A DNA stretch of 43,982 nucleotides, taken from UHGV virus genome UHGV-0179801. One strand, 5' to 3'. Source of the DNA: a virus. Under the pieces are notes generated by a model. That model worked only from the letters and a program-made list of their open reading frames with translations. It was not told the DNA's origin and did no database searches. Positions within the stretch are counted from its first letter, which is position 1, and each line of letters begins with the position of its first letter. This document shows positions 1-43,982 of this stretch, piece after piece. The position numbers were made by a program, and so were the translations under genes.

Positions 1-31
1 TCCACGAACTTAGAGACATCAAGCGCGAAAC

Positions 32-391
32 TCATTTTCTCACCTGAATAAAGTAGGCTACGACATCATCGTTAACCATCTTCTTCTCAATGGCTTCGAT
101 GGACCATTGCTCGCCGCCGAATTGCACCTTGTCTTCCATCTTCGGAACGACGCTGCAATCGGCTTTAACAATCATGTCGCCCGCCTGAATCGTCGTACCG
201 TTTACCAGTCCCGCGTTTACCGGAACCGGAACAGCCTTCAACGGCAGCACTTCATCGTCAGACCAGACGTACTCGCCGAGAACTTCATCCCACACTTTCG
301 AGCCAGCGCGAATCAGCGACACCGTGCTGCCGAATTTGGTCAGCAGGCGTGTACCAACACCTTGCATACGTTTACTGAAAGCTGTACCCAT
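32..391 (-). CDS. neck/structural protein, hypothetical (119 aa)
   Basis: Track ORF 32..445; in-frame ATG at 391 overlaps the stop of the upstream gene (TAATG coupling); last gene of the leftward late operon at the window edge. Confidence 0.45.
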   Translation of the reverse strand: MGTAFSKRMQGVGTRLLTKFGSTVSLIRAGSKVWDEVLGEYVWSDDEVLPLKAVPVPVNAGLVNGTTIQAGDMIVKADCSVVPKMEDKVQFGGEQWSIEAIEKKMVNDDVVAYFIQVRK

Positions 392-1005
392 TACGCGGCC
401 TCCAGTCTCGAAATAACCAGTAGCGCGGAAGGCGCGGCGCCCCATGCGGTTACGGTAGCGGCTTGCGGGTATACACCACCGAAGTTGCTTCCGGCGCTAT
501 CTCGCATAATCTGAACGGCAAACGTCTGGCCTGCGGTTGGGTTAATAACGACGCGAGACTCAATCGGGATTGTAATATCCGCGCTCACCAGTTTCGTGGC
601 GGCGGGCGAGCCGTACTGAGTACCGTTTACTAAAATACGTGATAGCAAGATTGATGTGCCACTTGCCCCTGTGCGACCCGCTTGTAACTTGATGCGAACG
701 GCGTAGTTACCCGCAGTGTTGAACGTAACCATACCCGCTGCATTAATCATTACCGGGTCAGATGCACTCCCCTGAGCGGAGCCGAAAGTTAACTGCAATG
801 CTGTGTCCGTCGCGGTTGGCGCTTGTATTACAGTGGACGCGGCGCGAAGAACTTCAACCTCTTTTACCCCAGGAGTGGCGTAAATAGGCGAGTCGGCCAT
901 CTGCGTCATTACCTCGCGTAACTTCGCGGGTGTGATAAGCCCGGTCGTGTTATCAGGGAGGTTCGCACCGATAAGGGTAAACATCTCTGTTTTAGTCTTC
1001 GCCAT
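391..1005 (-). CDS. structural protein, hypothetical (204 aa)
   Basis: Track ORF; tightly packed in the leftward late operon downstream of capsid genes; function assigned by position only. Confidence 0.5.
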   Translation of the reverse strand: MAKTKTEMFTLIGANLPDNTTGLITPAKLREVMTQMADSPIYATPGVKEVEVLRAASTVIQAPTATDTALQLTFGSAQGSASDPVMINAAGMVTFNTAGNYAVRIKLQAGRTGASGTSILLSRILVNGTQYGSPAATKLVSADITIPIESRVVINPTAGQTFAVQIMRDSAGSNFGGVYPQAATVTAWGAAPSALLVISRLEAA

Positions 1006-1007
1006 TT

Positions 1008-1520
1008 TTAACCCCGGTACACGTTAAACGAGAAACCATTGTTAAGACCGCCGCACAGTAACGGGCGTAAGGCGTCGTCTGCGGCTGTAATAGCAGTTGT
1101 TGCTCCACTGCTGCCGTTGTTGAAGTAGGTAACGGTCACTGCACCCTCGACACGCTCGGTCTGCACGGAACGCCCATCAGTGTTAGCGCGAACATCAGTT
1201 CCAGCACCATATGTAGCGGCGGCGATTACCTGCGCAAGAATCACCTGTTTCGGGATGACATTGTTCGATACTGGGAAGCCATTCAACGTTACGCCGGCGC
1301 GTGGGTAAGCGAGAGACTGTTCAGCGGATACGCGACGACCGCACATCTGCGGTTCTGCAAGCCCGACATAAGTAGCACCGTTGCGCAGAGCTACTTCCGC
1401 GGCGGTATCGTCTTCTGGCAACTCCAGGCCATAATTAGCCGCTAACGCGCGGGCGTCAGCCAGACTAATGTAACTGTCGGCATTCGGTACGATTTCCCCT
1501 GTCTCCACGATTAGCGGCAT
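1008..1520 (-). CDS. head-tail connector region protein, hypothetical (170 aa)
   Basis: Track ORF; 2-nt spacing to the next gene; position between capsid and tail genes. Confidence 0.5.
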   Translation of the reverse strand: MPLIVETGEIVPNADSYISLADARALAANYGLELPEDDTAAEVALRNGATYVGLAEPQMCGRRVSAEQSLAYPRAGVTLNGFPVSNNVIPKQVILAQVIAAATYGAGTDVRANTDGRSVQTERVEGAVTVTYFNNGSSGATTAITAADDALRPLLCGGLNNGFSFNVYRG

Positions 1521-1523
1521 AAA

Positions 1524-1703
1524 TTATTCCTCTGACTTACGGCGACGACGCTTAGTACCGCCACCGTTGTTGTGCGCTTCTTCGTTGTCCGGTTGTGTTG
1601 CAACCAGTTCTTCCGCTTCTACCGCACCGCGAACAGGCATCACCTGACCGTCAACAACATCAACGTGGGTGTACTTTTCGCGGATTACATAATTATCTGC
1701 CAT
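1524..1703 (-). CDS. small protein (59 aa), basic C-terminus
   Basis: Not in track (<60 aa). ATG at 1703 preceded by AAGGAAAGG; ends GGAGGAATAA just before the ATG of the next gene at 1520. Confidence 0.4.
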   Translation of the reverse strand: MADNYVIREKYTHVDVVDGQVMPVRGAVEAEELVATQPDNEEAHNNGGGTKRRRRKSEE

Positions 1704-1739
1704 GACCTTTCCTTATTACGGCCCCGAAGGGCCGTTGTA

Positions 1740-2081
1740 TTAAGATACAGTTGCTACGGTGCTGCTGGAGATAATATTACCATACACATCGTGAACAACC
1801 ACTTTATACGTGCCTGAATCGGCGGTAGTGGTAGACGCTTTAGCATAGGTAGCTGCGGTAGCTCCGTCGATGGCGTTGTTGTTCTTATACCACTGGTAAG
1901 AATATGGCTCCAGACCGCCAGTTGCGACCACGGTCAGCGTCATAGTTTCACCTGCGGTTACCGAGGTAGTAGCGTTAAGCGGGGTAGAAAAAGACGCAGG
2001 TGAAATAGTCGCCATGTCAATCTTAGCACCTACGGTGTCCGCAGAGACGCCAGTGATGCGTCGTTTCAATACGTCTGCCAT
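1740..2081 (-). CDS. Ig-like domain protein (possible capsid decoration)
   Basis: Track ORF; AAGAGGA RBS; Ig-like signature (PYSYQWYKNN ... DSGTYKVVVHD); immediately downstream of the major capsid gene. Confidence 0.5.
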   Translation of the reverse strand: MADVLKRRITGVSADTVGAKIDMATISPASFSTPLNATTSVTAGETMTLTVVATGGLEPYSYQWYKNNNAIDGATAATYAKASTTTADSGTYKVVVHDVYGNIISSSTVATVS

Positions 2082-2142
2082 TGGGGAATCCTCTTAGTAA
2101 ATGAAAAGAGGGACCGAAGTCCCTCTCGATTATAGCTTAACC

Positions 2143-3192
2143 TTAAGACCCGACACCAGTTACCAGGAAGGCAATCGGTACATGCTTACGTTCAACAACA
2201 CGGTTCCAGTTAGAGGCGTTCGCCAGGTCCTGCCAGGAAGCGGAGCGCGGGGTAGTCTCGGTGCCGTTGCCAGTGATTACTGCGCTGGTGAAGCTGTAGC
2301 CAAACGGATGCAGCAACCAGGTCTTACGGGTCCACAGGGTTTCAACGCCGCCGCCATTGCCGCGGGACTCTTCACGCTCATAGGCCAGCGGATTGGTTGG
2401 GTTGCCTTCACCATAACCGATAGCGCCGTTGCCGAAGATGATGGAGATGAACTTACGGCTAGGGCCAGTACCGACTACGGTCATGCTGTCGTCAACAATC
2501 ACGCGGTAGCCCTGGTAGGTGGCGAACAGGGTGTCGTTGTCAGCGTTTTTGATGAAGTCGATAAGCTGCTGCTTACGGGCCTGCGCGTATACGAAGCTGT
2601 GCATAGCGATAGTGCCCAGCACTTCACCACCGTTGCCCATCAGCGCGTCACCCATAGTCTGGGTAGCGTCGATGAACGCGCCTGCGTCGAAGCCCAGAGT
2701 AGAGGACACGTCGATTACCATGTCGTTCTGCTCGTGATATGCGTCGGTGGCGGCTACGTTGTCATTGTACAGACCGAGCGCGGTGGCGATCAGACGGCGT
2801 TGTGCCTGGCGCTGCCAGAAGTTATCCAGGCGGGATGCTACGGATTGCAGCGGGTTCTGGCTGGTCAGTTCTACCGTCAAATCCGCCTGACCAAAGCCTT
2901 CGTTCAGGTACGCAACGCGGGCCATCATCTCACCGGTCTGCACATTACGCGGGGTAGCGATGTCCTGGTATACGTCGTTCGAGTAGTTCGGCTCGATAGA
3001 GGTATCAATCGCTTTCCAGAAAGGAATATTAGCGATGTTGGACGGGCCGCGGGCAATCTCGGCAGCGTACGGAGTCGGAGTCAGAATACCGGACTGGAAG
3101 AACGCGGTTTTTTCTACCGGGTCCTCGGTCATATAAGATGCCAGGACCGGGATGTTGCCAGTTACGATATCGCCGATAGTGGTAATTGCCAT
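2143..3192 (-). CDS. major capsid protein
   Basis: 349-aa ORF directly after the scaffold gene; AGGAA RBS; size and position typical of an HK97-fold capsid protein. Confidence 0.7.
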   Translation of the reverse strand: MAITTIGDIVTGNIPVLASYMTEDPVEKTAFFQSGILTPTPYAAEIARGPSNIANIPFWKAIDTSIEPNYSNDVYQDIATPRNVQTGEMMARVAYLNEGFGQADLTVELTSQNPLQSVASRLDNFWQRQAQRRLIATALGLYNDNVAATDAYHEQNDMVIDVSSTLGFDAGAFIDATQTMGDALMGNGGEVLGTIAMHSFVYAQARKQQLIDFIKNADNDTLFATYQGYRVIVDDSMTVVGTGPSRKFISIIFGNGAIGYGEGNPTNPLAYEREESRGNGGGVETLWTRKTWLLHPFGYSFTSAVITGNGTETTPRSASWQDLANASNWNRVVERKHVPIAFLVTGVGS

Positions 3193-3194
3193 TA

Positions 3195-3896
3195 TTATTT
3201 CCTCAGGGCTTTAAGTTGCCGTTCAAATTCGGCAGGGTTCGATTTATACAGAGCTAAACGCTCCGCTTCACTCATGTCTTTAAACGCTGGTGCGGCCCCG
3301 CCGCCTTTGCTACCGGAAGCCCCGCCGCCGGAAGCTGCATTTGCTTTAATCAAATGCGAAAACGCTTTGTGTTCACGCAGATATTTGCGGAACTGTTCCG
3401 GGTCAGTCGTGATTACGTTACCGTCTGCGCTGACAAACTTAGTAACCACATCATCGCCTTCGAACTCAGTCTTAACGAACGGTGCAAGGATGTCCACTGC
3501 TTCCGGGGTGATAAAGTCACCTGCGAAAGAGCCTAACACCGCTTTACGTTCGCTACCGAGAATGCGCTCTGCCATTCTGGAGATGCGGCCATCTTTCTCG
3601 GCTAACACCGGGTCATACTGGCTACGAATCGTCTTTTCGAACTCGTCCATCTTACCAGCGGCTTTTAACGCCTCCTGGTGGGCACGCTGCCGTTCTTCTT
3701 CGGCCTCTTTTGCTTTACGAGCGGCTTCTTTCTTCTCCGCAAGTAATGCTTCCTGATTAGCCTTAAGCCCGGCAACTTCTTTCTCAATCAGCGCCTGAAC
3801 TTCTTCAGCGGTGAACATTTTCGGTGCGTCACCGCCGCCAGATTTATCTTCTGCTCCAGCTTCTTCCTGGAACGGATAACGTAAAAAACGATTCAT
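3195..3896 (-). CDS. scaffolding protein
   Basis: Ala/Glu/Lys-rich predicted coiled coil (EALLAEKKEAARKAKEAEEERQRAHQEALKAAGK) just upstream of the capsid gene. Start uncertain: ATG at 3896 chosen; track start 3950 is a TTG. Confidence 0.6.
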   Translation of the reverse strand: MNRFLRYPFQEEAGAEDKSGGGDAPKMFTAEEVQALIEKEVAGLKANQEALLAEKKEAARKAKEAEEERQRAHQEALKAAGKMDEFEKTIRSQYDPVLAEKDGRISRMAERILGSERKAVLGSFAGDFITPEAVDILAPFVKTEFEGDDVVTKFVSADGNVITTDPEQFRKYLREHKAFSHLIKANAASGGGASGSKGGGAAPAFKDMSEAERLALYKSNPAEFERQLKALRK

Positions 3897-3978
3897 AGTC
3901 AGTATGTCCCCTGGACGTTGGAATCCGGGCCACCCGGATTTACATGTCAAGAATAAATTATTCCAACATGCAAGGCAA

Positions 3979-4242
3979 CTATTCCAGAATATTCCTCACA
4001 TAATCCTGCAACATGAACACTTTCAGTCTCAGTTGCCGTGCACATTCGGCATTCTGAACGTCGATAGCTAAATCCTCGTCCGCGTCGCTACTTGGCGGCG
4101 CCAGTTTGCACGGCGGCTGCATCATCGTCATATCCGGGGATGGAATTAGCGTTTGCGACGGCGCGGGACTTGAGCAGGACGCGAGCATCGTCGAAAGTGC
4201 ACACGCTGCGGCCAGGCGTTTTAATGTACTTAACGACTTCAC
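3979..4242 (-). CDS. o-spanin (Rz1-like outer-membrane lipoprotein)
   Basis: Signal peptide with lipobox LASC then a Pro-rich mature region; begins in the +1 frame inside the Rz-like gene and extends past its stop (overlapped spanin architecture). Confidence 0.55.
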   Translation of the reverse strand: MKSLSTLKRLAAACALSTMLASCSSPAPSQTLIPSPDMTMMQPPCKLAPPSSDADEDLAIDVQNAECARQLRLKVFMLQDYVRNILE

Positions 4243-4474
4243 GGGTAATCACCTCTGATTTCGTCTTGCCTTCGTTGTCAGCGGCTGCGGCCTTTGATTC
4301 ATCCTGCTGCTGCCGTTGTGTTTTCTTTGCTAACTCGGTCTGTGCTTTCTGCTGTTGCTGCGAAACGAGATTCGCCCGGCCTTCGTTCCAGCCGCTGCGA
4401 TATTGGTAGATGCCGTGGGCGTAAGACAGGATGATGAAACATGCTCCTGCTACGACAGTTGCTTTAAGATTCAT
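4088..4474 (-). CDS. i-spanin (Rz-like)
   Basis: N-terminal TM helix (ATVVAGACFIILSYAHGIY) followed by a charged Gln/Lys/Glu-rich periplasmic coiled-coil region; AAAGGAGAAAC RBS; contains the embedded lipoprotein ORF. Confidence 0.55.
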   Translation of the reverse strand: MNLKATVVAGACFIILSYAHGIYQYRSGWNEGRANLVSQQQQKAQTELAKKTQRQQQDESKAAAADNEGKTKSEVITREVVKYIKTPGRSVCTFDDARVLLKSRAVANANSIPGYDDDAAAVQTGAAK

Positions 4475-4793
4475 GTTTCTCCTTTCTCGATAAGTAAAGC
4501 CCCGCCATAAAGCGGGGCGCTAGTCCTTATCATTTAAACATAGAAACGGCGTAATCTCAGTAAACCAGTTACTTTTTACACAAGCAATAGATTATGGCCC
4601 TTCCGAACGCGTCAGCGTAACTACACTCAGGACTTACGTCCCGCTCCGTTACCTGCCCGCGCCGCGGTCGCTTGTTCATACTTCACAAGCTCAGGTGGAG
4701 CTTAGCACATTTTTAGTGAAAAGTCAACTATTCGAATAGTTTATTCCAAGATTTACAATTCGGTGGAATAACTGGGATACCTAACCAAATAGT

Positions 4794-4822
4794 TTGCACA
4801 CACCAATATAATAGGGTACTAT
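4794..4822 (+). promoter_or_regulatory. sigma70-like promoter TTGCAC-N17-TACTAT with AATAG-N4-CTATT inverted repeat
   Basis: Conserved 25-nt block caccaatataatagggtactattca (4801-4825), near-identical at 6608 and 40231, followed by the conserved leader tcgaaacgaggaga and an ATG. Confidence 0.55.
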
Positions 4823-4850
4823 TCATTACATCGAAACGAGGAGATGAAAA

Positions 4851-5024
4851 ATGTTCAAAGAAAAAGACATAATGCACGAAAACGGCAAATACTGGGTTCT
4901 AAATGATAAAGGAGTGTACTGCGTAATGATTTCCGGGTTTACCCACGCTAAAGCTGATAGTGCATACGCTAGTTTAGATTTAGCGATAGCCCGCTGTGAT
5001 TATCTGGCGAGTAGAGACGCATAA
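4851..5024 (+). CDS. small moron protein (57 aa), hypothetical
   Basis: ATG 4851 after the conserved promoter/leader (gaggagatgaaaaATG); opposite strand to the flanking late genes; followed by a terminator hairpin. Confidence 0.5.
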   Translation: MFKEKDIMHENGKYWVLNDKGVYCVMISGFTHAKADSAYASLDLAIARCDYLASRDA

Positions 5025-5027
5025 ACT

Positions 5028-5050
5028 AAGGCCCCGTAATGGGGCCTTTT
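5028..5050 (+). terminator. rho-independent terminator (AAGGCCCC-gtaat-GGGGCCTT-TT)
   Basis: Perfect 8-bp GC-rich stem, 5-nt loop, T-run; member of a conserved hairpin family recurring at 7183, 30767 and 42010. Confidence 0.6.
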
Positions 5051-5051
5051 A

Positions 5052-5510
5052 TCAATCTGGCTTAGTGACCTTCGCCGCCTTGCTTACCACCTCAACTCCA
5101 TCGGTATCAGTAACTTTAACGAAGTATTCGCCAGCTGCGTTAACCGACAGAGACAAAGCCTGTTCTGGTGCGTTAACCACTTCCTTACCGTCCTTGTACC
5201 AGGTCAGAGTATACGGCGCTTTACCCGCTTTAACTTCGACAGTGATAGTTGCGCTGCCGTCTGCCAGTTCGGCGTCCTGCGGTTGCACAGAGAAATACAC
5301 ATCGCCAGCATCAGCCAGATACGGAATCTCATAAAGCATACCCGCCGCCGGCAGCGCAATACCGGTTTTATCTGCAAACGGCATATCGTCTACGGGCGTA
5401 CCGAGTACACTTTCATCTTCAATAAATACCACGTTCTCGCCGGAGCCAGACACGCGGGCGTACTGGACTACGCGACGCGCGGGTACATCAGTTACTTTGA
5501 AAAAGCCCAT
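5052..5510 (-). CDS. Ig-like domain structural protein
   Basis: Track ORF; GGGGA RBS; C-terminal Ig-like signature (APYTLTWYKDGKEV ... GEYFVKVTD); downstream of the head morphogenesis gene. Confidence 0.5.
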   Translation of the reverse strand: MGFFKVTDVPARRVVQYARVSGSGENVVFIEDESVLGTPVDDMPFADKTGIALPAAGMLYEIPYLADAGDVYFSVQPQDAELADGSATITVEVKAGKAPYTLTWYKDGKEVVNAPEQALSLSVNAAGEYFVKVTDTDGVEVVSKAAKVTKPD

Positions 5511-5512
5511 CG

Positions 5513-6556
5513 TTATTCCCCTTTCAGATAATCAGCAACACGTTTATCGAGTTCCGCCATCTGCTTAAGCGTCAGCGGATTCCCGAAACCATCTACAGAT
5601 ATTACGCGAAACTCTTCCGGTGATATACCGCTGTTACGGAAAATCTTACCGCGTGTCGGCCCGAGTGCTTCATCCTGAAACCATGCCGGTTGTTGTTTCA
5701 GGAACTCGTAATAGGTTGTGTCCGCGCTTACCTGAGTTCCTCCGTCTGCACCCTTAGCCGCACGTTTTGCGCCTTTATCGAGGAAGTCGAACTCCGAGCT
5801 AATTACCGGAGCCGTGCACGACCGGCAGTTCGGATGGGCGGGGGGCATCGGCCCTTTACCAATTTCCCACGTCATCCCGTCTCTGGCTCTGCAAATCGTA
5901 CTTGTACGGCTGTCGAGGGTGGATACCCACTCGTACTTCTCGATGATGTCGTCGTTCTGACGGTACGTCTCGTTACGTGCTTCGTTGGACACGTGGGACA
6001 GCGCGGTGCGTATTACAGTAGCCGCATTGCGCTCAGAGACATCGGCCAGGCCACCCGCGCCAACAACATTCTTAACAATCTGCCGTGTGGTTTGGCCTTG
6101 TACAAATCCCATCTTAACGCCCGTTACCAGGCGCGCGACCTCCGCTTCGCCCCAGCCATCCATCAGCTTGGTGAAATCGACAGGCTTGTCACTTAGTGAC
6201 AGAGGTTGAAACTCGGCAGCGGCCCACACCTGCTCAGCGGTAGGAGTAATAAATTCTGCGTTAACATTGGTCGTCAGTGTTTTTACGTTCCACTCAGCCT
6301 CATATGCCGCCAGTTCCTTAAGGTCTTCTGTCAGCTTTGTTTGCCAGTCACCTGTAAGGCCTGCCAGTGCTTCTTCGAGGTCGCGTAACAGTTTATTCAG
6401 TCTGGCGGTGCTGCGACCGTCGTCGCCGAATAACAGCACCTGCCGTTTTATTTCGTCACGCATCTCCTGAATGAACGGTGTGAGGTCTTTCACCTCGCCG
6501 GATGCGGTGCGTTGCAGCCATATCTGGTGGCTGATTAAGGATGTAAGTAAGCTCAT
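5513..6556 (-). CDS. head morphogenesis / minor capsid protein (Mu F-like, SPP1 gp7-like)
   Basis: Motif STLDSRTSTICRARDG typical of the Mu-F/gp7 family; located after the portal gene; ATG 6556 with GGAGGG RBS preferred over the track start 6613. Confidence 0.65.
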   Translation of the reverse strand: MSLLTSLISHQIWLQRTASGEVKDLTPFIQEMRDEIKRQVLLFGDDGRSTARLNKLLRDLEEALAGLTGDWQTKLTEDLKELAAYEAEWNVKTLTTNVNAEFITPTAEQVWAAAEFQPLSLSDKPVDFTKLMDGWGEAEVARLVTGVKMGFVQGQTTRQIVKNVVGAGGLADVSERNAATVIRTALSHVSNEARNETYRQNDDIIEKYEWVSTLDSRTSTICRARDGMTWEIGKGPMPPAHPNCRSCTAPVISSEFDFLDKGAKRAAKGADGGTQVSADTTYYEFLKQQPAWFQDEALGPTRGKIFRNSGISPEEFRVISVDGFGNPLTLKQMAELDKRVADYLKGE

Positions 6557-6600
6557 ATGCCCTCCTGTAGTATCGACAGTGTAACGCATAAAAATAATAT

Positions 6601-6629
6601 TTGCAGACACCAATATAATAGGGTACTAT
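6601..6629 (+). promoter_or_regulatory. sigma70-like promoter TTGCAG-N17-TACTAT (conserved family)
   Basis: Same 25-nt block as at 4801 and 40231, followed by the conserved leader tcgaaacgaggagatgagaaATG. Confidence 0.55.
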
Positions 6630-6656
6630 TCAGTTATCGAAACGAGGAGATGAGAA

Positions 6657-7178
6657 ATGGTTACTACAGTAATTACTTTCCCTGCGTATGTAGGGGCGAA
6701 AATCTGCAGGGCGAAAAATGATGTGCGCTATTATTTGAACGCTTTTTACATAGACCCTGAAGGATTGATAGTTTCTACGGATGGTCACAGATTGTTCTGC
6801 GACAACGTGAAGACAAACGTCGAAACTGGAGTTCTAATAGACATCAAAGGGAGGGAGCCTTCTAAATTTAACTACGCGGAGGTAGACCACGACAACGGTA
6901 GTGTTTCTTTCTATGACGATAGTAGTGCGCTTGTATGTACACTTCCTATTGAAGTTGTAGACGGGAGATTTCCTTACTGGAGACGTGTGGCCGGCATTAC
7001 GCCGGGTTCAGTCGATAGCATAGGGTTCTCTCTGCGCTATTTGGCGGACGCGTACAAGATTTCTAAGGCATACAAAAATGAAATTGCCCGTTTCGATTTC
7101 CAGGACCAAACAAACGGATGCAAAATATCATTTTCAAACACTGCATTTATGGTGCTAATGCCAGCGCGATTTAAATAA
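6657..7178 (+). CDS. truncated DnaN-like (beta sliding clamp) protein, 173 aa
   Basis: Matches to recalled E. coli DnaN: NDVRYYLN (DnaN DVRYYLNG), STDGHRL (ATDGHRLA), VVDGRFPYWRRV (LVDGRFPDYRRV), SIGFSLRYLAD (EIGFNVSYVLD), C-terminal AFMVLMPARFK (AYVVMPMRL). Roughly half DnaN length; own promoter and terminator. Confidence 0.7.
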   Translation: MVTTVITFPAYVGAKICRAKNDVRYYLNAFYIDPEGLIVSTDGHRLFCDNVKTNVETGVLIDIKGREPSKFNYAEVDHDNGSVSFYDDSSALVCTLPIEVVDGRFPYWRRVAGITPGSVDSIGFSLRYLADAYKISKAYKNEIARFDFQDQTNGCKISFSNTAFMVLMPARFK

Positions 7179-7182
7179 AACT

Positions 7183-7208
7183 AAGGCCCCGAAAGGGGCC
7201 TTTTCTTT
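7183..7208 (+). terminator. rho-independent terminator (AAGGCCCC-gaaa-GGGGCCTT-TTCTTT)
   Basis: 8-bp stem, GAAA loop, T-run, directly after the stop at 7176-7178; same hairpin family as 5028. Confidence 0.6.
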
Positions 7209-8679
7209 ACTCCTGTTGCTGCTGCGCCGACTGCGGAATCTCTCCTGCTACCTGAGTAACAGCACCCAATGGCAACGGTGCATCTTCGATAGCGTTCTGA
7301 ATATCCTCGTCGGTCCAGTCGGTCACACCTGCCTTACGCAACGCCGCATAGTAAGCGGTAGCCGGTAGCAGGCCCGCGTTAATGTCCGCCATCCACTGAG
7401 CGCGGTCCTGGGCGGTCATCGGTTGCAGGAAGAACTCCATATTCAGTTTGAACTCAATCTCTGTGCCTTCACGCAGCCCAAGCATCGCCGCTACCCAGCG
7501 CAACGCATCTGTATACGCCATGCTTACATTACGTGCGATTGTCGCCATGACGGACGTATCCGCACCACGTTGCAGGCGGGCTGATTCGGCGGTGATTTGC
7601 TGCGTCGGGGTGATAAGCTGTGCGCCAATCTGAATTGCCTGATTCTCTTTATCCAGCATGTTCTGTTTGGCGAGGTTGTTCTCTCCCGCCTGAACCAGAA
7701 ACGCATTGCCGCCGTAGCCGATGTTATGGCCTGAACGAGACCCCATGCGCACGCCGTGTGGGTTAGCTTCTTTCCACTGTTCCATGCTCATGTTCTCACC
7801 TGGCGCAATGAACAGAGTGGGCTGGCCTACAACGAAGCTGGACTCCTCATTGTCCGCGCTGTTGCGGAAATGTCCGATATTAAGCTCAGCCAACGGCAGC
7901 AAAGGTGCATCATCAATGGTTGCGTCGTTGTTGCTCGCCCCAATGAACGTGAACGGTATTTTACCGCGCAGCTGTTCTCCGAGTTCCGGGAAGATTTCGA
8001 TTACGTCACCCTGAGCACCACCTTCGGCGTCGAAGCGGTAAATGCGCTGGCGGTAGCGCCCGTCAATCAAATCGAGAACGCGGTATTGTTCGCCGAATTT
8101 TGTTTCGAACTCCGCGCCCGGTTCTGAGTATTCCCACACCTCACGCAGCACGACCGTTGTCACACGGTTAACAGAACCGATGCGTGTCAGTCGCCAGTTG
8201 ATGATGTTCTCTGCGGTATAGAATGCGATTACCGGGTTTAATAACCCCGCGTTCTGCTCTGCCGCCGTTGCCGCGGCTGTCTCTGGGGCGTCCACCAGCA
8301 ACCCGCCGCGGCCAACCGAGTCAATCTCCATCAGCGTGTCCTGCGCGTGCTGCCACAACCCGACACCAGAACCGTCGGCATTACGTAACAGGTACTCCAG
8401 TTCAGGCGGGATAATTTGCTCGGGGTCTTTACGCATCACTGACCCCACCATCCCGGCCAGAGTACGTTTGGTGAAGTTGTAGCAGATAGCGCCGTTCTCG
8501 TATTCTTCCTGGCGCTGCGCAGCGTAGGTAGGCTCCGGCTCGTTCTTCCCGACGTTGCGAAGATAGCGGATAAGGTCGCCTTCCAGCGCGTGGCGTACCT
8601 TCTGCCATTTATCGAAGTGATGCAGCCATTCCCGGTGTTTTGTTTTAACACCCTGATTCTGACCGTTCATAGTTAACAT
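7207..8679 (-). CDS. portal protein
   Basis: 490-aa ORF immediately downstream of the large terminase gene; AGAGGA RBS; size and position typical of a portal. Confidence 0.7.
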   Translation of the reverse strand: MLTMNGQNQGVKTKHREWLHHFDKWQKVRHALEGDLIRYLRNVGKNEPEPTYAAQRQEEYENGAICYNFTKRTLAGMVGSVMRKDPEQIIPPELEYLLRNADGSGVGLWQHAQDTLMEIDSVGRGGLLVDAPETAAATAAEQNAGLLNPVIAFYTAENIINWRLTRIGSVNRVTTVVLREVWEYSEPGAEFETKFGEQYRVLDLIDGRYRQRIYRFDAEGGAQGDVIEIFPELGEQLRGKIPFTFIGASNNDATIDDAPLLPLAELNIGHFRNSADNEESSFVVGQPTLFIAPGENMSMEQWKEANPHGVRMGSRSGHNIGYGGNAFLVQAGENNLAKQNMLDKENQAIQIGAQLITPTQQITAESARLQRGADTSVMATIARNVSMAYTDALRWVAAMLGLREGTEIEFKLNMEFFLQPMTAQDRAQWMADINAGLLPATAYYAALRKAGVTDWTDEDIQNAIEDAPLPLGAVTQVAGEIPQSAQQQQE

Positions 8680-8691
8680 TGAATAATCCTC

Positions 8692-9963
8692 TTAAAGTGC
8701 GAAAGTCACCGGGACGTTAATAACTGGTTTGCGAATCGGCATTTCATACGCAATTGGGTATGTGGTTCCGTCATTCTGATGGTCCACGCCGCCAGATTTA
8801 TCCGGTTCGCCGTTCTTGTCGTAAGCCTGTTGCTCAAGGCATCGCGCCGTAACCGGACAAGCCTGCTCGTTAATCATGACCATACCAGATTCAAGCGCCT
8901 TATTCATCGCCGATACTCGGTCTTTAACCGGTGGGTTTGCCGATTTTGCACGCACTTCGAAACCGGCCTGCTGTAACTGGGCGATGTCTGATGTACTGGC
9001 GTTGTTGCTTTTACGGTTTTTGCCGCTGGCGTCAGGATACATAACAATATAGTGGCCTTTACTTTTCCATCGCTCTGTTATCGCCCGCACCACATCTGGC
9101 GTGTCGAACATATCAACCAACTCGGCAACAGCGTGCCAGACTTTACCACGTTGCACGTAAACTGTGCTCGCCATGTGACCTACGTTAAAATCCTGCCCAA
9201 TATACAGAGTCTCGCCAGGCTTGATTGTTTCGCGACTGCTGTTTTTCCTGCGGTCGTAAGCGTAATAGACCGTTCCGGCTGTGAGGTTTACGAACTCGCC
9301 GTTGATGTAGGCATCAATCAACTGCCCCGGGTAGGTGTCGCGCAATGACTGCACATAATCTTCTGGCAGGAACGGGTTAGACAGGGTGGATGCCTGAATC
9401 ATCTCGTAACCGGGATTCTTTTTGACCACCCAGCGGTCATGTACGAAACGGAATCCCTCCGGCGTAGTGAACACGGAAACGGTATTAGCCGGTTTAGGTG
9501 TAATAGGTTTATATGTCCGCGGCAACTGGCGGTTACGGGCGATGACTTTGTTCCACGCGTGCTCGGCGTGCTCCATGTTAAGGGTGTCCAACTCGTCGAT
9601 TTTTGCGCGAAACGATTCGTAGCCAACGATTCGTGCTGGATTATCGAGAGTACGCAGGACAAAATCCCCGAATTGTCCGGATGATGTATAGATTATGTTG
9701 TCGGACTTATTGTATTTGTACCTCACGCCCCAGTCGGTGAGTTTTTCTTCCATACGAGGCGCAAGGATGAGGCGCACCAGGTCGTATGTCGGCTCGTACA
9801 TGGCGATGATAGAATCGCTACCACCTTCCATGCTGTCGAGTAGTGCAGAGTTGCACATAACTTCGGATTTGCCAGTGCCAAATCCCGCCACGAATGCCGG
9901 AAACTTGCAGTGCATTCCGAGAAACGCGCCTTGCGGTTCTGTCGCCGTGATATTAACGTTCAC
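8692..9963 (-). CDS. terminase large subunit
   Basis: Walker A-like GFGTGKS near the N-terminus; 423 aa; start overlaps the small terminase stop; followed by the portal gene. Confidence 0.75.
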   Translation of the reverse strand: MNVNITATEPQGAFLGMHCKFPAFVAGFGTGKSEVMCNSALLDSMEGGSDSIIAMYEPTYDLVRLILAPRMEEKLTDWGVRYKYNKSDNIIYTSSGQFGDFVLRTLDNPARIVGYESFRAKIDELDTLNMEHAEHAWNKVIARNRQLPRTYKPITPKPANTVSVFTTPEGFRFVHDRWVVKKNPGYEMIQASTLSNPFLPEDYVQSLRDTYPGQLIDAYINGEFVNLTAGTVYYAYDRRKNSSRETIKPGETLYIGQDFNVGHMASTVYVQRGKVWHAVAELVDMFDTPDVVRAITERWKSKGHYIVMYPDASGKNRKSNNASTSDIAQLQQAGFEVRAKSANPPVKDRVSAMNKALESGMVMINEQACPVTARCLEQQAYDKNGEPDKSGGVDHQNDGTTYPIAYEMPIRKPVINVPVTFAL

Positions 9964-10462
9964 CGGACACCACCTTAATTGTTACTTCACTGATTGGCTC
10001 GTCGCGTACTTCTTCGGGGGCAACAGTTTTATTCAGCCCCAGTTTCGCGGCAGCAAACGTAGCGGAGATACCGGCTGCGCCCGTCTCAGTGAAGTAGGCC
10101 TCTTCCAGCGCCTGTGCGGTTTCATAGGCTTCTGCAAATGCGGGAATCTCGCGCAGCCACAGTTTAATAATCGGGATAGTGACGCCGATGTGTAAGGCAA
10201 AGCGAGCCAGTGATGGGGGTTTATCCTGAATCAGCGGGCGCTCGTCACCCTTGGACGTAGGCACAAGTTCCCACGACGTGCGGTCGAAGAACTCGATTAA
10301 TTCGTCGCAATAGTCCGGGTCCCACAACGCGGCGGAATTACGGGATGATTGATAAAGGCTCTGTTTACCGTGCGGCCGCCTGCGGCGACGGTTTGCGCTA
10401 ACAGCTTCTTCATGTGCAGCTTGCACCACCTCTGGCGATGGCTGCTTGAGTTTCAGCTTCAT
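9953..10462 (-). CDS. terminase small subunit (putative)
   Basis: Assigned by position: immediately upstream of and overlapping the large terminase gene. ATG 10462 with AAGGGGA RBS preferred over track start 10501. Confidence 0.45.
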   Translation of the reverse strand: MKLKLKQPSPEVVQAAHEEAVSANRRRRRPHGKQSLYQSSRNSAALWDPDYCDELIEFFDRTSWELVPTSKGDERPLIQDKPPSLARFALHIGVTIPIIKLWLREIPAFAEAYETAQALEEAYFTETGAAGISATFAAAKLGLNKTVAPEEVRDEPISEVTIKVVSGER

Positions 10463-10552
10463 AGAATCCCCTTGCATATGCGTCTGACCATCAGAGCGCA
10501 CCAGACGCGCCCTACGCGTCTAAAGGGATTATATAAGGGGATTGGGCGGGAT

Positions 10553-10580
10553 GTACAGAAAAGCACTCCGTAGAGTGCTT
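10553..10580 (-). terminator. putative rho-independent terminator (minus strand)
   Basis: Perfect 8-bp inverted repeat AAGCACTC/GAGTGCTT with a 4-nt loop, followed on the minus strand by TTTTCTGT; lies between the small-gene block and the terminase genes. Confidence 0.45.
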
Positions 10581-10585
10581 GTTGG

Positions 10586-10726
10586 TCAGGAGATGGCCTT
10601 AAATACGAAGGCTACTGTAACACACGCGGCAAAGAACGTAACGCAGTTCAACAACCATTGCACGACCCAATATCGGTGTGGTTTAGCTGCAATCCAGTCA
10701 CTTATTTTATCCAGAATATCTTTCAT
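10586..10726 (-). CDS. small hydrophobic protein (46 aa)
   Basis: Not in track; ATG 10726 with GGAGAGCGAGAG RBS; hydrophobic stretch VVQWLLNCVTFFAACVTVAFVF. Confidence 0.35.
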   Translation of the reverse strand: MKDILDKISDWIAAKPHRYWVVQWLLNCVTFFAACVTVAFVFKAIS

Positions 10727-10769
10727 CTCTCGCTCTCCAATCAATTATACAGGCCGTATCATGGTTATT

Positions 10770-11000
10770 TTACAGCTCTACAGACGCTAGACGACTGGCT
10801 GCGGCTTTAACCGTATCTTTAAGGTTATCATACGCGGAAGTAAAAGACGTATGCGCTCCTTTTGAGGCAACTGTAGCGCCGCCGTTAAAGTACGCTTTTG
10901 CTCTCCAGCTACCATTTACCTTATCAATAAGGATGTAGTGGCTACCTTCTTCCGTTACCGTAACTGTGTTTTCATCGATTACTTCAAATTTAGTATCCAT
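10770..11000 (-). CDS. hypothetical protein (76 aa)
   Basis: Track ORF on the leftward small-gene block. Confidence 0.45.
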   Translation of the reverse strand: MDTKFEVIDENTVTVTEEGSHYILIDKVNGSWRAKAYFNGGATVASKGAHTSFTSAYDNLKDTVKAAASRLASVEL

Positions 11001-11187
11001 ATTTGCTCTCTCTCTGTTCGTTAAATTAGTGTATGAAGCGTTTTAACTATACTAGCAGGCTATTCACGCGTCAACAACTTCTGTCTGTATCAGTTATATA
11101 GGCCGTGGCGTGGTGCTCTTTTACCGTCGCCACCGTAATGGTCGTTAGCTACGGCTATAACCCAGGCGTTTTGGATGATTAGCATTC

Positions 11188-11367
11188 TCATTTCAAGAAT
11201 CTCAACAGGGCATCGGCAATACCTGATGTTACCAGTCCGAAAAACATAGGCCACCAGATATATCCGGGCAGATTGGTAAATGTTTCTGGCTTAGTACAGA
11301 AAGCCAGTAAAAACGCGAACCAAAACACTATATAACTAATGCTGCTGAGTAATTCTAAAATGCTCAT
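11188..11367 (-). CDS. small membrane protein (59 aa)
   Basis: Not in track; ATG overlaps the upstream stop (ATGA); two hydrophobic segments (ISYIVFWFAFLLAF, WWPMFFGLVTSGIA). Confidence 0.4.
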   Translation of the reverse strand: MSILELLSSISYIVFWFAFLLAFCTKPETFTNLPGYIWWPMFFGLVTSGIADALLRFLK

Positions 11368-11600
11368 TCCCCACCCTCCCCTTTAGCAATACGTTGCTCT
11401 GTTTTAGTGATACCGCGGCGCGTGAATAACACCGGGCTTGTCTTAACGTGCGTCATCAGACGGTTGTTATAAATTACGTGGCGCTCGCAATCAACGTCTT
11501 TGCTGTACTTTGCAATCGTCATTTCGTTGATGCCGGTTTGTCGACATGTCTCCGCCATTGTGCCGAATTCTTTGATCAGGTTCGGAATGCTGGTAATCAA
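11364..11600 (-). CDS. hypothetical protein (78 aa)
   Basis: Track ORF; coupled to the downstream small membrane gene. Confidence 0.45.
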   Translation of the reverse strand: MITSIPNLIKEFGTMAETCRQTGINEMTIAKYSKDVDCERHVIYNNRLMTHVKTSPVLFTRRGITKTEQRIAKGEGGE

Positions 11601-11878
11601 TTTGTCTCTCCTTTAGTGACAGTAATGTCTTTCTTATCCAGGTCTACAAAAATCGTATGTGCACCGCTTGTGTAAATGTGGCACCGCGGGATGAGGCTTT
11701 CTGTGGTCCATAAAAACTCGTGCGGACGACCGGCGCGCACTCTCCTGATTTCAAACTTGCCGTATTTAATAATAACCCCGTAGTTATGTGTCGCAGATGG
11801 GTTACAGAATTTGCTATAAACAGCTTCTTCTATCGCGGATTCAATATCAGTGAATCTCGATGCAACAGTGCGCGCCAT
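11597..11878 (-). CDS. hypothetical protein (93 aa)
   Basis: Track ORF; start/stop overlap with neighbours. Confidence 0.45.
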   Translation of the reverse strand: MARTVASRFTDIESAIEEAVYSKFCNPSATHNYGVIIKYGKFEIRRVRAGRPHEFLWTTESLIPRCHIYTSGAHTIFVDLDKKDITVTKGETN

Positions 11879-11881
11879 TAT

Positions 11882-12145
11882 TTACAACTCCACATACCCA
11901 ATACCCCACATAACTAACATCCCAACCGCCACACCAATCAGAATCGATACAGTGGTATTAGTCCACGCCCGCTGGCTACGCAAAGTTTCTGCGTTCTCCA
12001 GAATGTCACGAACACGCGTTAAGTGTGCAATCTCCAGTTTCGCAGCGGTCAGCTCCTGAGTTGATTTTGAATACTTACCGTTAATCTTGTCCAATGCCTT
12101 CTTAAGGTCTTTGTTGTTCTTCTTGAGTTGCTCAATCTGTTCCAT
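11882..12145 (-). CDS. coiled-coil protein with C-terminal TM anchor (87 aa)
   Basis: Track ORF; N-terminal charged heptad-like region and C-terminal hydrophobic helix SILIGVAVGMLVMWGIGYV. Confidence 0.45.
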   Translation of the reverse strand: MEQIEQLKKNNKDLKKALDKINGKYSKSTQELTAAKLEIAHLTRVRDILENAETLRSQRAWTNTTVSILIGVAVGMLVMWGIGYVEL

Positions 12146-12160
12146 AACTACCCCACTATC

Positions 12161-12325
12161 TCATCGCCTAGCCGTTTCTCGTATATCGTCTACCACACAA
12201 GCGGCGTGCTCACGGCTAATTGCAAAAATGTAGAAGCTGAACTTCTTCCCGTCGGCGTCGATGTGGCTAACAGAGTATGGTTTCCACAGGACGCCATCGA
12301 TAACTACTGGCTCAGGCGTCCCCAT
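12161..12325 (-). CDS. small hypothetical protein (54 aa)
   Basis: Not in track; ATG 12325, stop 12161; sits between two track ORFs on the same strand. Confidence 0.3.
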   Translation of the reverse strand: MGTPEPVVIDGVLWKPYSVSHIDADGKKFSFYIFAISREHAACVVDDIRETARR

Positions 12326-12548
12326 ACGCTTTACCACATTTAACGCATGTCACTCGATGTACCCCATCAAAATGTATGTAGTAGTCGTGCTCGCAAGGCT
12401 TTTCGTCCGCTTTCAACTTATCAAGCAACAACTTAAACGCCTCCAGTTGAAACTCTCCGTTAATCGACAGTTGTCCGCCTAACGTCTGTTTCTCCGACTC
12501 AAGCACCAGAATACGGCGCTCTAGTGATGCGATTGTGATTTTAGGCAT
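12312..12548 (-). CDS. small Cys/His-containing protein (zinc-ribbon-like, 78 aa)
   Basis: Track ORF 12312..12557 (GTG start); ATG at 12548 used; C-terminal CEHDYYIHFDGVHRVTCVKCG. Confidence 0.4.
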   Translation of the reverse strand: MPKITIASLERRILVLESEKQTLGGQLSINGEFQLEAFKLLLDKLKADEKPCEHDYYIHFDGVHRVTCVKCGKAYGDA

Positions 12549-12726
12549 TGGCGCCACCTTTGTTCAGGTTAAAGCGGTTAATCAGTTCACGGCGTGTCTC
12601 GTAAAGCGACTCAACCATTTGCTCGGCTACAGCGATTTTAGTATTCAGGACGTGCATAACATGGCTTATGTCTACGCCGCTGGCAACAGCCTCAACCATC
12701 ATCTTTTCGTATTCGCGGTCAGTCAT
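12541..12726 (-). CDS. hypothetical protein (61 aa)
   Basis: Track ORF; overlapping start/stop with neighbours. Confidence 0.4.
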   Translation of the reverse strand: MTDREYEKMMVEAVASGVDISHVMHVLNTKIAVAEQMVESLYETRRELINRFNLNKGGANA

Positions 12727-12881
12727 TCTTTACGCTCTCCCCACATGCGATTGAGATACTTGTTCTTGTCCGGCCCCGGGAAACTGTTACGTTTCATCAG
12801 TTCCTCGCGTGACGGGAACGGGGTGTTACTGACCTTACGGCCTACTCGTAACGGCTGGCTCACTGGACCTTGTTCGCTCAT
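12723..12881 (-). CDS. hypothetical protein (52 aa)
   Basis: Track ORF 12723..12998; internal ATG at 12881 with GGAGAGAAGAA RBS preferred. Confidence 0.35.
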   Translation of the reverse strand: MSEQGPVSQPLRVGRKVSNTPFPSREELMKRNSFPGPDKNKYLNRMWGERKE

Positions 12882-13224
12882 TTCTTCTCTCCTGCGAGTT
12901 CCATATTGAATACAATACGAACGTTTTCCAGGGGCGTAGTACCTACTAGCTTTGCCGCGTAAGCCCCCGCATCTCCAGATTGGTGAAACTGGCCGCAATC
13001 AACATACTCATCCCCGTTGAAAAAAAGAAACAACGAAACAACCTTTACCAACTTCCGTAACTATATTTTTCATTTCTTCTCTCCTACATAAGCTGCTTTC
13101 AGTGTCTGCATCGCGGCGAACCAGAACGCGTCCGCGGGGATGCTGTTGCTCAGGTTACTGACGGCGATGCGTGCCATTAGTTGTGCGTCTTTGAATGCTT
13201 CGATGTCTGTGATTTTCATATTCA

Positions 13225-13437
13225 TTATCCTGCGTTGAATGAACCTAGTACGATGCCACTTTCTTTTGGTTTCTTGATTTCGGTAACTTTTACGTTATCG
13301 TTGAAGTTATTCATGGTTGTCGGGTCATCCTTAGCGCGTACCAGGCTCAATGCTTCATCCGGGTACTTAGCCCACACCACAAAAGAATCGTATTGGTCAT
13401 AGTCGCACCAGTCAGCTTCTACTAAATATAATTTCAT
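13225..13437 (-). CDS. hypothetical acidic protein (70 aa)
   Basis: Track ORF 13225..13500; internal ATG at 13437 with GGAG RBS preferred. Confidence 0.4.
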   Translation of the reverse strand: MKLYLVEADWCDYDQYDSFVVWAKYPDEALSLVRAKDDPTTMNNFNDNVKVTEIKKPKESGIVLGSFNAG

Positions 13438-13521
13438 CTTCTCTACTCCGTTCTCGTTGTCGATGAAAGTAAATATAGTAGGGTCGAGGATAATAGTCAA
13501 CTAGTCATTACAGAAAATAGA

Positions 13522-13553
13522 TAAAAAAAATCCCGGCTGGGTCAGGGCCGGGA
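13522..13553 (-). terminator. rho-independent terminator (minus strand)
   Basis: TCCCGGC/GCCGGGA 7-bp stem with 9-nt loop, followed on the minus strand by T8 (the A8 run at 13523-13530 on the plus strand); just downstream of the endolysin gene. Confidence 0.6.
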
Positions 13554-13618
13554 TAAAACCGGAGAGCAGAGGAATGGAACAGGAGGTGATTTAAGTATCG
13601 TCGGATTAGTCTCAGGTG

Positions 13619-14125
13619 TCAACCTTTCACCGCGCGCCCAATAGCCTCAGCCTCTTGCCACGATTTACCGTCGAACAGCGCCAGACGTCCGGCAACACGT
13701 CGGCGTAGGCCAAGCACAGGCTCAAGTTTACCGGTTTTCGGGTTACGCTGGTTGATGAACTGACTCATCTTGTGCCGTAAGGTAGGGATGTCTCCCTGCC
13801 GTAGTGCCTTACCGGTACCGGTCGTCGCCGCGATAACACCAGTTCCGGCGTTAAACACCAGGTCGACAACGGCATCAAACTGAGCCTGGGTCAGTGAGGG
13901 ATGTGCGACTTCATCAACTGCTTTCACCGCCCACTGCATATCGCGGTTCAGTAACAGCAGCCCCTGGCCCTCGGTAATCTTCTGCCCTTCATACACATCC
14001 GGCCCGGTATGACCCCAGCCTATAGTCCAGTATTTCTCGTTCTTTGTGGCTTTGTATGCAGTTCCGCGAAACTTCTCCCACGCTTTCTTGAACTGCAACC
14101 CATTATCTGAAATGTTTCGAGACAC
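13619..14125 (-). CDS. endolysin, phage lysozyme (GH24-like)
   Basis: Lysozyme signature AWEKFRGTAYKATKNEKYWTIGWGHTG; GTG 14125 with GGAGG RBS chosen; alternative ATG at 14176 (track) lacks an RBS. Confidence 0.65.
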   Translation of the reverse strand: MSRNISDNGLQFKKAWEKFRGTAYKATKNEKYWTIGWGHTGPDVYEGQKITEGQGLLLLNRDMQWAVKAVDEVAHPSLTQAQFDAVVDLVFNAGTGVIAATTGTGKALRQGDIPTLRHKMSQFINQRNPKTGKLEPVLGLRRRVAGRLALFDGKSWQEAEAIGRAVKG

Positions 14126-14375
14126 GCTTATGTCCTCCGTATGACAGCCACGCCTGGCGAATTTGACGCAGCGCAACTAATGTGATTAACGTCTCGGGCA
14201 ACGTCGGCGACATGCTGCCCTGTAACAGGTGGATGCATCCGGCGGCGCAGACGATAGCGGTCAGGATATAGAGCACCCGGCCAAATATCCCGTCGTCCAC
14301 ACTCGGATGATACACATTAAACAGCGATGTGCCTCCGATTGCCAGCATACCGCCGAACCAGAATAACTCATTCAT
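14103..14375 (-). CDS. holin/antiholin-like membrane protein (90 aa)
   Basis: Internal ATG 14375 of track ORF 14103..14555, GGAGG RBS, overlaps the stop of the upstream membrane protein (ATGA); two hydrophobic helices. Confidence 0.5.
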   Translation of the reverse strand: MNELFWFGGMLAIGGTSLFNVYHPSVDDGIFGRVLYILTAIVCAAGCIHLLQGSMSPTLPETLITLVALRQIRQAWLSYGGHKRVSKHFR

Positions 14376-14676
14376 CCGGGCCTCCTCGACGTGCAATGTA
14401 TTCTCCGGCGACGATGCCAGAAAGGCGGGAATAAATAGGCATCCAGAGAACGGCAATGATAAAGCCCAGGCCCGCGATTTCACGGTCGCCCGTGATGCCG
14501 AACCATTGAGCCGCGAGAGGTGCGCCAAATACGGCGCAGGTGAAGCCGGTTGCAATAAAGCAGAATCCGTCGATAGGGCCAGAAATAACGGACTTATGTT
14601 GCCTTAGTCCGATGACCCCACCGGCGAGTGCGGCAGCGAGAAGCCAGCCTGTCACTGTTTCAGTAAATTTATCCAA
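14368..14676 (-). CDS. holin-like membrane protein (102 aa)
   Basis: Multi-TM small protein immediately upstream of the second membrane protein and endolysin; TTG start with GGAGG RBS. Confidence 0.5.
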   Translation of the reverse strand: MDKFTETVTGWLLAAALAGGVIGLRQHKSVISGPIDGFCFIATGFTCAVFGAPLAAQWFGITGDREIAGLGFIIAVLWMPIYSRLSGIVAGEYIARRGGPDE

Positions 14677-14735
14677 GATGAATCCTCCAGGTGCGTATTA
14701 AGTATGCAGTAACTGGAGGATACCACGGGTAGGAA

Positions 14736-15173
14736 TTATCCTAATAGTTGTTTGGTAATAATCTTGCCACCTGTGTTAGCGTCAAACTTCGATGCAACGG
14801 CTACACCGCCATGTGCTGAATACCCACATTCCATAGCCGCGAGTGCATAAGGAGAACCGGAACCAACGGCAGCAAAGCTATCAGCAATCGGAATAACCGA
14901 ACTAAGAGCACAATCCCATGATTTACAGAACTCCACCTTACACAACGTTTCGATGTCTCTAACCCACACCAAAGCAGAGAAATCAAAATCGTAGTGTTTA
15001 GGCACTAAAATACTATCGTCCTTCACTAAAAGGATACCAACTCCAGCGTCACCCGCTACACCGATAACAACAAACTCGTTCTCGTATATCTTAGTGTCAG
15101 TGTTGTATATATGACTTCCCGATACACGCGTGTCACACGCCATTGTCTTTCCGTCAAACGCGATAGTAGTCAT
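14736..15173 (-). CDS. HslV/proteasome beta-subunit-like Ntn hydrolase (compact, 145 aa)
   Basis: N-terminus MTTIAFDGKTMACDTRVS (Thr directly after Met, as in proteasome beta TTIAGV...ADTRAT), DTK, GVAGDAGVG, and AVGSGSPYALAA (GSG motif); ATGA-coupled to the upstream gene. Confidence 0.6.
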   Translation of the reverse strand: MTTIAFDGKTMACDTRVSGSHIYNTDTKIYENEFVVIGVAGDAGVGILLVKDDSILVPKHYDFDFSALVWVRDIETLCKVEFCKSWDCALSSVIPIADSFAAVGSGSPYALAAMECGYSAHGGVAVASKFDANTGGKIITKQLLG

Positions 15174-15463
15174 TTGTGTCTCCAGATGTATTGTCGTCTC
15201 TGCGGTTTCGTCGGAATACCCTCGTATCCCAGAGATTTCCAGTAGTTAAATAGCCGATTAGCGATTGCTGCGCGTTCCTTTGTCTTGAACTCACCGAGAT
15301 TCACGGCCTTACCGTTCTGGAATCCACAGGCGCGGACAGCTTTGCGTCGGGCCTGAATCTCTGGGTACAGCGCATTACGGCGGCGCTTGTATATCCGTGT
15401 TTTAGCTCTCGGTGCCAGCGGCGCAAGGCCGCTTCGTTTCAGGATGTCAGTTGCAAGAGACAT
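15170..15463 (-). CDS. basic hypothetical protein (97 aa)
   Basis: Internal ATG 15463 of track ORF with GGGAGGGGTGGAG RBS; Arg/Lys-rich. Confidence 0.45.
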   Translation of the reverse strand: MSLATDILKRSGLAPLAPRAKTRIYKRRRNALYPEIQARRKAVRACGFQNGKAVNLGEFKTKERAAIANRLFNYWKSLGYEGIPTKPQRRQYIWRHK

Positions 15464-15738
15464 CACTCCACCCCTCCCACATATGTAACTAACCCACAGT
15501 TCGCGCACTCGACGTAATCAGGGAACTGGTCTTTGTATTTCTGTAACTCGGCGTTTACTTCTGCCAGTCTAGACACAAGCCTCTCTATCTCCTCTTCGGC
15601 GTCGGCGAGGCGTTCCTGGTAATAGTCATCCAGTTCCTTGTAGCTGTCGTACTCTACATAATCGCCATATGCGTACTCAGCCATCTCAGGCTCTGGAAGG
15701 CCCCACGCGTTTACCTCATATCTCTGTACCATAATCAC
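15463..15738 (-). CDS. acidic hypothetical protein (91 aa)
   Basis: Track ORF; ATGA coupling at both ends; C-terminal CANCG. Confidence 0.45.
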   Translation of the reverse strand: MIMVQRYEVNAWGLPEPEMAEYAYGDYVEYDSYKELDDYYQERLADAEEEIERLVSRLAEVNAELQKYKDQFPDYVECANCGLVTYVGGVE

Positions 15739-15995
15739 TTCTCCTGTTTACCAAGTCGCTTAGGTGAGCAGATAGCGCGTACCTCTGAATCGTTGGGCTT
15801 GTCACCCTGAAACAAGAAATGCGCGTTCTCTGCGGCGCGTGCCGCTGACTGGCACGCCTCCATCGAGTAAAACGTTTCTGATGCCGCCAGGTGCATCTGG
15901 CCTGCGGACAGTACCCAGATAAAGAGGATGCTGGTCATTTCTTTAACCCGCATTTCTTGCACATCATCGATGTGCCTATATCGTAAAAGTACCAA
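15735..15995 (-). CDS. hypothetical protein, possible signal peptide
   Basis: Track ORF; internal hydrophobic MTSILFIWVLSAGQMHLAAS suggests a shorter secreted product starting at ATG 15938. Confidence 0.4.
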   Translation of the reverse strand: MVLLRYRHIDDVQEMRVKEMTSILFIWVLSAGQMHLAASETFYSMEACQSAARAAENAHFLFQGDKPNDSEVRAICSPKRLGKQEK

Positions 15996-16417
15996 TCGTG
16001 TTCACACTCGCTGGATTTAGTCACGCCGCAATTAATACATACGGCGTGAGCCTTGCCGTTAACAAATCGCCAGTTATGGTGACATTCCTGCGTATCCTCT
16101 TTACGGCAACCAGATTGCTCCGGCAGTACCGGCGTCGGGATACACCGACAATTTACCGTTGCCCCGGGCACGTGTTCGCCCACCACGTAGCGCTGACCCG
16201 CGGGAATGTATCCACCCTTGCGGATAAATTTATATGCCTCAACGTCCCCGTTCATTAACGTTATTGTCCCCATCAACTCGTCCACCAGCTCCGACATATC
16301 ACGTAGCTGATTCTTAAGTGACTGCACCTCCTGCGCCAGGTCTTCGCACTGGTTGTTATTTACCTGCTGCCGTAGCTGGTCAATCAGGTACTCGAATACT
16401 TCGTTTTTGTTACTCAT
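15935..16417 (-). CDS. coiled-coil plus Cys-rich zinc-ribbon protein (160 aa)
   Basis: ATG 16417 with conserved leader AAACGAGAGGAGAGACAGAAG; C-terminal CxxC pairs (CINCG, CKKCG) and CRC/CHH motifs. Confidence 0.5.
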   Translation of the reverse strand: MSNKNEVFEYLIDQLRQQVNNNQCEDLAQEVQSLKNQLRDMSELVDELMGTITLMNGDVEAYKFIRKGGYIPAGQRYVVGEHVPGATVNCRCIPTPVLPEQSGCRKEDTQECHHNWRFVNGKAHAVCINCGVTKSSECEHDWYFYDIGTSMMCKKCGLKK

Positions 16418-16436
16418 CTTCTGTCTCTCCTCTCGT

Positions 16437-16709
16437 TTACTCAACAGCACCTGTTATTGCTATAAGCCCAGTTTTACCCCGGCGGCGGTACTTACGAATC
16501 ACCGTTTTAAGTTCGTCATTACTACTCTGATGCCCAAAAGTGATCGGCAACTCTTCCCCACCTGTCATACCAAACTCGGTGTCTGTCGGTTTGTTCCGCC
16601 ACCCCTGAATAAAACCGAAACGGTCGCGAGTTATATACCGGTAGTTGTTAGGGAGGGGCAATTCCAGCCCCTCAAAATCAACGGTAACGGTGTAGCTGCT
16701 AAAATTCAT
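16437..16709 (-). CDS. hypothetical protein (90 aa)
   Basis: Track ORF 16437..16715 (TTG); ATG at 16709 used. Confidence 0.45.
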   Translation of the reverse strand: MNFSSYTVTVDFEGLELPLPNNYRYITRDRFGFIQGWRNKPTDTEFGMTGGEELPITFGHQSSNDELKTVIRKYRRRGKTGLIAITGAVE

Positions 16710-16848
16710 AGTCAATTACCCCGAACTCGTTGATGATTTGCGCCTTGTAGAAGTTGCCGTTTGAGGCCAGGTGATACGCCTGCGCCATAGTCATCTCGCG
16801 ATAAGTTGCGGTGCTATTTTCAAACTCCATAACCATCAAAGTAACCAT
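16699..16848 (-). CDS. small hypothetical protein (49 aa)
   Basis: Not in track; ATG 16848 with the same conserved leader AAACGAGAGGAGAGACAGAAG, directly downstream of a promoter. Confidence 0.35.
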   Translation of the reverse strand: MVTLMVMEFENSTATYREMTMAQAYHLASNGNFYKAQIINEFGVIDYEF

Positions 16849-16879
16849 CTTCTGTCTCTCCTCTCGTTTGTGCAAATGA

Positions 16880-16908
16880 ATAGTAACCTATTCTATCCCA
16901 GTGAGCAA
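16880..16908 (-). promoter_or_regulatory. sigma70-like promoter TTGCTC-N17-TACTAT (minus strand) with AATAG-N4-CTATT repeat
   Basis: Minus-sense reads TTGCTC-17 nt-TACTAT then the conserved leader and an ATG; inverted repeat at 16879-16892. Confidence 0.5.
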
Positions 16909-16979
16909 GTAAATTTTATTGGTGTTTTAAAGATAATCGTTCGCTACTAATCCAGTAGTACCTCGGGCGTCGCGCCCAC

Positions 16980-17240
16980 TTACGCACCAACCACCCCACA
17001 AAAAGAAACGCCTGGTTTAAGTTTCAGGTTACGTACAACCACCATCTCTACTGAATGGATTGATTCATACCTCGAGTGTCCTCTTCCGTGGCCAAGTTTA
17101 ACCATGCCGCCAGCGACTTCGGTTACTAGCCTCTTCCTCCCGTTGACCAGGACGACATCACTCGGGCGCACATCAGGATGTTTAAGTCTAGCCAGTCTCT
17201 CTTCATATCTGCTCATTGCTGCATCTCCTGCAATAGTCAC
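16980..17240 (-). CDS. hypothetical protein (86 aa)
   Basis: Track ORF; GGAG RBS upstream. Confidence 0.4.
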   Translation of the reverse strand: MTIAGDAAMSRYEERLARLKHPDVRPSDVVLVNGRKRLVTEVAGGMVKLGHGRGHSRYESIHSVEMVVVRNLKLKPGVSFCGVVGA

Positions 17241-17267
17241 TTCGATTGTTGCGTTTGGTGAAATAGA

Positions 17268-17307
17268 ACAAAAATGAGAAAAATGGTACGCTGCTGTGTA
17301 GCAGCGT
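17268..17307 (-). terminator. hairpin plus U-tract (minus strand), terminator or attenuator
   Basis: ACGCTGCT/AGCAGCGT 8-bp stem with 4-nt loop, followed on the minus strand by ACCATTTTTCTCATTTTTG. Confidence 0.45.
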
Positions 17308-17330
17308 AAGTCACAAAGCCAAATAGTAAC

Positions 17331-17492
17331 CTATTGACCTATTACACCACCTGTTACACCAGCGCGAAATTGCACACCAGCTTTCCACGCCCGCCACGCG
17401 AGACGCGTCTTAACGTTCAGGTACTCTTTCTTCGAACCTTTGTTAACCGGCAGACCCTCTACGACGGCCCACCGTTCAAATGCTTCTCTCAT
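17331..17492 (-). CDS. small hypothetical protein (53 aa)
   Basis: Not in track; ATG 17492 overlaps the stop of the upstream ORF (ATGA). Confidence 0.3.
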   Translation of the reverse strand: MREAFERWAVVEGLPVNKGSKKEYLNVKTRLAWRAWKAGVQFRAGVTGGVIGQ

Positions 17493-17713
17493 AACTTAAC
17501 CCCATGGTGTTTAAGGAAACTGGTTAACTTGTACTCCCGGTACTGCGCTACCGCCTTAGCGTGAGCCAAATGCCACGACTTCCAGGGTGTGTATTTCGCC
17601 TTTTCCCAGCATTCAACACCAAACTCAGCGGCCCGCAGACCACCAACAAGACGGCGTAAGCGGAATTCGTTATACGGACTCACACCAACCCCCACAACGC
17701 GTGCATCACACAA
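17489..17713 (-). CDS. hypothetical protein (74 aa)
   Basis: Track ORF (TTG start). Confidence 0.4.
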   Translation of the reverse strand: MCDARVVGVGVSPYNEFRLRRLVGGLRAAEFGVECWEKAKYTPWKSWHLAHAKAVAQYREYKLTSFLKHHGVKL

Positions 17714-17804
17714 ACGGCGATGACAATTAAAATAAACAGGTAATTATTCACGGCAACCTCCCTCAGAGTCGTCGGCACTGGCATCATGATTCGACGCCGT
17801 GGTT

Positions 17805-18023
17805 TTATTTAAAGTAGATAGCGAATTTCTTGTAACCCGCAGGCTCGTTACGAAGCCCTTTACCATTAGCGAAACGTTGTACGTTGTTAAAATCATTTTC
17901 ATCCATTCCGTCGGTGTCGAACGTAAAGAAGTTGCGTTTGTTCCTGATAATTACGCGCTCTGAAATATCGATACCGTAAACTTCTTTGATTGCTGAAACT
18001 ACGCTTGCAGTCGCTTTGTTCAT
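17805..18023 (-). CDS. hypothetical protein (72 aa), first gene of the leftward block
   Basis: ATG 18023 with AAGGAA RBS, about 35 nt downstream of the conserved promoter. Confidence 0.5.
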   Translation of the reverse strand: MNKATASVVSAIKEVYGIDISERVIIRNKRNFFTFDTDGMDENDFNNVQRFANGKGLRNEPAGYKKFAIYFK

Positions 18024-18056
18024 CTTTAAATTCCTTATGTCTCGTTGCTATAAGTG

Positions 18057-18086
18057 AATAGTATCCTATTATATTGGTGTGTGCAA
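18057..18086 (-). promoter_or_regulatory. sigma70-like promoter TTGCAC-N17-TACTAT (minus strand)
   Basis: Reverse complement of 18054-18086 is ttgcacacaccaatataataggatactattcac, the same conserved block as at 4794, 6601 and 40223. Confidence 0.55.
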
Positions 18087-18455
18087 GAGAGTAGTTACGC
18101 TGCCGTTGTGATTCTTCAGGTAGGGTTGTGCCTTTATTCTTATTACTTGGTAACTAAAGGGCAGGCCTTAAGCCTGCCCGGTAAGGGTTACATTTTTACG
18201 GTTGCGAATCTACGGCACTTTAATAAAATCAGATACTTAAGAGATATGCCGCCGATGAAAATAGAGCTTGCCCAGGGCAACCGGAGATACTTAGAAAGGA
18301 AAGTTACGATAATTCTTGTGTTCAGTAAACTTTCGCTTAACCCTTTGCTTAACGCACGGTTTAAGCGGTTTTACAAGGTGAACAAGAATCAAAGTAACTA
18401 AGATATAGAAGCACCTTAAACGAAGATTTTCATAATGTCAATAGGTGTGATTATG

Positions 18456-18484
18456 TTTGATTTCCCATTATTCGCAATGTATAC
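18456..18484 (+). promoter_or_regulatory. candidate sigma70 promoter TTGATT-N17-TATACT for the rightward replication operon
   Basis: Hexamers with 17-nt spacing about 35 nt upstream of the first rightward gene, at the end of a ~430-bp non-coding region. Confidence 0.4.
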
Positions 18485-18517
18485 TCGATTTTGTTAACTG
18501 ATAATGAGGGTTTGAGA

Positions 18518-18688
18518 ATGACACAGAATGAAGTAGCCGAGCGTATCGGTGTTACTCGTCGCACGCTGAATAACTGGTTAAAGAGTGGGAAGTTCCCTGA
18601 TTGTTGTATTCGCATTATGGGCCGCCGTCAGCCAGGTACGTTTGACCGGGAGAAAGTGGAAGCGTGGATTAAGGAGAACGTGAAATGA
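18518..18688 (+). CDS. AlpA/excisionase-like HTH DNA-binding protein (56 aa)
   Basis: EVAERIGVTRRTLNNWLKSGKFP resembles the AlpA-type helix-turn-helix; ATG 18518 with GAGGG RBS (track start 18491 is a TTG). Confidence 0.5.
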   Translation: MTQNEVAERIGVTRRTLNNWLKSGKFPDCCIRIMGRRQPGTFDREKVEAWIKENVK

Positions 18689-18918
18689 CCGAGTTTCAGT
18701 CACGGGTATTTACGGCGGTCGTTTCGTTAACGCATAAAAAAGGGTCGTGCAGCGTTATGGACTTGCGCCGTAGTTATTTTAGGTACTATAGTTCCGCCAT
18801 TATTGAAGGGTCGTTACGTGTACTGGTTAAATCTGGTGTCGTGAAAAACGTTGGCGGGAAATATAGTGCCGTTGCCGAAGTTCGCGGAATGACATCTACT
18901 TTAGAAGACCTGGAATAA
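18685..18918 (+). CDS. hypothetical protein (77 aa)
   Basis: Track ORF; ATGA coupling to the upstream gene. Confidence 0.5.
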   Translation: MTEFQSRVFTAVVSLTHKKGSCSVMDLRRSYFRYYSSAIIEGSLRVLVKSGVVKNVGGKYSAVAEVRGMTSTLEDLE

Positions 18919-18976
18919 AAGAAAGCCCCGACGCGGTGAACGCCGAGGCCAAATTACTTGCTGAAGGAATTATAAT

Positions 18977-21244
18977 ATGTCCGATGTAATTTTATCCTAC
19001 TCGTGGTCCCGCCGCAACGCGCGGGCGGAGAAAAAGGATATAAACGTCAGAACCACACACATGGCAACACTGGACGACCTGAAAGAGTTAATCCAGCCGC
19101 TTGATGCCGTGCGTGACGGGATTAACCCGAAGACAGCGCCCGGCTATATCACTGCCGCGTGCGACTCAACGCACAGCACCGTAAAAGACCCGGAAACAGG
19201 TGACTTTAAGCAGGCGCGTAAAGGTTTCTTTTATCGCTGTGACGCGTCTGTAAGCAAATCGTCGCTGGCGTATCTGGACTTCGACAGTGCAACACCGGAA
19301 GAGTATCAGGAAGCGGTGCGCCTGGTTAAGCGCAGCCGCCAGGCTATGTGCCTCTATACCACGGCATCTCATACCGATGAGTCTCCGCGCTTTCGTGTCG
19401 TCATGCCGCTGGCGCGCCCGGTTGAAGGCGGAGACATCATCCGAGTTCGCCACGGATTGCTGGAGCACTTCTTCAAAGGCATGGGCGCGGACCGCAGCGG
19501 GTTTACCTTGTCGCAGCCGATGTACCTGCCGCCGGTTGGTGCTACTGTTATCTGGTCGCGCCGCAACGACCTGATTGACCCGGACGAGTTACTGGAAGGC
19601 ATCCCGGATTACGAGGTGAGCAGCGCATCGGATTACCAGATACCAGAGGAACTGCGCACCGCGTTTACTGACGCGTTCGAGGCACTGGCGTTTGAGTACG
19701 GCGGCATCATGACACCACGCGGCCTTAAGATGCCAGCTACACCGAAACACGCAGAGAACTACAGCGACCCGACGCCGAGGCCAGATGACTTCCTGCTGTG
19801 CTTCCCGCGCGAAGGGTACGAAGCGCCGAACGTAACAATGATTCACGACACCGACATTACAGCAACCGAAGGCATGTTGCCGAAAGAGGTGTGGAAATAC
19901 GCGTGCGATGCGACCGGGCTGCCGTTCAGTGAAGTCGCAGAGGCCATCGGCTGGGGTGCACGAGAATCTGTCTCATGCAGCCTGGACGACCTGGAAGACG
20001 AGGATGACTCAGAGGAGGACGAGCTACCGGAACCGGTAAAGGCTGATTTCGTCGTAGAAGGGTACATGCCGTCGGATTGCATATGGGATATCGTCGGGGA
20101 ATCTGGCACGTACAAATCGTTCTATACTCTGGGGATGATGTACCTTAGCGCCGCCGGATACCGGTTCGCAGGGGCTGATACCCAGCGTTGCCACCATTTC
20201 TATATTGATGGTGAAGGTGGTGCGGCTACACGTACACGTATTGACGCACTCGCCGCTAAATATGGTGAGGAAGGTAAAGATTATGTACACGTCATCGACA
20301 TGGGTGAAGTCGGAAAACTGAAAAGCCTGATTAAGCTGATGCGAGAAACTGCGGGTGACGAGCCAATTGGGATGGTCGCGTTTGATACCCTCAACCAGAC
20401 GCTGGCCCTGACGATTGATAAGTTCGACGAGAACAGTTCGTCAACGGCAATCGGCATGGGTAAAGTTATCGCCATCCTGAAAGAAGTACGCGATGCAACT
20501 AAAGCCGCGGTAGGCGTCGTACACCATACGCCGAAGGGTGGAAAGAAAGCCCGCGGCAGCGGGGCATTGTATGCAGGTGTTGATGTGGAACTGACAATCG
20601 AACGTGCTACCGACCGCCAGATAAACGTATACCACTCGAAATTTAAGCACGGGCCACAACAGAAAACGGTTGGGATGGTGCTCGAGTCGGTACAGTTCCG
20701 TGAAGCGCCGCCGCCGAAAGAGTACCGCGCGGTTGAGTTCATCGGTAACACAGAGGAATATGGAACAATCGTAAACCTAGACTTGCCCGAGCCGCACAAA
20801 GCGCTTGTTCTGATGCCGTGGGGCTTCGAGCCGTTCAAAACTGACGAGGAGAAAGAGCGGGAAGAAGGGCTGACGAAGGAAGGTAAAGAAAACGTACGTA
20901 AAACCGTAGAGAACGTCGTCAACAGTTCGGAGGCCACGATACTGGCAGCGTTTGAACTGGCGGAAGGAACCTACAACGGCAACGAAGGTATCACGGTAGC
21001 CGCAGCTAATAAGCTCGCACAGTCCGACCCCAACGCAAAGGCGTTTAACTCCAAAGAAGCTATAGAACGTGGGAAGATTAAGAAAATGGTTGAGGCTGGA
21101 TATCTTGTTCCGGGGACTGACGAAAACAATCAGATAATCCCAGGCCGTTACAGGCTGAACACCCGAATAACCGATAACAAGATTCCGAAGACAATATACG
21201 AACCGAATGAAATGTTAACAGTGACAGAGGAGGATTTGGAATGA
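18977..21244 (+). CDS. primase/helicase-like replication protein with RecA-family ATPase domain
   Basis: 755 aa; Walker A-like VGESGTYKS, hydrophobic-then-acid MVAFDTLNQ (Walker B-like), GVVHHTPKGG; N-terminal ~350 aa domain of unclear type. Confidence 0.65.
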   Translation: MSDVILSYSWSRRNARAEKKDINVRTTHMATLDDLKELIQPLDAVRDGINPKTAPGYITAACDSTHSTVKDPETGDFKQARKGFFYRCDASVSKSSLAYLDFDSATPEEYQEAVRLVKRSRQAMCLYTTASHTDESPRFRVVMPLARPVEGGDIIRVRHGLLEHFFKGMGADRSGFTLSQPMYLPPVGATVIWSRRNDLIDPDELLEGIPDYEVSSASDYQIPEELRTAFTDAFEALAFEYGGIMTPRGLKMPATPKHAENYSDPTPRPDDFLLCFPREGYEAPNVTMIHDTDITATEGMLPKEVWKYACDATGLPFSEVAEAIGWGARESVSCSLDDLEDEDDSEEDELPEPVKADFVVEGYMPSDCIWDIVGESGTYKSFYTLGMMYLSAAGYRFAGADTQRCHHFYIDGEGGAATRTRIDALAAKYGEEGKDYVHVIDMGEVGKLKSLIKLMRETAGDEPIGMVAFDTLNQTLALTIDKFDENSSSTAIGMGKVIAILKEVRDATKAAVGVVHHTPKGGKKARGSGALYAGVDVELTIERATDRQINVYHSKFKHGPQQKTVGMVLESVQFREAPPPKEYRAVEFIGNTEEYGTIVNLDLPEPHKALVLMPWGFEPFKTDEEKEREEGLTKEGKENVRKTVENVVNSSEATILAAFELAEGTYNGNEGITVAAANKLAQSDPNAKAFNSKEAIERGKIKKMVEAGYLVPGTDENNQIIPGRYRLNTRITDNKIPKTIYEPNEMLTVTEEDLE

Positions 21245-21555
21245 ATATTTACGATTTTATAGATAATCCGTTTAGAGCAGTGAAGGCAGGATACCGCCCA
21301 TCGTACCTGACTTGTGTTTCTTGTGTAGCTCACCAATGGGGTGCTGTTTGCAAGCTGGCGCTAGAGGAAGTTACAGAATTGCGTCATGTTATGGATATGA
21401 CGTTAAAGGAAATTGTAGCGTGTACCGTCCACATTGTTTTCAGAACTGCAGCTGTGGTTAGTTTTCCGTTAAGCGTATGGCTTTTTGCGTGGATTCAGTA
21501 CCTGAACGTGCAACACACGATTAAGAATATGGAAGAGCTCGATAAGTTGCTATAA
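21241..21555 (+). CDS. hypothetical protein with C-terminal hydrophobic segment (104 aa)
   Basis: Track ORF; ATGA coupling to the primase gene. Confidence 0.45.
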   Translation: MNIYDFIDNPFRAVKAGYRPSYLTCVSCVAHQWGAVCKLALEEVTELRHVMDMTLKEIVACTVHIVFRTAAVVSFPLSVWLFAWIQYLNVQHTIKNMEELDKLL

Positions 21556-21584
21556 AAAAAAAATAAAGGGGCGTTAAGCCCCTT
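21551..21584 (-). terminator. rho-independent terminator for the XRE gene (minus strand)
   Basis: AAGGGGC/GCCCCTT stem with a 5-nt loop, followed on the minus strand by a >=10-nt T-run. Confidence 0.6.
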
Positions 21585-21789
21585 CACCAAACGCCAGCCA
21601 CTTTGCGTCTACTTGCAGCACTTCCGCCAGCTTGAACAGCGTCGCTGGACGTACGTCCTGAGTTACCCCAAGTGCCAGCTGGTTAATCGCGCCCTGGGAA
21701 ACACCGGCCAGGACAGCCAGACGGCGCTGGGAGATGCCGAGTTCTTTGCGGCGTTGTTCTACACGGATGCCTAGTTCAGATGGTTGCAT
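21574..21789 (-). CDS. XRE-family (Cro/CI-type) HTH transcriptional regulator (71 aa)
   Basis: LGISQRRLAVLAGVSQGAINQL is a classic HTH_3 helix-turn-helix; AAGGAG RBS; transcribed divergently from the early promoter at 21854. Confidence 0.7.
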   Translation of the reverse strand: MQPSELGIRVEQRRKELGISQRRLAVLAGVSQGAINQLALGVTQDVRPATLFKLAEVLQVDAKWLAFGEGA

Positions 21790-21815
21790 GTCAATTACTC
21801 CTTAGTTAGTTGATA

Positions 21816-21840
21816 TGTGAATAGTACCATATTAATTATT
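21816..21840 (-). promoter_or_regulatory. promoter/operator for the XRE gene (TGnTACTAT extended -10, degenerate AATAG-N4-ATATT repeat)
   Basis: Minus-sense aattaatatggTACTATtcac about 25 nt upstream of the XRE start; shares the tgaatagt core with the other promoters. Confidence 0.45.
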
Positions 21841-21853
21841 TTAGAAAAGCCCA

Positions 21854-21882
21854 TTGACATCATGAATAGTTCGCTATTATAG
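21854..21882 (+). promoter_or_regulatory. sigma70-like promoter TTGACA-N15/17-TATTAT/TTATAG with AATAG-TTCG-CTATT repeat
   Basis: Consensus -35 TTGACA; inverted repeat 21865-21878 overlaps the -10; followed by leader ccaaacgagaggagagacaaaATG. Confidence 0.55.
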
Positions 21883-21913
21883 TTAGCCCATACCAAACGA
21901 GAGGAGAGACAAA

Positions 21914-22063
21914 ATGATTAACAACCGCAAAGCAAAGATTCTGTTAGGCCTTGATATTGCATTTGGGGCTAAAGAAACCGCACGCTATCGCGTAAGCAAC
22001 AATCGTGTGGGCTTCTTCGACAAAGCAACAGGCCAGTTAGTTAAAACCGTTAAGTATAAATAA
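21914..22063 (+). CDS. small early protein (49 aa)
   Basis: Not in track; ATG 21914 with GAGGAGAGAC RBS immediately downstream of the early promoter. Confidence 0.4.
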   Translation: MINNRKAKILLGLDIAFGAKETARYRVSNNRVGFFDKATGQLVKTVKYK

Positions 22064-22078
22064 ACAGGAGAGAAACAA

Positions 22079-22531
22079 ATGTTAGAACAATTTCTTAAAT
22101 TACTGGAACGTTTCGTAGTTGCACATGAACTGATTGCCGCGAACAGTGTGAAACAAGTTGTCGTTGCTGAAACTGCAACAATCGCGCCTACTGTTGCAAC
22201 AAAAGAAATCCCGGTCGAAGGTGAAGACGTAGTTGACACTAAACCGGCAGAAGAAGAGAAGCCGAAACGCAAGCCGCGTAAAGCTAAAGTAGAGGAACCT
22301 ACGCCAGAGCCAGAAGAAGAAGTCGACTACCAGTCTCTGCGCGACCAGATTCAGGCTATCGATGATGCCATTAACGAAGGTCCGAGCGATGCCGCGTGCG
22401 ACGATTCTGATGAACTGCTGGAAGAGTTCACGGGTAAGAAGATGAAGATTGCTGCGATTAAAGACGAAGACCTGGCCGAGTACCTGGAGCGCCTGACGGC
22501 AATCAAGAACAAGTATTTCGAAGAAGAATAA
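22079..22531 (+). CDS. highly acidic early protein (150 aa)
   Basis: ACAGGAGAGAAAC RBS; Glu/Asp-rich low-complexity sequence (EEEKPKRKPRKAKVEEPTPEPEEEVD...DDSDELLEEF). Confidence 0.55.
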   Translation: MLEQFLKLLERFVVAHELIAANSVKQVVVAETATIAPTVATKEIPVEGEDVVDTKPAEEEKPKRKPRKAKVEEPTPEPEEEVDYQSLRDQIQAIDDAINEGPSDAACDDSDELLEEFTGKKMKIAAIKDEDLAEYLERLTAIKNKYFEEE

Positions 22532-22538
22532 CTATCCC

Positions 22539-22557
22539 GCGGCCTTCGGGCCGCTTT
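22539..22557 (+). terminator. rho-independent terminator with UUCG tetraloop
   Basis: GCGGCC-ttcg-GGCCGC followed by TTT, immediately after the stop of the acidic protein gene. Confidence 0.5.
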
Positions 22558-22574
22558 AAATGAGGGTCGGAATT

Positions 22575-22910
22575 ATGAACTACGAAAATTTAACAGACAT
22601 AGAAATTAATGCACGCGTCAGCCGCGAGCTATACGGCAATGTTTCGCGAGGGCATCAGATGGAATTAGCTTCTGGTGATGTTGATTATTGCAACCGCGTT
22701 GAAGACGCATGGCCTGTTATCACCGGTAACAACATCTCGATTGTAGCTACCGATTCAGAATGGATTGCTTTACCGGATAATGCGGTTATTGACGGTATTA
22801 CCGGAGACGCCACCAGTATGATTTACGTTGGTGACGAATGCGTTATCGGCGAAAACCCTCTACGCGCCGCCATGATTGTATTTCTGAAAATGCGGGAGAA
22901 GGCGCAATGA
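22575..22910 (+). CDS. hypothetical protein (111 aa)
   Basis: Track ORF 22560..22910; ATG 22575 with GAGGG RBS. Confidence 0.5.
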   Translation: MNYENLTDIEINARVSRELYGNVSRGHQMELASGDVDYCNRVEDAWPVITGNNISIVATDSEWIALPDNAVIDGITGDATSMIYVGDECVIGENPLRAAMIVFLKMREKAQ

Positions 22911-23179
22911 TTTACCAACTCTACCGCGCCGTAGACAGGCGGGATAACACAGAGGCGCTATGGCTGTTACGTGCGCCGTCAGGGGCGCACCTGATGGAAG
23001 AGATGGCGTACTTAGGCAAAGTACCTCGGCCTAAAGATATAGGCCGTCACGTGTCGCAGATTAAGCGCACGACTTTCGCAAAACCTGACTTCTATGTCTT
23101 CGAGTCGATGTACAGCTGGGCCTTGCATTGCGACCATAAGACACAGCATTTAATCGACCAGTGGGAGAACAGGGTATGA
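22907..23179 (+). CDS. hypothetical protein (90 aa)
   Basis: Internal ATG of track ORF 22838..23179, overlapping the upstream stop (ATGA) with GGAGAAGG RBS. Confidence 0.45.
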   Translation: MIYQLYRAVDRRDNTEALWLLRAPSGAHLMEEMAYLGKVPRPKDIGRHVSQIKRTTFAKPDFYVFESMYSWALHCDHKTQHLIDQWENRV

Positions 23180-24417
23180 TTCTAAAAGAACGCGGCGGCA
23201 ATAACGATGTGCACGCCTTATTGTCACCATCAGGCGCTAAAAAGTGGTTAAGTTGCGCCGCATCACTGGCCTGTGAAAAAGATATTCCTAACACGTCCGG
23301 TAAAGCAGCCGTTACAGGAACCGCGTGTCACACTATAGCTGAGGTCCATCTAAACCAGTACATCAAAGGCACTGCGCTGCCGTTAGAGCGTGAAGTCGGT
23401 GCCTACGTGCTGGATGAGGGTAAAGGCCAGATTAAGGCGCTAATCAGCCCGATGAAAGGCGCTGTACTGATTACGGCGGACATGATTGAGCAAGTGCGCA
23501 AGTACACCGACTACTGCAAACCGATTATTGACGTCGCGACTTATGCCAAGCTGGAAATGCGCGTCAATCTTACTGAGGTATTGCATCCTGGTTATGAAGA
23601 CGTCGAGACGTTCGGGACAGCCGACCTTGTTGCCGTTCAGGAGCTGGCTAACTCCGACGAGCACATGCTTATCGTCGGCGACCTTAAAACCGGACGGCAT
23701 CGTGTCGAAGCGAAAGAAAACAAACAGCTTATGCTATACGCTCTCGGTGTTTATCGCCGACTCAAGAGACGTTATAACATCACCGTGGTTCGTCTGGTCA
23801 TCTTCCAGCCCTACGCTGGTGGTGCGTCGGAGTGGGACATCTCGGTTGAAGGCCTTGAACTGTTCGCTAAGTTTGCGCAGAAACGCGCACTGTTAGCTCT
23901 TGATGCGTATTTCCGTGGTAAGAAGAACCTGAAAGCATCGGATTTCAAGCCGTCTGTCGATGGTTGTCAGTGGTGTCGGTTCTCTGAACAATGCGCCGCG
24001 CGTACAAAGACGGTTAATTCTGTACTGGCAGAAGAACTGGAAGACGACTTTGCGCTGGAACTTACACCAGAGCAACTCGTAGCTGAGTATGAGAAGTTGC
24101 CGTTGTTGCGCCAGCACATCGACAAGGTTGAGAAAGCTATGGCCGCCGCGTTGCATTCCGGTAAGAAAGTGCCAGGGTACAAGCTGGTTGAAGGTAAGAT
24201 GGGCAACCGTGCGTGGAAAGACGCGGAGAAAGTGGCAGAACTGTACGGCGACAAGCTGACTAAAGAAGTGCTCATGACACCGACCGAAGCGGTTAAAGTA
24301 ATACCGGAAGAAGAACTGAAAGACTTCATTACCCGTAAGCCTGGCGCGCCATGCGTCGCAACGGCAGACGACAAACGGCCTGAATGGAATCAGGTTAGTG
24401 AAGAAGATTTGGAATAA
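23176..24417 (+). CDS. PD-(D/E)XK nuclease, Cas4/RecB-like recombination exonuclease
   Basis: Nuclease core GTADLVAV ... IVGDLKTG; one N-terminal Cys plus C-terminal CQWCRFSEQC cluster as in Cas4-like Fe-S nucleases; ATGA coupling upstream. Confidence 0.65.
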   Translation: MILKERGGNNDVHALLSPSGAKKWLSCAASLACEKDIPNTSGKAAVTGTACHTIAEVHLNQYIKGTALPLEREVGAYVLDEGKGQIKALISPMKGAVLITADMIEQVRKYTDYCKPIIDVATYAKLEMRVNLTEVLHPGYEDVETFGTADLVAVQELANSDEHMLIVGDLKTGRHRVEAKENKQLMLYALGVYRRLKRRYNITVVRLVIFQPYAGGASEWDISVEGLELFAKFAQKRALLALDAYFRGKKNLKASDFKPSVDGCQWCRFSEQCAARTKTVNSVLAEELEDDFALELTPEQLVAEYEKLPLLRQHIDKVEKAMAAALHSGKKVPGYKLVEGKMGNRAWKDAEKVAELYGDKLTKEVLMTPTEAVKVIPEEELKDFITRKPGAPCVATADDKRPEWNQVSEEDLE

Positions 24418-24421
24418 AGTG

Positions 24422-24447
24422 TTGACACCTGAATAGTTAGCTATTAT
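24422..24447 (+). promoter_or_regulatory. sigma70-like promoter TTGACA-N14/17-TATTAT/TATATT with AATAG-TTAG-CTATT repeat
   Basis: gttgacacctgaatagttagctattatattc upstream of the SSB-like gene. Confidence 0.55.
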
Positions 24448-24516
24448 ATTCTAATCACTGGCCGGGCAGCTCCCGGAGTAAACTTTGAAATATAAACTGA
24501 AAAGCGAGAAATCAAG

Positions 24517-25146
24517 ATGGGCATTAAACTGAATCTGCGTAAAGTAAACACTGCATGGGTTAACGTATTCGAACGCGCTGCCGACTCTGAGGACAAGAAA
24601 ACCGGTAAACTGATTAAGGGTAAATACCAGGTTACGGTTCTTATGCAGCCTGACCACCCTCAAATCGACGCGCTTTACGACACCGCGCTGGAAGTTGTAA
24701 CAGAGGCAATCGGGACCGCTGCTGCTGAAAAATGGATGAAGGCCAACTACGGTGTAGACCACCACGCAGATAAATGCTGCGTCCGTGACCTGGCAATGCG
24801 GGATAATCCGATTGAGGATTTTGAAGAAGGTCTGTATTTCCGCGCCACTAACAACCGTCAACCGGTGATTATGACATCGGCTAAAGGTGAAAAACAAACC
24901 GAGCCTGATTTCAACATCGATGGGCAGGAAGTAGAAGGCGAGCAGGTGTACAGCGGGTGTGTAGCAAACGTATCTGTAGAGTTATGGTGGCACAAAGAAT
25001 GGAAAAACCTGTGCGCTACCATCCTCGGCATCAAGTATGCTGGTGAAGGTAAACGCTTCGGCGGCTCCAGTGTAGTAGCGAGCACCGACGACCTGGAAGA
25101 CGACGAAGAAGATGGAGCACCACGCCGCGAACGTCGCCGTCGTTAA
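24517..25146 (+). CDS. single-stranded DNA-binding/annealing protein (putative)
   Basis: 209 aa with acidic tract DDLEDDEEDG near the C-terminus; located between the nuclease and the polymerase; assignment by context and composition. Confidence 0.5.
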   Translation: MGIKLNLRKVNTAWVNVFERAADSEDKKTGKLIKGKYQVTVLMQPDHPQIDALYDTALEVVTEAIGTAAAEKWMKANYGVDHHADKCCVRDLAMRDNPIEDFEEGLYFRATNNRQPVIMTSAKGEKQTEPDFNIDGQEVEGEQVYSGCVANVSVELWWHKEWKNLCATILGIKYAGEGKRFGGSSVVASTDDLEDDEEDGAPRRERRRR

Positions 25147-25165
25147 TATCTGAATCAATTTTACT

Positions 25166-25189
25166 AAGGCCCTTCATTGGGCCTTTTTA
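25166..25189 (+). terminator. rho-independent terminator (AAGGCCC-ttcatt-GGGCCTT-TTT)
   Basis: 7-bp stem and T-run about 20 nt after the SSB-like stop. Confidence 0.55.
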
Positions 25190-25202
25190 CTAAGGGTCGA
25201 AA

Positions 25203-25361
25203 ATGATGTTTTTCTGTAAGCACGTTTATCGCTATATGAAACCGCTTCCGTGGTACGCGGATGAGTACCGGGCCGGGTACGGGCATGTGTGGATTTGCCG
25301 TGATTGTATGAAAATAAGACTCAGCGAAACGAAGGCACTGGATTTAAGGAAAAAGAAATGA
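25203..25361 (+). CDS. small Cys/His protein (52 aa, zinc-ribbon-like)
   Basis: Not in track; ATG 25203 after AAGGGTCGAAA; CKH...CRDC; its stop overlaps the polymerase ATG (ATGA). Confidence 0.35.
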   Translation: MMFFCKHVYRYMKPLPWYADEYRAGYGHVWICRDCMKIRLSETKALDLRKKK

Positions 25362-27559
25362 GCTATTTATACCTGGACTTTGAAACATTCTCCGAGGCCG
25401 ATTTGAAGAAAGTCGGTTCCTACGCTTACGCCGAACACCCAACCACAGAAGTGCTTATCTGTACCTATGCTTTTGACGACGAGCCTGTGCAGGTATGGGA
25501 TTGCACCGACGGCAGCGACATGCCAGGTGATTTACACCGCGCGTTACGCCGTCTGGTGAAGCTGAACAGCCACATTAAGATGGTGTGGCATAACGGCTCA
25601 ATGTTCGATCGCCTCATCATGAAACACTGCTGGGGTTTTGATATTCCGGTAAGCAACACCATTGATACGATGATTTGGGCGTTTCGTCACGCGCTGCCGG
25701 GTTCTCTTGATGCGTTGTGCGAAGTGCTTGGCGTATCTGCTGACAACGCGAAAGACAAACGAGGCAAGGCGCTGATTCAGCGTTTTTCTAAACCGACACC
25801 GAAGAACTACAAAATCCGCCGTTACACCGCAGAAACACACCCGGACGAGTGGGCGTTGTTCATCAAGTACGCTGTGAGTGACATCACCGCGATGCGCGAA
25901 GTATTCCATAAGCTGCCGCGTTGGGGTAACTCAGAGTTTGAAGACCGTGTACTGGAACTGGACCAGCTAATCAACGACCGCGGGTTTAAGGTTGACGTCG
26001 CACTGGCAGAAGCCGCGATTGAAGCCGTGGAGAAACACAAGGCACAGTTACAGGAAGAAGCCCAACGTAAATACGGCGGCTCGCTTACCGGAAATGACTT
26101 CCTTCCGATTCTGCGTGAACTCGCACCGGCGCACCGTATTCACAACGCGCAGAAGTCTACACTTAACGACCTGCTGGCGGACGATGATTTACCTGACGAC
26201 GCCCGGACGATTATCGAAATGCGCCTCGGGGCGGCGTCTACTGCGTCAACGAAATATAACCCGCTGCTGTTGGGTCGCTCGTCTGACGACCGTCGTCGCG
26301 GTTGCTTGCAGTACGGTGGGGCGAAACGTACTCTGCGATGGGCAGGTAAAGGCTTCCAGCCGCAGAACCTGGCACGCGGTTACTATCACGATGATGAGCT
26401 GGATAAAGGCATTTCGGCGTTACTTAAGGGCCGCGCCCATCGCCGTTTCGATGTAGCCAAGCTAACGGCATCGACGGTTCGTAGTTGCATCATACCGGAA
26501 GCCGGGCACAAGTTTGTCGTAGCTGATTACTCTAACGTCGAAGGTCGGGGGCTTGCGTGGTTGGCTGGTGAAGAAACCGCGCTCGATACCTTCCGCGCCG
26601 GGTTGGATATTTACTGCGTAACCGCGGGCAAGATGTTCGGCATGGACCCTGATGACATTAAGAAAAACTTCAAGGAAATCAGACAGATAGGCAAGGCATG
26701 CGAACTTGGCCTCGGCTACGAGGGGGGCGTAGGTGCTTTCGTTACGTTTGCTAAAAACTTAGGTCTTGACCTTATTGAGATGGCAAAAACAATGGACGGG
26801 ACTTTCCCCGACCACATCTGGGCTGCTACCGCACGTGGGTATGAGTGGGCGCGTATACAAGAAGCAAAGCGCCCTCCACATCCAGGTGAAAAGGATGACA
26901 GACCATCGTATATTCTGGACAAGAAAGTGTGGCGCACATGCGATGCGATCAAGCGTATGTGGCGCGAGTCACACCCGGAAACAGTAGCGTTCTGGCGCGA
27001 CCTTAAAGACGGAATCTTAGCCGCTGTTCGTAATCCTGGACGTGAATTTTGGGCGGGGGCACACTTGCGCAGGAATGGGGAAAGGGCGATCCGCATATGG
27101 CGTAATGTAGAATTTGATTCGTCCGGTAGGAAGGTTCCGGGTTGGTGGTTGTGTGTGGAGTTGCCGTCAGGCCGTATCCTCTCGTATCCGGGAATTGGGG
27201 TTAGTGTGACAAAGGAAACAGACGAGGACGGACGGGTGAACACGAATGTGCGAATCAAGTATCAAGGCGAAAACCAGTTAACCCGCCAATGGACCACCCT
27301 GTACACACACGGCGGCAAAGCCTGTGAAAACATTGTCCAGGCGCTGTGCCGTGATTTACTCGCATATGCGATGATTAATGTTGAGGGCGGCGGGTACCCC
27401 ATCGTGCTTTCGGTACACGATGAACTGGTATGTGAAACTCCAGATACAGCGGATTACACGGTACATGATCTGGAAAAATTAATGTGCGCGTTGCCTAAGT
27501 GGGCAGAAGGCTTCCCTCTTGTAGCGGAAGGTCAGGAGTTAAAACGCTATGCTAAGTAA
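25358..27559 (+). CDS. DNA polymerase, family A, with 3'-5' exonuclease domain
   Basis: Exo I LDFETFS; polymerase motif A DYSNVEGRGLAWLAGE; motif B RQIGKACELGLGYEGG; motif C SVHDELV. ATG 25358 preferred over track start 25304. Confidence 0.85.
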   Translation: MSYLYLDFETFSEADLKKVGSYAYAEHPTTEVLICTYAFDDEPVQVWDCTDGSDMPGDLHRALRRLVKLNSHIKMVWHNGSMFDRLIMKHCWGFDIPVSNTIDTMIWAFRHALPGSLDALCEVLGVSADNAKDKRGKALIQRFSKPTPKNYKIRRYTAETHPDEWALFIKYAVSDITAMREVFHKLPRWGNSEFEDRVLELDQLINDRGFKVDVALAEAAIEAVEKHKAQLQEEAQRKYGGSLTGNDFLPILRELAPAHRIHNAQKSTLNDLLADDDLPDDARTIIEMRLGAASTASTKYNPLLLGRSSDDRRRGCLQYGGAKRTLRWAGKGFQPQNLARGYYHDDELDKGISALLKGRAHRRFDVAKLTASTVRSCIIPEAGHKFVVADYSNVEGRGLAWLAGEETALDTFRAGLDIYCVTAGKMFGMDPDDIKKNFKEIRQIGKACELGLGYEGGVGAFVTFAKNLGLDLIEMAKTMDGTFPDHIWAATARGYEWARIQEAKRPPHPGEKDDRPSYILDKKVWRTCDAIKRMWRESHPETVAFWRDLKDGILAAVRNPGREFWAGAHLRRNGERAIRIWRNVEFDSSGRKVPGWWLCVELPSGRILSYPGIGVSVTKETDEDGRVNTNVRIKYQGENQLTRQWTTLYTHGGKACENIVQALCRDLLAYAMINVEGGGYPIVLSVHDELVCETPDTADYTVHDLEKLMCALPKWAEGFPLVAEGQELKRYAK

Positions 27560-27680
27560 ACTGATTATCGCGATACTGGCGGGATTCGCCGCTGGTGTCT
27601 ACTGTCACGAGGGTCAATACGGCATGATTGTCGCCGTGTTAGGTATGTTCATCGCAATTTATCTGTGGGTGCTGGAATGA
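27549..27680 (+). CDS. small membrane protein (43 aa)
   Basis: Not in track; two hydrophobic segments; overlaps the polymerase stop. Confidence 0.3.
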   Translation: MLSKLIIAILAGFAAGVYCHEGQYGMIVAVLGMFIAIYLWVLE

Positions 27681-27761
27681 AAATTTACTTGTTCTACGAA
27701 GAAGACTGCCGAATCTGTCCGCGCTGCGGGATTGAACATACAAAACGGGAGGGGTGCGTAG

Positions 27762-28067
27762 ATGAGCACGCCTGAGGGCCGCGTACAGAAATACGCAAAG
27801 GAGCGATTCGAGGCCATTGGTGGCCTCGTTAGAAAGCTGTCTTATGAGGGTAGAAACGGAGCGCCTGACCTGCTGGTAGTCCTTCCGGGAGGGGTGATAT
27901 GGTTCGTCGAGGTGAAGAAAGACGAAAACACGGAACCGGAGGCCCATCAGTTGCGGGAACACAAACGGCTTCGTAAACGTGACGCAAATGTTTTTGTAGT
28001 AGGAACAAAAGAAGAGGTTGACACCCTAATAGCGAACTATTATAGTAGCCATACACCAACAATATAA
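27762..28067 (+). CDS. VRR-NUC domain nuclease
   Basis: GAPDLLVVLPGGVIWFVEVKK matches the VRR-NUC PD-(D/E)XK signature; GGGAGGGG RBS. Confidence 0.65.
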   Translation: MSTPEGRVQKYAKERFEAIGGLVRKLSYEGRNGAPDLLVVLPGGVIWFVEVKKDENTEPEAHQLREHKRLRKRDANVFVVGTKEEVDTLIANYYSSHTPTI

Positions 28068-28078
28068 GGAATTGAGAA

Positions 28079-28270
28079 ATGAAATACGAATATGACCGTA
28101 AACCAGCACGTGACATCGTACCTGGCGACATGATTTTCAATGTTAAGACCCGCCGTCCTGTTGCCGTTGATACGGTGTACGTAGAGTCGAACGGTAAACT
28201 GGTTATCGAAGATGTAACCGGTAATATTACGGCGTTTGGGCGTAAAGAGTTAGTTCTGGTGGCGAAATGA
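28079..28270 (+). CDS. hypothetical protein (63 aa)
   Basis: Track ORF; AAGGAATTGAGAA RBS; ATGA coupling to the methyltransferase gene. Confidence 0.45.
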   Translation: MKYEYDRKPARDIVPGDMIFNVKTRRPVAVDTVYVESNGKLVIEDVTGNITAFGRKELVLVAK

Positions 28271-29211
28271 ACTATTACAATGAATGGGATAAAGGCGCTG
28301 CCGCGTGGCTGCGTGAATTAATAAAACAGGGGCACATACCTTTTGGAGTTGTAGATGAAAGAAGTATTACCGAAGTTAAGCCAGAAGACCTCGACGGATT
28401 CACCCAGTGTCATTTTTTCGCTGGTATCGGCGGCTGGCCTCTCGCGCTCAGACTTGCGGGAGTTCCGGAAGATGCGCCTCTCTGGACGGGAAGCCCGCCT
28501 TGCCAACCGTTTAGCGCGGCGGGAAAGCAACTTGGACAGTTCGACCCGAGACACCTCGCGCCAGTCTTCCTCGACCTCATCAGCGAGTGCCGCCCTCCAG
28601 TCCTCTTTGGGGAACAGGTTGCGCCAGCAATTGCAAAATCGTGGATGTGCGATTTACAAACTCATCTGGAAGGAGAAGACTACGCCGTCGGGTTTGCTGT
28701 ACTCCCAGCTTGTAGCGTCGGCGCACCGCACAAAAGAGAACGACTCTTCTTTGGTGCGCACGAATTGGCCTACACCGACAGCGAACGACTACAAGGGGAG
28801 TGGAGAGACAGTGATTCGCAAGGACGGGAAGGACAGAACATTCGACAGGCTGGACTACTCAACGGAGCAGGGGCTGAAACTGACGAGTTGGCCTACTCCT
28901 CGCAGTGCGGACGGAGAAAAGAACGTGAGAACATTAGAGGGGTCGCTATCAGAGATTCGGAGGAAGGGTGGGCCTCAGGACGTAGCGCAAGCTGCTGCAA
29001 TAACACAGCCAATCCGCATCACGGCTTCTGGTCAGACGCTGACTGGCTTGGATGCAGGGACGGAAAGTTCAGGCCAGTTGAATCCGGCACATTCCCGCTG
29101 GCTAATGGGATACCCGCCAGAGTGGGACGATTGCGCGGTTACGGCAATGCCATCGTCCCGCAAGTAGCCGCTGAATTTATAAAGGCGTTCATGGGGGCTG
29201 TAAATGAGTAA
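28267..29211 (+). CDS. DNA (cytosine-5)-methyltransferase, reading frame apparently disrupted
   Basis: Frame 1: motif I FFAGIGGW (28411-28437), motif IV GSPPCQPFSAAGKQ (PCQ), motif VIII PHKRERLFFG, motif X GYGNAIVPQ (29137-29163). Frame 2 (track ORF 28355..29167): NWPTPTANDYKG, SWPTPRSADGEK and motif IX RWLMGYPPEW (29099-29125). Confidence 0.6.
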   Translation: MNYYNEWDKGAAAWLRELIKQGHIPFGVVDERSITEVKPEDLDGFTQCHFFAGIGGWPLALRLAGVPEDAPLWTGSPPCQPFSAAGKQLGQFDPRHLAPVFLDLISECRPPVLFGEQVAPAIAKSWMCDLQTHLEGEDYAVGFAVLPACSVGAPHKRERLFFGAHELAYTDSERLQGEWRDSDSQGREGQNIRQAGLLNGAGAETDELAYSSQCGRRKERENIRGVAIRDSEEGWASGRSASCCNNTANPHHGFWSDADWLGCRDGKFRPVESGTFPLANGIPARVGRLRGYGNAIVPQVAAEFIKAFMGAVNE

Positions 29212-30628
29212 GTTTCAAAGGCGCGAGTACCAAAAGCTCATGACCTCGTTCATGTTGCGGCATCATCGATGCAACATATGGGCAAGCATGGGCGCCGGGA
29301 AGACTGGCAGCGTACTGTGGGCTTTAAACCGACTGTTCCGCAACGGCCAACTTAATGACGACGACCGCGTGTTAATCCTTGCCCCGCTGCGCGTTGCATC
29401 AGGTACATGGCCGGCAGAACAAGAGAAATGGCAATTCCCATGTCTGAGCGTCGTAGATGCGACAGGTTCAGAGAAGCGCCGCATCGCGGCGCTGGAGTCT
29501 GACGCTAACGTGGTATGCACGAACCACGAAGTTATCGAGTGGCTGATTGACTACTACGGCAAGGATGACTGGCCCTTCACGGTTATCGTCGCAGACGAGA
29601 GCACGAAGCTGAAATCATTTCGTAGCCGTTCGGGTGGCAGCAAGCGGGCGAAAGCGCTCAGCAAAGTGGCGTTCGGAAAGGTTAAGCGCTTCATCAACCT
29701 GACTGGTACACCGTCGCCGAACGGCCTCAAAGATTTGTGGGGCCAAAACTGGTTTATAGACGCGGGCGAGCGTCTTGGTTCTTCATACACGGCATTCACC
29801 GACCGATGGTTTAACTCGGTACAGAAAGGTAAGTCAGCGATGGACCGTGAGTATCACGCACGCCCAGGCGCAGATAACGAGATTCATCAGAAGATGAAGG
29901 ACATTAGTCTCACGATTGACGCTGCCGAGTGGTTCGGTTGCGAAGCGCCGATTATTGTACCGGTTGAAATCGACCTGCCGAAGAAAGCGCGCCAGGCGTA
30001 CGTCGATATGGAGGAGAAGTTATTTGCGGAACTCGAGAGCGGAGAAGTTGAAGCCGCTAATGCGGCAGCGAAGACATCGAAGTGTCTCCAGATTGCATCA
30101 GGTGCCGTGTATGTATCAGGGCCCGACGGTGAAGCAACGAAAGACTGGGAGAAAGTGCACGACACGAAACTGGATGCGCTGGAGTCCATTGTCGAGGAGT
30201 TGCAGGGTGCGCCGTTGCTGGTGGCCTATCAGTTTAAGCACGAACTGGAGCGTATCCTTAAGCGATTCCCGCAGGCGCAGGCGTTTGCAAAAGGCGCTAA
30301 GGGTAATAAGCAGATGGAAGCGTGGAACCGCGGGGAAATCGAAATCTTATGCGTACACCCTGCGTCAGCCGGGCACGGCCTCAATTTACAGGACGGTGGG
30401 CACCACCTGGCGTTCATATCGCAAGGCTGGAACCTTGAGCACTATTTGCAGGTTGTTGAGCGCATAGGCCCGGTACGCCAGAAACAGGCAGGCCACGAGC
30501 GCCCGGTGTTCCTGTATCACATCGTCGCTAAAGATACGCTGGACGAGGTTGTTGCTGCGCGTACGGACGAGAAGAAATCGGTACAGGAAGAGTTGCTTAA
30601 TTACATGAAGAGACGAGGTAAGAAATGA
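29204..30628 (+). CDS. SNF2-family (SF2) helicase
   Basis: Walker A SMGAGKTGS; motif II VIVADESTKLK; C-terminal HPASAGHGLNLQ typical of SNF2 helicase-C; start overlaps the methyltransferase stop. Confidence 0.75.
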   Translation: MSKFQRREYQKLMTSFMLRHHRCNIWASMGAGKTGSVLWALNRLFRNGQLNDDDRVLILAPLRVASGTWPAEQEKWQFPCLSVVDATGSEKRRIAALESDANVVCTNHEVIEWLIDYYGKDDWPFTVIVADESTKLKSFRSRSGGSKRAKALSKVAFGKVKRFINLTGTPSPNGLKDLWGQNWFIDAGERLGSSYTAFTDRWFNSVQKGKSAMDREYHARPGADNEIHQKMKDISLTIDAAEWFGCEAPIIVPVEIDLPKKARQAYVDMEEKLFAELESGEVEAANAAAKTSKCLQIASGAVYVSGPDGEATKDWEKVHDTKLDALESIVEELQGAPLLVAYQFKHELERILKRFPQAQAFAKGAKGNKQMEAWNRGEIEILCVHPASAGHGLNLQDGGHHLAFISQGWNLEHYLQVVERIGPVRQKQAGHERPVFLYHIVAKDTLDEVVAARTDEKKSVQEELLNYMKRRGKK

Positions 30629-30762
30629 ACATCATAGCCCCGATTCCGGCATTGCAAAAACGTATCAAGGAACTTGAAGAGGAGGTTCTACGACTACGAC
30701 AGCAGAGAGATGCCGCTAATGCGCAACTGGCGTTTGTACTGGAGAAGTTATCCGAAGAGTAG
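30625..30762 (+). CDS. small coiled-coil protein (45 aa)
   Basis: Not in track; ATGA-coupled to the SNF2 gene; last ORF before the convergent terminator. Confidence 0.35.
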   Translation: MNIIAPIPALQKRIKELEEEVLRLRQQRDAANAQLAFVLEKLSEE

Positions 30763-30766
30763 AGAA

Positions 30767-30793
30767 AAGGCCCCAAACGGGGCCTTAGTTTTA
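30767..30793. terminator. bidirectional rho-independent terminator (AAGGCCCC-aaac-GGGGCCTT)
   Basis: 8-bp stem; T-rich tracts on both strands (agtttta on plus, ttttctct on minus); sits between the convergent replication operon and the tailspike gene. Confidence 0.6.
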
Positions 30794-30795
30794 TG

Positions 30796-32985
30796 CTAAT
30801 TATTATCCTCCACCACCTCAAGAACGCCATTGTTAGAGCGAAGTCTTTTATATGCATTATCACCTACATCACGAACAATAACACCACCAGATGCATACAC
30901 AGTATTGAATCTACCATCCACACCACCGAGGTTCTGAACATTATCGGCAACAGGCGTCAATACACCAGCAACACGATTAGCTTTACGGGCATACCAGACA
31001 TTCTTGCCAACATCTTTATCCATCGGGGTATCAAAGTTAAAACTGGTGCTGTTAGTGGAGAGTCCTGATTCAGATGCAGATGAAGTATCAACAATTAACT
31101 TGAGTGTTCCGCCAGTAAGCCCATCAGACGCAACATACAATTCTGCATTCTTAAAGTTACTTAACCCACCTAACCCATTAGCAAACGTAACCTTGCTGGC
31201 ATCCCCATAAACAATCAGTCTGTTCTCTTTAAACCTTTCAGCATATAACCCGAACGCCACCCCGTCCTGATCATGGATGTCGATGGTTGCATGAGTAATA
31301 TTAATAGTGGGTGGGATACCAAATGTAATGGTGTTCCCTCTAAACTCTTTAACTTTGAAGTTCAAACGATACTCATTGGCATAGTCATTTGCATACCTGT
31401 TCTGAAATTCACAGTCAATGAAGCTATAGCATTCAAGACCCATAGGAGCTGGTGAGCCGGTATCAATAACGCTGCCTATAATGGTTGTACCTACAAACTT
31501 AATATTGCGCGCATTACCTGCGTTAAATACAGCACCGTCAGAGTGCATACTATGTAGCACACCACCAACAACCGTAATATCGTTAACAGTACCTGGTACG
31601 GATACAGTCTGTAATGCACCCTTACCTGTGTTAACAATTTTAGGGTTAATGATTCTAATGTTGTAAGGGTTGCCTCCTTCAGCCTCAATATCAATACCTG
31701 CTTCTGGACCAGAGAAGTGCGTACCAATGCCTGTTGCCAGACGACCAGATCTGGTAATGATTGGATTGATAATGTCAATGTTTGCACCGCCGGTTAATGA
31801 ATAGCAATTACGCCCACAATCCTGAAACACGCAGGTGTCCACTACTGTATTAGGGATGATGTCAAGAAAACTTCTTTCACCAGTGGCTTGCATATGAAGA
31901 CCATCAACAGCGGAGTTTTTAAAGGTGTGTCGCGCTATCTGAAATCCTTCTGACTGATTCACCCACATGTTATATGCTGGCACTTGATACCCTGTATTGC
32001 CGTACTTCCCACCCCACTGAAGGTTAACAAGGTTTCCATCTGTAGCACCGTTTTTTATTTCCACATTAGGCGCAAGATAAATTTTTATCAGATAACCAGT
32101 TGATGCGAGGTAATTTGCATCAGGAGTCTCAGAAACAACATCGGATGCAGGATTTCCGGTTACAGGGTCGTAAGCGCCTACCCTAAGCCCACTATTTAAT
32201 TTCAAGGTCCATCCCGACATATCCAAAATTATTTTTTGATTTGTTTGCGCGACGGAAAACCACCCCATAGCAGAAGGATCTGACCATGAACGAGATTGAT
32301 AAGATGGCCGGTATGAATACCCCAATCCATATGCACCAGCTAATTGCTGAGAGCCTACGAGACTGACACCTGAAGGAAATACTACGTATAGAGGCTCTGT
32401 GGATGAGGATAAATATTGACCTAGCGCCCAAAGAGCGTCTGCATTGTCGGAAGAATCAGTTTTTACACCAAAATCCTCTGCATAGATGACTCGGATATTT
32501 ATTTTATCCAATGCGGCAGTGACTGTTTCTGCAATTAACGATTTGGGGTTTTTGTACCCTATCAACGACCCGCCGTCAGGGGCCTCCGTAGACGATAATT
32601 GTGATCGTAAATCAGGGTCTGTCTGCGGTTTCCAGTCCGCATTACCAACAGGGTTAAAACCAGCCGGAACCGTAACTGGAAGCGTACCTGCATACGAATA
32701 CCACGTTTTACTTACAGGGTCGTAGACAACTTTGCCTCGGTCGTTAGCCGTGAGAGTGCCTCCGGCGGAAAAGTCCCACGACACAGGCGAAAAGCCAGCG
32801 TCGCGCAACACGGCAGGGAGTGTCTTCTGTGTCTGCCCCGTAACGGCGTTTGTCGCGTAGTCGATATCTGCGCCACCAGCAACACCCCCGGATTTACCTG
32901 TAATAACCTCGGCTTCGAAAATCTGGTGTTTCTTGGCGGTCTGTAAATCCGCCAGGCTTAAAACGTCACCACATCCGCTTGACAT
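30796..32985 (-). CDS. tailspike / tail fibre protein with beta-helix-type repeats (putative depolymerase)
   Basis: 729 aa at the distal end of the tail module; AAAGAGGA RBS; Gly/Asn/Thr-rich repetitive body typical of right-handed beta-helix receptor-binding proteins. Confidence 0.7.
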   Translation of the reverse strand: MSSGCGDVLSLADLQTAKKHQIFEAEVITGKSGGVAGGADIDYATNAVTGQTQKTLPAVLRDAGFSPVSWDFSAGGTLTANDRGKVVYDPVSKTWYSYAGTLPVTVPAGFNPVGNADWKPQTDPDLRSQLSSTEAPDGGSLIGYKNPKSLIAETVTAALDKINIRVIYAEDFGVKTDSSDNADALWALGQYLSSSTEPLYVVFPSGVSLVGSQQLAGAYGLGYSYRPSYQSRSWSDPSAMGWFSVAQTNQKIILDMSGWTLKLNSGLRVGAYDPVTGNPASDVVSETPDANYLASTGYLIKIYLAPNVEIKNGATDGNLVNLQWGGKYGNTGYQVPAYNMWVNQSEGFQIARHTFKNSAVDGLHMQATGERSFLDIIPNTVVDTCVFQDCGRNCYSLTGGANIDIINPIITRSGRLATGIGTHFSGPEAGIDIEAEGGNPYNIRIINPKIVNTGKGALQTVSVPGTVNDITVVGGVLHSMHSDGAVFNAGNARNIKFVGTTIIGSVIDTGSPAPMGLECYSFIDCEFQNRYANDYANEYRLNFKVKEFRGNTITFGIPPTINITHATIDIHDQDGVAFGLYAERFKENRLIVYGDASKVTFANGLGGLSNFKNAELYVASDGLTGGTLKLIVDTSSASESGLSTNSTSFNFDTPMDKDVGKNVWYARKANRVAGVLTPVADNVQNLGGVDGRFNTVYASGGVIVRDVGDNAYKRLRSNNGVLEVVEDNN

Positions 32986-32997
32986 ATAGAGTCCTCT

Positions 32998-35553
32998 TTA
33001 ATAAAAACCGTTGCTGAATCCGTCGGAGAAACCGCGACCTAAAGGCGCGACGCCGTCGTATTTGTAGAATCCGTCGTCATAGTTGTAACCAGTAATCTTG
33101 ACCGTGCGGTCGTCGCCCGGGTCGATTGAAGAAACAACTATCTTCTGAGCATTATGCCTTGCTTCGTTGCCGAATGAAAACTCAGTTTTTAGTGCGCTAT
33201 TCCCCGTGTAGATTGCTTCCTCCGGCGCGGAGAGCATAATCACCTCGCGGTCATGGCTTCCTTTGATAACAGAGATACTCTGCACCGAGCCGTCGCGCTT
33301 CTTGAGGATGATGGAGTGGTCGTCTCCAGGGGTAAACGTAACAGGCTGAGACAACGTCAGGGTAAGCCCATTAACAGCAACGACATAGCCGTCCTGGGGC
33401 GCAATACGCGAACCTTTAACCACGCTGATTACACCACCTGGGGTAGCAAGAGCGCCTTCTTCCGTAGCTTCGAATTCTACGACAACTTTACTTAACGCGT
33501 TGCGCTGATAGCGACGCCACGCCAGCCAATATGCCTGTTGGTAGTTACGCACGCCCTTTGATTCGTATTCCTCCGTATTTGCGCCCAGTTCTTCCGGGAT
33601 ATAAATCGTTTCCTGTACGTTAGTATCCGGGTCGATGTATGAGAATGACAAGCTATCGTAGGTTGTCGAATCGTTGAACGTGCGCGTCCATTTCTCGGTA
33701 CCGGTAGTTTTGCTGCGGTGGGTGAACACCATTTCAGGCCCCGCGACAGGACGGTCGAATCGCAGCATAATATCTGCGCCTTTACGGTACGCAGTACAGA
33801 ACACGGCTTCCGCTATGGTCTGGACTATGTCCTGCATCGTGGTATCGTAGTCGTCGAACGTATAGCAGAATTGTCCGGCTAATTCGCTGCCAAAATAGGA
33901 CTCAATTTCTTCCTGCACAGCGAGTAACTTATCCATATTTGCCGTTGTCAGTTCCAGATTACCCACCGCCGGGTCTCGAGCCAGTCTGATTAGTGACTGC
34001 ACCGCCTGTGTATTAGGCGTCATTACCGTATCAAATACCCCATTGCCTAAGTATTTGTAGCACATCTCGGTCGCAATCATGCGCAGTTCCGGGTTGTCGA
34101 TACTGGCGGCACGCGGTGTCTGTTTACGGGCACAATGTACGGTAGTTCGGTTTCCGTAATGCGGGGTAGTGTCCAGTGACTGACCGTACAGGTTGATGAA
34201 CGTTATTTCGTCGCTTACCGTTCCGTCGTAGTCCTTGTCGAAATTAGTTATACGGCGCATACGGGCGCGGAAACGAGATGCGGTCGGAAACTGCCCGTAG
34301 ATAGACGTACCGACGTAATCCGTATTATTGCCTGTAATTGTGGCCTGTACCGTGTAAATGTCGCTCAAAGGGTTGCGTTGAGAGTCAATCATCTGGTACT
34401 GGAGTTCTACGGTTACGCTGGTGCGGTTATAGCCGCCGTCGTATTTGTAGAGGCCATTCTGCCCCGCGACGTTAGCAAGCACACGGTCAACCTCTCCGCG
34501 CACCATGTAGTACCAGTCTGTCAGGGATACATCATAGGTGTTGCTCGGGCCGATAAACGTATCTGAACGCTCTGTTAGGGTGTACGTCTGTCCGCTGGTC
34601 AACGCCGCCCAGTTAGACGCACCGTTTACAGCTAATCTTACTTCGAAGTCGTCAACGTATAAAACCTCAAACGAGCCGTTCAGGTTAGTGACGTCCTTAA
34701 CGTCAAAGTTGCTCAGCACCGCGATATCGCCAACGCTAAGAAACTCAGAAAAAGCAGAGTCGCCCGACGGGTCATAGATGTAGCCGGTGGTTGAAATACG
34801 TTTGGCGGTGCCACCGGCGCTTGGGTTAGCCCCAATGTCGTTGGGTGCTTTCAGTACAATACCGTCAACGTCGTCGTTGGAGTATGTTACATAAAGTTTC
34901 TGGTCAATTACGTCGCCGATTTGTAGTTGCGGTGAAGTGGTGTTGTTAGGTGATGTATACGGCGCATACACGGCAACAGAGGAGCCTGTGATGTCGCTTA
35001 TCAGGGTGTCACCCTCGGTTACACCATCCGCCTCAATATGCAGATGCCCGCGCCCTGCGTCGTAGTACGAATACTCCAGCAAAGCACCAGTGGAGTTGAA
35101 CGCCTTATACGTCTGCATAAGGTCGTTGGGGATTGTCTGCACAGTCCCGCAGATGTCATAAGAGCGCTCGTAAGGACGCGGCTTGTTGGAGCGGTCTGTT
35201 AGGCTGTTATTCGGTGACGTTGTCTGGTTGTTAGTCGCCGTGTAGTTGGCGTTGGCGGCCGTGTTCAGGCCAAACAACTTGGCGATTGGCTTAAGGATAA
35301 AACCAAACACCTTACTAACCGCACCGAGCGCCCCGCTACCCGCGCCCTCAATAATGTGGTACACGGCATCTTCGTCTTTAAGCGCATCGAAGTCGTCCGT
35401 TACGTCTGTATCATCGCCAATCTCGCCGAGGTAGACGCGCACCGGCACGCCGTCCGGGATACGGTTAACGACAAACTCCATCGGCATCCCGACGTGTTTT
35501 GTACGGTCGAAAACGCCATCAGCGTTCCGCGTGTAGTGCAGGATTATCGCCAA
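32998..35553 (-). CDS. tail tip / central fibre protein (lambda J-like)
   Basis: 851 aa, downstream of the minor tail proteins; assigned by size and gene order. Confidence 0.65.
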   Translation of the reverse strand: MAIILHYTRNADGVFDRTKHVGMPMEFVVNRIPDGVPVRVYLGEIGDDTDVTDDFDALKDEDAVYHIIEGAGSGALGAVSKVFGFILKPIAKLFGLNTAANANYTATNNQTTSPNNSLTDRSNKPRPYERSYDICGTVQTIPNDLMQTYKAFNSTGALLEYSYYDAGRGHLHIEADGVTEGDTLISDITGSSVAVYAPYTSPNNTTSPQLQIGDVIDQKLYVTYSNDDVDGIVLKAPNDIGANPSAGGTAKRISTTGYIYDPSGDSAFSEFLSVGDIAVLSNFDVKDVTNLNGSFEVLYVDDFEVRLAVNGASNWAALTSGQTYTLTERSDTFIGPSNTYDVSLTDWYYMVRGEVDRVLANVAGQNGLYKYDGGYNRTSVTVELQYQMIDSQRNPLSDIYTVQATITGNNTDYVGTSIYGQFPTASRFRARMRRITNFDKDYDGTVSDEITFINLYGQSLDTTPHYGNRTTVHCARKQTPRAASIDNPELRMIATEMCYKYLGNGVFDTVMTPNTQAVQSLIRLARDPAVGNLELTTANMDKLLAVQEEIESYFGSELAGQFCYTFDDYDTTMQDIVQTIAEAVFCTAYRKGADIMLRFDRPVAGPEMVFTHRSKTTGTEKWTRTFNDSTTYDSLSFSYIDPDTNVQETIYIPEELGANTEEYESKGVRNYQQAYWLAWRRYQRNALSKVVVEFEATEEGALATPGGVISVVKGSRIAPQDGYVVAVNGLTLTLSQPVTFTPGDDHSIILKKRDGSVQSISVIKGSHDREVIMLSAPEEAIYTGNSALKTEFSFGNEARHNAQKIVVSSIDPGDDRTVKITGYNYDDGFYKYDGVAPLGRGFSDGFSNGFY

Positions 35554-35909
35554 AATTCAATCTCCGTGTACGTGTCTCTGAGGTCTGCCAGCCTGTCAAG
35601 CCGTACCTGACGTGACGCAAGTTCACAATGACTCACCATCCCGTCGAAGTAAACTCCTGCGTGCCACACGATACGGCCCCCGCGGCGATACCCCATAAGC
35701 ACCGCACAAAAGTTTTCAGGCTTATCAATTTTTGTAAGCCCCTTCGTGTCACGGTGGCCTTCGTCAAACGCTTCGTTAATTGCCGTTGGGCTTGTAACGT
35801 CGAACGCCGGGGTTTCTAACCCGGCATCCGCGCGGACAATGCGCACATGGTGCCAGCAATTACGTTTGCGAAAGTCGTAAGGTATTCCCGTGTAGTCGTT
35901 AATATTCAT
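35544..35909 (-). CDS. tail assembly protein (lambda K-like, possible peptidase fold)
   Basis: 121 aa with Cys/His (RNCWHHV ... GMVSHCE); ATGA coupling; position between L-like and J-like genes. Confidence 0.4.
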   Translation of the reverse strand: MNINDYTGIPYDFRKRNCWHHVRIVRADAGLETPAFDVTSPTAINEAFDEGHRDTKGLTKIDKPENFCAVLMGYRRGGRIVWHAGVYFDGMVSHCELASRQVRLDRLADLRDTYTEIEFWR

Positions 35910-36421
35910 GTGGTCAACAGGCCGCGCAATAACGGTATCTCTTTAGGTGTCATCAGTATACCAGTGCTCCGTTGGTTCAGCATAGGTGTACCGACATCCG
36001 CAGAGAACTCGCCTTTCTCCTGGTTGATAGCCTGTAACTCGTACACGACCGGGCCGTCAGCCGGATAAGACAGGTCGGTGCTGACATACCGGCGGAATAC
36101 GAACTTCGGCAACTCAGTGTTACTCATCGGGATTTTATCCATCTCATCATCAAGTTGATTGAGAATATCCGGTAAAGTAAATGTTGTCGTCTGGTCCATA
36201 TCACTGTTGTTAGCAGCCCCTGACGCCTCCATCGGGGTTGGCTCGAATGTTATTGTTTCGCCCGTCTCCAGTGTTGCCGTAAGTTCCTGTAGCCCGCGCA
36301 CAAGATAGTACGTCTTCGACAGCAACGGGTGGCTGATTTGCAACGTGATGTAGTCCATCTCGCCGTCGGGGTTTGAGGCCAGCTTACGGCGATAGGCGGC
36401 TTCTACTGATTCCTGGCTCAT
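35906..36421 (-). CDS. minor tail protein (lambda L-like)
   Basis: Gene order after the tape measure and M-like genes; ATG 36421 ATGA-coupled (track start 36436 is a TTG). Confidence 0.5.
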   Translation of the reverse strand: MSQESVEAAYRRKLASNPDGEMDYITLQISHPLLSKTYYLVRGLQELTATLETGETITFEPTPMEASGAANNSDMDQTTTFTLPDILNQLDDEMDKIPMSNTELPKFVFRRYVSTDLSYPADGPVVYELQAINQEKGEFSADVGTPMLNQRSTGILMTPKEIPLLRGLLTT

Positions 36422-36918
36422 TGCATCGGGTCCCAAATTCGAGGAAACGTTGATTGCGCAGTTCCGTAGGCTTTAAGGAGGCACCCCAGCACATCACCAT
36501 AGCAACCATACAAATCTGGCAGATTGTTAACAAGGCACTGATTATCTTCGTCCTGAAACGGCGATTTCTCGGCGGTTGCCGTGAAAGTAATCGTCCAGTT
36601 AATACCGTCTTCGGTGGCCTCGGCGATGGTGGATGTGATCGTTACCTGATAGTCCTCAATACCCATGCCGAAGTCGTGCGCCATCCAGAAACTTGACGCA
36701 CCGCCATCGACTTTCTCAAGGAACGACAGGAACGCCTGCCGCCCTAGTGCAGATGTAATCAGGGTTACGCTTATCGGAAACACGTCGTAATATGTGTCAC
36801 GGCCCTGACGCACCCCGCCACCGGCTAAATCGACACTCCAGACGTTGTTACGTCTGGTCATTGAGTAGCCTTTTGACACCACCGGCTTAAGGCTACGTGG
36901 AAAGTATAAGTCAGTCAT
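36418..36918 (-). CDS. minor tail protein (lambda M-like / distal tail)
   Basis: ATG overlaps the tape measure stop (TAATG); assigned by gene order. Confidence 0.5.
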   Translation of the reverse strand: MTDLYFPRSLKPVVSKGYSMTRRNNVWSVDLAGGGVRQGRDTYYDVFPISVTLITSALGRQAFLSFLEKVDGGASSFWMAHDFGMGIEDYQVTITSTIAEATEDGINWTITFTATAEKSPFQDEDNQCLVNNLPDLYGCYGDVLGCLLKAYGTAQSTFPRIWDPMQ

Positions 36919-39341
36919 TATTTAAACCCCGGCGCGTTTCTTGTGGCCTTGCGGGCCTTGCTAATCTTACTGTTGCTGTTCTGCAAAGACGCAGCCACTT
37001 GCTCTTCGATGATGATACGCAGACGTCCTTCGTCATCTTGTTCAGTAGACACATTGCCAATCTGACTCGATGTGTTATTTACGATGGTAACATTAGATGG
37101 GCCACTATTTCCGCTATTATTGCCGTTTAACTGCTGCCGTGTTTGGCTTGCGTTTACCGCGCGCCCCGCCCCCGCCATCTTGATAATCTCTGGGCCGCGC
37201 TCACCGACAAGATAGCTGCCGCCAGCGTTCATTTGCCCGCCCTGTTCGCGGAATCCGGTTAAGGCTAACGCTTGGGTACTCGCAACCGTTGATGTGATGC
37301 CCGCCATCGCCGGTGCGCTGTTTGTCCCTAGGGTAGCCAGGGACGCCATAGCTGCAGCGGGGGCATACGCTGCAGCAATCGCCGCTCCGGTAGCCGATGC
37401 TGTCGCGATGGACGCCGCGGATGCCGTTTGGCCTGTAATCATGTTTTTCAGGTACTCCACCCCCATCTGTGTTAGCCCTGAAACGACCGATGACAGGATT
37501 GCGTTGCCGAGGTTTGCCATTGCTTCGCTAGCGGTCTGAGTACCATTAATAAGTCCGACTATGGAGCTGGACGCGGAAGCACCCACAGCGTCCAGGGAGT
37601 CCATAAGCATATTGTTCCACTCGGATTGGTTGCGGAAACGCTCCTCGGCAGCGGCAGCCAGCCCATCGTTATATTGCTTGTCCAGTTCCGCCCGTGCCTG
37701 CAACGCGACTTCATGCACGGAGTTTTCTTGTGCCTCGTACTCCTCTATAACCGCAAGCCTTTTCTGCCGCTCGAGCTGTAAGTTAGCGATAGGGTCTATT
37801 GACGCCAGAACCGCCACACCTTGTTGCAGTTTTTTCTGTTCCTCGGCTAACTCTTTATCAATAGCGTCTTGTCGTTTTTGCCCGTATTGAAGAACTATTG
37901 CTGTTTTCGCCTTTTCGTATTCTTCAGCAGTTAGCGCCCCTTCTTTTCGGTATTTAGCGGCCTCCTTAAGTTTCTGCTGTTCCTGCGCGTTAATAGCCTT
38001 TAACTCATCGTTGTTCTGACGAGCCAAAGTGTCGAGATAATCTTGCGCCTGTTTACGCAATTGCTCCGCTTTCTTAGCGGCGGCTTTCGCGTCTTTGTCG
38101 TTGGTGTTTCCTGTCCCACCAGTCCCGCCCTTTTTATTAACAAGGCTGGCCAAGTCAATTTCTTGCTTCCTGCGCTCGTCGTACTGCTTGCGCTGCTCCT
38201 CAATTTCTTTCTTGCGCTGCTTAGACCTGTTGGTAATGGCCTGTGATTCGGCCTCTGCACGTTTTATGCTAGCGTCATACGCGGCGTCAGCCTCTGCGGT
38301 CAGGTTTTTAAATGTGAGCGCTGCCGTTTTGCTCGGGTCAAACACGTCGGCAAGGGTCTGGCCAAGCGCTACGGCGTAATCGTCAATGCGCTGGAACCAC
38401 GCAATAACCTCGTGGAATGTCTGCTGAATGTCAGGCAACCATTCACGGATAGCATCTGGAATAGTCCCCAGCGAGTCTGACATATCCGCGGATTTGTCCT
38501 CGGTATCGAATGCCAGGTCATTCAGGGCATCAGAAATAAACTTGAACGACTCATTGAACAGCGTCACCCAATCCTGGAGCGTGGCTGCTATCTCATTAGA
38601 CACTATAGCGTCGGTGAGCGCCGTTACTGCGTCTTCTGCCAACGCAGCTTGTTCGCCTACGGCGTCGCCAAAACCAGACTGCGCTACCGCAAGAACAAGG
38701 CCGTCGAAGGAGTCGGCGAGGCTCGACAACTGACCATCTAATGTCTTCGAGCGCGTCTCCATCGCCCCGGCGAAATCGGTGTTGCCGATGTTTAACAGAT
38801 ATTTCTGAATCTCTTCGGAGTTCTTTTTAACCGTGGTGGTAACGCCGCGGAACGTGAACGACACTGTATCCGCCTGTTGCGACGACTTGATGCCAAACTC
38901 TTTTAGTCGCTCAAACTCAAAGGTACTGGCGTCGGCAACTGCCTCAATCATCTGATTAAGGTCTTTACCCATAGCCGCCGCGGTGTTGCCGTAGGAGATT
39001 AATGCCTCTTTGCTGGGGTTCAGGCCCAGAGCCACCAGCTTAGTAAAGCCTTCCACCGCCTGATTAAGCCCGTATGGTGTTTCTTTTGCGAACTGTTGCA
39101 GGACGCTGAAAGCCTTAGCGGCATTCTCAGCGCTCCCGGTCATCGTGATGAGGCCAGAGTTCAGCTTATCGAAGTTTCGCTGGGATGCCACCAGCGCACT
39201 GAACACCTGCTTGGCGGTTTCCAGGCTGACAACGGCAGCGGCGGCCGCCCCCGCCGCCTTAGTAAGCCCGTTCAGTTGGGATGTGGTTTTATCGACGCCG
39301 GTCGATGATACTCGTACTATCAAGCTAGCGGTATCAGCCAT
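36918..39341 (-). CDS. tail tape measure protein
   Basis: 807 aa with long Gln/Lys/Glu/Ala-rich predicted coiled coils (KQRKKEIEEQRKQYDERRKQEIDLASL...) and Gly/Ala-rich C-terminal region; follows the chaperone pair. ATG 39341 preferred over track start 39356 (TTG). Confidence 0.8.
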   Translation of the reverse strand: MADTASLIVRVSSTGVDKTTSQLNGLTKAAGAAAAAVVSLETAKQVFSALVASQRNFDKLNSGLITMTGSAENAAKAFSVLQQFAKETPYGLNQAVEGFTKLVALGLNPSKEALISYGNTAAAMGKDLNQMIEAVADASTFEFERLKEFGIKSSQQADTVSFTFRGVTTTVKKNSEEIQKYLLNIGNTDFAGAMETRSKTLDGQLSSLADSFDGLVLAVAQSGFGDAVGEQAALAEDAVTALTDAIVSNEIAATLQDWVTLFNESFKFISDALNDLAFDTEDKSADMSDSLGTIPDAIREWLPDIQQTFHEVIAWFQRIDDYAVALGQTLADVFDPSKTAALTFKNLTAEADAAYDASIKRAEAESQAITNRSKQRKKEIEEQRKQYDERRKQEIDLASLVNKKGGTGGTGNTNDKDAKAAAKKAEQLRKQAQDYLDTLARQNNDELKAINAQEQQKLKEAAKYRKEGALTAEEYEKAKTAIVLQYGQKRQDAIDKELAEEQKKLQQGVAVLASIDPIANLQLERQKRLAVIEEYEAQENSVHEVALQARAELDKQYNDGLAAAAEERFRNQSEWNNMLMDSLDAVGASASSSIVGLINGTQTASEAMANLGNAILSSVVSGLTQMGVEYLKNMITGQTASAASIATASATGAAIAAAYAPAAAMASLATLGTNSAPAMAGITSTVASTQALALTGFREQGGQMNAGGSYLVGERGPEIIKMAGAGRAVNASQTRQQLNGNNSGNSGPSNVTIVNNTSSQIGNVSTEQDDEGRLRIIIEEQVAASLQNSNSKISKARKATRNAPGFK

Positions 39342-39666
39342 GATTTCTACCTTCAAAGATTGCTTCTAAGCCCATGATAATGTCTATCTCGAACAGGCTA
39401 AGCTGTTTTTGCGTAACATCGAGATAGGCTTTCAGGTCTTGCCACGTAACGGATTCTCTTGCAAACAATACTACAGCGTCCTCGCGCACGTGTCGCGTAA
39501 ACTTAATGTCACAGTACGTCTCAAAGGTGGATATAAAAAGGGGCGGGCATTCTAGCCCACCCCGTCGCGCTGCACGTTTTTTCTTATCGATTACACCCAT
39601 CGCGATAAGCGCCTGTTCGTGTCCGTCAGCTATAGAATCAAACTCTCTGATTTTATGCTTGTCCAC
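39334..39666 (-). CDS. tail assembly chaperone, T-like frame (likely made as a G-T fusion)
   Basis: ORF in the -1 frame relative to the upstream chaperone; its frame stays open back to 39723, overlapping the last 8 codons of the G-like gene. Confidence 0.45.
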   Translation of the reverse strand: MDKHKIREFDSIADGHEQALIAMGVIDKKKRAARRGGLECPPLFISTFETYCDIKFTRHVREDAVVLFARESVTWQDLKAYLDVTQKQLSLFEIDIIMGLEAIFEGRNHG

Positions 39667-39698
39667 AAACTCATAGGTGGCGAACCTGTACAGCGCGT

Positions 39699-40115
39699 CT
39701 ACTTTTCCTGTAATGCTTTGCGCTCAGCGTTATGGAACGCAGCTACCTGGGTTCCAAGCCCTTTGAACTGGTCCAGCAATTTGTTAAATGCTTCTTTAGA
39801 GAAAGGCTCATCAAAACTCCAGCCGTTTACTACTTCTGCCGCGAGTTGTCGGTTGAGATCTTCCGCCAGTTCGTTAACCGCCAGGTTATATTCAGTATAG
39901 TCGCCGGATTTTTTGGCGGCTTTTTCCAGTTCTTCGAAACGCGCCAGCCCGCGGCGGTACGCGATAATGAAAGCACGCCCGGCTTTAACGGCGGCATCCG
40001 CATCCGGATTTACAACGTTAAGCCACTCCCCTGAGTCTTCACCATTTGGTAGGAGAATGGGCATCTTCTTGCCTACCAGTGCTTTCTCTTCGAAATAAAA
40101 ATCAGAAAGTTTCAT
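39699..40115 (-). CDS. tail assembly chaperone (lambda G-like)
   Basis: 138-aa acidic protein between the major tail gene region and the tape measure gene; AAAGGA RBS. Confidence 0.55.
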   Translation of the reverse strand: MKLSDFYFEEKALVGKKMPILLPNGEDSGEWLNVVNPDADAAVKAGRAFIIAYRRGLARFEELEKAAKKSGDYTEYNLAVNELAEDLNRQLAAEVVNGWSFDEPFSKEAFNKLLDQFKGLGTQVAAFHNAERKALQEK

Positions 40116-40222
40116 TCTTTGATCCTTTGGTTAAGAGGTTACAGGTTAAGGGAAATGCGCCAGACGGGAACCACCCGCTTTTCGTGTGCGACACTAGGCG
40201 CAAACTTATTCTAGCACACTAC

Positions 40223-40251
40223 TTGCACACCCCAATATAATAGGGTACTAT
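40223..40251 (+). promoter_or_regulatory. sigma70-like promoter TTGCAC-N17-TACTAT (conserved family)
   Basis: acttgcacaccccaatataatagggtactattca, the same block as at 4794 and 6601. Confidence 0.55.
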
Positions 40252-40281
40252 TCACTTACACCAACAATGGAGGAGTTTAAA

Positions 40282-40473
40282 ATGTCAAGTTTACCAGTTT
40301 CCTTAATTCTGTTTGCACTACTCGCTTATTTTGCGCCTTTCCTGGTTGCATATTTCCGCAACCATAAAGCGAAGTTAGCGATATTCATGGCTAACCTGTT
40401 TCTTGGCTGGATTCTGCTGCCGTGGGTATTTATTTTAATCTGGGCTTGCAACTCGAATGTCAAAGAGAAGTGA
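40282..40473 (+). CDS. small membrane protein (63 aa)
   Basis: ATG 40282 after GGAGGAG RBS; two hydrophobic helices (LPVSLILFALLAYFAPFLVAYF, LFLGWILLPWVFILIWA). Confidence 0.5.
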   Translation: MSSLPVSLILFALLAYFAPFLVAYFRNHKAKLAIFMANLFLGWILLPWVFILIWACNSNVKEK

Positions 40474-40510
40474 GCTAGTATAGGACAAATCCTAAGCACG
40501 AGGAATAAGC

Positions 40511-41641
40511 ATGGCCAGGAAGAAAATAACCGACGAACAGTTGCAGGAAGAATTGAACGCCGGTATGAAGAATATCGACATCGCTCGTAAATACGGCATC
40601 TCAGACCGCGTTATTCGCATCCGTAAAGCGAAGCTGGCAAAGAAAGGCGTAGGTCATGGGCGCGACGTTAGCCACCTTGTGCCAGATGGCTACAAGATTA
40701 AAGGAACGTCGTCACTTGTCGATGAGTTCGGCAACACTAAATTGCAATGGGTTAAGACCGACACCGATGCTGAACGTCAGGTTGAACTGATGAAAGCCGT
40801 GGTTGAAGGTATGAAGTCAGAGATTACCCCGGTTGCGCCTGTTAAAGCGACTCGAGCCAAACGTGACGATAAACTGCTCAATCTTTACACTGTGTCTGAT
40901 TTCCATCTCGGTATGCTTGCATGGGCCGACGAGAGTGGCGACGACTGGGACATGAAGATTGCAGAAGACCTGTTCTCTCGCTGGTTCGACGCAGCGTTTC
41001 AGAAAGCGCCGGACGCAGGAACGGGCGTTATTAACCTGCTTGGTGACCTTGCGCACTTCGATAGTCTGGATGCCGTTACGCCGGCAAGCGGTCATGTTCT
41101 TGACGCAGACACGCGCTATCAGAAACTGGTCCGCTACATGATTCGTATGGTCCGCCGTGTCGTTGATATGGCCCTTGTTAAGCATAAAAATGTTCGCTTG
41201 CTTATTGTGCAAGGGAACCACGACGAGAGTGGCATGATTTGGCTGGCTGAGATGTTCAGTACGCTATACGACAACGAGCCGCGTGTGTTCGTCGATACGT
41301 CACCGGATGTTTACAAGATGGCGCGACACGGCAAAACAACGTTGTTCTTTCACCATGGACATAAAGCACGCTTCGACGCTATCGAGCCGGTTATGATTGC
41401 CAAGTTCCGCAAAGCGTTCGGCGAGAGTGTTTACAGCTACGCTCACGTAGGGCACCTGCACCATCAGAAGATTGTAGAAAGCCGTAACATGATTGTTGAG
41501 CAGCACCGCACTTTAGCGGCTAAAGATGCCTACGCCTCCCGCGGCGGATGGATGTCAGGCCGTAGTGCAAACGTAATTACTTATAGCGCCGAATATGGCG
41601 AGGTCGCGCGTTTAACTATTTCACCGGAGATGCTGGGATGA
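40511..41641 (+). CDS. HTH domain fused to calcineurin-like metallophosphoesterase
   Basis: N-terminal HTH-like NIDIARKYGISDRVIRIRKAK; phosphoesterase motifs VSDFHLG, GDLAHFD, GNHDE, HHGH, GHLHH. Confidence 0.65.
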   Translation: MARKKITDEQLQEELNAGMKNIDIARKYGISDRVIRIRKAKLAKKGVGHGRDVSHLVPDGYKIKGTSSLVDEFGNTKLQWVKTDTDAERQVELMKAVVEGMKSEITPVAPVKATRAKRDDKLLNLYTVSDFHLGMLAWADESGDDWDMKIAEDLFSRWFDAAFQKAPDAGTGVINLLGDLAHFDSLDAVTPASGHVLDADTRYQKLVRYMIRMVRRVVDMALVKHKNVRLLIVQGNHDESGMIWLAEMFSTLYDNEPRVFVDTSPDVYKMARHGKTTLFFHHGHKARFDAIEPVMIAKFRKAFGESVYSYAHVGHLHHQKIVESRNMIVEQHRTLAAKDAYASRGGWMSGRSANVITYSAEYGEVARLTISPEMLG

Positions 41642-41868
41642 CTTCAAAATACAACCGCACAATGACAAACACTCACGGTAGCACTATGACAGTAGATGTT
41701 TACGATGTGCTACGTGCCTTCGACATCCGCGACCCGGCGTTGCAACACGCATTGAAGAAACTATTGTGCATGGGCTTGCGGGGGCACAAGGACACCGGAA
41801 CAGACTTAGCGGAAGCAATTGAAAGTCTGGAGAAGTTACGGGAATATCGAAGCAATATTGACGAATAA
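41638..41868 (+). CDS. hypothetical protein (76 aa)
   Basis: Track ORF, ATGA-coupled to the phosphoesterase gene. Confidence 0.45.
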   Translation: MTSKYNRTMTNTHGSTMTVDVYDVLRAFDIRDPALQHALKKLLCMGLRGHKDTGTDLAEAIESLEKLREYRSNIDE

Positions 41869-41882
41869 CTACTAGGTATTTT

Positions 41883-42005
41883 ATGAAACTAATTATTAAC
41901 TTCTTTAAAGCCTTAACAGGTAACGATTTTGAGATCGACGGAGGTTGGCTAGTGTATGACCCTACTTTTGATACTTGGTTGTGGCATAAAGAGAAACCTC
42001 GATGA
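41883..42005 (+). CDS. small hypothetical protein (40 aa)
   Basis: Not in track; ATG 41883; ends just before the terminator. Confidence 0.3.
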   Translation: MKLIINFFKALTGNDFEIDGGWLVYDPTFDTWLWHKEKPR

Positions 42006-42009
42006 GAAA

Positions 42010-42036
42010 AAGGCCCCTTTCGGGGCCTTAGTTTTA
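42010..42036. terminator. bidirectional rho-independent terminator (AAGGCCCC-tttc-GGGGCCTT)
   Basis: 8-bp stem with T-tracts on both strands, between the rightward cassette and the convergent major tail gene. Confidence 0.6.
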
Positions 42037-43203
42037 TGCGTAGGTGATGCGCTGGATAACAATAGACGACTGATATTGGTTGCCGGTAGCCTGGCCTTCG
42101 ATGGACTGAGTGATTGACTCTGGTCCGCCAATCTCAGGCGTAACCGCCGTAAGCTCTGCGCGTTTCAAACTGAAAGACATAACCCCGTTTACCCCCGCCA
42201 GAATAGAGTTAATCTCTACCTGCTGTTCATTGATAAACTTCTGAATCATCGCCATGTCGTACAGCTTGCCGGAGATGGAGAAGGTGTTAGCCGCGCGACC
42301 ACGTTCCACGAACGCAACGCTACTGTTCCCTAGTTCAAACTGAGCGGATGCGCCGTTGTCGTTGGTGATGGTCAGAGTATCGCAACGCAACGGCGTAGAA
42401 CCGTCGAACACGGACACATCTACAGAAGAGAACGGCTCGTCAGTGAACGTCACCTGGGAGAAATCAGAGCCAGACGGCGGCGCGGTAAGAATCTCCTGAC
42501 TCAGACCGATGAATGGGAAGCTCCCCGTTACCATCGCGTTAACAGCCTGCTCGATAGTAAAACCGGAGATTTCCACGCCTTTGGTCAACATGTACGCGTC
42601 CGGGTTCCCGCACTGACCTTTGAACCATGTCAGGATGGAGAAAGTCTTACATGCATTACCGGTTTCCAGTTTGTCACCGGTTTTTCCATCGGTCTCAATA
42701 GGGCCTTCGGCGGTAAGGGTGTGCTGAATGCCGGCGCCAGTAACCACAGTAGCTGTTACGGCAGTAACGATGAACGGCTTAGAGTTATCGCCAGTTAAAG
42801 CGTCAAAATACAGAAGGTCCCCGACCTCTACACCGTCAGTAATGAAACTGCCAGTGTTGCGGGTGAAAGTTTTTGCTACCGGGTCTACCGTAATACCAAC
42901 AGCGGATAAGGTTACCCCATCCTGCCACGTAGATGTCATCGCACCAGCAAGGAAATCATCCTGACTACGGGAGCTAAGCTCAATGGCATACTCCCCGCTA
43001 ACCTGTTTGTTACCGGTGCGGATAGATGTAGTTTCACGGCTGCCGTCCAGTTCGTTGGAAGTCAGCGCATCGCGGGTTACAGCGGGAACACCGCCGGTGT
43101 TACGCAACGGCGACCATACCGGGTTACTTGGTGTTACGCCAGGGGTCACTTCCGCCACATAGAATTGCGCGGTATTCGCGCCCTTAAAAGGAGTTGTAGC
43201 CAT
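42034..43203 (-). CDS. major tail protein
   Basis: 389 aa; AAGAGG RBS before ATG 43203; first large gene of the tail block after the neck genes, followed by a strong terminator. Confidence 0.6.
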   Translation of the reverse strand: MATTPFKGANTAQFYVAEVTPGVTPSNPVWSPLRNTGGVPAVTRDALTSNELDGSRETTSIRTGNKQVSGEYAIELSSRSQDDFLAGAMTSTWQDGVTLSAVGITVDPVAKTFTRNTGSFITDGVEVGDLLYFDALTGDNSKPFIVTAVTATVVTGAGIQHTLTAEGPIETDGKTGDKLETGNACKTFSILTWFKGQCGNPDAYMLTKGVEISGFTIEQAVNAMVTGSFPFIGLSQEILTAPPSGSDFSQVTFTDEPFSSVDVSVFDGSTPLRCDTLTITNDNGASAQFELGNSSVAFVERGRAANTFSISGKLYDMAMIQKFINEQQVEINSILAGVNGVMSFSLKRAELTAVTPEIGGPESITQSIEGQATGNQYQSSIVIQRITYA

Positions 43204-43205
43204 AT

Positions 43206-43622
43206 TCACAGCCTCTTGGTGAATGCAATAAAGTTAATTGACAATGGTCGTTTGGCCCATCCGTTTTCTACAATCAGCGGCCCCAGGCTAACCGATTGAA
43301 CCTCGGCGCAGATGTCGTTACGTGAAAATGACTTACCTGCTTTAAACGCCGTGTTAAGTAAGTCTGCCATTTTATTGATTGGCGCGCTACCTTTCACCGA
43401 TGCATAGTTAATGTCGACCTGATAAATACCGGAGCGTTGTTCCGTGAAGAACAAATCCGCCTGTTCCGTATCCGCAAGTAGCATGTAACTAGCCAGATAC
43501 GGCGTATCGGTTGACGTCGGCGCGTCGATGTTTTCAAGTGCTACCTTGATGCCGTTGGCGGTTCCGAAGGCTACCAGCGGCACATCAAACGCTTTTGTTA
43601 AGTCCTCAAAGTAGCCCATCAT
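43206..43622 (-). CDS. tail terminator / tail completion protein (putative)
   Basis: 138 aa immediately upstream of the major tail gene; assigned by gene order. Confidence 0.4.
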   Translation of the reverse strand: MMGYFEDLTKAFDVPLVAFGTANGIKVALENIDAPTSTDTPYLASYMLLADTEQADLFFTEQRSGIYQVDINYASVKGSAPINKMADLLNTAFKAGKSFSRNDICAEVQSVSLGPLIVENGWAKRPLSINFIAFTKRL

Positions 43623-43954
43623 TTCACCTTGTTGGCTTCTTCGTTAATGAGTTGCTGGAAGCGGGACACATTTATCCTGACCATGCCTTGTGGGGCCTGT
43701 TTCGACCAATGGCCGTACTCCAACCGTTGCGCATACGGCAGGTTGTTTGTCAGCGTGAACTCGTGCCAGTCTGCTGCTTTCAGTACGAAACTCGTAGCGT
43801 TTCCGATAGCTATGTTTCCTGATTTATCCGTAGCGTCCGTAATCCCGGGGGCAGGAATGCCACCAGACGCCATCCAGTTCATACGAAAGCGGCCCGTATC
43901 TACCGGACTCGCCTTTATGATAGCGGAAAACAGCTTGATAGACACCTGACGCAT
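43619..43954 (-). CDS. head-tail joining protein (HK97 gp10-like, putative)
   Basis: 111 aa, ATGA-coupled, upstream of the tail terminator-like gene; GAGAAGG RBS. Confidence 0.4.
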   Translation of the reverse strand: MRQVSIKLFSAIIKASPVDTGRFRMNWMASGGIPAPGITDATDKSGNIAIGNATSFVLKAADWHEFTLTNNLPYAQRLEYGHWSKQAPQGMVRINVSRFQQLINEEANKVK

Positions 43955-43982
43955 AACCTTCTCAGGGTTCTTCTTCGCCTTT

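Follow-up and report, generated by a model that had tools for sequence, protein, structure and literature searches.

The PPH family, published in 2021 (Fuchs et al., PMC8665760), comprises proteasome-like proteins of about 140 residues found in Caudovirales and their hosts, the host copies being mostly prophage genes (PMC8665760). PPH was placed in group I with HslV and BPH and lacks a propeptide; it shares the absence of helix H2 with its relative RPC alone, and helices H1, H3 and H4 are present (PMC8665760). The published representative is WP_042125023.1 (KEGG OC.1434257; PMC8665760). A literature search found no paper on the activity, the structure or a phenotype of any PPH: for Salmonella phage JSS1 the published mention concerns host hslV transcription alone, and the BME3 paper does no more than list the annotation.

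HslV (ClpQ, peptidase family T1B), a group I homolog, has the full alpha-beta-beta-alpha sandwich with both helix pairs (H1-H4). It assembles as a dodecamer from two hexameric rings and operates with the AAA+ unfoldase HslU, whose gene accompanies its own. The E. coli protein begins MTTI and matures through removal of Met1, a step that a threonine in second position permits methionine aminopeptidase to perform. The Betaproteobacteria proteasome homolog (BPH; PDB 5ovs, 5ovu) is a tetradecamer-forming protein of about 185-200 aa, with the four helices complete and a long acidic pore loop; its genes lie on the chromosome in stress-regulated operons. BPH has no unfoldase partner, and unfoldase-independent action has been proposed for it (PMC5777263). 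Connectase, an archaeal protein ligase homologous to the proteasome, no longer has the helices of the first pair and functions with neither rings nor an unfoldase (PMC8665760). In proteasome beta subunits, the H3/H4 pair forms the ring-ring contact, and the H1/H2 face contacts the neighbouring ring (PMC8665760).

A PPH gene in a Kagunavirus-like genome

The window, that is, the whole stretch of 43,982 nucleotides that was analysed (virus genome UHGV-0179801), is closest by megablast to Kagunavirus (Guernseyvirinae) phages of E. coli and more distant from the Salmonella Jerseyviruses. It encodes structural proteins (terminase, portal, head morphogenesis protein, tape measure, tail spike and tail tube) and replication proteins (helicase-primase, exonuclease, DNA polymerase, a second helicase and a ssDNA-binding protein). 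Because this full siphophage gene set is present, the window is essentially a whole genome, namely the nearly complete genome of a Kagunavirus-like (Guernseyvirinae) E. coli siphophage. Also present is a gene for a C-5 cytosine DNA methylase (28267-29211, plus strand; Pfam DNA_methylase, E = 2.8e-16), which presumably serves restriction evasion. The ORF of the 751-aa DNA polymerase (25304-27559, plus strand) contains, at residues 463-556 and between its polymerase matches, a match to the phrog_93 endonuclease; this segment may be a homing-endonuclease or intein-like insertion.

The PPH gene is located towards the end of a run of small, leftward-oriented genes without assigned function, after which come two holin-like genes and the endolysin gene. 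The run begins at a divergent control region at about 18.4 kb, beside an HTH gene and the helicase-primase gene on the opposite strand. The features of the locus, in the direction of transcription, are:

15170-15463, minus strand: upstream gene of unknown function (phrog_9632), whose TGA overlaps the PPH ATG as ATGA at 15170-15173
15180-15183, minus strand: GGAG Shine-Dalgarno of PPH, read from the sequence, 6 nt 5' of the ATG and within the 3' end of the upstream gene
14736-15173, minus strand: PPH gene with ATG start, encoding a 145-aa proteasome-beta/HslV-like N-terminal-threonine hydrolase
14677-14735, minus strand: 59-nt spacer from the PPH stop to the holin start, containing a 9-bp hairpin
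14368-14676, minus strand: class I holin-like gene (phrog_2359), with a TTG start at 14676 and its own GGAGGA Shine-Dalgarno
14103-14375, minus strand: second holin-like gene (phrog_2508), the match starting at the Met at 14375
13619-14122, minus strand: lysozyme-like endolysin gene (phrog_7)

With tblastn, 299 phage records match the PPH gene (62-95% amino-acid identity), and a dN/dS of 0.14 against the orthologue of phage Shashou shows that it is under purifying selection. Given both results, 14736-15173 is a genuine gene and no chance ORF. The ORF translation starts with MTTIAFDGKTMACDTR (MTTIAFDG).

The initial annotation had described PPH as translationally coupled within the block that ends with the holins and the endolysin. 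Part of this description stands: because of the ATGA overlap and the GGAG located 6 nt upstream, PPH is coupled to the preceding gene. It is coupled to that gene only, however, as the holin gene follows a 59-nt gap and has its own Shine-Dalgarno. In the leader of the holin gene (window 14682-14721, minus strand), a perfect 9-bp hairpin is formed by AUCCUCCAG and CUGGAGGAU, with arms at 14713-14721 and 14682-14690. The GGAGGA lies inside the 3' arm, just 5' of the TTG start, and the fold energy of the spacer hairpin is -23.8 kcal/mol (z = -2.8). The hairpin could throttle holin synthesis at the level of translation. Its region is the same in Shashou and in phage 26, which lacks PPH, and therefore carries no covariation information.

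Family assignment, catalytic residues and predicted fold

The protein matches PHROG 1040 ('peptidase HslV family') with E = 4.8e-35 over residues 1-142. Taken alone, it scores 19.2 bits against Pfam Proteasome (PF00227), under the gathering threshold of 22.4, and its single-sequence matches in the PDB are weak (BPH, an archaeal beta subunit and HslV at E about 0.3-0.8). The same Pfam model is matched individually by 46 of 72 diverse family members (E <= 0.01; best 1.4e-10), and the family profile reaches HslV (1.2e-9), BPH (5.9e-9) and proteasome beta5 (about 6e-7) in the PDB. When 1.84 billion cluster representatives were searched exhaustively with the profile, 3759 matched at E <= 1e-3, 218 reaching E <= 1e-10; most are 135-160 aa long and align from residue 1. 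A sister subgroup of PPH accounts for 312 viral-contig matches. Profile searches, named beforehand as a check on the reading as an Ntn hydrolase, thus led to PHROG 1040, HslV, BPH and beta5, with a sub-threshold Pfam score for the single sequence. Despite that score, membership of the peptidase T1 superfamily is supported by the profile evidence together with the fold described below.

Within the superfamily, the protein is assigned to PPH on the published features of that family. It is a single domain of 145 aa, with neither propeptide nor C-terminal extension, and has a proteasome-like beta-sheet core with equivalents of the Thr1/Asp17/Lys33 triad and of the oxyanion Gly47. It lacks H2, it is encoded in a Guernseyvirinae genome with matches in 299 phage records, and, like PPH in general, it stands alone without an unfoldase. 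The novelty implied by the initial annotation is therefore not borne out: the PPH family, its fold and its phage distribution were already published in 2021, PHROG 1040 covers it, and GenBank records of relatives regularly bear the label 'peptidase HslV family'. Other labels given to orthologues there are 'ATP-dependent protease', 'lactocepin', 'protease', 'head protein', 'NTN-hydrolase superfamily protein' and 'hypothetical protein'. The label 'ATP-dependent' is an over-annotation, because these genomes contain no ATPase partner.

The motifs from which a threonine hydrolase had been proposed are all present in the translation: the Met-Thr-Thr-Ile start, DTR (residues 14-16), DTK (26-28), the GxAGDAG-type motif GVAGDAG (38-44) and GSGS (104-107). 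Conservation of the predicted catalytic positions was counted in an alignment of 129 sequences, with relatives at 28-92% identity:

15168-15170, minus strand: Thr codon 2 (ACT), predicted nucleophile Thr1 after removal of Met1; Thr in 129/129
15132-15134, minus strand: Asp14 codon, corresponding to proteasome Asp17 and aligned to the Asp of HslV GDG; Asp in 128/129
15090-15092, minus strand: Lys28 codon, corresponding to proteasome Lys33 and aligned to the K33 region of HslV; Lys in 129/129
15051-15053, minus strand: Gly41 codon, corresponding to the oxyanion-hole Gly47 (Gly45 in HslV); Gly in 129/129
14856-14864, minus strand: Gly104-Ser105-Gly106 codons, GSG motif (Ser129 in the proteasome, Ser124 in HslV); Gly in 129/129, Ser in 126/129, Gly in 129/129
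14781-14783, minus strand: Asp131 codon, probable equivalent of proteasome Asp166; Asp in 124/129

The GSG motif is aligned to AIGSG of HslV, and the other three of the 129 sequences carry T in place of Ser105. Asp131 is the probable counterpart of proteasome Asp166, to judge from its place in the order of helices and strands. In an alignment of 72 sequences with 30-42% identity to the query, M1, T2, D14, K28, G41, G104, G106 and A110 are invariant, and S105, D131 and G135 nearly so. HMM alignments to HslV place the conserved positions on Thr1, Asp17, Lys33, the oxyanion Gly and the GSG serine. By these alignments, the proteasome catalytic set is complete and essentially invariant across the family. 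The threonine directly follows Met1 in all 129 sequences, which is compatible with removal of the methionine by methionine aminopeptidase.

An AlphaFold2 monomer model built from the 129-sequence alignment has a pLDDT of 93.5 and a pTM of 0.89; a shallow alignment of 29 sequences (77-92% identity) gave an unusable model with a pLDDT of 35. The strand order of the model is that of a proteasome-type sandwich. Helices occur only at residues 45-50, a six-residue remnant of H1, at 107-115 (H3) and at 120-130 (H4), which is followed by the final strand; H2 is absent, and alignments to HslV leave gaps of at least 20 residues at its location. Searched against the PDB with Foldseek, the model matched S. 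aureus HslV, T. denitrificans BPH, ClpQ and beta5 as top entries (E about 1e-7 to 1e-6; query-normalised TM-score about 0.70-0.75), and the fold is common to 39 other phage proteins in BFVD at E <= 1e-3. The nearest BFVD entry, A0A1W6DWU9, has 263 aa and matches over 131 columns only (59% identity); it may represent a fusion of PPH with a neighbouring gene, or the two may have been joined by a mis-called start. The predicted fold is thus a proteasome-type Ntn sandwich with one helical layer reduced. The proposal of a compact proteasome-beta/HslV-like Ntn hydrolase agrees with the PHROG 1040 profile, the AlphaFold2 and Foldseek results and the catalytic conservation, and the sandwich expected for it is predicted; of the two helical layers, one is incomplete in the model through the absence of H2. 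The H1/H2 face, largely missing in the phage protein, is the side that meets the alpha ring in the proteasome or HslU in HslV.

The Guernseyvirinae clade is a divergent branch of PPH, about 30-40% identical to other members. In addition to the loss of H2, H1 is shortened in this clade: all 13 Guernseyvirinae sequences have a deletion of four to five residues in H1, which removes a Trp found in 115 of the 116 other aligned members. Since this H1 segment is deleted, assembly or activity could differ from those of mainstream PPH. The segment from Pro58 to GSG is about seven residues longer than in other members and carries a clade-invariant KSWDCALS motif. The motif sits in a lengthened hairpin segment and includes a conserved Cys.

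The better-studied homologs differ from the phage protein in several respects. HslV has the catalytic residues and the MTTI N-terminus in common with it, but the phage protein is about 30 residues shorter, and the full sandwich with both helix pairs is reduced to one without H2 and with a vestigial H1. Its scores against the NCBIfam HslV equivalog models TIGR03692 and NF003964 are far under the cutoffs (12.5 versus 157.75 bits and 11.5 versus 137). No hslU gene adjoins PPH or was found elsewhere in the phage among the window ORFs scanned, and no AAA+, Clp or HslU-type protein was found among the larger ORFs scanned in the window; in this, and in a length of 145 aa, shorter than HslV, the initial annotation was accurate. 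BPH, at about 185-200 aa and with all four helices, is also larger than the phage protein. The two-helix lid of Connectase between S3 and S4 was not found in the phage protein, nor was close structural similarity to that enzyme.

Gene order around PPH and the lysis genes

The position of PPH directly before the holins had suggested an association with lysis, which comparison with related phages does not uphold. In Escherichia phage 26 (Kagunavirus), window positions 14747-15171 are replaced by 7 nt between flanks that are 92-93% identical; the upstream gene and the spacer are intact there, as are the two holin genes and the endolysin gene. Phage 26 also retains about 10 nt from the end of the PPH ORF, which suggests a deletion. 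The survey of related phages, which had been put forward as informative, yielded both the 299 records with the gene and a close relative without it. About 37 Kagunavirus-type records carry PPH, compared with about 112 that carry the same holin type (at least 80% identity). PPH is thus dispensable for the neighbouring lysis cassette.

Jerseyvirus and Kagunavirus alike have PPH just before the holins, and this fixed position in the two genera leaves some room for a lysis-related accessory role. In the Jerseyvirus Salmonella phage Shelanagig, an intrinsic terminator that is annotated and evident from the sequence separates PPH from the holins. It lies at 2977-3013 of the Shelanagig locus (L009) and consists of a GC-rich stem followed by a T-run. 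At the same position, the Kagunavirus window has the hairpin that sequesters the Shine-Dalgarno and no T-run. Jerseyvirus and Kagunavirus may control holin expression differently.

In unrelated phages, PPH occurs in varied settings: among HTH and replication genes upstream of terminase (L002), among nucleotide-metabolism and helicase genes (L003), after a primase-polymerase gene and before an integrase gene (L004), and amid genes of unknown function (L006). In the bacterial chromosome GCA_963795415.1 (L007), a 148-aa PPH at positions 7001-7447 of the locus lies between ABC-transporter, pirin and cytochrome genes. No phage genes are found within 7 kb on either side of it, and this copy resembles the non-prophage bacterial copies reported for Mesorhizobium and Pseudoalteromonas. 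Two loci (L018 and L025) derive from the same 42-kb contig, IMGVR_UViG_3300047469_000099, which has PPH matches near both ends (33072-42035 and 1-6578); either the contig has two copies of PPH, or its assembly is terminally redundant or circularly permuted.

Neighbouring genes were compared over all ORFs of 85 loci, representing 57 PPH groups (60% identity). The commonest real neighbour family is the terminase large subunit, present in 8 of the 57 groups at variable distance and on either side. No recurrent ATPase, holin or endolysin family was detected among the neighbours in these 85 loci and 57 groups. The top neighbour cluster was discarded, as it is an antisense shadow ORF of PPH itself. 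The upstream gene was likewise rejected as a conserved partner: the genes that precede PPH in four unrelated phages are homologous neither to phrog_9632 nor to each other. No neighbouring gene is conserved across PPH-encoding phages. A scan with PADLOC defence-system models gave no match. CRISPRi-ART knock-down data for phage PTXU04 were set aside as uninformative, because this phage, with 92 coding sequences that include a 2198-aa polyvalent protein, is evidently of a different kind.

Co-inheritance with the holin and endolysin genes, and lysis adjacency across lineages, are the marks of a member of the lysis cassette, and PPH showed neither in these comparisons. On account of the phage 26 deletion, the Shelanagig terminator and the varied gene settings in unrelated phages, it is argued that PPH is an optional accessory gene whose place beside the lysis genes is merely positional.

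Proposed activity and alternative roles

The locus is best explained, with good though not full confidence, as encoding a minimal single-domain relative of HslV, BPH and proteasome beta that serves as an unfoldase-independent accessory protease and not in lysis. PPH would be made in the cytoplasm from the leftward operon that starts at about 18.4 kb, as an early or middle product if gene order, the only indication of timing, is a guide. Host methionine aminopeptidase would remove Met1, as it does for E. coli HslV. The freed amino group and hydroxyl of Thr1, with Lys28 and Asp14, would then carry out peptide-bond hydrolysis of the proteasome type, Thr1 acting as both nucleophile and general base. 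The enzyme would act without a dedicated unfoldase, as proposed for BPH (PMC5777263), and would cleave peptides, unstructured proteins, or one particular protein of host or phage. It would provide a condition-dependent accessory fitness function, and not one in lysis, replication or head maturation. A conditional advantage would fit the patchy distribution of PPH. A role as prohead protease was rejected, close relatives being without the gene.

A protease associated with lysis, which would tune the time of lysis by processing or degrading a holin, an antiholin, the endolysin or a host envelope factor, would account for the fixed place of PPH just before the holin genes. Kagunavirus and Jerseyvirus share the gene order PPH, holin, holin, endolysin, and in a scan of the window the four genes are co-oriented with no obvious terminator between them. 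This role is nevertheless quite improbable: phage 26 keeps the cassette at about 92% nucleotide identity with PPH cleanly missing, only about one third of Kagunavirus-type records carry PPH, an intrinsic terminator stands between PPH and the holins in Shelanagig, and the holin of the window has its own Shine-Dalgarno after a 59-nt gap. Unrelated phages, moreover, have PPH away from lysis genes and without a recurring holin or endolysin neighbour. There is a slim chance, somewhat greater than for a lysis role, that PPH replaces or poisons host HslV and uses host HslU, so that ATP-dependent proteolysis is redirected or blocked. HslV ranks with the closest solved structures and gives the best sequence-profile match, the MTTI N-terminus is the same as in the E. 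coli enzyme, and the phage has no ATPase of its own. Against such mimicry, H2 is absent and H1 is down to six residues, which would be expected to affect HslU binding; BPH, which has no unfoldase, is equally close or closer in structure (PMC5777263); and the score of 12.5 bits is far from the 157.75-bit HslV equivalog cutoff.

Loss of H2 and truncation of H1, including the near-invariant family Trp, also recall Connectase, the other homolog without the first helix pair, which is monomeric (PMC8665760). That the phage protein is accordingly a monomeric sequence-specific transpeptidase or ligase, or a site-specific processing enzyme, with no degradative ring, seems very doubtful. The dispensability of PPH in close relatives and the sub-threshold Pfam score of this member could be taken to indicate a catalytically dead structural or regulatory protein, or the decaying remnant of a gene. 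Retention of the catalytic positions across 129 relatives at 28-92% identity, a dN/dS of 0.14 and a confident, compact model make this exceedingly unlikely. A more specific role is conceivable but rather unlikely, namely that an unfoldase-independent mini-proteasome, or an open non-ring Thr protease that has lost H2 and the H1 Trp, is deployed early against a specific host defence or stress-response protein. If this were true, early destruction of a host protein would explain the patchy presence of PPH among near-identical phages, a pattern like that of counter-defence genes.

Within the proteasome family, PPH is described as the first truly viral branch. As a discovery, the present copy adds little to a family whose members, fold and phage distribution are published. 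The window nonetheless offers a tractable copy of PPH from an E. coli phage, with its predicted catalytic residues intact, and its near-isogenic natural relatives without PPH make a convenient plus/minus starting point for finding the first PPH substrate.

What the first reader, a model, noticed from the sequence alone, without database searches (positions are those of the whole stretch)
16415..16440. Identical 21-nt translation-initiation leader reused on several genes
AAACGAGAGGAGAGACAGAAG-ATG occurs at 16415-16440 and 16844-16869 on the minus strand and, with one gap, at 21893-21916 on the plus strand (aaacgagaggagagacaaaATG). A shorter form (gaaacgaggagatga(a/g)aaATG) precedes the ORFs at 4851 and 6657. 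Reuse of a full Shine-Dalgarno-plus-spacer block on genes on both strands points to modular promoter/leader cassettes or to selection for a specific initiation context.
Basis: seen in the sequence. Interest (0 to 1): 0.35.

Follow-up and report, generated by a model that had tools for sequence, protein, structure and literature searches.

The report
Reused promoter-leader cassette swaps phage genes
The repeated 21-24-nt block is the untranslated leader of a family of copied promoter cassettes in a Kagunavirus-type E. coli phage, and comparison with relatives suggests that small accessory genes are inserted, lost and exchanged at these copies, as described for the 'PeSL' cassettes of T4-like phages.

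Summary
AAACGAGAGGAGAGACAGAAGATG occurs exactly twice (16415-16438 and 16846-16869, minus strand; none expected by chance). A near copy lies at 21895-21916(+), and a shorter form at 4833-4853 and 6639-6659.

The window is a ~44-kb Kagunavirus-like (Guernseyvirinae) coliphage. Four of the five leaders sit just downstream of a repeated sigma70-like promoter that carries a GAATAG-N4-CTATTC palindrome, so each is essentially the 5'UTR of a promoter cassette. The fifth (16415-16438) has no promoter.

In related phages the same promoter and leader precede 7-10 unrelated first-gene families at each of three slots (P16, P21R, P13). Control promoters with other leaders always precede the same gene.

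Relatives L045 and L039 carry promoter-leader-gene X directly. The window differs by a 431-bp two-gene insert bounded by the two identical leader copies. A second insert (21914-22063) is bounded by partial leader copies.

Two 'moron' slots (4794, 6601) share the promoter-leader at the 5' end and a conserved terminator 4 nt after the stop codon. They hold 16 gene families, four of them in either slot.

Best reading: a PeSL-like regulatory cassette whose leader serves both as ribosome-binding site and as a short homology patch for gene shuffling. The recombination step is inferred, not shown. This is a new member of a known kind, of moderate interest.

The parts
16846..16869 (-). Leader copy A: nearly the whole 5'UTR of promoter P16 (SD AGGAG, purine-rich spacer) plus the ATG of gene A
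   Evidence: Exact 24-mer. It starts immediately downstream of the promoter block 16870-16908. The homologous AGGAG is annotated as an RBS in phage Shashou (L005 1704-1708).
16870..16908 (-). Promoter P16: TTGCTC (-35, 16903-16908), 17-nt spacer, TACTAT (-10, 16880-16885), with the perfect palindrome GAATAGGTTACTATTC (16878-16893) over the spacer and -10
   Evidence: It is conserved in 24 related loci. A terminator-like hairpin lies upstream at 17287-17308. The promoter assignment rests on sequence only.
16699..16848 (-). Gene A (49 aa, DUF7170 / phrog_4653), first gene of the 431-bp insert
   Evidence: It is annotated as a 150-nt CDS in relatives.
16437..16709 (-). Gene B (90 aa, phrog_1972), second gene of the insert. 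Its stop codon TAA overlaps the start of leader copy B.
   Evidence: alignment A2.
16415..16438 (-). Leader copy B: a promoter-less internal copy, plus the ATG of gene X. It forms a direct repeat with copy A, 431 bp apart.
   Evidence: (D19). L045 positions 7924-7946 align to both window copies (A2).
15935..16417 (-). Gene X (160 aa, phrog_6094, MSNKNEVFEYLI...), a near-universal gene of this operon. It follows the promoter and leader directly in L019, L039, L045 and in Jersey-like phages.
21854..21916 (+). Promoter P21R (TTGACA-18-TATAGT, palindrome 21864-21879 in the spacer) with leader AAACGAGAGGAGAGACAAA and ATG (21895-21916)
   Evidence: 11 of 12 consensus positions. Conserved in 29 loci with 7 first-gene families.
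21914..22063 (+). Inserted 49-aa gene (MINNRKAK..., phrog_1380). It is absent from most relatives, where the leader is fused directly to the next gene.
   Evidence: Alignment A1.
22064..22081 (+). Partial leader copy ACAGGAGAGAAACAA plus the ATG of gene 22079-22531 (MLEQFLK...). It forms a direct repeat with 21902-21916.
   Evidence: GGAGAGAAACAAATG is identical to the 3' part of the canonical P21R leader of L046 and L039.
4791..4853 (+). Moron slot M2: promoter (TTGCAC...TAATAGGGTACTATTC) with the short leader GAAACGAGGAGATGAAAA and ATG
   Evidence: D2, D20.
4851..5049 (+). M2 cargo gene (57 aa, phrog_20712) and the conserved terminator AAACTAAGGCCCCGTAATGGGGCCTTT (5023-5049)
   Evidence: D5.
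6598..6659 (+). Moron slot M1: promoter with the short leader GAAACGAGGAGATGAGAA and ATG
   Evidence: D2, D20, I1.
6657..7204 (+). M1 cargo gene (173 aa, RusA-like by PHROG) and the conserved terminator (7178-7204). The same gene occupies slot M2 in 8 relatives.
   Evidence: (D5).
13435..13506 (-). Promoter P13 (palindrome 13491-13506) with the diverged leader AACGAGAACGGAGTAGAGAAG and ATG (13435-13458)
   Evidence: Seven first-gene families sit behind this leader in 22 contexts.
18021..18086 (-). Promoter P18 (TTGCACACACCAATATAATAGGATACTATTCA) with a leader that keeps only the AACGAGACA part before a gene-specific SD
   Evidence: I1, I2, I4.
21574..21789 (-). HTH_3 (XRE-type) regulator gene, divergent from P21R. 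It is a candidate binder of the palindrome (inferred). Its own promoter (palindrome 21819-21834) has a different leader and an invariant gene, so it serves as a control.
   Evidence: (1 family in 31 contexts).

Best explanation
The block is the 5' untranslated leader of a family of copied promoter cassettes in a virulent Kagunavirus-like phage. It consists of an AACGAG box, the Shine-Dalgarno sequence AGGAG, and a purine-rich spacer that runs up to the ATG.

Each cassette has this layout: an AT-rich stretch, a sigma70-like -35 box, a GAATAG-N4-CTATTC inverted repeat in the spacer or over the -10 box, the -10 box, a leader of about 25 nt, and the ATG. The leader's first job is to give whatever gene lies behind it a ready-made, unstructured ribosome-binding site.

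Its second, inferred job arises because the same 15-60 nt recur at several places in one genome and in all co-infecting relatives. Recombination between copies, by unequal crossover or by excision and reinsertion of small circles, would then insert, delete and exchange small accessory genes precisely at the start codon. It would probably be helped by the phage's own exonuclease/annealase pair.

The promoter-less copy at 16415-16438 is the footprint of one such event. Genes A and B, together with a second leader copy, were placed between the P16 leader and gene X. The reverse event, deletion of A-B in other lineages, is equally possible.

Shown here: the repeat, the cassette anatomy, the gene variability behind the leader, and indels bounded by leader copies. 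Inferred: promoter activity and timing, the recombination mechanism and its enzymes, and the operator role of the palindrome.
For: 1. Cassette anatomy. Long repeats join the leader to a promoter-like block (D1, D2, D19, D20, I1-I6, I25). The palindrome has 14 sites within 2 mismatches against 1.2 expected; the 11 traced to a neighbouring gene all lie in promoter-like regions upstream of gene starts. P21R matches the sigma70 consensus at 11 of 12 positions.

2. Same leader, different genes. The loci were chosen through helicase homology and the promoters were found through the palindrome, so selection was blind to the leader. Slot P16 has 10 first-gene families in 36 contexts, P21R has 7 in 31, and P13 has 7 in 22. 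The control promoter P21L has 1 family in 31 contexts.

3. Junction position. The leader is kept up to position -1 in 19 of the 24 slot-family combinations. The other 5 break inside the leader.

4. Indels bounded by leader copies.
- L045 and L039 carry promoter-leader-X, and the window equals that plus 431 bp between two identical 24-mers (A2).
- The window and L041 equal L046/L039 plus a 165-bp gene between GGAGAGACAAAATG and GGAGAGAAACAAATG (A1).
- L047 carries an independent insertion with a second leader copy.

5. The internal copy precedes three different genes in different phages: X, MFLECKS... and MYSEFTLGELVD....

6. Movement between slots.
- The 173-aa gene sits in M1 in 2 loci and in M2 in 8.
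- Three more families occur in both moron slots.
- The AIFG.PQEVC family occurs at P16 (L030, L051) and at P21R (L035, L064, L065).
- A P16-type leader is found at slot P13 in L001.

7. All 36 moron slots also end in the conserved terminator, mostly exactly 4 nt after the stop codon.

8. Relatives annotate an exonuclease and a gp2.5-like annealing protein in this genome type.

9. The layout and the crossover zone (-10 to ATG) match the published description of PeSLs (PMC2839356).
Against: - No experiment here shows recombination at the leader.
- Twenty-four nt is at the lower limit for RecA-type recombination, and the annealase role is only inferred.
- Replacement of one first gene by another at the same slot could occur through crossovers in the conserved flanks (promoter side and gene X side), without any event in the leader itself.
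- Gene X's upstream junction is also exact at its ATG in about 10 different contexts with no conserved sequence. Selection alone can therefore produce precise junctions where there is no spare room.
- Across phages the leader is not clearly more conserved than the adjacent promoter.
- The inverted copies at P16 and P21R have not produced inversions in any of the loci surveyed, so exchange between copies is rare or counter-selected.
- Class I promoters match the sigma70 consensus only weakly (8 of 12 by my count) and were not listed by the scan.
Confidence: 0.6

Rival explanations
1. Expression element only. The leader is conserved because it is part of a well-tuned promoter and 5'UTR. Genes are swapped by ordinary recombination in the flanking conserved genes or by rare illegitimate events. 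Selection keeps only the products in which the new gene sits exactly behind the resident ribosome-binding site. The leader has no special role in recombination.
For: The SD is decent (-9.1 kcal/mol) and the leader is unpaired. The leader is no more conserved than the promoter. Gene X shows exact ATG junctions without conserved upstream sequence. Same-slot replacement needs only flank homology.
Against: It does not explain why inserts are bounded by two leader copies in three independent cases. It does not explain how genes move between slots with different flanks while keeping the shared leader and terminator. It does not explain why 19 of 24 gene families keep the resident leader up to position -1 although the 5'UTR of about 25 nt leaves room for other junctions.
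Confidence: 0.25
2. Regulatory target. The shared leader is the binding site of a phage or host translational regulator, either a protein in the manner of T4 RegA or a small RNA. This regulator would switch all first genes of these operons on or off together, and that role would be why the leader is conserved.
For: The same AACGAG...GGAG sequence lies on the first gene of at least six transcription units in the window. The AACGAG box has no evident role in ribosome binding.
Against: There is no Rfam family in the window, no significant structure and no complementary sequence elsewhere in the window beyond the copies themselves. The spacer differs between slots (ACAGAAG, ACAAA, TGAAAA). Some genes replace everything after AACGAGA with their own SD. 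This reading also does not explain the indel footprints.
Confidence: 0.07
3. Site-specific mobility. A dedicated enzyme, such as one of the phage's HNH endonucleases or an unrecognised recombinase, cuts in or near the cassette, and repair copies the neighbouring gene into the cut site. This would be homing-like gene conversion rather than general homologous recombination.
For: HNH endonuclease genes are annotated in relatives. Junctions cluster at a few positions: after AACGAG(A), inside the SD, and at the ATG. The PeSL authors left open whether recombination is homologous or site-specific.
Against: The variable cargo genes are small proteins of unknown function, and none of those tested is a nuclease. 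No integrase or recombinase is annotated in the complete relative. The scattered junction positions fit homology tracts as well as they fit a cut site.
Confidence: 0.05
4. A chance match of purine-rich, low-complexity ribosome-binding sites.
For: The exact 16-mer also occurs in 8 unrelated IMG/VR contigs.
Against: No match is expected in shuffles for the 24-mer. The copies are conserved at orthologous places in dozens of relatives.
Confidence: 0.01

Closest known systems
PeSL (promoter-early stem-loop) mobile regulatory cassettes of T4-type phages (Arbiol et al. 2010, PMC2839356; Comeau et al. 2014, PMC4122927)
   Same: The order of parts is the same: an AT-rich stretch after the upstream stop codon, a sigma70-like -35/-10, an inverted repeat between -35 and -10 or over the -10, then the SD and ATG. 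In both cases there are many copies per genome, the copies flank small ORFans in hypervariable regions, and indels between close relatives are bounded by two copies. In PeSLs the crossovers were mapped between the -10 and the ATG, which is where the junctions lie here.
   Different: The phage lineage is unrelated (a 44-kb siphovirus, not a T4-like myovirus) and no sequence homology is claimed. The inverted repeat here is only 6+6 bp and AT-rich, so it is more likely a protein operator than an attenuator. One copy here is leader-only, without a promoter. The moron slots have a second conserved handle, a terminator 4 nt after the stop codon. Mini-circles and promoter activity were shown for PeSLs and are untested here.
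Morons of lambdoid phages (Juhala et al. 2000; Hendrix et al. 2000; cited from my own knowledge)
   Same: Slots M1 and M2 are single-gene (rarely two-gene) transcription units with their own promoter and terminator. They are set in the opposite orientation between structural genes, and their cargo varies.
   Different: Classical morons carry unrelated promoters and terminators and are seen as one-off insertions. Here the promoter-leader and the terminator are the same repeated sequences at every slot, and the same cargo gene appears in different slots.
Conserved boundary or 'linker' sequences between modules of lambdoid phages (Clark et al. 2001; from my own knowledge), and relaxed homologous recombination by phage recombinases (Martinsohn et al. 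2008, PMC2327257, listed and not read in full)
   Same: Short conserved sequences at gene borders are proposed as crossover points that generate mosaic genomes.
   Different: Those sequences lie between large functional modules of temperate phages. Here the unit is a complete expression signal in front of single small genes of a virulent phage.
Integron gene cassettes (from my own knowledge)
   Same: There is one resident promoter and one entry point, interchangeable promoter-less cargo genes, and a possible circular intermediate.
   Different: There is no integrase and no attI/attC sites (one search shows no integrase annotated). Exchange here would run on sequence homology.

Membership tests
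PeSL-type mobile regulatory cassette | Repeated many times per genome, in intergenic regions of hypervariable (hyperplastic) gene blocks | tested here: met
   At least 11 palindrome-bearing promoter sites are in the window. The genes behind them vary between relatives.
PeSL-type mobile regulatory cassette | Contains a sigma70-like early promoter (-35 and -10 boxes) | tested here: inconclusive
   Class II sites match well (TTGACA-18-TATAGT, 11 of 12). Class I sites (TTGCAC-17-TACTAT) match 8 of 12 by my count and fall below the scan threshold. Activity and timing were not measured.
PeSL-type mobile regulatory cassette | Stem-loop sequence between -35 and -10 or overlapping the -10 | tested here: met
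   The GAATAG-N4-CTATTC inverted repeat lies in exactly these positions. As RNA it folds only weakly, with z-scores from -1.15 to +1.0, so an attenuator function is doubtful.
PeSL-type mobile regulatory cassette | Shine-Dalgarno sequence and start codon of the downstream gene at the 3' end | tested here: met
   This is the leader itself.
PeSL-type mobile regulatory cassette | Indels between close relatives are bounded by two copies, with one copy left at the empty site | tested here: met
   Window against L045/L039; window and L041 against L046/L039; L047.
PeSL-type mobile regulatory cassette | Formation of mini-circles by recombination between flanking copies during infection | not testable with these tools
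   This needs inverse PCR or long-read sequencing of infected cells.
PeSL-type mobile regulatory cassette | Sequence relatedness to the T4-type PeSL consensus, or residence in a T4-type genome | tested here: not met
   The window is a Guernseyvirinae/Kagunavirus-like siphophage. It is therefore filed as an analogue that works like a PeSL, not as a homologue.
Moron | An extra gene with its own promoter and terminator, inserted between genes of another transcription unit | tested here: met
   M2 (4791-5049) and M1 (6598-7204) lie on the + strand among minus-strand structural genes. Each has a promoter-like block and a hairpin plus T-run terminator.
Integron | Tyrosine-recombinase integrase with attI/attC recombination sites | tested here: not met
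   No integrase is annotated in the complete relative fBC-Eco01. The repeats are promoter, leader and terminator sequences, not attC-like sites.
Translational operator regulon (RegA-like) | A shared RNA motif over the start region that is bound by a repressor | not testable with these tools
   A shared motif is present, but no binding data exist. There is no Rfam hit and no conserved structure.

The most novel reading that the evidence does not exclude
Guernseyvirinae phages run a homology-based gene-cassette exchange platform. At least five slots per genome share a promoter-leader handle at the 5' end and, in the moron slots, a terminator handle at the 3' end. Small ORFan genes, possibly host-takeover or anti-defence genes, would circulate between slots and between co-infecting phages as excised circles. 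The reaction would be catalysed by the phage's own exonuclease/annealase on homologies as short as 15-24 nt. That would make PeSL-type shuffling a general, convergently evolved strategy of virulent phages rather than a T4 peculiarity.
Probability: 0.3. Interest if true: 0.6.

Novelty: new member of a known kind. Interest (0 to 1): 0.45.

Why it matters
This would give a concrete, testable mechanism for how small virulent siphophages, which are widely used in phage-therapy collections, gain and lose accessory genes without wrecking gene expression. Every gene that lands behind the leader is expressed at once.

It would extend the PeSL idea from T4-like myoviruses to an unrelated phage group, which argues for convergent evolution of 'regulatory handles'.

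In practice, the cassette pinpoints the accessory-gene slots where host-takeover or anti-defence candidates should be sought. It also offers natural insertion sites for engineering: promoter and leader at the 5' end, and a terminator 4 nt after the stop codon.

Finally, it corrects a published attribution. The palindrome motif was reported as a promoter for a phage-encoded RNA polymerase, but no such polymerase gene is annotated in that genome.

Tried and rejected
- **Paralogy of the downstream genes.** The proteins after the two identical leaders are unrelated by eye. The protein from 21914-22063 and the one from 11364-11600, whose leaders look alike, give no BLASTP alignment.
- **Structured RNA or a known RNA family.** There are no Rfam hits in the window, and the folds are not better than shuffles.
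- **An exceptional ribosome-binding site.** The duplex energy and accessibility are good but ordinary.
- **A hidden promoter in front of the internal copy.** None is seen in the sequence upstream of 16438, and no palindrome lies within 70 nt.
- **Exact-match scan of IMG/VR with the 16-mer**. This sample is biased toward conserved leaders, so I repeated the survey with loci chosen by helicase or head-protein homology.
- **My own crude gene finder**. It mis-called several genes, including gene A, so gene coordinates were taken from the ORF listing and from the annotation of relatives.
- **Literature on Kagunavirus promoters or morons**. I found only the PHIRE motif report for fBC-Eco01 and nothing on the leader or on cassette shuffling.
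- **PMC8614997, phage breeding**. It contains no Kagunavirus recombination data.

Full report
**What the window is**

A 10-kb piece of the window matches 456 phage records at 80-95% identity. Nearly all are Escherichia or Salmonella siphophages of the Kagunavirus/Jerseyvirus group (Guernseyvirinae) with genomes of 42-45 kb (taxonomy lines). The 43,982-base window is therefore essentially a whole genome of such a phage.

**The observation**

- The 24-mer AAACGAGAGGAGAGACAGAAGATG occurs exactly twice, at 16415-16438 and 16846-16869 on the minus strand. None is expected in shuffled sequence.
- A near copy, AAACGAGAGGAGAGACAAAATG, lies at 21895-21916 on the plus strand.
- The short form GAAACGAGGAGATGA(A/G)AAATG lies at 4833-4853 and 6639-6659.

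**Anatomy**

The repeat search shows that four of the five leaders are the 3' ends of longer repeats (D1, D2, D20, I1-I6). Just upstream lies a promoter-like block with a 16-bp inverted repeat, GAATAG-N4-CTATTC. This palindrome has 14 sites in the window within 2 mismatches, against 1.2 expected. The 11 sites I could assign to a neighbouring gene all lie in promoter-like regions upstream of gene starts.

Two layouts exist:
- TTGACA-17/18-TATAGT with the palindrome in the spacer. P21R at 21854-21883 is an example and matches 11 of 12 consensus positions.
- TTGCAC-17-TACTAT with the palindrome over the spacer and the -10 box. This layout is found at P16 (16870-16908), P18, M1, M2 and 40222. It matches only 8 of 12 positions by my count.

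With a start site about 7 nt after the -10 box, the repeated block would be almost the entire 5'UTR. This is an inference.

An AACGAG box precedes the SD in six of the eleven promoter sites, and the site at 11050 has a partial AACGA. Diverged leaders of the same family lie at 13435-13458 and 18021-18046.

The fifth leader (16415-16438) has no promoter. It starts within the stop codon of the upstream gene B.

**Comparative evidence**

In five relatives taken from GenBank, the internal copy is followed by three different genes: gene X, MFLECKS... and MYSEFTLGELVD.... An exact-match scan of IMG/VR showed the same promoter and leader in front of many unrelated genes.

That scan selects for conserved leaders. 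I therefore collected 42 loci through homology to the helicase-primase and found the promoters through the palindrome alone. After clustering the first proteins with BLASTP, the counts were:

| Slot | First-gene families | Contexts |
|---|---|---|
| P16 | 10 | 36 |
| P21R | 7 | 31 |
| P13 | 7 | 22 |
| P21L (control, HTH regulator) | 1 | 31 |

The P28 promoter also keeps one gene and has a different leader. The resident leader is retained up to position -1 in 19 of the 24 slot-family combinations. The other five break inside the leader, after AACG, GAGAGG(A), GGAGAGA or AAAC.

**Footprints of insertion or deletion**

- L045 and L039 carry promoter-leader-gene X. L045 positions 7924-7946 align to both window copies. 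The window therefore equals that arrangement plus 431 bp (genes A and B and a second leader) between two identical 24-mers (alignment A2).
- L001 has the same A-B-leader unit followed by a different gene.
- At P21R, most relatives fuse the leader directly to the MLEQFLK gene. The window and L041 carry an extra 49-aa gene bounded by GGAGAGACAAAATG and GGAGAGAAACAAATG (alignment A1).
- L047 shows a third, independent insertion with a duplicated leader.
- In Jersey-like Salmonella phages gene X follows a P16-like promoter with an AACGAGAGGAG leader, which suggests that promoter-leader-X is the older state.

**The short form**

Seventy-five loci collected through the head protein show that the two cassettes at 4791-4853 and 6598-6659 head moron-like units.

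- All 36 slots found in relatives have the promoter-leader at the 5' end. All 36 also have the terminator AAACTAAGGCCCC-N3-5-GGGGCCTTTT, mostly exactly 4 nt after the stop codon.
- The slots hold 16 unrelated gene families.
- Four families occur in either slot. The window's 173-aa RusA-like gene sits in M1 in 2 loci and in M2 in 8.
- One gene can be joined to either of two leader alleles.
- The sequence just beyond the terminator is specific to the slot, so the 3' junction lies within the terminator.

**What the genes are**

The cargo genes are small proteins of unknown function: DUF7170/phrog_4653, phrog_1972, phrog_6094, phrog_1380 and phrog_20712. The exception is the RusA-like protein. The gene divergent from P21R is an HTH_3/XRE regulator and is a plausible binder of the palindrome.

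**Function as an initiation region**

The SD pairs with the 16S rRNA tail at -9.1 kcal/mol. The -18..+3 region is unpaired with probability about 0.63, against 0.50 +/- 0.12 for all genes. No significant structure and no Rfam family is present. The leader is therefore a good, context-independent ribosome-binding site, but not an unusual one.

**Interpretation**

The leader belongs to a copied expression cassette and marks the 5' joint of gene slots that turn over fast. I think recombination between cassette copies is the most likely source of the indels and the slot changes. Three findings point that way:
- Inserts are bounded by two copies.
- Cargo moves between slots whose only shared sequence is the cassette (and the terminator).
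- Nearly all cargo families keep the resident leader up to the ATG, although the 5'UTR leaves room for other junctions.

Relatives encode an exonuclease and a gp2.5-like annealing protein. These could act on such short homologies, but that is an inference.

Several points weigh against this reading:
- Same-slot replacement needs only flank homology.
- Gene X shows exact ATG junctions without conserved upstream sequence.
- The leader is not more conserved than the promoter.
- No inversion between the inverted P16 and P21R copies is seen.
- Nothing here was tested experimentally.

**Comparison with what is known**

The layout matches the published description of PeSLs in T4-type phages: an AT-rich region, a sigma70-like promoter, a stem-loop between -35 and -10 or over the -10, and the SD and ATG at the 3' end. 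The published crossovers between the -10 and the ATG, and the indels bounded by two copies, match as well (PMC2839356, PMC4122927).

The phage lineage and the sequences are unrelated, so this is an analogue and not a homologue. M1 and M2 also fit the definition of morons.

For Kagunaviruses I found only one relevant report. The fBC-Eco01 paper lists the motif tgAATAGTa-ccTATTat-T as seven 'phage RNA polymerase promoters' predicted by PHIRE (PMC9825357). No RNA polymerase gene is annotated in that genome, and the sites carry sigma70-like boxes, so the attribution is doubtful. No paper I could find describes the leader or cassette-bounded shuffling in this group.

**Verdict**

The element is best described as a PeSL-like regulatory cassette of Guernseyvirinae. 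It is a new member of a known kind, of moderate interest (0.45). The recombination role is well supported by comparative footprints but untested.

Noticed in passing
window 4809-4824, 6616-6631, 11050-11065, 13491-13506, 16878-16893, 18056-18071, 21819-21834, 21864-21879, 24431-24446, 28027-28042, 40238-40253: The 16-bp palindrome GAATAG-N4-CTATTC has 14 sites against 1.2 expected, and the listed ones overlap the spacer or -10 box of promoter-like sites. It looks like the operator of a dimeric regulator. The divergently transcribed HTH_3 protein (21574-21789, minus strand), which has two sites in its own control region, is the obvious candidate. The fBC-Eco01 paper reports the same motif as a promoter for a phage RNA polymerase (PMC9825357), but no such polymerase is annotated in that genome.
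   Followed up: partly
window 5023-5049, 7178-7204, 25161-25187, 30765-30796, 42008-42039: A family of near-identical GC-rich hairpin terminators (AAACTAAGGCCCC-N3-5-GGGGCCTTTT). Some are readable in both directions between convergent units. In relatives they sit mostly exactly 4 nt after the stop codon of whatever gene fills the moron slots.
   Followed up: partly
window 4835-4840, 6641-6646, 13453-13458, 16432-16437, 16863-16868, 18041-18046, 21896-21901: An AACGAG box lies upstream of the SD, about 8-25 nt downstream of the palindrome, in most leaders of this promoter family. It is kept even where the rest of the leader is replaced by a gene-specific SD (junction AACGAGA|...). Its function is unknown. 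It could be a left-hand homology patch or an RNA signal.
   Followed up: partly
L001 about 2160-2222 (minus strand), homologous to window 13435-13506: In phage vB_VIPECOTPH05A the P13 slot carries the P16-type leader (AACGAGAGGAGAGACAgagaATG) instead of the P13-type leader (AACGAGAACGGAGTAGAGAAG). The gene behind it is one that has the P13-type leader in L039 and L048. This suggests leader exchange or gene conversion between slots.
   Followed up: partly
window 17287-17336 (minus strand): A degenerate palindrome copy (CAATAGGTTACTATTT, 2 mismatches) is followed at once by a hairpin terminator (17287-17308). The 78-aa ORF after it (16980-17216) has no evident promoter. This may be a decayed cassette.
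   Followed up: no
window 15935-16417 (gene X) and homologues in L032, L037, L044, L045, L052: Gene X is itself a mosaic. BLAST against relatives breaks it into short pieces of 75-97% identity separated by unmatched stretches, and its length ranges from 109 to about 160 aa. Its N-terminus (MSNKNEVFEYLI) is almost invariant.
   Followed up: no
L006, L009, L014-L018, L028 (IMG/VR contigs unrelated to Kagunavirus): The exact 16-mer AACGAGAGGAGAGACA also occurs once in each of 8 unrelated viral contigs, several times just upstream of a start codon. These are most likely chance matches of purine-rich ribosome-binding sites.
   Followed up: no
window 40222-40284 (+): Another class I promoter cassette (TTGCACACCCCAATATAATAGGGTACTATTCA) has a different leader (acttacaccaacaatGGAGGAgtttaaaATG). 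It stands in front of a 63-aa membrane-like protein whose homologue is annotated as a superinfection immunity protein in fBC-Eco01. The 'caccaacaat' leader is shared with the promoter at 28027.
   Followed up: no

Follow-up and report, generated by a model that had tools for sequence, protein, structure and literature searches.

A conserved terminator-like hairpin and an orphan copy of a promoter-embedded palindrome in the early region of a Kagunavirus genome

Introduction

In the early region of the virus genome UHGV-0179801, a palindromic motif carrying a −10-like hexamer stands closely ahead of a terminator-like hairpin, which raises the question of whether transcription starts, stops or is regulated at this point. 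The window analyzed here is the whole stretch of 43,982 nucleotides, and the initial annotation had offered two answers for the locus: either the hairpin ends the transcript of the small genes upstream and the motif is purely an operator, or the pair represents promoter-proximal attenuation. BLAST comparison places the window in the genus Kagunavirus (Guernseyvirinae), as an Escherichia coli siphovirus with about 90% identity to many Escherichia phages, and with the Salmonella phages of the genus Jerseyvirus as more distant kin. We found one RNA-seq paper on a Kagunavirus, a time course of vB_Eco_K1B4, which has gene-level resolution and names one early gene (PMC12645636), and in the literature we found no 5′/3′ end mapping for Guernseyvirinae phages.

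Results

Layout of the early region

Read along the minus strand, the locus consists of the 3′ end of a 53-aa open reading frame (ORF), two 12-nt tandem units, the box, a 13-nt spacer, the hairpin, its tail, a leader and a 78-aa ORF. The features are as follows.

17331–17492, minus strand: 53-aa ORF, the last gene ahead of the hairpin, with its stop codon TAG at 17333–17331
17337–17360, minus strand: two tandem 12-nt units, GGTGTAACAGGT and GGTGTAATAGGT, directly 5′ of the box
17335–17322, minus strand: orphan box AATAGGTTACTATT, that is AATAG-GTTA-CTATT, with TACTAT at 17328–17323
17287–17308, minus strand: stem-loop TACGCTGCT-ACAC-AGCAGCGTA, with a stem of 9 bp (5 of them G-C) and a loop of 4 nt
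17307–17300, minus strand: 5′ arm of the hairpin, ACGCTGCT
17299–17296, minus strand: loop, ACAC
17295–17288, minus strand: 3′ arm of the hairpin, AGCAGCGT
17261–17286, minus strand: tail, made up of CCA, TTTTT (17283–17279), CTCA, TTTTT (17274–17270) and GTTCTATTT
17217–17260, minus strand: leader of the downstream cassette gene (about 45 nt), conserved while the genes on either side vary
16980–17216, minus strand: 78-aa cassette ORF, which separates the hairpin block from the next promoter

Reading of the sequence bears out the box with its TACTAT −10 hexamer at 17335–17322 on the minus strand, as well as the hairpin and U-rich tract that had been described within about 15 nt of it. The gap between box and hairpin is 13 nt, and the 8-bp arms are brought to a 9-bp stem by an extra pair, T17308-A17287. 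The 53-aa ORF ends within the box, its stop codon being 22 nt from the stem (17308), and the hairpin is on the minus strand like all neighboring genes.

The 53-aa ORF matches phrog_15836 over residues 1 to 43 of the 47-residue profile, and its approximately 10 C-terminal residues are encoded by the GGTGTAACAGGT repeats, a unit that is present in two copies in the window versus one to four or more in relatives (e.g., L027 and L054). Escherichia phage 26 has a DUF551-type gene of about 200 bp that separates the 47-aa phrog_15836 gene from the hairpin. This gene is missing from the window, and its absence (about 17361–17375 on the minus strand, versus 750–960 in L001) leaves the small ORF fused with the repeats.

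For the gene downstream of the hairpin, a GTG start at 17240 had been proposed; we consider ATG at 17216 more likely, given the Shine-Dalgarno (SD) sequence AGGAG at 17229–17225 on the minus strand and the annotation of this start in relatives. Overlapping the cassette gene's start codon is a conserved mini-ORF, ATG-CAG-CAA-TGA (17224–17213, minus strand), that reads ATG CAA CAA TGA in relatives. The 78-aa product gave no tblastn match among 50,697 phage records and matched no Pfam or PHROG family; its homologues fall into 15 metagenomic protein clusters (61 to 94% identity) and occupy the same position in related contigs of about 43 kb. The gene appears to have no convincing promoter of its own. 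A pair in its leader, TTCACC (17262–17257)-N18-GACTAT (17238–17233), is at best weakly promoter-like from its letters (7/12 consensus positions) and would put the transcription start within the SD sequence.

Pfam and PHROGs searches of ten neighboring small proteins returned a single regulator, an HTH_17 protein encoded at 18491–18688. Elsewhere in the window, an identical 24-nt ribosome-binding cassette, AAACGAGAGGAGAGACAGAAGATG, precedes several early genes (16415–16438 and 16846–16869, before minus-strand genes, and 21894–21914 on the plus strand), and a related leader, CGAAACGAGGAGATGA, lies downstream of class-A promoters (described below) at 4830 and 6636. Two strong terminator-like hairpins on the minus strand (18159–18179 and 18924–18950), within or beside the divergent control region and the early genes that read rightward, are antisense to the operon of the HTH and primase-helicase genes and may insulate the leftward early promoter against read-in.

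The box family is embedded in sigma-70-type promoters

The pattern AATAG-N4-CTATT is strongly overrepresented, with nine exact copies in the window versus 0.03 expected (none of 100 shuffles reaches nine) and five exact copies in the Jerseyvirus SETP7 versus 0.05 expected. Eight of the nine boxes in the window are embedded in sigma-70-type promoters of two architectures, the exception being the copy at 17322. Class A has the form cTTGCAC-N10-AATAGGnTACTATTCA, with a −35 element TTGCAC, a 17-nt spacer and a −10 element TACTAT, and its box spans −19 to −6; in Jerseyvirus the class-A −35 element is TTGACG at unchanged spacing. Class B has the form TTGACA-N4/5-AATAGnnnnCTATT-ATAGT, and in it the box occupies −25 to −12. 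The sites are as follows.

4810 (4794–4825), 6617 (6601–6632) and 40239 (40222–40253), plus strand: class A
18057 (18086–18055) and, weaker, 16879 (16908–16877), minus strand: class A
21865 (21854–21883), 24432 (24421–24450) and 28028 (28017–28046), plus strand: class B
18058–18086, minus strand: early class-A promoter, TTGCAC (18086–18081)-N17-TACTAT (18063–18058), with its box at 18070–18057
16880–16908, minus strand: next class-A promoter, TTGCTC (16908–16903)-N17-TACTAT (16885–16880), with its box at 16892–16879 and a score of 53.7 bits

The promoter at 18086–18058 is the nearest upstream one feeding the hairpin; it has the top score of the window (66.5 bits) and is part of the repeat pairs I1, I2 and I4. 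The 14-mer at 16892–16879 is identical to the orphan box at 17335–17322. Within about 15 nt of the class-B promoter at 24432 there is a hairpin, GGCCGGG-CAGCT-CCCGG (about 24446–24485, plus strand), which has no U-tract, is conserved in Jerseyvirus and could be a 5′ stem-loop on the class-B transcript.

Boxes of this family have previously been published as predicted promoters. The PHIRE "phage promoter" consensus of fBC-Eco01 is tgAATAGTa-ccTATTat-T (PMC9825357), and the same motif is found in Table S4 of the Golestan paper (PMC7203180). The PHIRE promoters of Kagunavirus share the 14-bp box seen here, AATAGGnTACTATT, or its reverse complement, and the published copies are promoter embedded; the orphan box differs from them in having neither the −35 element nor the flanks, and the copy ahead of the hairpin is missing from the lists even though it is present in the Golestan genome (L016). 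The fBC-Eco01 paper ascribes the box sites to a phage RNA polymerase (PMC9825357). The PHIRE sites show sigma-70 geometry, TTGCAC/TTGACG-N17-TACTAT, and no RNA polymerase gene is annotated in SETP7.

With respect to the promoter downstream of the hairpin, we observed the exact box in 38 of 43 relatives and an intact left arm, AATAG, in 42 of 43, in a sample that was anchored on synteny and not on the box. This arm sits in the promoter spacer. Because the register of the palindrome differs between the two classes and the left arm is conserved, the sequences suggest that the palindrome is a separable, putative protein-binding site, recognized by a regulator shared by both promoter classes.

The copy at 17322 lacks the rest of the promoter

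With a promoter weight matrix of 48 columns, derived from relatives (49 distinct class-A sites), the true class-A promoters of the window, five in number, reach +47 to +66 bits, and the site at 17322 is given −60 bits. The 14-nt core of this site contributes +23 bits and its downstream part −22 bits, and the upstream part, at −62 bits, falls below the background of −41 ± 12. The class-A −10 hexamer TACTAT is present at 17328–17323, and at 17-nt spacing from it the −35 position reads GGTGGT; over spacings of 15 to 19 nt the best match to TTGACA is 2/6. There is no TG of an extended −10 element, and a scan for sigma-70-like sites made no call on either strand at 17322. The class-A downstream leader, with an SD sequence and a start codon about 25 to 35 nt after the −10 element, is also absent here, the hairpin beginning 14 nt after the −10 hexamer. 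On the basis of the inspection of the −35 region, the scan and the matrix, we rejected a promoter at 17322. A plus-strand promoter with TTGACC (17335–17340), abutting the box, was likewise rejected, having no −10 element at 15- to 18-nt spacing.

Without a −35 element and conserved promoter flanks, the box at 17322 is not expected to initiate transcription, and its juxtaposition with the hairpin becomes ordinary, since a stray copy lacks the remainder of the promoter. As an inverted repeat it has the makings of an operator, with arms AATAG and CTATT around a variable 4-nt center, as at the nine sites of the window and the five of SETP7; judged by the weight matrix, it does not overlap a core promoter.

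Anatomy of the hairpin and its tail

The hairpin folds with −13.9 kcal/mol (z = −5.3; none of 200 shuffles folds as well) and is present in both the minimum-free-energy and the centroid structures of 61-, 91-, 121- and 231-nt folds. Its stem and loop fall within the range of intrinsic terminators (stem of about 5 to 14 bp, loop of 3 to 8 nt, G+C-rich), and, following a gene in the direction of transcription, it is also placed as a terminator would be. The U-tract of an intrinsic terminator follows the stem after 0 to 2 nt. Here, the U-run starts 3 nt past the stem (CCA-UUUUU-CUCA-UUUUU), with five U's in the first 8 nt, and the plus strand shows no T-run after the hairpin.

Because its U-tract begins 3 nt beyond the stem, the hairpin has a weak tail score (TransTermHP-style): −2.24 in the window versus a background mean of −2.07, compared with −3.37 in most Kagunavirus relatives (TCATTTTT) and −2.5 to −5.9 for the GGCCCC-type terminators of the window. 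The latter are near-identical GGCCCC-loop-GGGGCC hairpins at 5023–5049, 7178–7212, 25161–25187, 30765–30796 and 42008–42039, with T-runs on one or both sides; these GGCCCC-loop-GGGGCC(-TTTT) structures are the canonical, partly bidirectional terminators of the phage and are of another type than the hairpin at 17300. A simple terminator scan does list the hairpin at 17300, and the scan as a whole is unenriched (14 found versus 15.0 expected from shuffles), so that the reality of the hairpin rests on conservation and not on the scan.

The likeness to the intrinsic terminators of Enterobacteria and their phages thus includes a stable 9-bp stem, a 4-nt loop and a U-rich tract, located between transcription units on the coding strand and closely behind a stop codon. 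The differences are the U-run 3 nt off the stem, the proximal tail CCA with its near-background score and the loss of the U-tract in a fifth of the relatives. From its sequence, the hairpin would work like an ordinary intrinsic terminator with a suboptimal tail. It appears to be absent from the ARNold terminator lists of Golestan and fBC-Eco01, as far as a search of the supplementary text for the stem string can tell, and the Shelanagig record has ribosome-binding sites annotated around the hairpin and no terminator.

Promoter-proximal attenuation

A −10-like element closely before a terminator-like hairpin is also what is seen at lambda PR′-tR′, where Q acts, and in leader attenuators. By analogy, TACTAT (17328–17323) would fire as a −10-only promoter, and a transcript of about 45 nt would halt at the hairpin, in the manner of PR′-tR′, except when some factor allows RNA polymerase to pass. 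The hexamer is indeed that of class A, a G at −14 is common to the 17322 site and the class-A promoters, and the class-B promoter at 24432 has a hairpin at a similarly short distance. A regulated attenuator requires, in addition to a promoter and a leader, either competing folds or an antiterminator loading site. The locus, which belongs to an early operon, differs from the lambda and leader systems in that it lacks a −35 element or other promoter context, an alternative structure and a known antiterminator and leaves no space for a leader. Besides the missing −35 and extended −10 elements and the profile score, what counts against attenuation is that the site falls inside the 3′ end of an ORF, that only about 6 to 8 nt would separate the start from the hairpin and that in most relatives no −10-like sequence precedes the hairpin.

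In the search for an antiterminator fold, the 61- to 231-nt contexts yielded none, the only additional structure being a weak, noncompeting hairpin that directly adjoins the stem. Rfam, searched permissively over 16000–19000 (E ≤ 1), gave no match and hence no leader or attenuator family. The attenuation proposed in the initial annotation is for these reasons very improbable, and its other reading, in which the hairpin ends the upstream transcript and the motif does not fire, is the better supported with respect to these two parts (no −35 element, −60 bits and a hairpin that is conserved where the box is missing).

The stem is invariant across two genera

We compared 62 distinct haplotypes of the region from Kagunavirus and Jerseyvirus, comprising phages found by BLAST in GenBank, IMG/VR contigs and metagenome contigs with the same downstream gene. 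The IMG/VR contigs were retrieved either by the hairpin pattern or by a downstream-leader anchor that is independent of the hairpin; for the stem survey, 11 loci came from BLAST and about 50 from the downstream anchor, without reference to the stem sequence. All 62 haplotypes, from both genera, share one and the same stem, ACGCTGCT/AGCAGCGT, and a degenerate anchor search of IMG/VR found no Guernseyvirinae locus with an altered stem among the matches listed. The loop varies, with ACAC in 43 haplotypes, GAGT in 16, ACTC in 2 and GTGT in 1. The rare loops ACTC (L008 and L049) and GTGT (L060) are the reverse complements of the common GAGT and ACAC, on an unchanged stem; the loop is thus seen in both orientations, which indicates that the palindrome was flipped in some lineages. 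There are no compensatory stem changes in the 62 haplotypes, so that selection at the RNA level and at the DNA level are indistinguishable.

Downstream of the stem, 48 of the 62 haplotypes, including the window, carry a T-type sequence (A[C/T]CATTTTT...TTTTT), which reads CCAUUUUU in the window and commonly UCAUUUUU in Kagunavirus. Its two U5 runs are retained in both genera although the intervening bases differ. In the other, S-type sequence (14/62), the U-tract is replaced by ACAACTTTAACTTA and a second hairpin, GTGTCG-N8-CGACAC-TTTCA, with only three U's after it. S-type relatives are found in both genera (L011, L014, L017, L024, L028, L037, L048, L060, L062, L064, L065 and L154 to L158). 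They keep the first hairpin without the U-tract, which indicates that it is conserved even where classical termination looks poor.

Upstream of the stem, the 29-nt spacer has two main forms of equal length, as well as hybrids: V1, CAATAGTTTGGGATTTTACTGAGTGACTT, is the majority form, to which all Jerseyvirus are similar, and V2, CAATAGGTTACTATTTGGCTTTGTGACTT, is the form of the window. The exact box is found at this position in 12 of the 62 haplotypes and in no Jerseyvirus, and three further haplotypes (L043, L054 and L062) have a decayed box (CTACT; AAAAG..CTAAT). V1 already fits 8 of the 10 arm positions, and therefore few changes were needed to make a box.

The V1/V2 and T/S forms and the genes on either side assort independently of one another. 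At least eight different downstream gene starts are found, and the upstream genes vary too; 15 haplotypes are gene-less, with ATA in place of the start codon and the next class-A promoter at +130. In every relative, the hairpin lies between class-A promoters of the same strand, one upstream (−414 to −1595) and one downstream (+130 to +643).

Roles other than termination

This pattern of conservation raises the question of whether the hairpin is kept chiefly for something other than termination, such as the stability or processing of mRNA (at a 3′ or 5′ end), service as a DNA linker for cassette exchange, or binding of a protein to the palindrome. The invariant stem without covariation, around a 4-nt center that varies and is even inverted (ACAC/GTGT and GAGT/ACTC), would fit such a role. 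So would the retention of the hairpin in the S-type haplotypes and the independent assortment of its surroundings, which looks as if crossovers had occurred within invariant blocks. There is a precedent in the promoter/stem-loop (PeSL) cassettes of T4-like phages that mediate shuffling (PMC2839356, PMC4122927). On the other hand, the hairpin is single-copy in the genome, conservation is high over the whole block of about 130 nt and not over the stem alone, and the U-rich tract conserved in the T-type haplotypes is found in the orientation of transcription only. Moreover, these roles are compatible with termination. As the chief reason for conservation we regard them as unlikely, while giving them some weight.

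PeSLs are multicopy and have a strong sigma-70 promoter with a stem-loop inside or beside it (PMC2839356, PMC4122927). The present locus resembles them as an early-region conserved block with a stem-loop, an SD sequence and a start codon that is flanked by variable ORFans, and the junctions of indels and swaps lie inside the conserved block here as they do in PeSLs. It differs in that the hairpin block has no convincing promoter and occurs once in the window, where the only repeats are the class-A promoter, the ribosome-binding cassettes and the GGCCCC terminators. We rejected membership in the PeSL group on the grounds of this single copy.

The orphan box as an operator

In one of its two readings, the initial annotation had taken the motif to be purely an operator. 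For the copy ahead of the hairpin, this would mean that the putative dimeric protein of the promoter boxes also binds 17335–17322, as a roadblock or auxiliary site that tunes transcription at the hairpin. The exact arms at 17322, the same as in the box at 16892–16879, are consistent with this, as are the overrepresentation of the box in both genera and the intact left arm at nearly all synteny-anchored promoter sites. The two registers of the palindrome relative to the −10 element fit a protein site better than a contact of RNA polymerase. The first base of the spacer may be G, T or C in the haplotypes that carry the box, the arms usually being kept, and the early HTH_17 protein is encoded nearby.

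Against a working operator, the box has no known binding protein, is missing from this position in about 80% of the haplotypes, all Jerseyvirus among them, and has decayed in the three haplotypes named above, while the common haplotype was only a few changes away from it. The spacing to neighboring boxes is not conserved, which makes looping unlikely; DNA looping between boxes was rejected as a candidate, the distances varying widely among relatives. An operator function at 17322 is on balance doubtful. We consider it improbable, too, that box and hairpin form a protein-controlled termination switch into the ORFan cassette, with a putative factor 13 bp before the hairpin, or that the hairpin is a dedicated recombination linker by which early cassettes, spacer variants and tails can assort independently across the Guernseyvirinae.

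Discussion

The reading that we favor, with moderate confidence, is that the hairpin is a conserved, partial Rho-independent terminator that closes the first leftward early unit and that the box ahead of it is a promoter-incompetent orphan. A terminator is favored by form and orientation and by a location between promoters that directly follows a stop codon. RNA polymerase would start at the early promoter (18086–18058) and transcribe three small ORFs, the last of them at 17492–17331. A fraction of the polymerases would stop at the hairpin and U-tract (17308–17261), and the others would read through into the cassette gene (17216–16980) and then meet the promoter at 16908–16880. Termination would thus be partial and the box functionally silent. 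A short patch substitution (GGG to ACT, with neighboring changes) in an already similar spacer is the probable origin of the orphan box itself.

The finding matters little in itself, and it refines the transcription map of therapeutic coliphages and of Salmonella phages by marking the probable end of the first early unit. Also documented is the shuffling of early ORFan cassettes around an invariant hairpin. For annotation, the PHIRE "phage promoter" repeat is a palindrome embedded in sigma-70-type promoters, and bare copies of it do not warrant annotation as promoters. Should the box turn out to serve a global phage regulator as its operator, the orphan copy would offer a handy natural test site.

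Follow-up and report, generated by a model that had tools for sequence, protein, structure and literature searches.

A close counterpart of the region analysed here is found in the Ceduovirus phages of Lactococcus. Their replication origin is a non-coding region between two divergently transcribed blocks, flanked by the first two early promoters, PE1 and PE2; neither an ORF nor a ribosome-binding site follows PE1, which gives the non-coding PE1-T transcript, and the ori occurs as three unrelated types with more than 90% conservation inside each, chimeric c2 origins being reported as non-functional (PMC7150918). Our locus lies in a Kagunavirus-type phage, in the 43,982-nucleotide virus genome UHGV-0179801, which was analysed at its full length and which we call the window. 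It shares with the Ceduovirus ori about 0.5 kb of non-coding DNA between the divergent blocks of a virulent siphophage, two predicted promoters of the same orientation that flank it, and the lack of any ORF or ribosome-binding site after the first of them. Unlike c2, whose origins work on plasmids without phage proteins, this phage has a primase-helicase and two cassette proteins.

Several other systems deserve comparison. The put elements of phage HK022, studied by King and Weisberg, reportedly consist of two stem-loops of about 30 nt, about 70 nt in total, which are present in both early operons and act in cis as antiterminator RNAs. As with put, what we predict here is a structured nascent RNA past an early promoter and before a terminator, with a shape kept by covariation and without an N-like protein; unlike put, it would be made of one 98-nt hairpin and a conserved tail, would belong to the leftward transcript alone, and would have a second promoter downstream of the terminator. 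In phage lambda, pR'-6S RNA-tR' and oop RNA are short terminated transcripts. The order predicted here is alike, with a constitutive promoter, a short non-coding RNA and, ahead of an operon, the intrinsic terminator of that RNA, but neither a Q-like protein nor a qut site could be identified, and the RNA would be far more structured and more conserved than 6S RNA, and allelic. In the RNA II / RNA I system of ColE1, a structured pre-primer transcript starts from a promoter upstream of the origin. Variable stem-loops that define specificity and a possible overlapping convergent transcript are points in common with it; the differences are the lack of an RNase H-type G-rich hybrid segment, the phage context, and antisense transcription that is hypothetical here. 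Finally, Warman and colleagues are said to have described, in 2021, bidirectional bacterial promoters with a symmetric -10 element. The palindrome AATAGTAnCCTATT, which sits wherever gene orientation diverges, likewise gives one -10-like hexamer per strand (TACTAT and TATTAT), but these two hexamers are adjacent, not overlapping.

The Guernseyvirinae, among them Kagunavirus and Jerseyvirus, are among the phages isolated most frequently for therapy and biocontrol directed at E. coli and Salmonella, and they are small synthetic-biology chassis. In the literature, we found no description of their early regulation or replication origin, and nothing on this locus in work on Jerseyvirus, Kagunavirus or Guernseyvirinae transcriptomes, origins and intergenic regions. 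We will argue that the gap between the divergent blocks holds predicted back-to-back early promoters and probably a conserved, folded non-coding RNA of about 255 nt that ends at a terminator, a conclusion reached by comparing relatives and modelling folds. This undescribed RNA may serve the control of leftward transcription or a replication origin.

A non-coding gap between divergent gene blocks

The gap is 495 bp long (18024-18517), from the ATG of the leftward gene at 18023 to that of the HTH gene at 18518. The first-pass annotation, made from the letters of the window, had rightly recognised it but had drawn it too narrowly, at 18087-18517. The AT-rich stretches mentioned there correspond to a drop of the GC content to 0.30-0.37 around 18300-18500. 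The coordinates of the features are collected in Table 1.

Table 1. Features of the gap and of the adjoining cassette genes (window coordinates; strand as read).
Feature	Position	Strand	Basis or remark
P_R	TTGATT 18457-18462, 17 nt, TATACT 18480-18485	+	promoter scan; predicted start ~18492
P_R leader and HTH start	ribosome-binding site GAGGG 18506-18510, ATG 18518	+	
P_L, leftward early promoter	TTGACA 18441-18436, 17 nt, TAAGGT 18418-18413	-	predicted start ~18406
Predicted non-coding P_L transcript, ~255 nt	18150-18406	-	predicted from promoter, hairpin and terminator
98-nt irregular hairpin, five helices	18302-18399	-	5' end of predicted P_L transcript
Central conserved domain	18192-18301	-	~90% identical between genera
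Candidate terminator module	18150-18191	-	terminator scan; GC stem closed by GUAAC 18191-18187 : GUUAC 18154-18150
GCTGCCGTTGTGATTC	18099-18114	.	complementary to 18206-18218; plus-strand predicted pairing
P_L2, proximal promoter of first leftward gene	TTGCAC 18086-18081, 17 nt, TACTAT 18063-18058	-	predicted; palindromic motif
P_L2 DNA, plus-strand reading	TTGCTA 18045-18050, 16 nt, TATTAT 18067-18072	+	promoter scan; predicted start ~18080
Rest of cassette	HTH gene 18518-18688, 77-aa gene 18685-18918, boundary hairpin 18924-18950	+	

The view that the region is non-coding is borne out. The ORF 18054..18401 (115 aa) has an intact frame in only 4 of 27 distinct relatives, stops or frameshifts being found in the other 23, and it is on account of this poor conservation that we consider the region to be non-coding. 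One could take it for a real gene, since phage CR01 annotates the equivalent ORF as a hypothetical protein and the frame is open in the window and in the relatives L001, L064 and L137. Against this, it is broken in 23 of the 27 despite Kagunavirus copies that are about 90% identical in DNA, the length differences among relatives are not multiples of three, a PHROG search with it gave no match, and it would begin at a GTG located within a promoter motif and devoid of a ribosome-binding site; we regard a real 115-aa gene as effectively refuted already. The minus-strand ORFs of 30-33 aa that come after P_L also have no ribosome-binding site, and inter-genus indels break their frames. A search for tRNA and tmRNA genes found none.

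Three predicted promoters

P_L and P_R are predicted promoters of the sigma70 type, placed back-to-back with their -35 boxes 15 bp apart. P_R corresponds to the candidate promoter that had been noticed at 18456; it lies at 18457-18485 and points rightward, towards the HTH gene, then the 77-aa gene and the genes of replication. Neither hexamer varies among 27 distinct relatives, in contrast to the sequence of the spacer, and its 26-nt leader has no structure. The HTH protein has a Pfam HTH_17 match above the curated cut-off. P_L reads leftward, with no gene behind it. Its -35 box is invariant and its -10 box is TAAGGT or TAAGTT in 27 distinct sequences, the spacer being constant in length with 6-7 substitutions between genera. 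The GenBank records of AG11 and SETP3, made by independent annotators, mark a minus-strand promoter at the corresponding place, immediately before the HTH gene.

The core of P_L2 is the palindromic motif TGAATAGTATCCTATTAT (18055-18072), of which there are 8 copies in the window against 0.01 expected. At 5 of these 8, a gene with a ribosome-binding site starts about 30 nt away, on the minus-strand-reading side. The same palindromic consensus has been published as the repeated 'phage promoter' of Kagunavirus fBC-Eco01 (PMC9825357). Since 18 nt are conserved, the spacer of this palindromic promoter may well be bound by a phage regulator too. The regulatory sites that the first-pass annotation had supposed in the gap thus take the form of three predicted promoters conserved in their hexamers and spacing; P_L, the repeated palindromic promoter at 18055-18072, the single minus-strand unit that would join the hairpins, and the mosaic (allelic) nature of the region had escaped it. 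A plus-strand promoter candidate at 18202-18229 was rejected, its -10 box beginning with G in most relatives.

A covarying hairpin at the start of a predicted leftward transcript

The 98-nt hairpin begins 5-7 nt past the predicted start of P_L. Its lower helices are P1 (AGUUAC:GUAACU), then P2, then P3 (UGUUCA:UGAACA), beyond which are found a conserved CCUU bulge, P4 (GUAAA:UUUAC) and the variable apical P5 at 18334-18367. The inverted repeat GCTTAA-N8-TTAAGC pointed out earlier does exist, at 18347-18366, but the pairing that is conserved in the relatives is a different one, of CGCTTAACCC (18334-18343) with GGTTTAAGCG (18358-18367).

The lower stem is standard in 100% of its pairs (18 pairs in 31 distinct sequences, or 558 cells), against 26-51% paired in slid controls. 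Its covariation score of 0.151, against 0.076 in shuffles, is reached by 0 of 500 shuffles, and it is to be read as the product of few independent events, mainly the split between Kagunavirus and Jerseyvirus. Pair 5 of P4 is seen as A-U, G-C and U-A, that is, as three Watson-Crick types, and pairs 1 and 2 of P3 exchange U-A and G-C. P5 exists in at least 5 sequence types, all of which retain a hairpin.

The strand on which this structure forms can also be addressed. For 18298-18403, the fold z-score is -5.82 on the minus strand (0 of 200 shuffles as stable) versus -3.62 on the plus strand. In 21 of 23 variants, it is the minus strand that gives the inner domain of the hairpin the greater stability, with a mean difference of 4.2 kcal/mol, and 15 G.U pairs in P4 together with one in the Jersey-type P5 would turn into A.C mismatches if the plus strand were folded instead. 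This signal is clear on the inner domain and on P3/P4, unlike in the comparison of the full 106-nt hairpin by MFE and strand-specific G.U counts, in which the plus strand gives the slightly better fold for the Jersey sequences; their plus-strand alternative over these 106 nt is not conserved, being broken in L054, L141, L187 and L189.

Extended to the whole predicted transcript (18150-18406), the minus-strand z-score is -4.73 (0 of 200 shuffles as stable), the structure is 98.9% paired, and 0 of 500 shuffles reach its covariation score. The folding scans, with minus-strand values of -4.7 for this interval and -5.8 for the hairpin, agree with the strong hairpins that were first noticed here, and the small RNA proposed at the same time finds comparative support in P_L, in the covarying minus-strand hairpin and in a terminator-like hairpin about 255 nt downstream. 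A covariance-model scan of the whole window gave no Rfam match at the gathering threshold, nor did that of 5 relatives including other alleles, Rfam being without a put family. The best sub-threshold match was Hrs12, at 22.5 bits versus a threshold of 70, and it was due to the terminator hairpin alone. Among 5,426 E. coli genomes, no homologue of the region was found. We consider it likely that a structured RNA unit of the minus strand exists.

The terminator-like module

The perfect 8-bp stem described by the first-pass annotation is there, 2 nt away from the coordinates given for it: its arms, GGGCAGGC (18159-18166) and GCCTGCCC (18172-18179), place the hairpin at 18159-18179 and not at 18157-18177. 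Read on the minus strand, it is a candidate terminator with a stem of 8-9 bp, 7 GC pairs and a loop of 3-5 nt, a further loop-closing U·G pair being called on that strand. The tail that follows the stem, UUUAGUUACC (18158-18149), is invariant in 24 sequences and has 5 U in 8 positions with an AG interruption, which makes a weak U tract (UUUAGUU). On the plus strand, the hairpin has no U tract. Across A1 and A4, the 8 stem pairs are standard in 23-24 of 24 sequences, and one pair changes from C-G to U-A in a compensatory manner in 4 sequences. SETP3-type and K1ind2-type relatives have other GC-hairpin modules at the same place, and the hairpin module of some relatives has no U tract at all. In the window, the GC hairpin is about 65 nt upstream of P_L2, and the first leftward gene is immediately behind P_L2. 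We think it somewhat more likely than not that the minus-strand RNA unit ends or attenuates at 18159-18179.

The GC hairpin and its surroundings are also where transcription of the other strand has to be weighed. In the left part of the gap, GTGCCTTTATTC (18128-18139) is complementary, like GCTGCCGTTGTGATTC, to 18206-18218 in a plus-strand prediction, and these pairings allow no covariation test because both sides are almost invariant. Three single events in this part favour plus-strand pairing: the GC stem of L005 has an A>G change, four Jersey phages read GGTTC, and L128 reads ACGGT. The palindromic promoter may fire rightward from ~18080 and produce an RNA through 18090-18230, which would be an antisense partner of the P_L RNA or a long 5' leader of the HTH operon. 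The promoter scan indeed found TTGCTA, 16 nt and TATTAT on this strand, and at 21863 and 24430 copies of the motif in the same orientation stand ahead of plus-strand genes. The one-off substitutions, three in 18095-18220, give G.U on the plus strand alone, the Jersey hairpin module shows GNRA loops (GTAA, GCAA, GCGA) solely in the plus-strand reading, and RNAalifold gives -60.5 kcal/mol (plus) versus -56.8 kcal/mol (minus) for 18085-18225. The plus-strand consensus fold, however, fails to recover the covarying hairpin, P4 and P5 would contain A.C mismatches, allele A has no plus-strand terminator, and the -35 box is poor in most relatives (TTTCGA). We consider convergent transcription of this kind quite improbable. 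It is compatible with a P_L leader that controls or insulates leftward transcription, as proposed below.

The central domain

Between the hairpin and the terminator module, the central domain contains AGATACTTA twice, at 18231 and 18285, a small hairpin TTGCCCAGGGCAA (18268-18280) and, in the RNA, the pyrimidine-rich linker UUUCCUUUCUAAGUAUCU. The changes seen in its predicted helices are one-sided alone, giving G.U on the minus strand, with no double changes, so that its structure is a tentative prediction.

Such a linker raises the question of a trans-acting sRNA, whereby the ~255-nt P_L RNA would pair with host or phage mRNAs or sequester a protein, acting through the single-stranded pyrimidine-rich linker UUUCCUUCCUAAGUAUCU or through the variable apical loop. 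A strong promoter and a terminator without an ORF are what an sRNA gene classically consists of, the conserved linker looks like an anti-Shine-Dalgarno sequence, and the tip of the hairpin is hypervariable, as are antisense specificity loops. This would, however, be improbable in view of the lack of any complementary target for the linker within the phage, and of any notable complement to the rest of the RNA elsewhere in the window by short-word BLAST (noise save GCTGCCGTTG). The E. coli genomes contain no homologue of the region, and relatives without a U tract would release no discrete RNA.

The repeated words of the region can also be read at the level of DNA, the inverted repeats being protein sites or hairpins for single-strand initiation by the phage primase, similar to the ssi sites of RSF1010, with no functional RNA. 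Conserved words do recur, namely TGCCGT..GATTC (three copies), AGTTAC (4 in about 310 bp) and the two copies of AGATACTTA; the decamer GCTGCCGTTG, one copy of which lies within 18099-18114, is over-represented across the genome, and the cassette co-varies with two small proteins of DNA-binding type. Variation to G.U on one strand and free replacement of the tip nevertheless fit a folded single strand and not duplex sites, the hairpin directly adjoins a promoter start and a U tract follows the GC stem. In addition, the repeats are overall not above chance, and AGTTAC shows no strong enrichment genome-wide (33 copies vs 21 expected). We hold this DNA-level reading to be very unlikely.

Two candidate sites of known types were rejected. 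TGTTCACC, which we take to be the P4-type iteron word, has a single copy in the gap, inside stem P3, and 4 in the window against 1.45 expected; Jerseyvirus reads TGTTTCACC there, so that it is not conserved. The segment 18146-18159 (TTGGTAACTAAAG) was compared with GTTGTAACTA, presumably the Tus-Ter core, and it matches in the right half (10/10) with mismatches in the GTTG part.

An exchangeable cassette

Homologues of the gap are carried by 447 phage records. Compared by distant BLAST with 50,697 phage records, the gap matched solely Guernseyvirinae-type phages of enterobacteria; IMG/VR was scanned with a 33-nt pattern, a 14-mer pattern giving mostly chance matches. The best-conserved stretch of the neighbourhood is 18075-18255: Kagunavirus and Jerseyvirus share 85-92% identity there, and only 48-72% in the adjacent primase-helicase gene.

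The gap behaves as an exchangeable cassette, of which at least four mutually unrelated alleles exist (A to D), each about 90% conserved; within allele A, Kagunavirus copies are about 90% identical. In K1ind2-like relatives, whose primase-helicase is 97% identical to that of the window, 18117-18918 is replaced by unrelated DNA and similarity to the window returns at the boundary hairpin. The order of parts is kept in the other alleles, in which P_R and P_L are followed by hairpins and by a GC-hairpin module whose U tract lies on the minus strand, and alleles B and C have TTGACA/TTGACT promoters of their own at the position of P_L. Allele B folds weakly (z = -2.4 and -1.9), so the architecture common to all alleles is to be understood as an order of promoters and hairpins and not as foldedness. 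Natural hybrids with a swapped 3' hairpin module are also found (L132, L147, L183, L192, L179).

This allelism bears on the main rival reading, in which the region is a replication origin, as the first-pass annotation had also suggested, and more precisely a transcription-dependent one like that of c2. Replication would be activated or primed in cis by the non-coding P_L transcript or by its synthesis, the hairpin and the conserved centre being recognised by the replication machinery or by the small DNA-binding proteins of the cassette. By analogy, an allele-specific, structured early P_L RNA made by the host polymerase would license or prime replication with the HTH and 77/91-aa proteins, and convergent transcription from the palindromic promoter could add a further layer, as an antisense pair across the shared hairpin. 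The layout is that of the Ceduovirus types (c2, bIL67, 923), P_L and P_L2 flanking the region, and the unrelated, internally conserved alleles recall the Ceduovirus ori types. These alleles travel with the two small proteins, the region adjoins the HTH, 77-aa and primase-helicase genes, the minimum of the cumulative GC skew is at about 18000, and nucleotide conservation is above what structure alone demands.

We nonetheless find an origin here rather unlikely. The case is one of analogy alone, and in the BLAST against the 50,697 phage records no lactococcal phage shows sequence similarity. The minimum of the skew falls where gene orientation switches, and this switch explains the skew equally well. 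The plus-strand GC skew is positive here and the P_L RNA would thus be C-rich, not G-rich, a composition that disfavours a lasting RNA-DNA hybrid; the phage also encodes its own primase. The natural hybrids exist, whereas c2 chimeras are reported to be non-functional. There are no iterons either: no array of at least 3-4 repeated words was found, the 8-10-mers being, besides the stem arms and AGATACTTA, mainly words in two scattered copies. For k = 8, allele A contains 9 repeated words vs 4.4 in shuffles and the other alleles are at shuffle level, and for k = 9-10 none of the four alleles exceeds it. Overall, repeated words are not above chance in any allele.

A structured leader that may control leftward transcription

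The reading that we tentatively prefer is that the gap is an early control cassette, in which a structured leader or non-coding RNA controls or insulates leftward transcription. The host sigma70 RNA polymerase would bind P_L and P_R. The first ~100 nt of the P_L RNA (18399 to 18302) would then fold, compensatory mutations keeping the shape and the tip being free to vary, and they would be followed by the conserved stretch and by the GC hairpin with UUUAGUU (18191 to 18149), which resembles an intrinsic terminator. P_L would thereby make a non-coding leader RNA of about 255 nt, the majority of transcripts stopping at the terminator, before P_L2, so that a strong early promoter would be insulated from the leftward genes. 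These genes would then be driven mainly by the regulated palindromic promoter P_L2. Since the U tract is weak, and absent from some relatives, a part of the transcripts would be expected to read through, and the element would hence be an attenuator. The conserved hairpin and the central sequence would serve as a platform that determines how stable the RNA is or how efficiently it terminates, as put or nut sites do.

Several observations weigh against this leader model, among them, from the preceding sections, the weak U tract, the few independent covariation events, the single events that favour the plus strand, the plus-strand fold of the Jersey sequences over 106 nt and the weak folding of allele B. 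An insulator role gives no account for the very high conservation of 18180-18300, the -10 box TAAGGT of P_L matches the consensus at only 3 of 6 positions (T1, A2, T6), P_L2 makes the P_L leader unneeded for the expression of the leftward genes, and the palindromic promoter could also fire rightward. That the main role of the RNA unit lies in transcriptional control or insulation is thus a proposal that we make with some hesitation.

Significance for the Guernseyvirinae

The analysis marks the likeliest early transcription starts of these phages in both directions, and the 'hypothetical protein' annotated in some genomes at this place is not a gene. It also defines a structured RNA motif that is supported by covariation and absent from Rfam. 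The whole control region and two small proteins are exchanged as a cassette, which matters when genomes are engineered, rebooted or minimised. If the origin reading were true, transcription-dependent origins of the c2 type would extend beyond lactococcal phages, to the virulent siphophages of enterobacteria, and the unrelated alleles would be interchangeable modules of 'replicon specificity'.

Extent and conservation of the gap

We place the non-coding gap at 18024-18517, because the leftward genes lie to the left of 18023 and the rightward ones begin at 18518. With its flanks, it is 90-93% identical to the Escherichia phages CR01, M01, UTEC10 and many more Kagunavirus genomes and more distantly similar to Salmonella Jerseyvirus genomes, the two genera belonging to the subfamily Guernseyvirinae. 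Homologues of the gap occur in 447 phage records, and its stretch 18075-18255 keeps 85-92% identity between the genera, versus 48-72% for the primase-helicase gene. The features of the gap are not due to chance. Those claimed in the first-pass annotation are all present with small coordinate corrections, including the inverted repeat and the candidate rightward promoter; the perfect 8-bp GC stem is real, its position being shifted by 2 nt. The absence of a convincing ORF was also borne out. The 115-aa frame 18054..18401, which CR01 lists as a hypothetical protein, has stops or frameshifts in 23 of 27 distinct relatives, despite the ~90% DNA identity of the Kagunavirus copies, and a PHROG search with it gave no match, so that we reject it as a gene.

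The first leftward gene has a match to PHROG family 7673, 'internal head protein', at E = 9e-27; despite this label it heads a block of small early-type genes, and in some relatives an unrelated gene replaces it (phiWAO78-1 gp58). The commonest 10-mer of the window, GCTGCCGTTG, has 7 exact copies, one of them in the gap, and 24 copies with at most one mismatch (17 with one mismatch) versus 3.9 +/- 2.0 in shuffles; they lie mostly within genes and share no extended context.

Features of the gap and related sites in the window
Feature	Position	Strand	Description
First leftward gene	17805-18023	-	72 aa
P_L2	18045-18086	-	contains TGAATAGTATCCTATTAT; leftward TTGCAC-17-TACTAT
GC stem	18159-18179		perfect, 8 bp
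Inverted repeat	18347-18366		GCTTAA-N8-TTAAGC
Irregular hairpin	18399 to 18302	-	98 nt, predicted; helices P1 AGUUAC:GUAACU; P2; P3 UGUUCA:UGAACA; conserved CCUU bulge; P4 GUAAA:UUUAC; variable apical P5
P_L	-35 at 18441-18436	-	perfect TTGACA, 17-nt spacer; predicted start near 18406
P_R	18457-18485	+	TTGATT-17-TATACT; then 26-nt leader, ribosome-binding site GAGGG, HTH gene
Rightward genes	from 18518	+	56-aa HTH_17 protein, 77-aa protein of no assigned family, 755-aa primase-helicase
Boundary hairpin	18924-18950	U tract on -	GGCCTCGGCGTTCACCGCGTCGGGGCT + TTCTTTTATT; between the 77-aa and primase-helicase genes
TGAATAGTAnCCTATTAT	4808-4825, 6615-6632, 40237-40254	-	palindromic motif
TGAATAGTAnCCTATTAT	16877-16894, 18055-18072, 21818-21835, 21863-21880, 24430-24447	+	palindromic motif
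GCTGCCGTTG	239, 1110, 4309, 7891, 14864, 18099, 39230	both	exact copies

Predicted promoters of the gap

Three sigma70-type promoters are predicted, and in an alignment of 27 distinct copies of the gap their hexamers and spacing are constant while the spacer sequences drift. P_L and P_R are arranged back to back, with 15 bp between their -35 boxes. The -10 box of P_L is TAAGGT in Kagunavirus and TAAGTT in Jerseyvirus, and in the curated records of AG11 and SETP3 the corresponding stretch, immediately ahead of the HTH gene, carries an annotated minus-strand promoter. Some ~320 nt of non-coding DNA separate P_L from P_L2, and the first leftward gene follows, with its ribosome-binding site, ~30 nt downstream of P_L2; P_L thus has no gene of its own, since that gene sits directly behind P_L2.

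The TGAATAGTATCCTATTAT motif has 8 copies in the window (0.01 expected) and agrees with the PHIRE consensus for the Kagunavirus fBC-Eco01, in which a repeated 'phage promoter' was reported and credited to a phage-encoded RNA polymerase (PMC9825357). Among the annotated parts of the window, no phage RNA polymerase gene was seen. The core of the motif is a palindrome with a -10-like hexamer on either strand. It is located at the gene-orientation divergence points examined (4808, 6615, 18055, 40237), where the other copies show the same arrangement as P_L2, and before rightward operons. It may act as a promoter in both directions, or its promoter spacer may hold an operator for a phage regulator; the neighbouring MerR-like HTH_17 protein is a candidate for such a regulator. 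One copy also lies within each of two more long gaps, 4475-5051 and 40116-40510 (no ORF of at least 90 aa on the gene-bearing strand), which may be further non-coding control regions; in the latter, the gap at ~40200, a hairpin GTGTGC..GCACAC lies downstream of the motif.

A probable structured RNA on the minus strand

Immediately downstream of the predicted P_L start, an irregular hairpin is predicted on the minus strand. Fold z-scores on this strand are -4.7 for 18150-18406 and -5.8 for its first 106 nt. Among 35 distinct sequences, pairs 1 and 2 of helix P3 swap U-A for G-C between genera, pair 5 of P4 is found as A-U, G-C and U-A and its pair 3 as A-U, G.U and G-C, with 0 of 385 P3/P4 cells unpaired on the minus strand. 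The apical P5 comprises at least 5 unrelated sequence types, all keeping a hairpin, with stepwise compensation within types (CGCUUAA/UUAAGCG vs UGUUUAA/UUAAACA; CCGC/GCGG vs CUGC/GCAG). The 18 lower-stem pairs are 100% standard in 31 sequences (26-51% in slid controls), with a covariation score of 0.151 versus 0.076 in shuffles; independent events are few, because most double changes track the genus split. Neither this score nor that of the whole-RNA structure (98.9% paired) was reached by any of 500 shuffles.

As for the strand, in 21 of 23 variants the inner domain (P3-P5) is more stable on the minus strand (mean difference 4.2 kcal/mol; 6-9 kcal/mol in most Jerseyvirus copies), and on that strand it has one architecture common to both genera. 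Fifteen G.U pairs in P4 and one in the Jersey-type P5 would become A.C mismatches on the plus strand, and the hairpin appears in the RNAalifold fold of the minus strand but not in that of the plus strand. The full hairpin favours neither strand clearly; Jersey plus strands adopt an alternative fold there, not itself conserved. Together with the position of P_L, the stability of the inner domain, the G.U pairs and the RNAalifold result point to a minus-strand RNA, and we consider it quite likely that such a unit exists. Three single events in 18095-18225, on the left, fit plus-strand pairing better; the palindromic promoter could fire rightward too, and both strands of the gap may be transcribed.

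The predicted 3' end and centre of the RNA

A terminator scan calls the GC hairpin (stem at 18159-18179) on the minus strand. There GUAAC:GUUAC closes it, and the tail after it, UUUAGUUACC, is invariant in 24 sequences. Its U tract is weak. SETP3-type Jerseyviruses exchange the module for a GC hairpin without a U tract, and K1ind2-type Kagunaviruses for another, AGAGUAC..GGGUGGGC..GUACUCU + UUUU, the U run being likewise on the minus strand. Because of the weak U tract and these replacements, we read the hairpin as a putative partial terminator (attenuator or insulator), which would end a ~255-nt RNA ~65 nt upstream of P_L2. The centre, 18192-18301, is ~90% identical between genera, and its predicted helices show one-sided changes only, all giving G.U on the minus strand. 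A prediction made on that strand would be expected to show just this bias, and the fold is therefore a putative one.

Within 18146-18159, GTAACTAAAG is identical to the E. coli TerB core over the right half of the latter, and GTAACTAA recurs at 18394, within 18393-18401. A Tus site was rejected, and the resemblance is probably a coincidence arising from the AGUUAC/GUAACU stems, since the GTTG half is missing.

A mosaic cassette

Kagunaviruses that match the primase-helicase of the window at 97% identity share only 18038-18116 with the gap. Beyond 18116 their non-coding DNA, of similar total length, is unrelated, their HTH gene has diverged and their small gene is a different one, and similarity restarts at the boundary hairpin, which forms the right-hand recombination boundary of the cassette and would stop leftward (antisense) transcription. 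There are at least 4 alleles, each with a P_R and a leftward promoter (TTGACA or TTGACT) of its own; allele B is weakly structured overall, and the 3' hairpin module is swapped in natural hybrids. No allele matched an Rfam family, and searches found no tRNA, iterons, P4-type iteron cluster or host homologue. The conserved linker has no complementary target in the phage. In some Jerseyviruses the gap is longer, 620-894 bp (PVP-SE2, 738-1631; AG11, 983-1602). It holds an extra GC hairpin that shows GNRA loops in the plus-strand reading (GTAA, GCAA, GCGA); beside their palindromic promoter copy lies a GTGCCTTTCTATTCTT element that is duplicated.

Possible roles of the RNA

The main alternative to the insulating role proposed below is that the P_L transcript serves a replication origin of the Ceduovirus (c2) type, which we regard as rather unlikely. 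Those origins, of three unrelated types, occupy non-coding DNA that separates divergent gene blocks and is bordered by the first two early promoters, with no ORF or ribosome-binding site, and the non-coding PE1-T transcript is thought to start replication (PMC7150918). The gap shares every one of these architectural features, its promoters and transcript being predicted ones, and the GC-skew minimum and the adjoining replication genes fit; however, the argument is one of analogy, the P_L RNA is C-rich, chimeras occur naturally and the skew changes with gene orientation.

The anatomy of the locus suggests, tentatively and with somewhat less than even confidence, that the RNA insulates the leftward genes and sets read-through. 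The host polymerase would start at P_L immediately upon infection, the nascent RNA would fold to form the long hairpin, and transcription would mostly end at the GC hairpin, so that the leftward genes would be shielded from this strong early promoter and left to P_L2, the RNA setting the fraction of P_L transcripts that read through. We found no description of the locus in the searched literature. The structured RNA motif and the cassette are new but belong to a general kind already known, which includes early leaders of phages, non-coding RNAs and origin transcripts.

Follow-up and report, generated by a model that had tools for sequence, protein, structure and literature searches.

The inverted repeat AATAG-N4-CTATT that recurs across the 43,982-nt stretch of viral DNA analyzed here (the window) is, with an estimated probability of about 0.65, the operator of a 71-aa 434-Cro-like protein encoded by the phage itself. 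This reading is drawn from sequence comparison, in which the two half-sites of the repeat are invariant while its center, its flanks and its register relative to the promoter are free to vary; the repeat therefore has the character of an operator bound by a dimer rather than that of a contact site for RNA polymerase. The most likely description overall is that of a Cro-type repressor-operator system, an ordinary type of phage circuit that is here deployed genome-wide in a virulent phage.

The window is an E. coli siphovirus genome of the Kagunavirus type (Guernseyvirinae). BLAST against phage genomes with positions 20000-26000 and 1-25000 of the window as queries returned ~90% identity to SHAK7693, fFiEco02 and XY1, together with several hundred Salmonella Jerseyvirus records that match at lower identity. 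The annotated relatives are virulent phages with genomes of 42-45 kb in which no integrase or CI is annotated, and the three that are fully annotated list no RNA polymerase gene. As the relatives have no phage RNA polymerase gene, transcription must depend on host RNA polymerase.

Nine exact copies of the repeat are present in the window (at 4810, 6617, 16879, 17322, 18057, 21865, 24432, 28028 and 40239) compared to 0.03 expected from 100 dinucleotide shuffles. Allowing up to one mismatch raises the count to 14 versus 1.21 expected, a number that was reached in none of the shuffles. The repeat is also the most frequent 5+5 palindrome in the window (nine copies), in Kagunavirus fFiEco02 (seven) and in Jerseyvirus SETP3 (five). 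The recurrence reported in a preliminary description of this DNA is thus real, and all nine sites listed there hold the sequence given for them, with 21820 being a one-mismatch copy as had been noted. That list was incomplete, as it missed the exact site at 28028 and the one-mismatch promoter sites at 11051, 13492 and 4719. Thirteen of the 14 sites are intergenic or located at gene ends, and 12 fall on promoter-like cores. The one-mismatch match at 33894 lies within a tail gene and is probably the ~1 chance match that is expected. Site contexts were judged from SD and ATG positions and from annotated relatives; a greedy longest-ORF map was left out because it places spurious ORFs over intergenic DNA (e.g. 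4728-4877, 16771-16950 and 18054-18401).

Promoter classes were defined from each site plus 45 nt of flanking sequence on both strands in combination with a sigma-70 promoter scan. In class B (21865+, 24432+, 28028+ and 11051-), TTGAC(A/G) is followed after 4-5 nt by AATAG-N4-CTATT and then by ATAGT. The site fills the spacer from ~-25 to -12, and the -10 element (TATAGT/TATATT) starts at the last T of the site. For example, the divergent rightward promoter with an exact site at 21865..21878 (+) has TTGACA at 21854-21859, an 18-nt spacer and TATAGT at 21878-21883, and is followed by a 49-aa ORF, a 150-aa ORF and a nuclease gene. The exact site at 24432..24445 (+) stands 4 nt after TTGACA (24422-24427), with the -10 TATATT at 24445-24450, upstream of genes for a DUF2815 ssDNA-binding protein and DNA polymerase; an orthologous site is present in Jerseyvirus SETP3. 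Likewise, the exact site at 28028..28041 (+) is located 4 nt from TTGACA (28018-28023) with the -10 TATAGT at 28041-28046, and precedes a 63-aa ORF and an SNF2 helicase operon. These three promoters top the sigma-70 scan of the central 20 kb, each at 11/12. The last member of the class, at 11051..11064 (-), carries one mismatch (AATAGCCTGCTAGT) and is situated 4 nt from TTGACG (11074..11069), with the -10 TATAGT at 11051..11046; downstream are a 76-aa ORF and then the terminase genes.

Class A (4810+, 6617+, 40239+, 18057-, 16879- and the degenerate 21820-) has the layout TTGCAC, 10 nt, AATAGGnTACTATT, in which the -10 TACTAT is made by the center and right half of the palindrome and the site spans ~-19 to -6. 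Five of its sites are exact. The one at 4810..4823 (+; TTGCAC 4794-4799, a 10-nt gap, -10 TACTAT 4817-4822) serves a 57-aa ORF at 4851, and that at 6617..6630 (+; TTGCAG 6601-6606) serves a 173-aa RusA-like/clamp-like ORF at 6657. The site at 40239..40252 (+; TTGCAC 40223-40228) serves a superinfection-immunity protein (40267) and a metallophosphoesterase, and its orthologue at SETP3 15245 lies on a promoter that is annotated in the SETP3 record. On the opposite strand, the site at 18057..18070 (-; TTGCAC 18086..18081), which is conserved in fFiEco02 and SETP3, serves the leftward genes from 18023, and the site at 16879..16892 (-; TTGCTC 16908..16903, -10 TACTAT 16885..16880) serves a DUF7170 ORF (ATG 16848). 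The degenerate member at 21820..21833 (-) differs at one position (AATATGGTACTATT on the - strand) and covers the -10 TACTAT (21826..21821) of the Cro-like gene's own promoter, of which it is presumed to be the autoregulatory operator. This site is invariant in ~40 Kagunavirus loci, where it is always located ~40 nt before the start codon. Class A cores match only 7/12 of the sigma-70 consensus (TTGCAC/TACTAT) and are missed by sigma-70 scans, and ~32 bp of them are conserved. Class A promoters may consequently need something beyond simple repression.

In class C (13492- and 4719-) the -35 TTGACT is inside the palindrome. The one-mismatch site at 13492..13505 (-) contains its -35 at 13500..13495, with the -10 TATATT at 13477..13472, and this promoter is located after the lysis-gene terminator and before small ORFs and packaging genes. 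The site is conserved as ACTAGTTGACTATT in Kagunavirus and as AATAGTTGACTAGT in Jerseyvirus. The other one-mismatch site at 4719..4732 (-; AATAGTTGACTTTT), which is also present in fFiEco02 at 5682, has its -35 at 4727..4722 and a -10-like TAAGCT at 4704..4699, and is followed on its 3' side by a ~200-nt untranslated leader and hairpin and then by spanin-like, scaffold and capsid genes.

A further, fourth register is found in relatives (SETP3 15245 and sites in the related loci L052 and L054), with the -10 being TATTAT or TATTGT. The distance from the -35 to the site is thus 4-5 nt in class B, 7 nt in the fourth register and 10-11 nt in class A. The string TACTATTATAGT holds three -10 hexamers in 3-nt steps, namely TACTAT, TATTAT and TATAGT. 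The palindrome therefore has a fixed internal geometry that is found in four registers relative to the -35 and -10 elements and in both orientations. The preliminary description had placed the repeat over the -10, which applies to class A only, as class B sites lie in the spacer and class C sites over the -35. The conserved flanks that it noted (TG...AT) do exist, but these asymmetric flanks are oppositely oriented relative to transcription in classes A and B.

One exact copy is not part of a promoter, despite having been counted as such initially. This orphan at 17322..17335 (-) has no -35, overlaps the stop codon of an ORF (17331-17492, -) and is located 13 nt upstream of a terminator hairpin (17308..17287); it is present in several Kagunavirus loci and is absent from fFiEco02. 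Conversely, a promoter-like core at 18457(+), TTGATT-17-TATACT, is without a site and precedes a small Xis/MerR-like HTH gene and a helicase-primase gene, and the SETP3 amidase promoter is likewise without a site. The "early and accessory" regulon suggested at first is wider than that wording, in that degenerate copies precede terminase and head genes, and does not extend to the 18457(+) promoter.

The candidate repressor is a single-domain XRE/HTH_3 protein of 71 aa encoded at 21574..21789 (-). It matches Pfam HTH_3 (PF01381) with an E value of 1.2e-12 (48 bits versus a cut-off of 23), and its best match in a phmmer search of PDB sequences is phage 434 Cro, also of 71 aa (E 4.9e-7; full-length alignment, residues 6-68 versus 4-64), followed by the 434 repressor N-domain and P22 C2. 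A single-sequence AF2 model (pLDDT 84) predicts five helices and no C-terminal peptidase or oligomerization domain. The top Foldseek match of this model is 2cro (TM 0.72/0.78), with 2cro, 1pra and 3cro among the best matches (TM 0.72-0.79) and with C.AhdI, C.BclI and P22 C2 also among the fold matches. The gene is the only XRE-type HTH gene in the window, and to this extent the preliminary description was right to call it the only HTH repressor-type gene; there is a second small HTH gene, at 18518-18688 (+), which encodes a 56-aa Xis/MerR-like protein with matches to excisionase, terminase-small and HTH_17 families. Two copies of the repeat were said to flank the XRE-type gene. In fact both of them (21820 and 21865) are located in the 124-bp divergent intergenic region upstream of it. 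In every Kagunavirus locus that was examined the HTH gene similarly adjoins two sites, one of which is on its own -10.

The operators of phage 434 are 14-bp dyads, ACAAG-N4-CTTGT, with a 5-N4-5 geometry, and the contacts seen in complexes of the 434 repressor with its operator are Gln28 to A1, Gln29 to base pairs 2-3 and Gln33 to base pair 4. Alignment of the 71-aa protein with 434 places Gln, Gly and Gln (VSQGAINQ) at the equivalents of Gln28, Gln29 and Gln33. The residues that would meet the shared bases A1 and A4 are thereby the same, and the one that would meet bases 2-3, where the operators differ, is changed, which is consistent with the protein being the reader of AATAG half-sites.

Conservation was followed in 80 IMG/VR loci that contain homologues of the HTH gene and in four Logan/ENA loci. 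All loci with a Kagunavirus-type protein have an exact site ~85 nt upstream of the start codon and a one-mismatch site ~40 nt upstream. The 21865 promoter was compared in 33 unique versions, and neither half-site changes in any of them. Variation is seen at center positions 8-9 and in the 4-5 nt that separate the -35 from the site, with a 1-nt indel among the differences. The 16879 site is exact in 25 of 27 unique versions of its promoter and has one mismatch in the other two. For 28028, conservation was judged from the listed unique variants, and a loose landmark pattern (118 sequences, mostly spurious) was left out. A lineage whose protein is 77-78% identical with the same recognition helix keeps the same sites, whereas the DNA between the two gene-side operators differs. 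Additionally, Jerseyvirus keeps the site at orthologous promoters (the immunity island, helicase operon, DUF2815/polymerase, divergent, leftward and post-lysis promoters) with a different N4 and different flanks, and two of these site-bearing promoters are annotated as promoters in the SETP3 record.

Comparison with more distant relatives indicates that the half-site may covary with the recognition helix, although this relationship is partial, not one-to-one, and is suggestive rather than clean. The Jerseyvirus protein has 50% identity and a helix of SQSLITH versus SQGAINQ (four of the seven positions differ), and the same AATAG core is used; at the promoter of this protein's gene, good conservation is limited to the -10-proximal half (AATAGTACAGTAAT). 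L052, with the helix TQGGIGH, carries the perfect dyad AATAC-GTCG-GTATT at the orthologous divergent promoter, and AATAC-type sites also stand at the protein's own promoter and at two others. Cornellvirus (TQSAISH) has the half-sites ATTAG, AATAC and ATTAC, which is a looser motif despite a helix that is close to that of Jerseyvirus. The general form AWTAS-N4-STAWT is enriched in Cornellvirus (5 versus 0.54 expected), in L052 (4 versus 0.11) and in L054 (3 versus 0.24), and in a targeted scan was absent from contigs with more distant HTH homologues. A general repeat search of the Cornellvirus and klb_E genomes gave terminators only. An unrelated element in which the same helix occurs with the same dyad was not found, the protein search having returned Guernseyvirinae-type relatives only.

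The question raised in the preliminary description was whether the repeat is an operator or simply a shared promoter element. In the latter case it would be an A/T-rich spacer with -10-like hexamers on both strands, used by host RNA polymerase and spread by cassette duplication with no dedicated binder. Such an element would explain part of the conservation, as the proximal half-site always supplies bases to a -10-like hexamer, and would account for four class A promoters that are near-identical over ~32 bp, as copied cassettes would be. TATTAT-like hexamers do occur on both strands (the reverse of 18057 scores TTGCTA-16-TATTAT), and published accounts take the repeat for a promoter consensus. 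However, depending on class the distal half-site is located at -19..-15, at -25..-21 or upstream of the -35, and is nonetheless as invariant as the proximal half-site even though sigma-70 makes no base-specific contacts at these positions. The dyad also retains its spacing when its register shifts by 3, 6 or more bp or its orientation flips, the orphan at 17322 is conserved without a -35, and some promoters, such as the two described above, do without the site. We thus consider a mere promoter element unlikely; the sliding register, the invariant half-sites and the 434-Cro likeness of the protein appear to favor the operator. A bidirectional promoter was also considered and was rejected, as most sites have a -35 on one side only with an SD and start codon on the other.

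It is quite unlikely that the repeat is an operator for a different protein, for which the 56-aa Xis/MerR-like HTH protein, a NinH-like protein or a host regulator could be proposed. The second HTH gene does head an operon whose promoter is without a site, it is conserved beside the same gap in relatives, and MerR-type regulators are known to act from dyads in promoter spacers. Yet the 56-aa protein is without the MerR dimerization helix, its matches are to the families named above, and excisionase/HTH_17-type proteins usually bind direct repeats, not dyads. A 5-N4-5 dyad is in contrast the textbook geometry for dimers of the 434-Cro/P22-C2 type, and the XRE gene alone carries sites at its own promoter. 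No E. coli regulator is known to us whose consensus is AATAG-N4-CTATT. A variant in which the Cro-like protein has a dual function, repressing class B and being needed for, or stimulating, the weak-consensus class A promoters (a switch as opposed to a global shut-off), seems very improbable to us. The high conservation of class A cores in spite of their poor consensus, and the different placement of the site in the two classes, would fit such a switch; a site centered at ~-12.5 is however a poor position for activation, and upstream A/T-rich tracts could serve as UP elements instead. Finally, PHIRE output for Kagunavirus fBC-Eco01 was interpreted as promoters of a phage-encoded RNA polymerase (PMC9825357), an assignment that retains almost no credibility here. 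The three fully annotated relatives have no such gene, and class B sites are inside canonical TTGACA-N17/18-TATAGT sigma-70 promoters; the label is refuted by gene content.

If the repeat is the operator of the Cro-like protein, then a dimer would sit on each 14-bp dyad (for example AATAGTTCGCTATT) and insert its two recognition helices into successive major grooves, one at each AATAG half-site. As the sites are located between ~-40 and -6 of their promoters, a bound dimer would be expected to occlude RNA polymerase. Perfect sites would place under this control the replication and recombination promoters (21865, 24432 and 28028), the leftward promoters (18057 and 16879) and the promoters of opposite-strand "island" genes within the structural modules (4810, 6617 and 40239). 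One-mismatch sites would act at the repressor's own promoter (21820), providing autoregulation, and at promoters before packaging and head genes (11051, 13492 and 4719), which would be repressed later or to a lesser extent and could stay active longer. The sites, their positions and conservation and the family of the protein are observed, whereas binding by the 71-aa protein, repression and graded timing are inferred; if nearly all promoters carry the site, then the temporal logic would have to depend on affinity differences. A bolder proposal, which we regard as tentative and on balance doubtful, is that the whole temporal programme of this virulent siphovirus subfamily is run by one Cro-like protein together with host RNA polymerase, in the absence of CI, a phage sigma factor and a phage RNA polymerase. 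Timing would be encoded by operator quality and register, with perfect dyads placed in the spacer or -10 of replication and accessory promoters, and one-mismatch dyads placed over the -35 of promoters before packaging and head genes and at the repressor's own promoter. The half-site (AATAG, AATAC or ATTAG) would co-evolve with the protein among genera and so provide natural specificity variants of a 434-Cro-type protein. In the literature searched we found no binding data, transcription experiments, RNA-seq, promoter mapping or repressor studies for Jerseyvirus or Kagunavirus.

The closest known system is that of phage 434, whose Cro is the best sequence and fold match and has the same length. 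The operators share a 14-bp dyad with 5-bp half-sites, a non-conserved 4-bp center and the bases A1, A4 and G5, and in both phages the gene is beside its own operators in a divergent region with sites that overlap core promoters. They differ in that there is no CI partner, integrase or bistable switch here and the phage group is virulent, in that two sites instead of three are at the gene and the 13 sites are dispersed over the genome instead of being gathered in two operator clusters, and in that half-site positions 2-3 are different with Gly replacing the equivalent of Gln29. The region is also not a lambdoid CI-OR-Cro immunity region, as a 49-aa ORF with replication genes behind it takes the divergent position, there are only two sites, and the annotations of relatives contain no CI, integrase or lysogeny gene. 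P22 C2/Cro (ANTNAAG-N4-CTTNANT) and lambda Cro are similarly HTH dimers that use dyads with a 4-bp uncontacted center on promoter cores, and relatives of this phage carry other P22-like genes (NinH, NinX and NinZ), but the similarity is weaker than that to 434 Cro and those proteins belong to temperate immunity regions.

Mycobacteriophage L5 gp71 offers a precedent for genome-wide control by a single small repressor whose many sites are spread along the phage genome. Its stoperators are asymmetric and orientation-dependent, lie within transcribed regions and block elongation, whereas the sites described here are palindromic, 12 of 13 are on promoter cores and only 17322 resembles a stoperator in its position. 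Anti-CRISPR-associated (Aca) HTH repressors and restriction-modification C-proteins are small XRE-type dimers that damp strong promoters by way of inverted repeats lying across the -35 and -10 elements, and lytic phages have such repressors too (PMC9410906). Aca and C-proteins control their own single operon, while here the sites cover most phage promoters; Aca-type control of a single operon was ruled out because the sites are genome-wide.

The repeat itself has already been described. Seven PHIRE repeats with the consensus tgAATAGTa-ccTATTat-T were reported for fBC-Eco01, in a paper where two HTH proteins are noted separately, with no link drawn to the repeat (PMC9825357), and seven PHIRE promoters were listed for Golestan (PMC7203180). 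A paper that links the repeat to the Cro-like protein was not found in the literature searched, and neither the operator reading nor the assignment to 434 Cro was found there. Members of the Guernseyvirinae (Kagunavirus and Jerseyvirus) rank among the phages most frequently isolated for possible use against E. coli and Salmonella in therapy and biocontrol. The probable Cro-type operator reading would correct the published label, which makes the repeat the promoter of a non-existent phage RNA polymerase, and would explain the presence of a "repressor" gene in strictly lytic phages, which is relevant where safety assessments flag repressors as a sign of a temperate lifestyle. No general concept is changed by it. 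The proposed regulon is compact (~13 sites) and directly testable, and the natural half-site variants among genera would provide a handy specificity series for the 434-Cro family.

Apart from the operators, the window contains two homologous minus-strand modules, at 4727..4499 and 18442..18159, that are each made up of a promoter, an untranslated RNA of 200-250 nt and a hairpin. An Rfam search of the window gave no match, including to the 18442..18159 module. This module exhibits compensatory base-pair changes across Kagunavirus and Jerseyvirus.

The gene-free gap at 18071-18490 contains, on the minus strand, an untranslated element (18150-18445) in which a conserved promoter (TTGACA at 18442..18437, a 17-nt spacer and TAAGGT at 18419..18414) is followed by approximately 250 nt devoid of an open reading frame and then by a hairpin (18179..18159) with the tail TTTAGTTACC. 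RNAalifold analysis of 10 Kagunavirus and Jerseyvirus versions yielded 45 consensus pairs, 12 of which exhibit compensatory double changes, and a search of Rfam returned no family matches. The element is a candidate for a structured non-coding RNA, an antitermination leader or an origin transcript. Shortly downstream comes a class A promoter (palindromic site over the -10) with its site at 18057 (-).

A module paralogous to this element is located at 4499-4735 (-), where a class C promoter, with its -35 inside the palindrome (site 4719-4732), precedes an untranslated leader of approximately 200 nt and a hairpin (4518..4499) with the tail TTTACTTATC. The Shine-Dalgarno sequence (SD) of a spanin-like gene (ATG 4474) lies 15 nt past this hairpin, with scaffold and capsid genes next. 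In the related IMG/VR locus L017, sequence of the 4499-4735 type is found at the position of the 18150-18445 element, and the two are therefore interchangeable homologues. The promoter-leader-hairpin arrangement of the module resembles the PR'-6S-tR' region of lambda. No Q-like gene was identified.

Four near-identical cassettes of approximately 32 bp (4794-4825, 6601-6632 and 40223-40254 on the plus strand and 18041-18086 on the minus strand) share the sequence TTGCACACACCAATATAATAGGGTACTATTCA. These drive leftward genes as well as opposite-strand "island" genes within structural modules, the latter coding for a 57-aa ORF, a RusA-like/clamp-like 173-aa protein, and a superinfection-immunity protein with a metallophosphoesterase. 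The cassette looks like a copied promoter unit that travels with moron-like insertions. Two recurrent leader motifs, AACGAG(A)GGAG and CACCAACAAT..GGA, lie directly 5' of the SD, approximately 10-25 nt 3' of sites 4810, 6617, 16879, 21865 and 13492 and of sites 28028 and 40239, and recur in promoters of Jerseyvirus and loci L052 and L054. Anti-SD complementarity fails to account for these motifs, which may serve as a translation signal or reflect conservation of the mRNA 5' end.

Promoters of sister lineages carry genus-specific dyad variants, AATAC-N4-GTATT in L052 (2396-2474, 5428, 5958, 9514) and ATTAG/AATAC-N4-STAAT in Cornellvirus L003 (10710, 13950, 14566, 23820, 25367), which would constitute a natural specificity series for the Cro-like family. 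The orphan operator at 17322 (region 17322-17362, -) has an additional half-site, AATAGGT, 9 nt to its 5' side and a terminator 13 nt past it. Its counterpart in relatives follows a tandem GGTGTAACAGGT repeat that gives ORF 17331-17492 a C-terminal GVTGGV repeat. This operator is possibly a roadblock or a promoter remnant.

The palindrome is absent from the helicase-primase operon promoter (TTGATT-17-TATACT, 18457-18485). This operon opens with a gene (18518-18688, +) for a second small DNA-binding protein (56 aa, HTH_17/MerR-like; PHROG excisionase/transcriptional regulator), which may be the phage's earliest regulator. Finally, a perfect bidirectional terminator hairpin, AAGGCCCC-NNNN-GGGGCCTT, marks boundaries of gene-orientation flips in three copies (7183-7202, 30767-30786 and 42010-42029), and this element (family D1) is also repeated in Cornellvirus L003.

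Follow-up and report, generated by a model that had tools for sequence, protein, structure and literature searches.

Nested same-strand genes for a probable two-polypeptide C5-cytosine DNA methyltransferase in phages

How can the conserved motifs of a C5-cytosine DNA methyltransferase be distributed over two reading frames of one gene? The question is posed by a locus in the virus genome UHGV-0179801 (the window, i.e., the whole stretch of 43,982 nucleotides that was analysed). A first-pass annotation of this DNA had noticed the divided motifs and offered three explanations: two compensating indels, due either to an assembly error or to inactivation, a single chain recoded from frame 0 to +1 and back, or a methyltransferase-deficient variant. 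The observation itself holds, as the motifs are present in both frames and all coordinates given for them were verified in the sequence, and so does the view that the selected middle of the gene sits in the +1 frame; the three explanations, however, all fail. Our preferred reading is that two overlapping genes on the same strand quite probably specify one C5-cytosine DNA methyltransferase of two polypeptides, a catalytic chain, alpha, and a second chain, beta, nested within it.

The alpha chain and the nested beta frame

Alpha is an intact open reading frame of 314 aa on the plus strand (28267..29211), and we propose that it fills the catalytic role in a C5-cytosine DNA methyltransferase. The Pfam profile PF00145 matches its residues 68-166 with 60.3 bits (gathering threshold 22 bits) via profile positions 60-162 only, the match to phrog_363 spans the full chain (1.7e-88), and M.HhaI was found as a sequence match in the PDB. 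An AlphaFold2 (AF2) model of alpha is weak (mean pLDDT 52.6) and usable in the catalytic core and the final helix only, and Foldseek aligned it over about 190 columns with structures of M.HaeIII and M.HhaI (1dct, 2i9k, 1fjx) at E values of 3e-7 to 1e-6 and a probability of 1.0. Alpha has the fold and the catalytic residues of a C5-cytosine methyltransferase. Motif I for AdoMet binding (FAGIGG, 28417..28434) aligns with motif I of M.HhaI and is invariant or nearly so, motif IV (PPCQPFS, 28495..28515), likewise alignable with M.HhaI, contains the catalytic Cys79 and is invariant at P78, C79 and Q80, motif VI (FGEQV, 28606..28620) aligns with FMENV of M.HhaI and has an invariant E-Q-V (E116, Q117, V118) in place of E-N-V, and motif VIII (HKRERLFF, 28729..28752), the equivalent of QxRxR, aligns with QKRERIY of M.HhaI and is invariant at R157 and R159. 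As the catalytic residues are all invariant in alignments of relatives, the idea of a methyltransferase-deficient variant finds no support.

Downstream of motif VIII, the alpha frame runs through a low-complexity linker (28762..29007) that is open but not conserved as a protein; it varies at alpha codon position 1, and pLDDT values are 24-39. Two conserved segments follow. The first, GFWSDADWLGCRDGKFRPVE (29023..29082), shows predominantly alpha-synonymous changes and is kept in relatives at 43-50% identity. The second, RVGRLRGYGNAIVPQVAAEFI (29119..29181), is the motif X region, in which R285-N294 are invariant or nearly so and RVGRLRGY (29119-29142) is invariant; motif X proper, the invariant GYGNAIVPQVAAEFI (29137-29181, with GNAIV beginning at 29143), is thus located on the same chain as motifs I to VIII, and a C-terminal helix (residues 298-313) is predicted with a pLDDT of about 80. 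Neither a target-recognition domain (TRD) nor motif IX was found in alpha between motifs VIII and X, where residues 166-247 are unconstrained and predicted to be disordered. The motif IX-like sequence is confined to the +1 frame.

The +1 frame harbors beta, an open reading frame of 270 aa (28355..29167, plus strand) that matches phrog_1008 (2.3e-60), lies wholly inside alpha and covers 86% of it, creating an overlap of 813 nt. The TAG stop codon of beta (29165..29167) precedes that of alpha by 44 nt. A Shine-Dalgarno-like GGAG (28345..28348) precedes the ATG of beta by 6 nt, and other clades have an equivalent, AGGAG-N8-ATG, built from an AGG-AGC (Arg-Ser) codon pair; in the related loci, AGGAG usually uses the rare arginine codon AGG. 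Relative to motif I, the conserved ATG lies at either -59 or -41 nt, and it is preceded by GGAG or AGGAG. A search for proteomics or ribosome-profiling evidence of beta translation found none.

Beta begins with an open N-terminal leader (28355..28564) that is unconstrained as a protein, shows alpha-type variation only and is predicted to be disordered (pLDDT about 46-63). It is followed by a conserved helix and beta-hairpin (SAALQSSLGNRLRQ...YKLIWKEKTTPSG...ASAHRT, 28580..28732), apparent in the family consensus and overlapping alpha motifs VI to VIII, for which AF2 gave pLDDT values of 82-89 (helix 76-94, strands 101-109 and 115-123). Two WPTP cassettes come next: cassette A, WPTPTANDYKGSGETVIRKDGKDRTFDRLDYSTEQGLKLTS (28766..28888, WPTPTAND from 28766), is under purifying selection in the beta frame, and cassette B, WPTPRSADGEKNVRTLEGSLSEIRRKGGPQDVAQAAAIT (28889..29005, WPTPRSAD from 28889), modeled as two helices (pLDDT 82-88), is the most widely conserved cassette in the beta family consensus. 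In related phages, WPTP cassettes recur in other combinations, forming a mosaic. The final segment, QLNPAHSRWLMGYPPEW (29075..29125, including WLMGYPPEW at 29099-29125), is motif IX-like, and here beta-synonymous changes predominate. The invariant positions of the beta family concentrate in this segment, with L242, P244, H246-G252, P254 and W257 being invariant or at least 90% conserved among 131 sequences.

Conservation, selection and stop avoidance

The locus is matched by 403 phage records (megablast). In addition, we inspected 79 IMG/VR loci from independent metagenomic projects, sharing 43-90% identity, and found openness of both frames in practically all of them: open stretches measure 650-1260 nt in the +1 frame but just about 150-250 nt in the +2 frame, WPTP and WLMG are invariably read in +1, and GNA[IV] is invariably read in frame 0. 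The layout is identical in Rhodobacter, Vibrio and Pseudomonas phages, and all loci and phage records that we examined have beta nested in an alpha-type methyltransferase. Some relatives carry a mobile gene for an HNH endonuclease inside the beta frame, and alpha still reads through it.

Which frame is under selection changes along the gene. Selection acts on alpha in nt 1-492, on beta in nt 493-756, on alpha in nt 757-816, on beta in nt 817-858 and again on alpha in nt 859-945, and mismatch rates by codon position likewise run alpha, mixed, alpha, beta, alpha, beta, alpha. This alternation recurs in two distant clades. Among collinear relatives, 14 of the 18 substitutions within the N-terminal 270 nt leave only the alpha protein unchanged, and 29 of 38 in nt 493-756 are synonymous in the +1 frame only, which bears out the earlier assignment of the selected middle to that frame. 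Third-position variability of alpha falls over the beta helix-hairpin, which points to dual constraint on this segment.

The frame opposite to the selected one is held stop-free. When codons of this gene were shuffled alpha-synonymously, the observed openness of the +1 frame proved improbable in the upstream part (P = 0.011) and in the middle (P = 0.019), and beta-synonymous shuffling gave P = 0.002 for a frame 0 that is open through the middle; in the latter control, the third frame contains as many stops as expected. From before motif I up to motif VIII, the +1 frame has no stop against 1-4.8 expected in all loci except L014 and L030, which are indel-bearing contigs. The beta leader contains no stop in 59 unique loci, with 63 expected, as opposed to 167 stops versus 131 expected in the upstream control region. 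The alpha frame is free of stops in the middle in 55 unique loci (2-12 expected in each). Openness of two frames is thus far beyond chance according to the codon-shuffle controls and across the 79 related IMG/VR loci, although the loci are phylogenetically related and per-locus probabilities cannot simply be multiplied.

This body of evidence bears on the explanations that start from a single coding frame. A sequencing or assembly artefact, or recent inactivation through two compensating indels, would account for a motif layout that resembles an internal segment displaced by one base, and rare database proteins (P0001, P0002, P0003, P0004, P0241 and P0287) do join the alpha N-terminus to the beta frame. 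These fusion proteins are single-member clusters without motif X. The nested arrangement, on the other hand, recurs in 403 phage records and in 79 loci from metagenomes down to 43% identity, and in hundreds of phage genomes that are independent of one another both frames are open, avoid stops and are subject to purifying selection; we regard the explanation as excluded and leave it a vanishingly small probability. Two ancient compensating indels are, however, a plausible evolutionary origin of the nested layout.

A single polypeptide produced by programmed frameshifts, +1 near 28756-28765 and -1 near 29117-29142, has the attraction that the joined frames give the canonical order of motifs I, IV, VI, VIII, TRD, IX and X and that the middle is indeed selected in the +1 frame. 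Homopolymers are indeed absent from both sites, as had been pointed out before, and neither a slippery sequence nor a nearby frame-0 stop exists at either of them, while the junction sequences vary between clades. A single chain would not require the +1 frame to be stop-free for some 400 nt upstream of the first shift, from a conserved ATG with its own Shine-Dalgarno sequence, nor a conserved beta helix-hairpin in that very region, nor a frame 0 that is stop-free across the middle, open to 29211 and selected for this openness. Moreover, selection on alpha resumes at 29023-29082 and 29119-29142, segments that a single chain would leave untranslated, and the selection pattern would need four shifts instead of two. 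A recoded chain running from frame 0 to +1 and back to 0 is contradicted by these features, and we consider it very unlikely. The corresponding 313-aa chimera was also submitted to Pfam, together with both frame segments; only motifs IV to VIII were detected, with no gain over alpha.

A less demanding variant is that alpha is made along with a fusion of the alpha N-terminus and the beta C-terminus, generated when some ribosomes shift by +1 after motif VIII, and that this product replaces or joins free beta. Natural in-frame fusions (P0001, P0002, P0241, P0287) indicate that such a chain is tolerated in some genomes. They are rare singletons lacking motif X, a conserved shift site is absent, and the conserved ATG with its Shine-Dalgarno sequence, stop avoidance in the leader and the helix-hairpin would all be left unexplained, so that we assign the fusion a low probability, though a higher one than the double frameshift. 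Among the best 147 representatives of the 9,603 clusters that make up the beta family, PCQ occurs in two, both without motif X, and no single-frame chain combining the catalytic motifs with WPTP, WLMG and GNAV was found.

Beta as a putative specificity subunit

If alpha and beta are indeed separate chains of one enzyme, what does beta contribute? Searches gave few leads. AF2 modeled beta poorly on the whole (mean pLDDT 63), Foldseek found no match for the model in the PDB below E = 0.4, a profile of 131 beta sequences had no match in the PDB either, Pfam searches with all 131 family members returned nothing informative except for one natural fusion, and beta had no match in NCBIfam. The segment QLNPAHSRWLMGYPPEW resembles the motif IX pattern R.LT.RE.ARLQGFPD.F at the motif level only; profile searches detected no homology.

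Comparison with characterized enzymes is more instructive. In monomeric C5-cytosine methyltransferases, the small domain comprises the variable region and motif IX, and the large domain comprises motifs I to VIII and X (PMC3404938). Alpha shares the fold and the catalytic motifs of the large domain with M.HhaI and M.HaeIII, and the domain logic matches. These two enzymes are single chains, in contrast to the phage system, where the equivalent of the small domain is separate and without detectable similarity in sequence or fold; alpha further differs from them by a NEWD (motif II-like) element before motif I. M.AquI is a natural heterodimer split in the variable region (PMC3404938). Its genes are separate and essentially sequential, and motifs IX and X are both on its small subunit; the phage genes are nested, with motif X on alpha.

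The closest parallel is M.EcoHK31I from E. coli, specific for YGGCCR, in which alpha carries motifs I to VIII and X, beta carries motif IX, both polypeptides are required and the N-terminus of beta is needed for association with alpha (PMC2836561, PMC3404938). As in the phage locus, this is a two-polypeptide C5-cytosine methyltransferase with the beta gene wholly inside that for alpha and in another frame, a likeness of gene layout. The M.EcoHK31I alpha polypeptide, reportedly described as 309 aa long by Lee, Kam and Shaw in 1995, is similar in size to the phage alpha (314 aa). There are also differences. The TRD of M.EcoHK31I has been predicted in alpha, whereas the variable region in the alpha frame of the phage locus is unconstrained and the conserved WPTP cassettes reside in beta. 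Unlike its counterpart, the phage beta has its start ahead of motif I and extends over 86% of alpha, and M.EcoHK31I belongs to a restriction-modification system, while the phage enzyme appears as an orphan in a replication module.

Two phage systems offer further points of comparison. The Bacillus phages SPR, phi3T and rho11s possess orphan, multispecific C5-cytosine methyltransferases in which tandem target-recognising modules of about 40 aa vary between related phages. The mosaic of WPTP cassettes, putative TRDs in our case, resembles these arrays; the Bacillus phage enzymes are, however, single polypeptides with all modules in frame. The Rz and Rz1 genes of phage lambda lie on the same strand, one in the +1 frame of the other, and their products form a complex. 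This spanin is functionally unrelated, and Rz1 is short compared with the overlap of 813 nt and its alternating constraint described here.

Beta might also have nothing to do with methylation, acting for example in DNA binding or anti-defence, with alpha alone being complete and having relaxed or no specificity. This would fit the fact that beta has no detectable homology to solved structures or Pfam families and that alpha keeps all large-domain motifs. It would not explain why beta is nested in a methyltransferase at every locus and phage record examined, why beta resembles motif IX in its most invariant segment, which is placed exactly as motif IX would be relative to alpha motif X, or why alpha is devoid of a conserved variable region and motif IX, and it would disregard the precedent of M.EcoHK31I, which needs both chains. 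We therefore hold this possibility to be unlikely, albeit slightly less so than the fusion product discussed above.

For the two-polypeptide enzyme, we infer that beta is translated, that it associates with alpha, that it sets specificity and that the enzyme is active. Alpha would constitute the large catalytic domain, with motifs I, IV, VI and VIII, the stop-free linker, the GFWSDADWLGCRDGKFRPVE element and motif X. Beta would be translated independently from the same mRNA, starting in the +1 frame from the internal ATG with its own Shine-Dalgarno sequence, and would be composed of a disordered leader, the helix-hairpin as a proposed dock for alpha, a variable set of WPTP cassettes of about 40 aa as the proposed target-recognition region, and the motif IX-like QLNPxHSRWLMGxPxEW. 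Jointly, the two chains would restore the two-domain build that M.HhaI, for example, has as a monomer, and they may methylate the DNA of the phage as an orphan methyltransferase with an anti-restriction role. The methyltransferase has as neighbours genes for a DNA polymerase, a VRR-NUC/Holliday-junction resolvase-like nuclease, a small hypothetical protein and an SNF2-type helicase; there is no cognate restriction endonuclease among the adjoining genes, which points to an orphan phage methyltransferase.

Extent of the family and its meaning

We retrieved 4,545 beta homologues, none of them with a Pfam domain, and the family comprises at least 9,603 representative clusters at 50% identity across phages of Proteobacteria. 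Most of the matching phage records annotate only one of the two genes, and it is usually beta that is missing. Phage K1G has beta annotated as a coding sequence of its own; "Mte8-like" is the annotation label of K1G ORF30. In the literature on overlapping or heterodimeric phage methyltransferases and on those of Guernseyvirinae, we found no published account of a nested alpha/beta methyltransferase. Since one gene is annotated in most records and beta is not covered by any Pfam or NCBIfam model, entries for the "DNA cytosine methyltransferase" family are probably incomplete, and alpha may be inactive when expressed alone.

It is conceivable, though we would put the chances at somewhat below even, that a very large family of Dcm-like methyltransferases in phages and prophages is generally built on the nested alpha/beta arrangement, with a recognition domain of exchangeable WPTP cassettes hidden in the +1 frame, and that M.EcoHK31I is a domesticated member whose TRD has been misassigned. 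If this is true, phages can alter or multiply their methylation specificity by shuffling cassettes while the catalytic subunit remains untouched, and thousands of database entries miss a gene that is essential for activity. The finding extends what was a curiosity in 1995, M.EcoHK31I, to a widespread family and suggests that the location of the TRD in that enzyme be re-examined. With its clear mosaic of constraint, the ancient and unusually long same-strand overlap of 813 nt is a good natural model for the sharing of one sequence by two proteins, and phages with a detachable, cassette-built specificity subunit would have a simple way of retuning anti-restriction methylation.

Two nested reading frames in the replication module

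The window derives from a Kagunavirus-like (K1G-like, Guernseyvirinae) coliphage, and the 1.5 kb around the finding are matched by 403 phage records, chiefly from Salmonella, Escherichia and Klebsiella phages. The locus is situated in the replication module, between the genes for a VRR-NUC nuclease and an SNF2 helicase, and consists of an intact ORF of 314 aa for the putative catalytic subunit (α, 28267-29211, plus strand) and a nested ORF of 270 aa (β, 28355-29167, plus strand) in its +1 frame. The first-pass annotation had described C5-cytosine methyltransferase motifs split between these two frames, and every detail of that observation was borne out. In α, the motifs FAGIGG, PPCQPFS, FGEQV and HKRERLFF are followed by a low-complexity stretch (28762-29007), GFWSDADWLGCRDGKFRPVE and RVGRLRGYGNAIVPQVAAEFI; β carries two WPTP units and QLNPAHSRWLMGYPPEW. 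The downstream helicase gene begins with an ATG at 29204, ahead of the α stop codon (TAA, 29209-29211), and this overlap suggests translational coupling inside the module. Elsewhere in the window, a 551-aa ORF without a PHROG match (2101-3756, plus strand) runs antisense to the genes for the major head protein (2143-3192, minus strand) and the scaffolding protein (3195-3950, minus strand); it may be a chance ORF, though a very long one.

Over their full lengths, α and β belong to separate PHROGs families (phrog_363, 1.7e-88, and phrog_1008, 2.3e-60, respectively). Pfam detection in α is limited to motifs IV-VIII, and neither a Pfam nor an NCBIfam model was found for β. The β family is very large (4,545 matches in one search, 9,603 representative clusters in another). 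Only 2 of the 147 best β-family representatives contain a PCQ motif, and invariant positions concentrate in G..LNP.HSRWLMG.P..W. Between a hairpin and the motif IX-like segment (28766-29005 in the window and the equivalent region of loci L001-L030), β is pieced together from WPTP cassettes of 30-45 aa. There are at least seven types of these, combined differently among closely related phages, and megablast matches to the gene are therefore split into two to three pieces at about 90% coverage.

The AF2 model of α is weak overall (mean pLDDT 52.6), with residues 170-264 predicted to be disordered and a confident last helix; the core can be matched to M.HaeIII and M.HhaI with E about 3e-7 over about 190 columns. 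Residues 3-13 (28267-28310) form a NEWD...AA element whose counterpart in the M.HhaI alignment is the motif II region (YSNEWDKYAQE), and its position ahead of motif I suggests a permuted order at the N-terminus in the α family. For β, the N-terminal 70 residues are predicted to be disordered, and only helix 76-94, hairpin 101-123 and the cassette B helices are confident; no structural neighbour was found for this otherwise poor model.

Conservation of the layout in related phages

Nearly all of 79 IMG/VR loci related at 43-90% protein identity keep the +1 frame open for 650-1260 nt, versus about 150-250 nt for the +2 frame, with WPTP and WLMG[FYL]P confined to the +1 frame and GNA[IV] to frame 0. 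This conservation, together with a PHROGs family for each frame, rules out the sequence error that had been considered earlier. Phage K1G has annotations for α ("C-specific methylase", ORF31) as well as for β ("Mte8-like protein", ORF30). The layout recurs in two phages of other hosts, RcAqua (Rhodobacter) and Vaitephage (Vibrio), where the CDS annotated as a methylase has the β match in its +1 frame, and in Pseudomonas phage PMG1 (L084, HQ711985) the annotated CDS is β itself ("similar to putative Mte8-like protein"). In PMG1, α lacks annotation and its N-terminal part appears out of frame.

Some relatives (loci L028, L029 and L075; proteins P0033, P0051, P0090 and P0306) contain an insertion of ~500 nt between α RDGKFRPVE and the motif X region, located in L028 within nt about 790-1380 of a 1443-nt α ORF. 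It encodes an HNH endonuclease in the β frame, directly after the motif IX-like segment of β, with the β tail repeated behind it. In two divergent versions of the insert, the α frame nevertheless remains open from end to end, for about 160-190 codons; the insertion looks like a mobile gene nested in the alternative frame that leaves α unbroken. In locus L027, the α ORF (1845 nt) continues at its C-terminal end into a Dam-like N6-adenine methyltransferase with a DPPY motif and retains the nested β ORF; the predicted product would be a bifunctional C5/N6 enzyme.

The β-frame ATG is conserved at -59 nt or -41 nt relative to motif I. Starts of the first class read gtagATGa (in the window, ATG at 28355 with GGAG at 28345-28348), and those of the second typically follow AGGAGCATTGCAGATG, a canonical Shine-Dalgarno sequence formed by the α codon pair AGG (rare Arg) and AGC.

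Alternating selection and stop avoidance

When mismatches between the window gene and 78 homologues were binned by α codon position, selection alternated between the frames. Variation falls on third positions in nt 1-270 (28267-28536; α only), α third-position variability drops to first-position level in nt 271-450 (28537-28716; both frames), and variation falls on α position 1, equivalent to β position 3, in nt 493-756 (28759-29022; β). Changes are then α-synonymous, including CGN/AGR Arg exchanges, in nt 757-816 (29023-29082; α), β-synonymous in nt 817-858 (29083-29124; β) and again α-synonymous in nt 859-945 (29125-29211; α). The alternation was repeated with two distant clades as independent references. 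Across three collinear relatives, 14 of 18 distinct substitutions in the first 270 nt are synonymous in α only and 29 of 38 in the middle in β only.

Both frames are held open where the other is selected. From motif I to motif VIII, α-synonymous codon shuffling predicts 1-4.8 stops in the +1 frame, and none is seen except in two indel-bearing contigs; the per-locus probability of an open frame is 0.0015 to 0.32, mostly <0.1. The β leader, unconstrained in protein sequence, has no stops versus 63 expected (59 unique loci); directly upstream of the β ATG there are 167 versus 131 expected. In the middle, β-synonymous shuffling predicts 2-12 α-frame stops and none occurs in 55 unique loci, while the third frame, as an internal control, matches expectation.

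A recoded single chain (0 -> +1 -> 0), also proposed in the first-pass annotation, fails to explain several of these results. It leaves unexplained the conserved β start, the lack of +1-frame stops over the 400 nt that precede the proposed shift, the β helix-hairpin conserved in this preceding part, the selected openness of α through the middle and two constrained α-frame segments (29023-29082 and 29119-29142) that would go untranslated in such a chain. Neither junction has a slippery site, and junction sequences vary between clades. In Pfam, the chimera yields no more than the motifs IV-VIII already found in α. Rare database proteins do join the α N-terminus to the β frame; they are singletons and lack motif X. 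A few contigs (L014, L030) and proteins (P0001-P0004, P0241, P0287) carry indels fusing α and β parts, such as the β start with the PCQ frame or the α N-terminus with the β C-terminus; each of them is a singleton or has no motif X, so that an error or a decaying copy is the probable explanation.

Comparison with M.EcoHK31I

Nested α/β methyltransferases are already known from M.EcoHK31I, in which β lies entirely inside another frame of α, motifs I-VIII and X reside on α and motif IX on β, both chains are needed and the β N-terminus mediates association (PMC2836561). The nesting of the two genes found here is the layout described for M.EcoHK31I, and the division of monomeric C5-methyltransferases into a large domain and a small one, the latter made up of the variable region and motif IX (PMC3404938), appears to coincide with the two ORFs. 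We therefore consider it likely that the locus encodes an α/β C5-methyltransferase from overlapping genes, and infer that β is translated, forms a complex with α and determines the specificity of an active enzyme. In contrast to M.EcoHK31I, the conserved variable region lies on β and not on α, β covers 86% of α, the enzyme is phage-borne without an endonuclease partner, and the nested design is family-wide. Our literature search found no paper on such a nested arrangement in phages. The putative enzyme is an orphan of the replication module and most plausibly protects phage DNA from restriction. More tentatively, at slightly less than an even chance, thousands of phage methyltransferases may share a general cassette-based, detachable specificity subunit.
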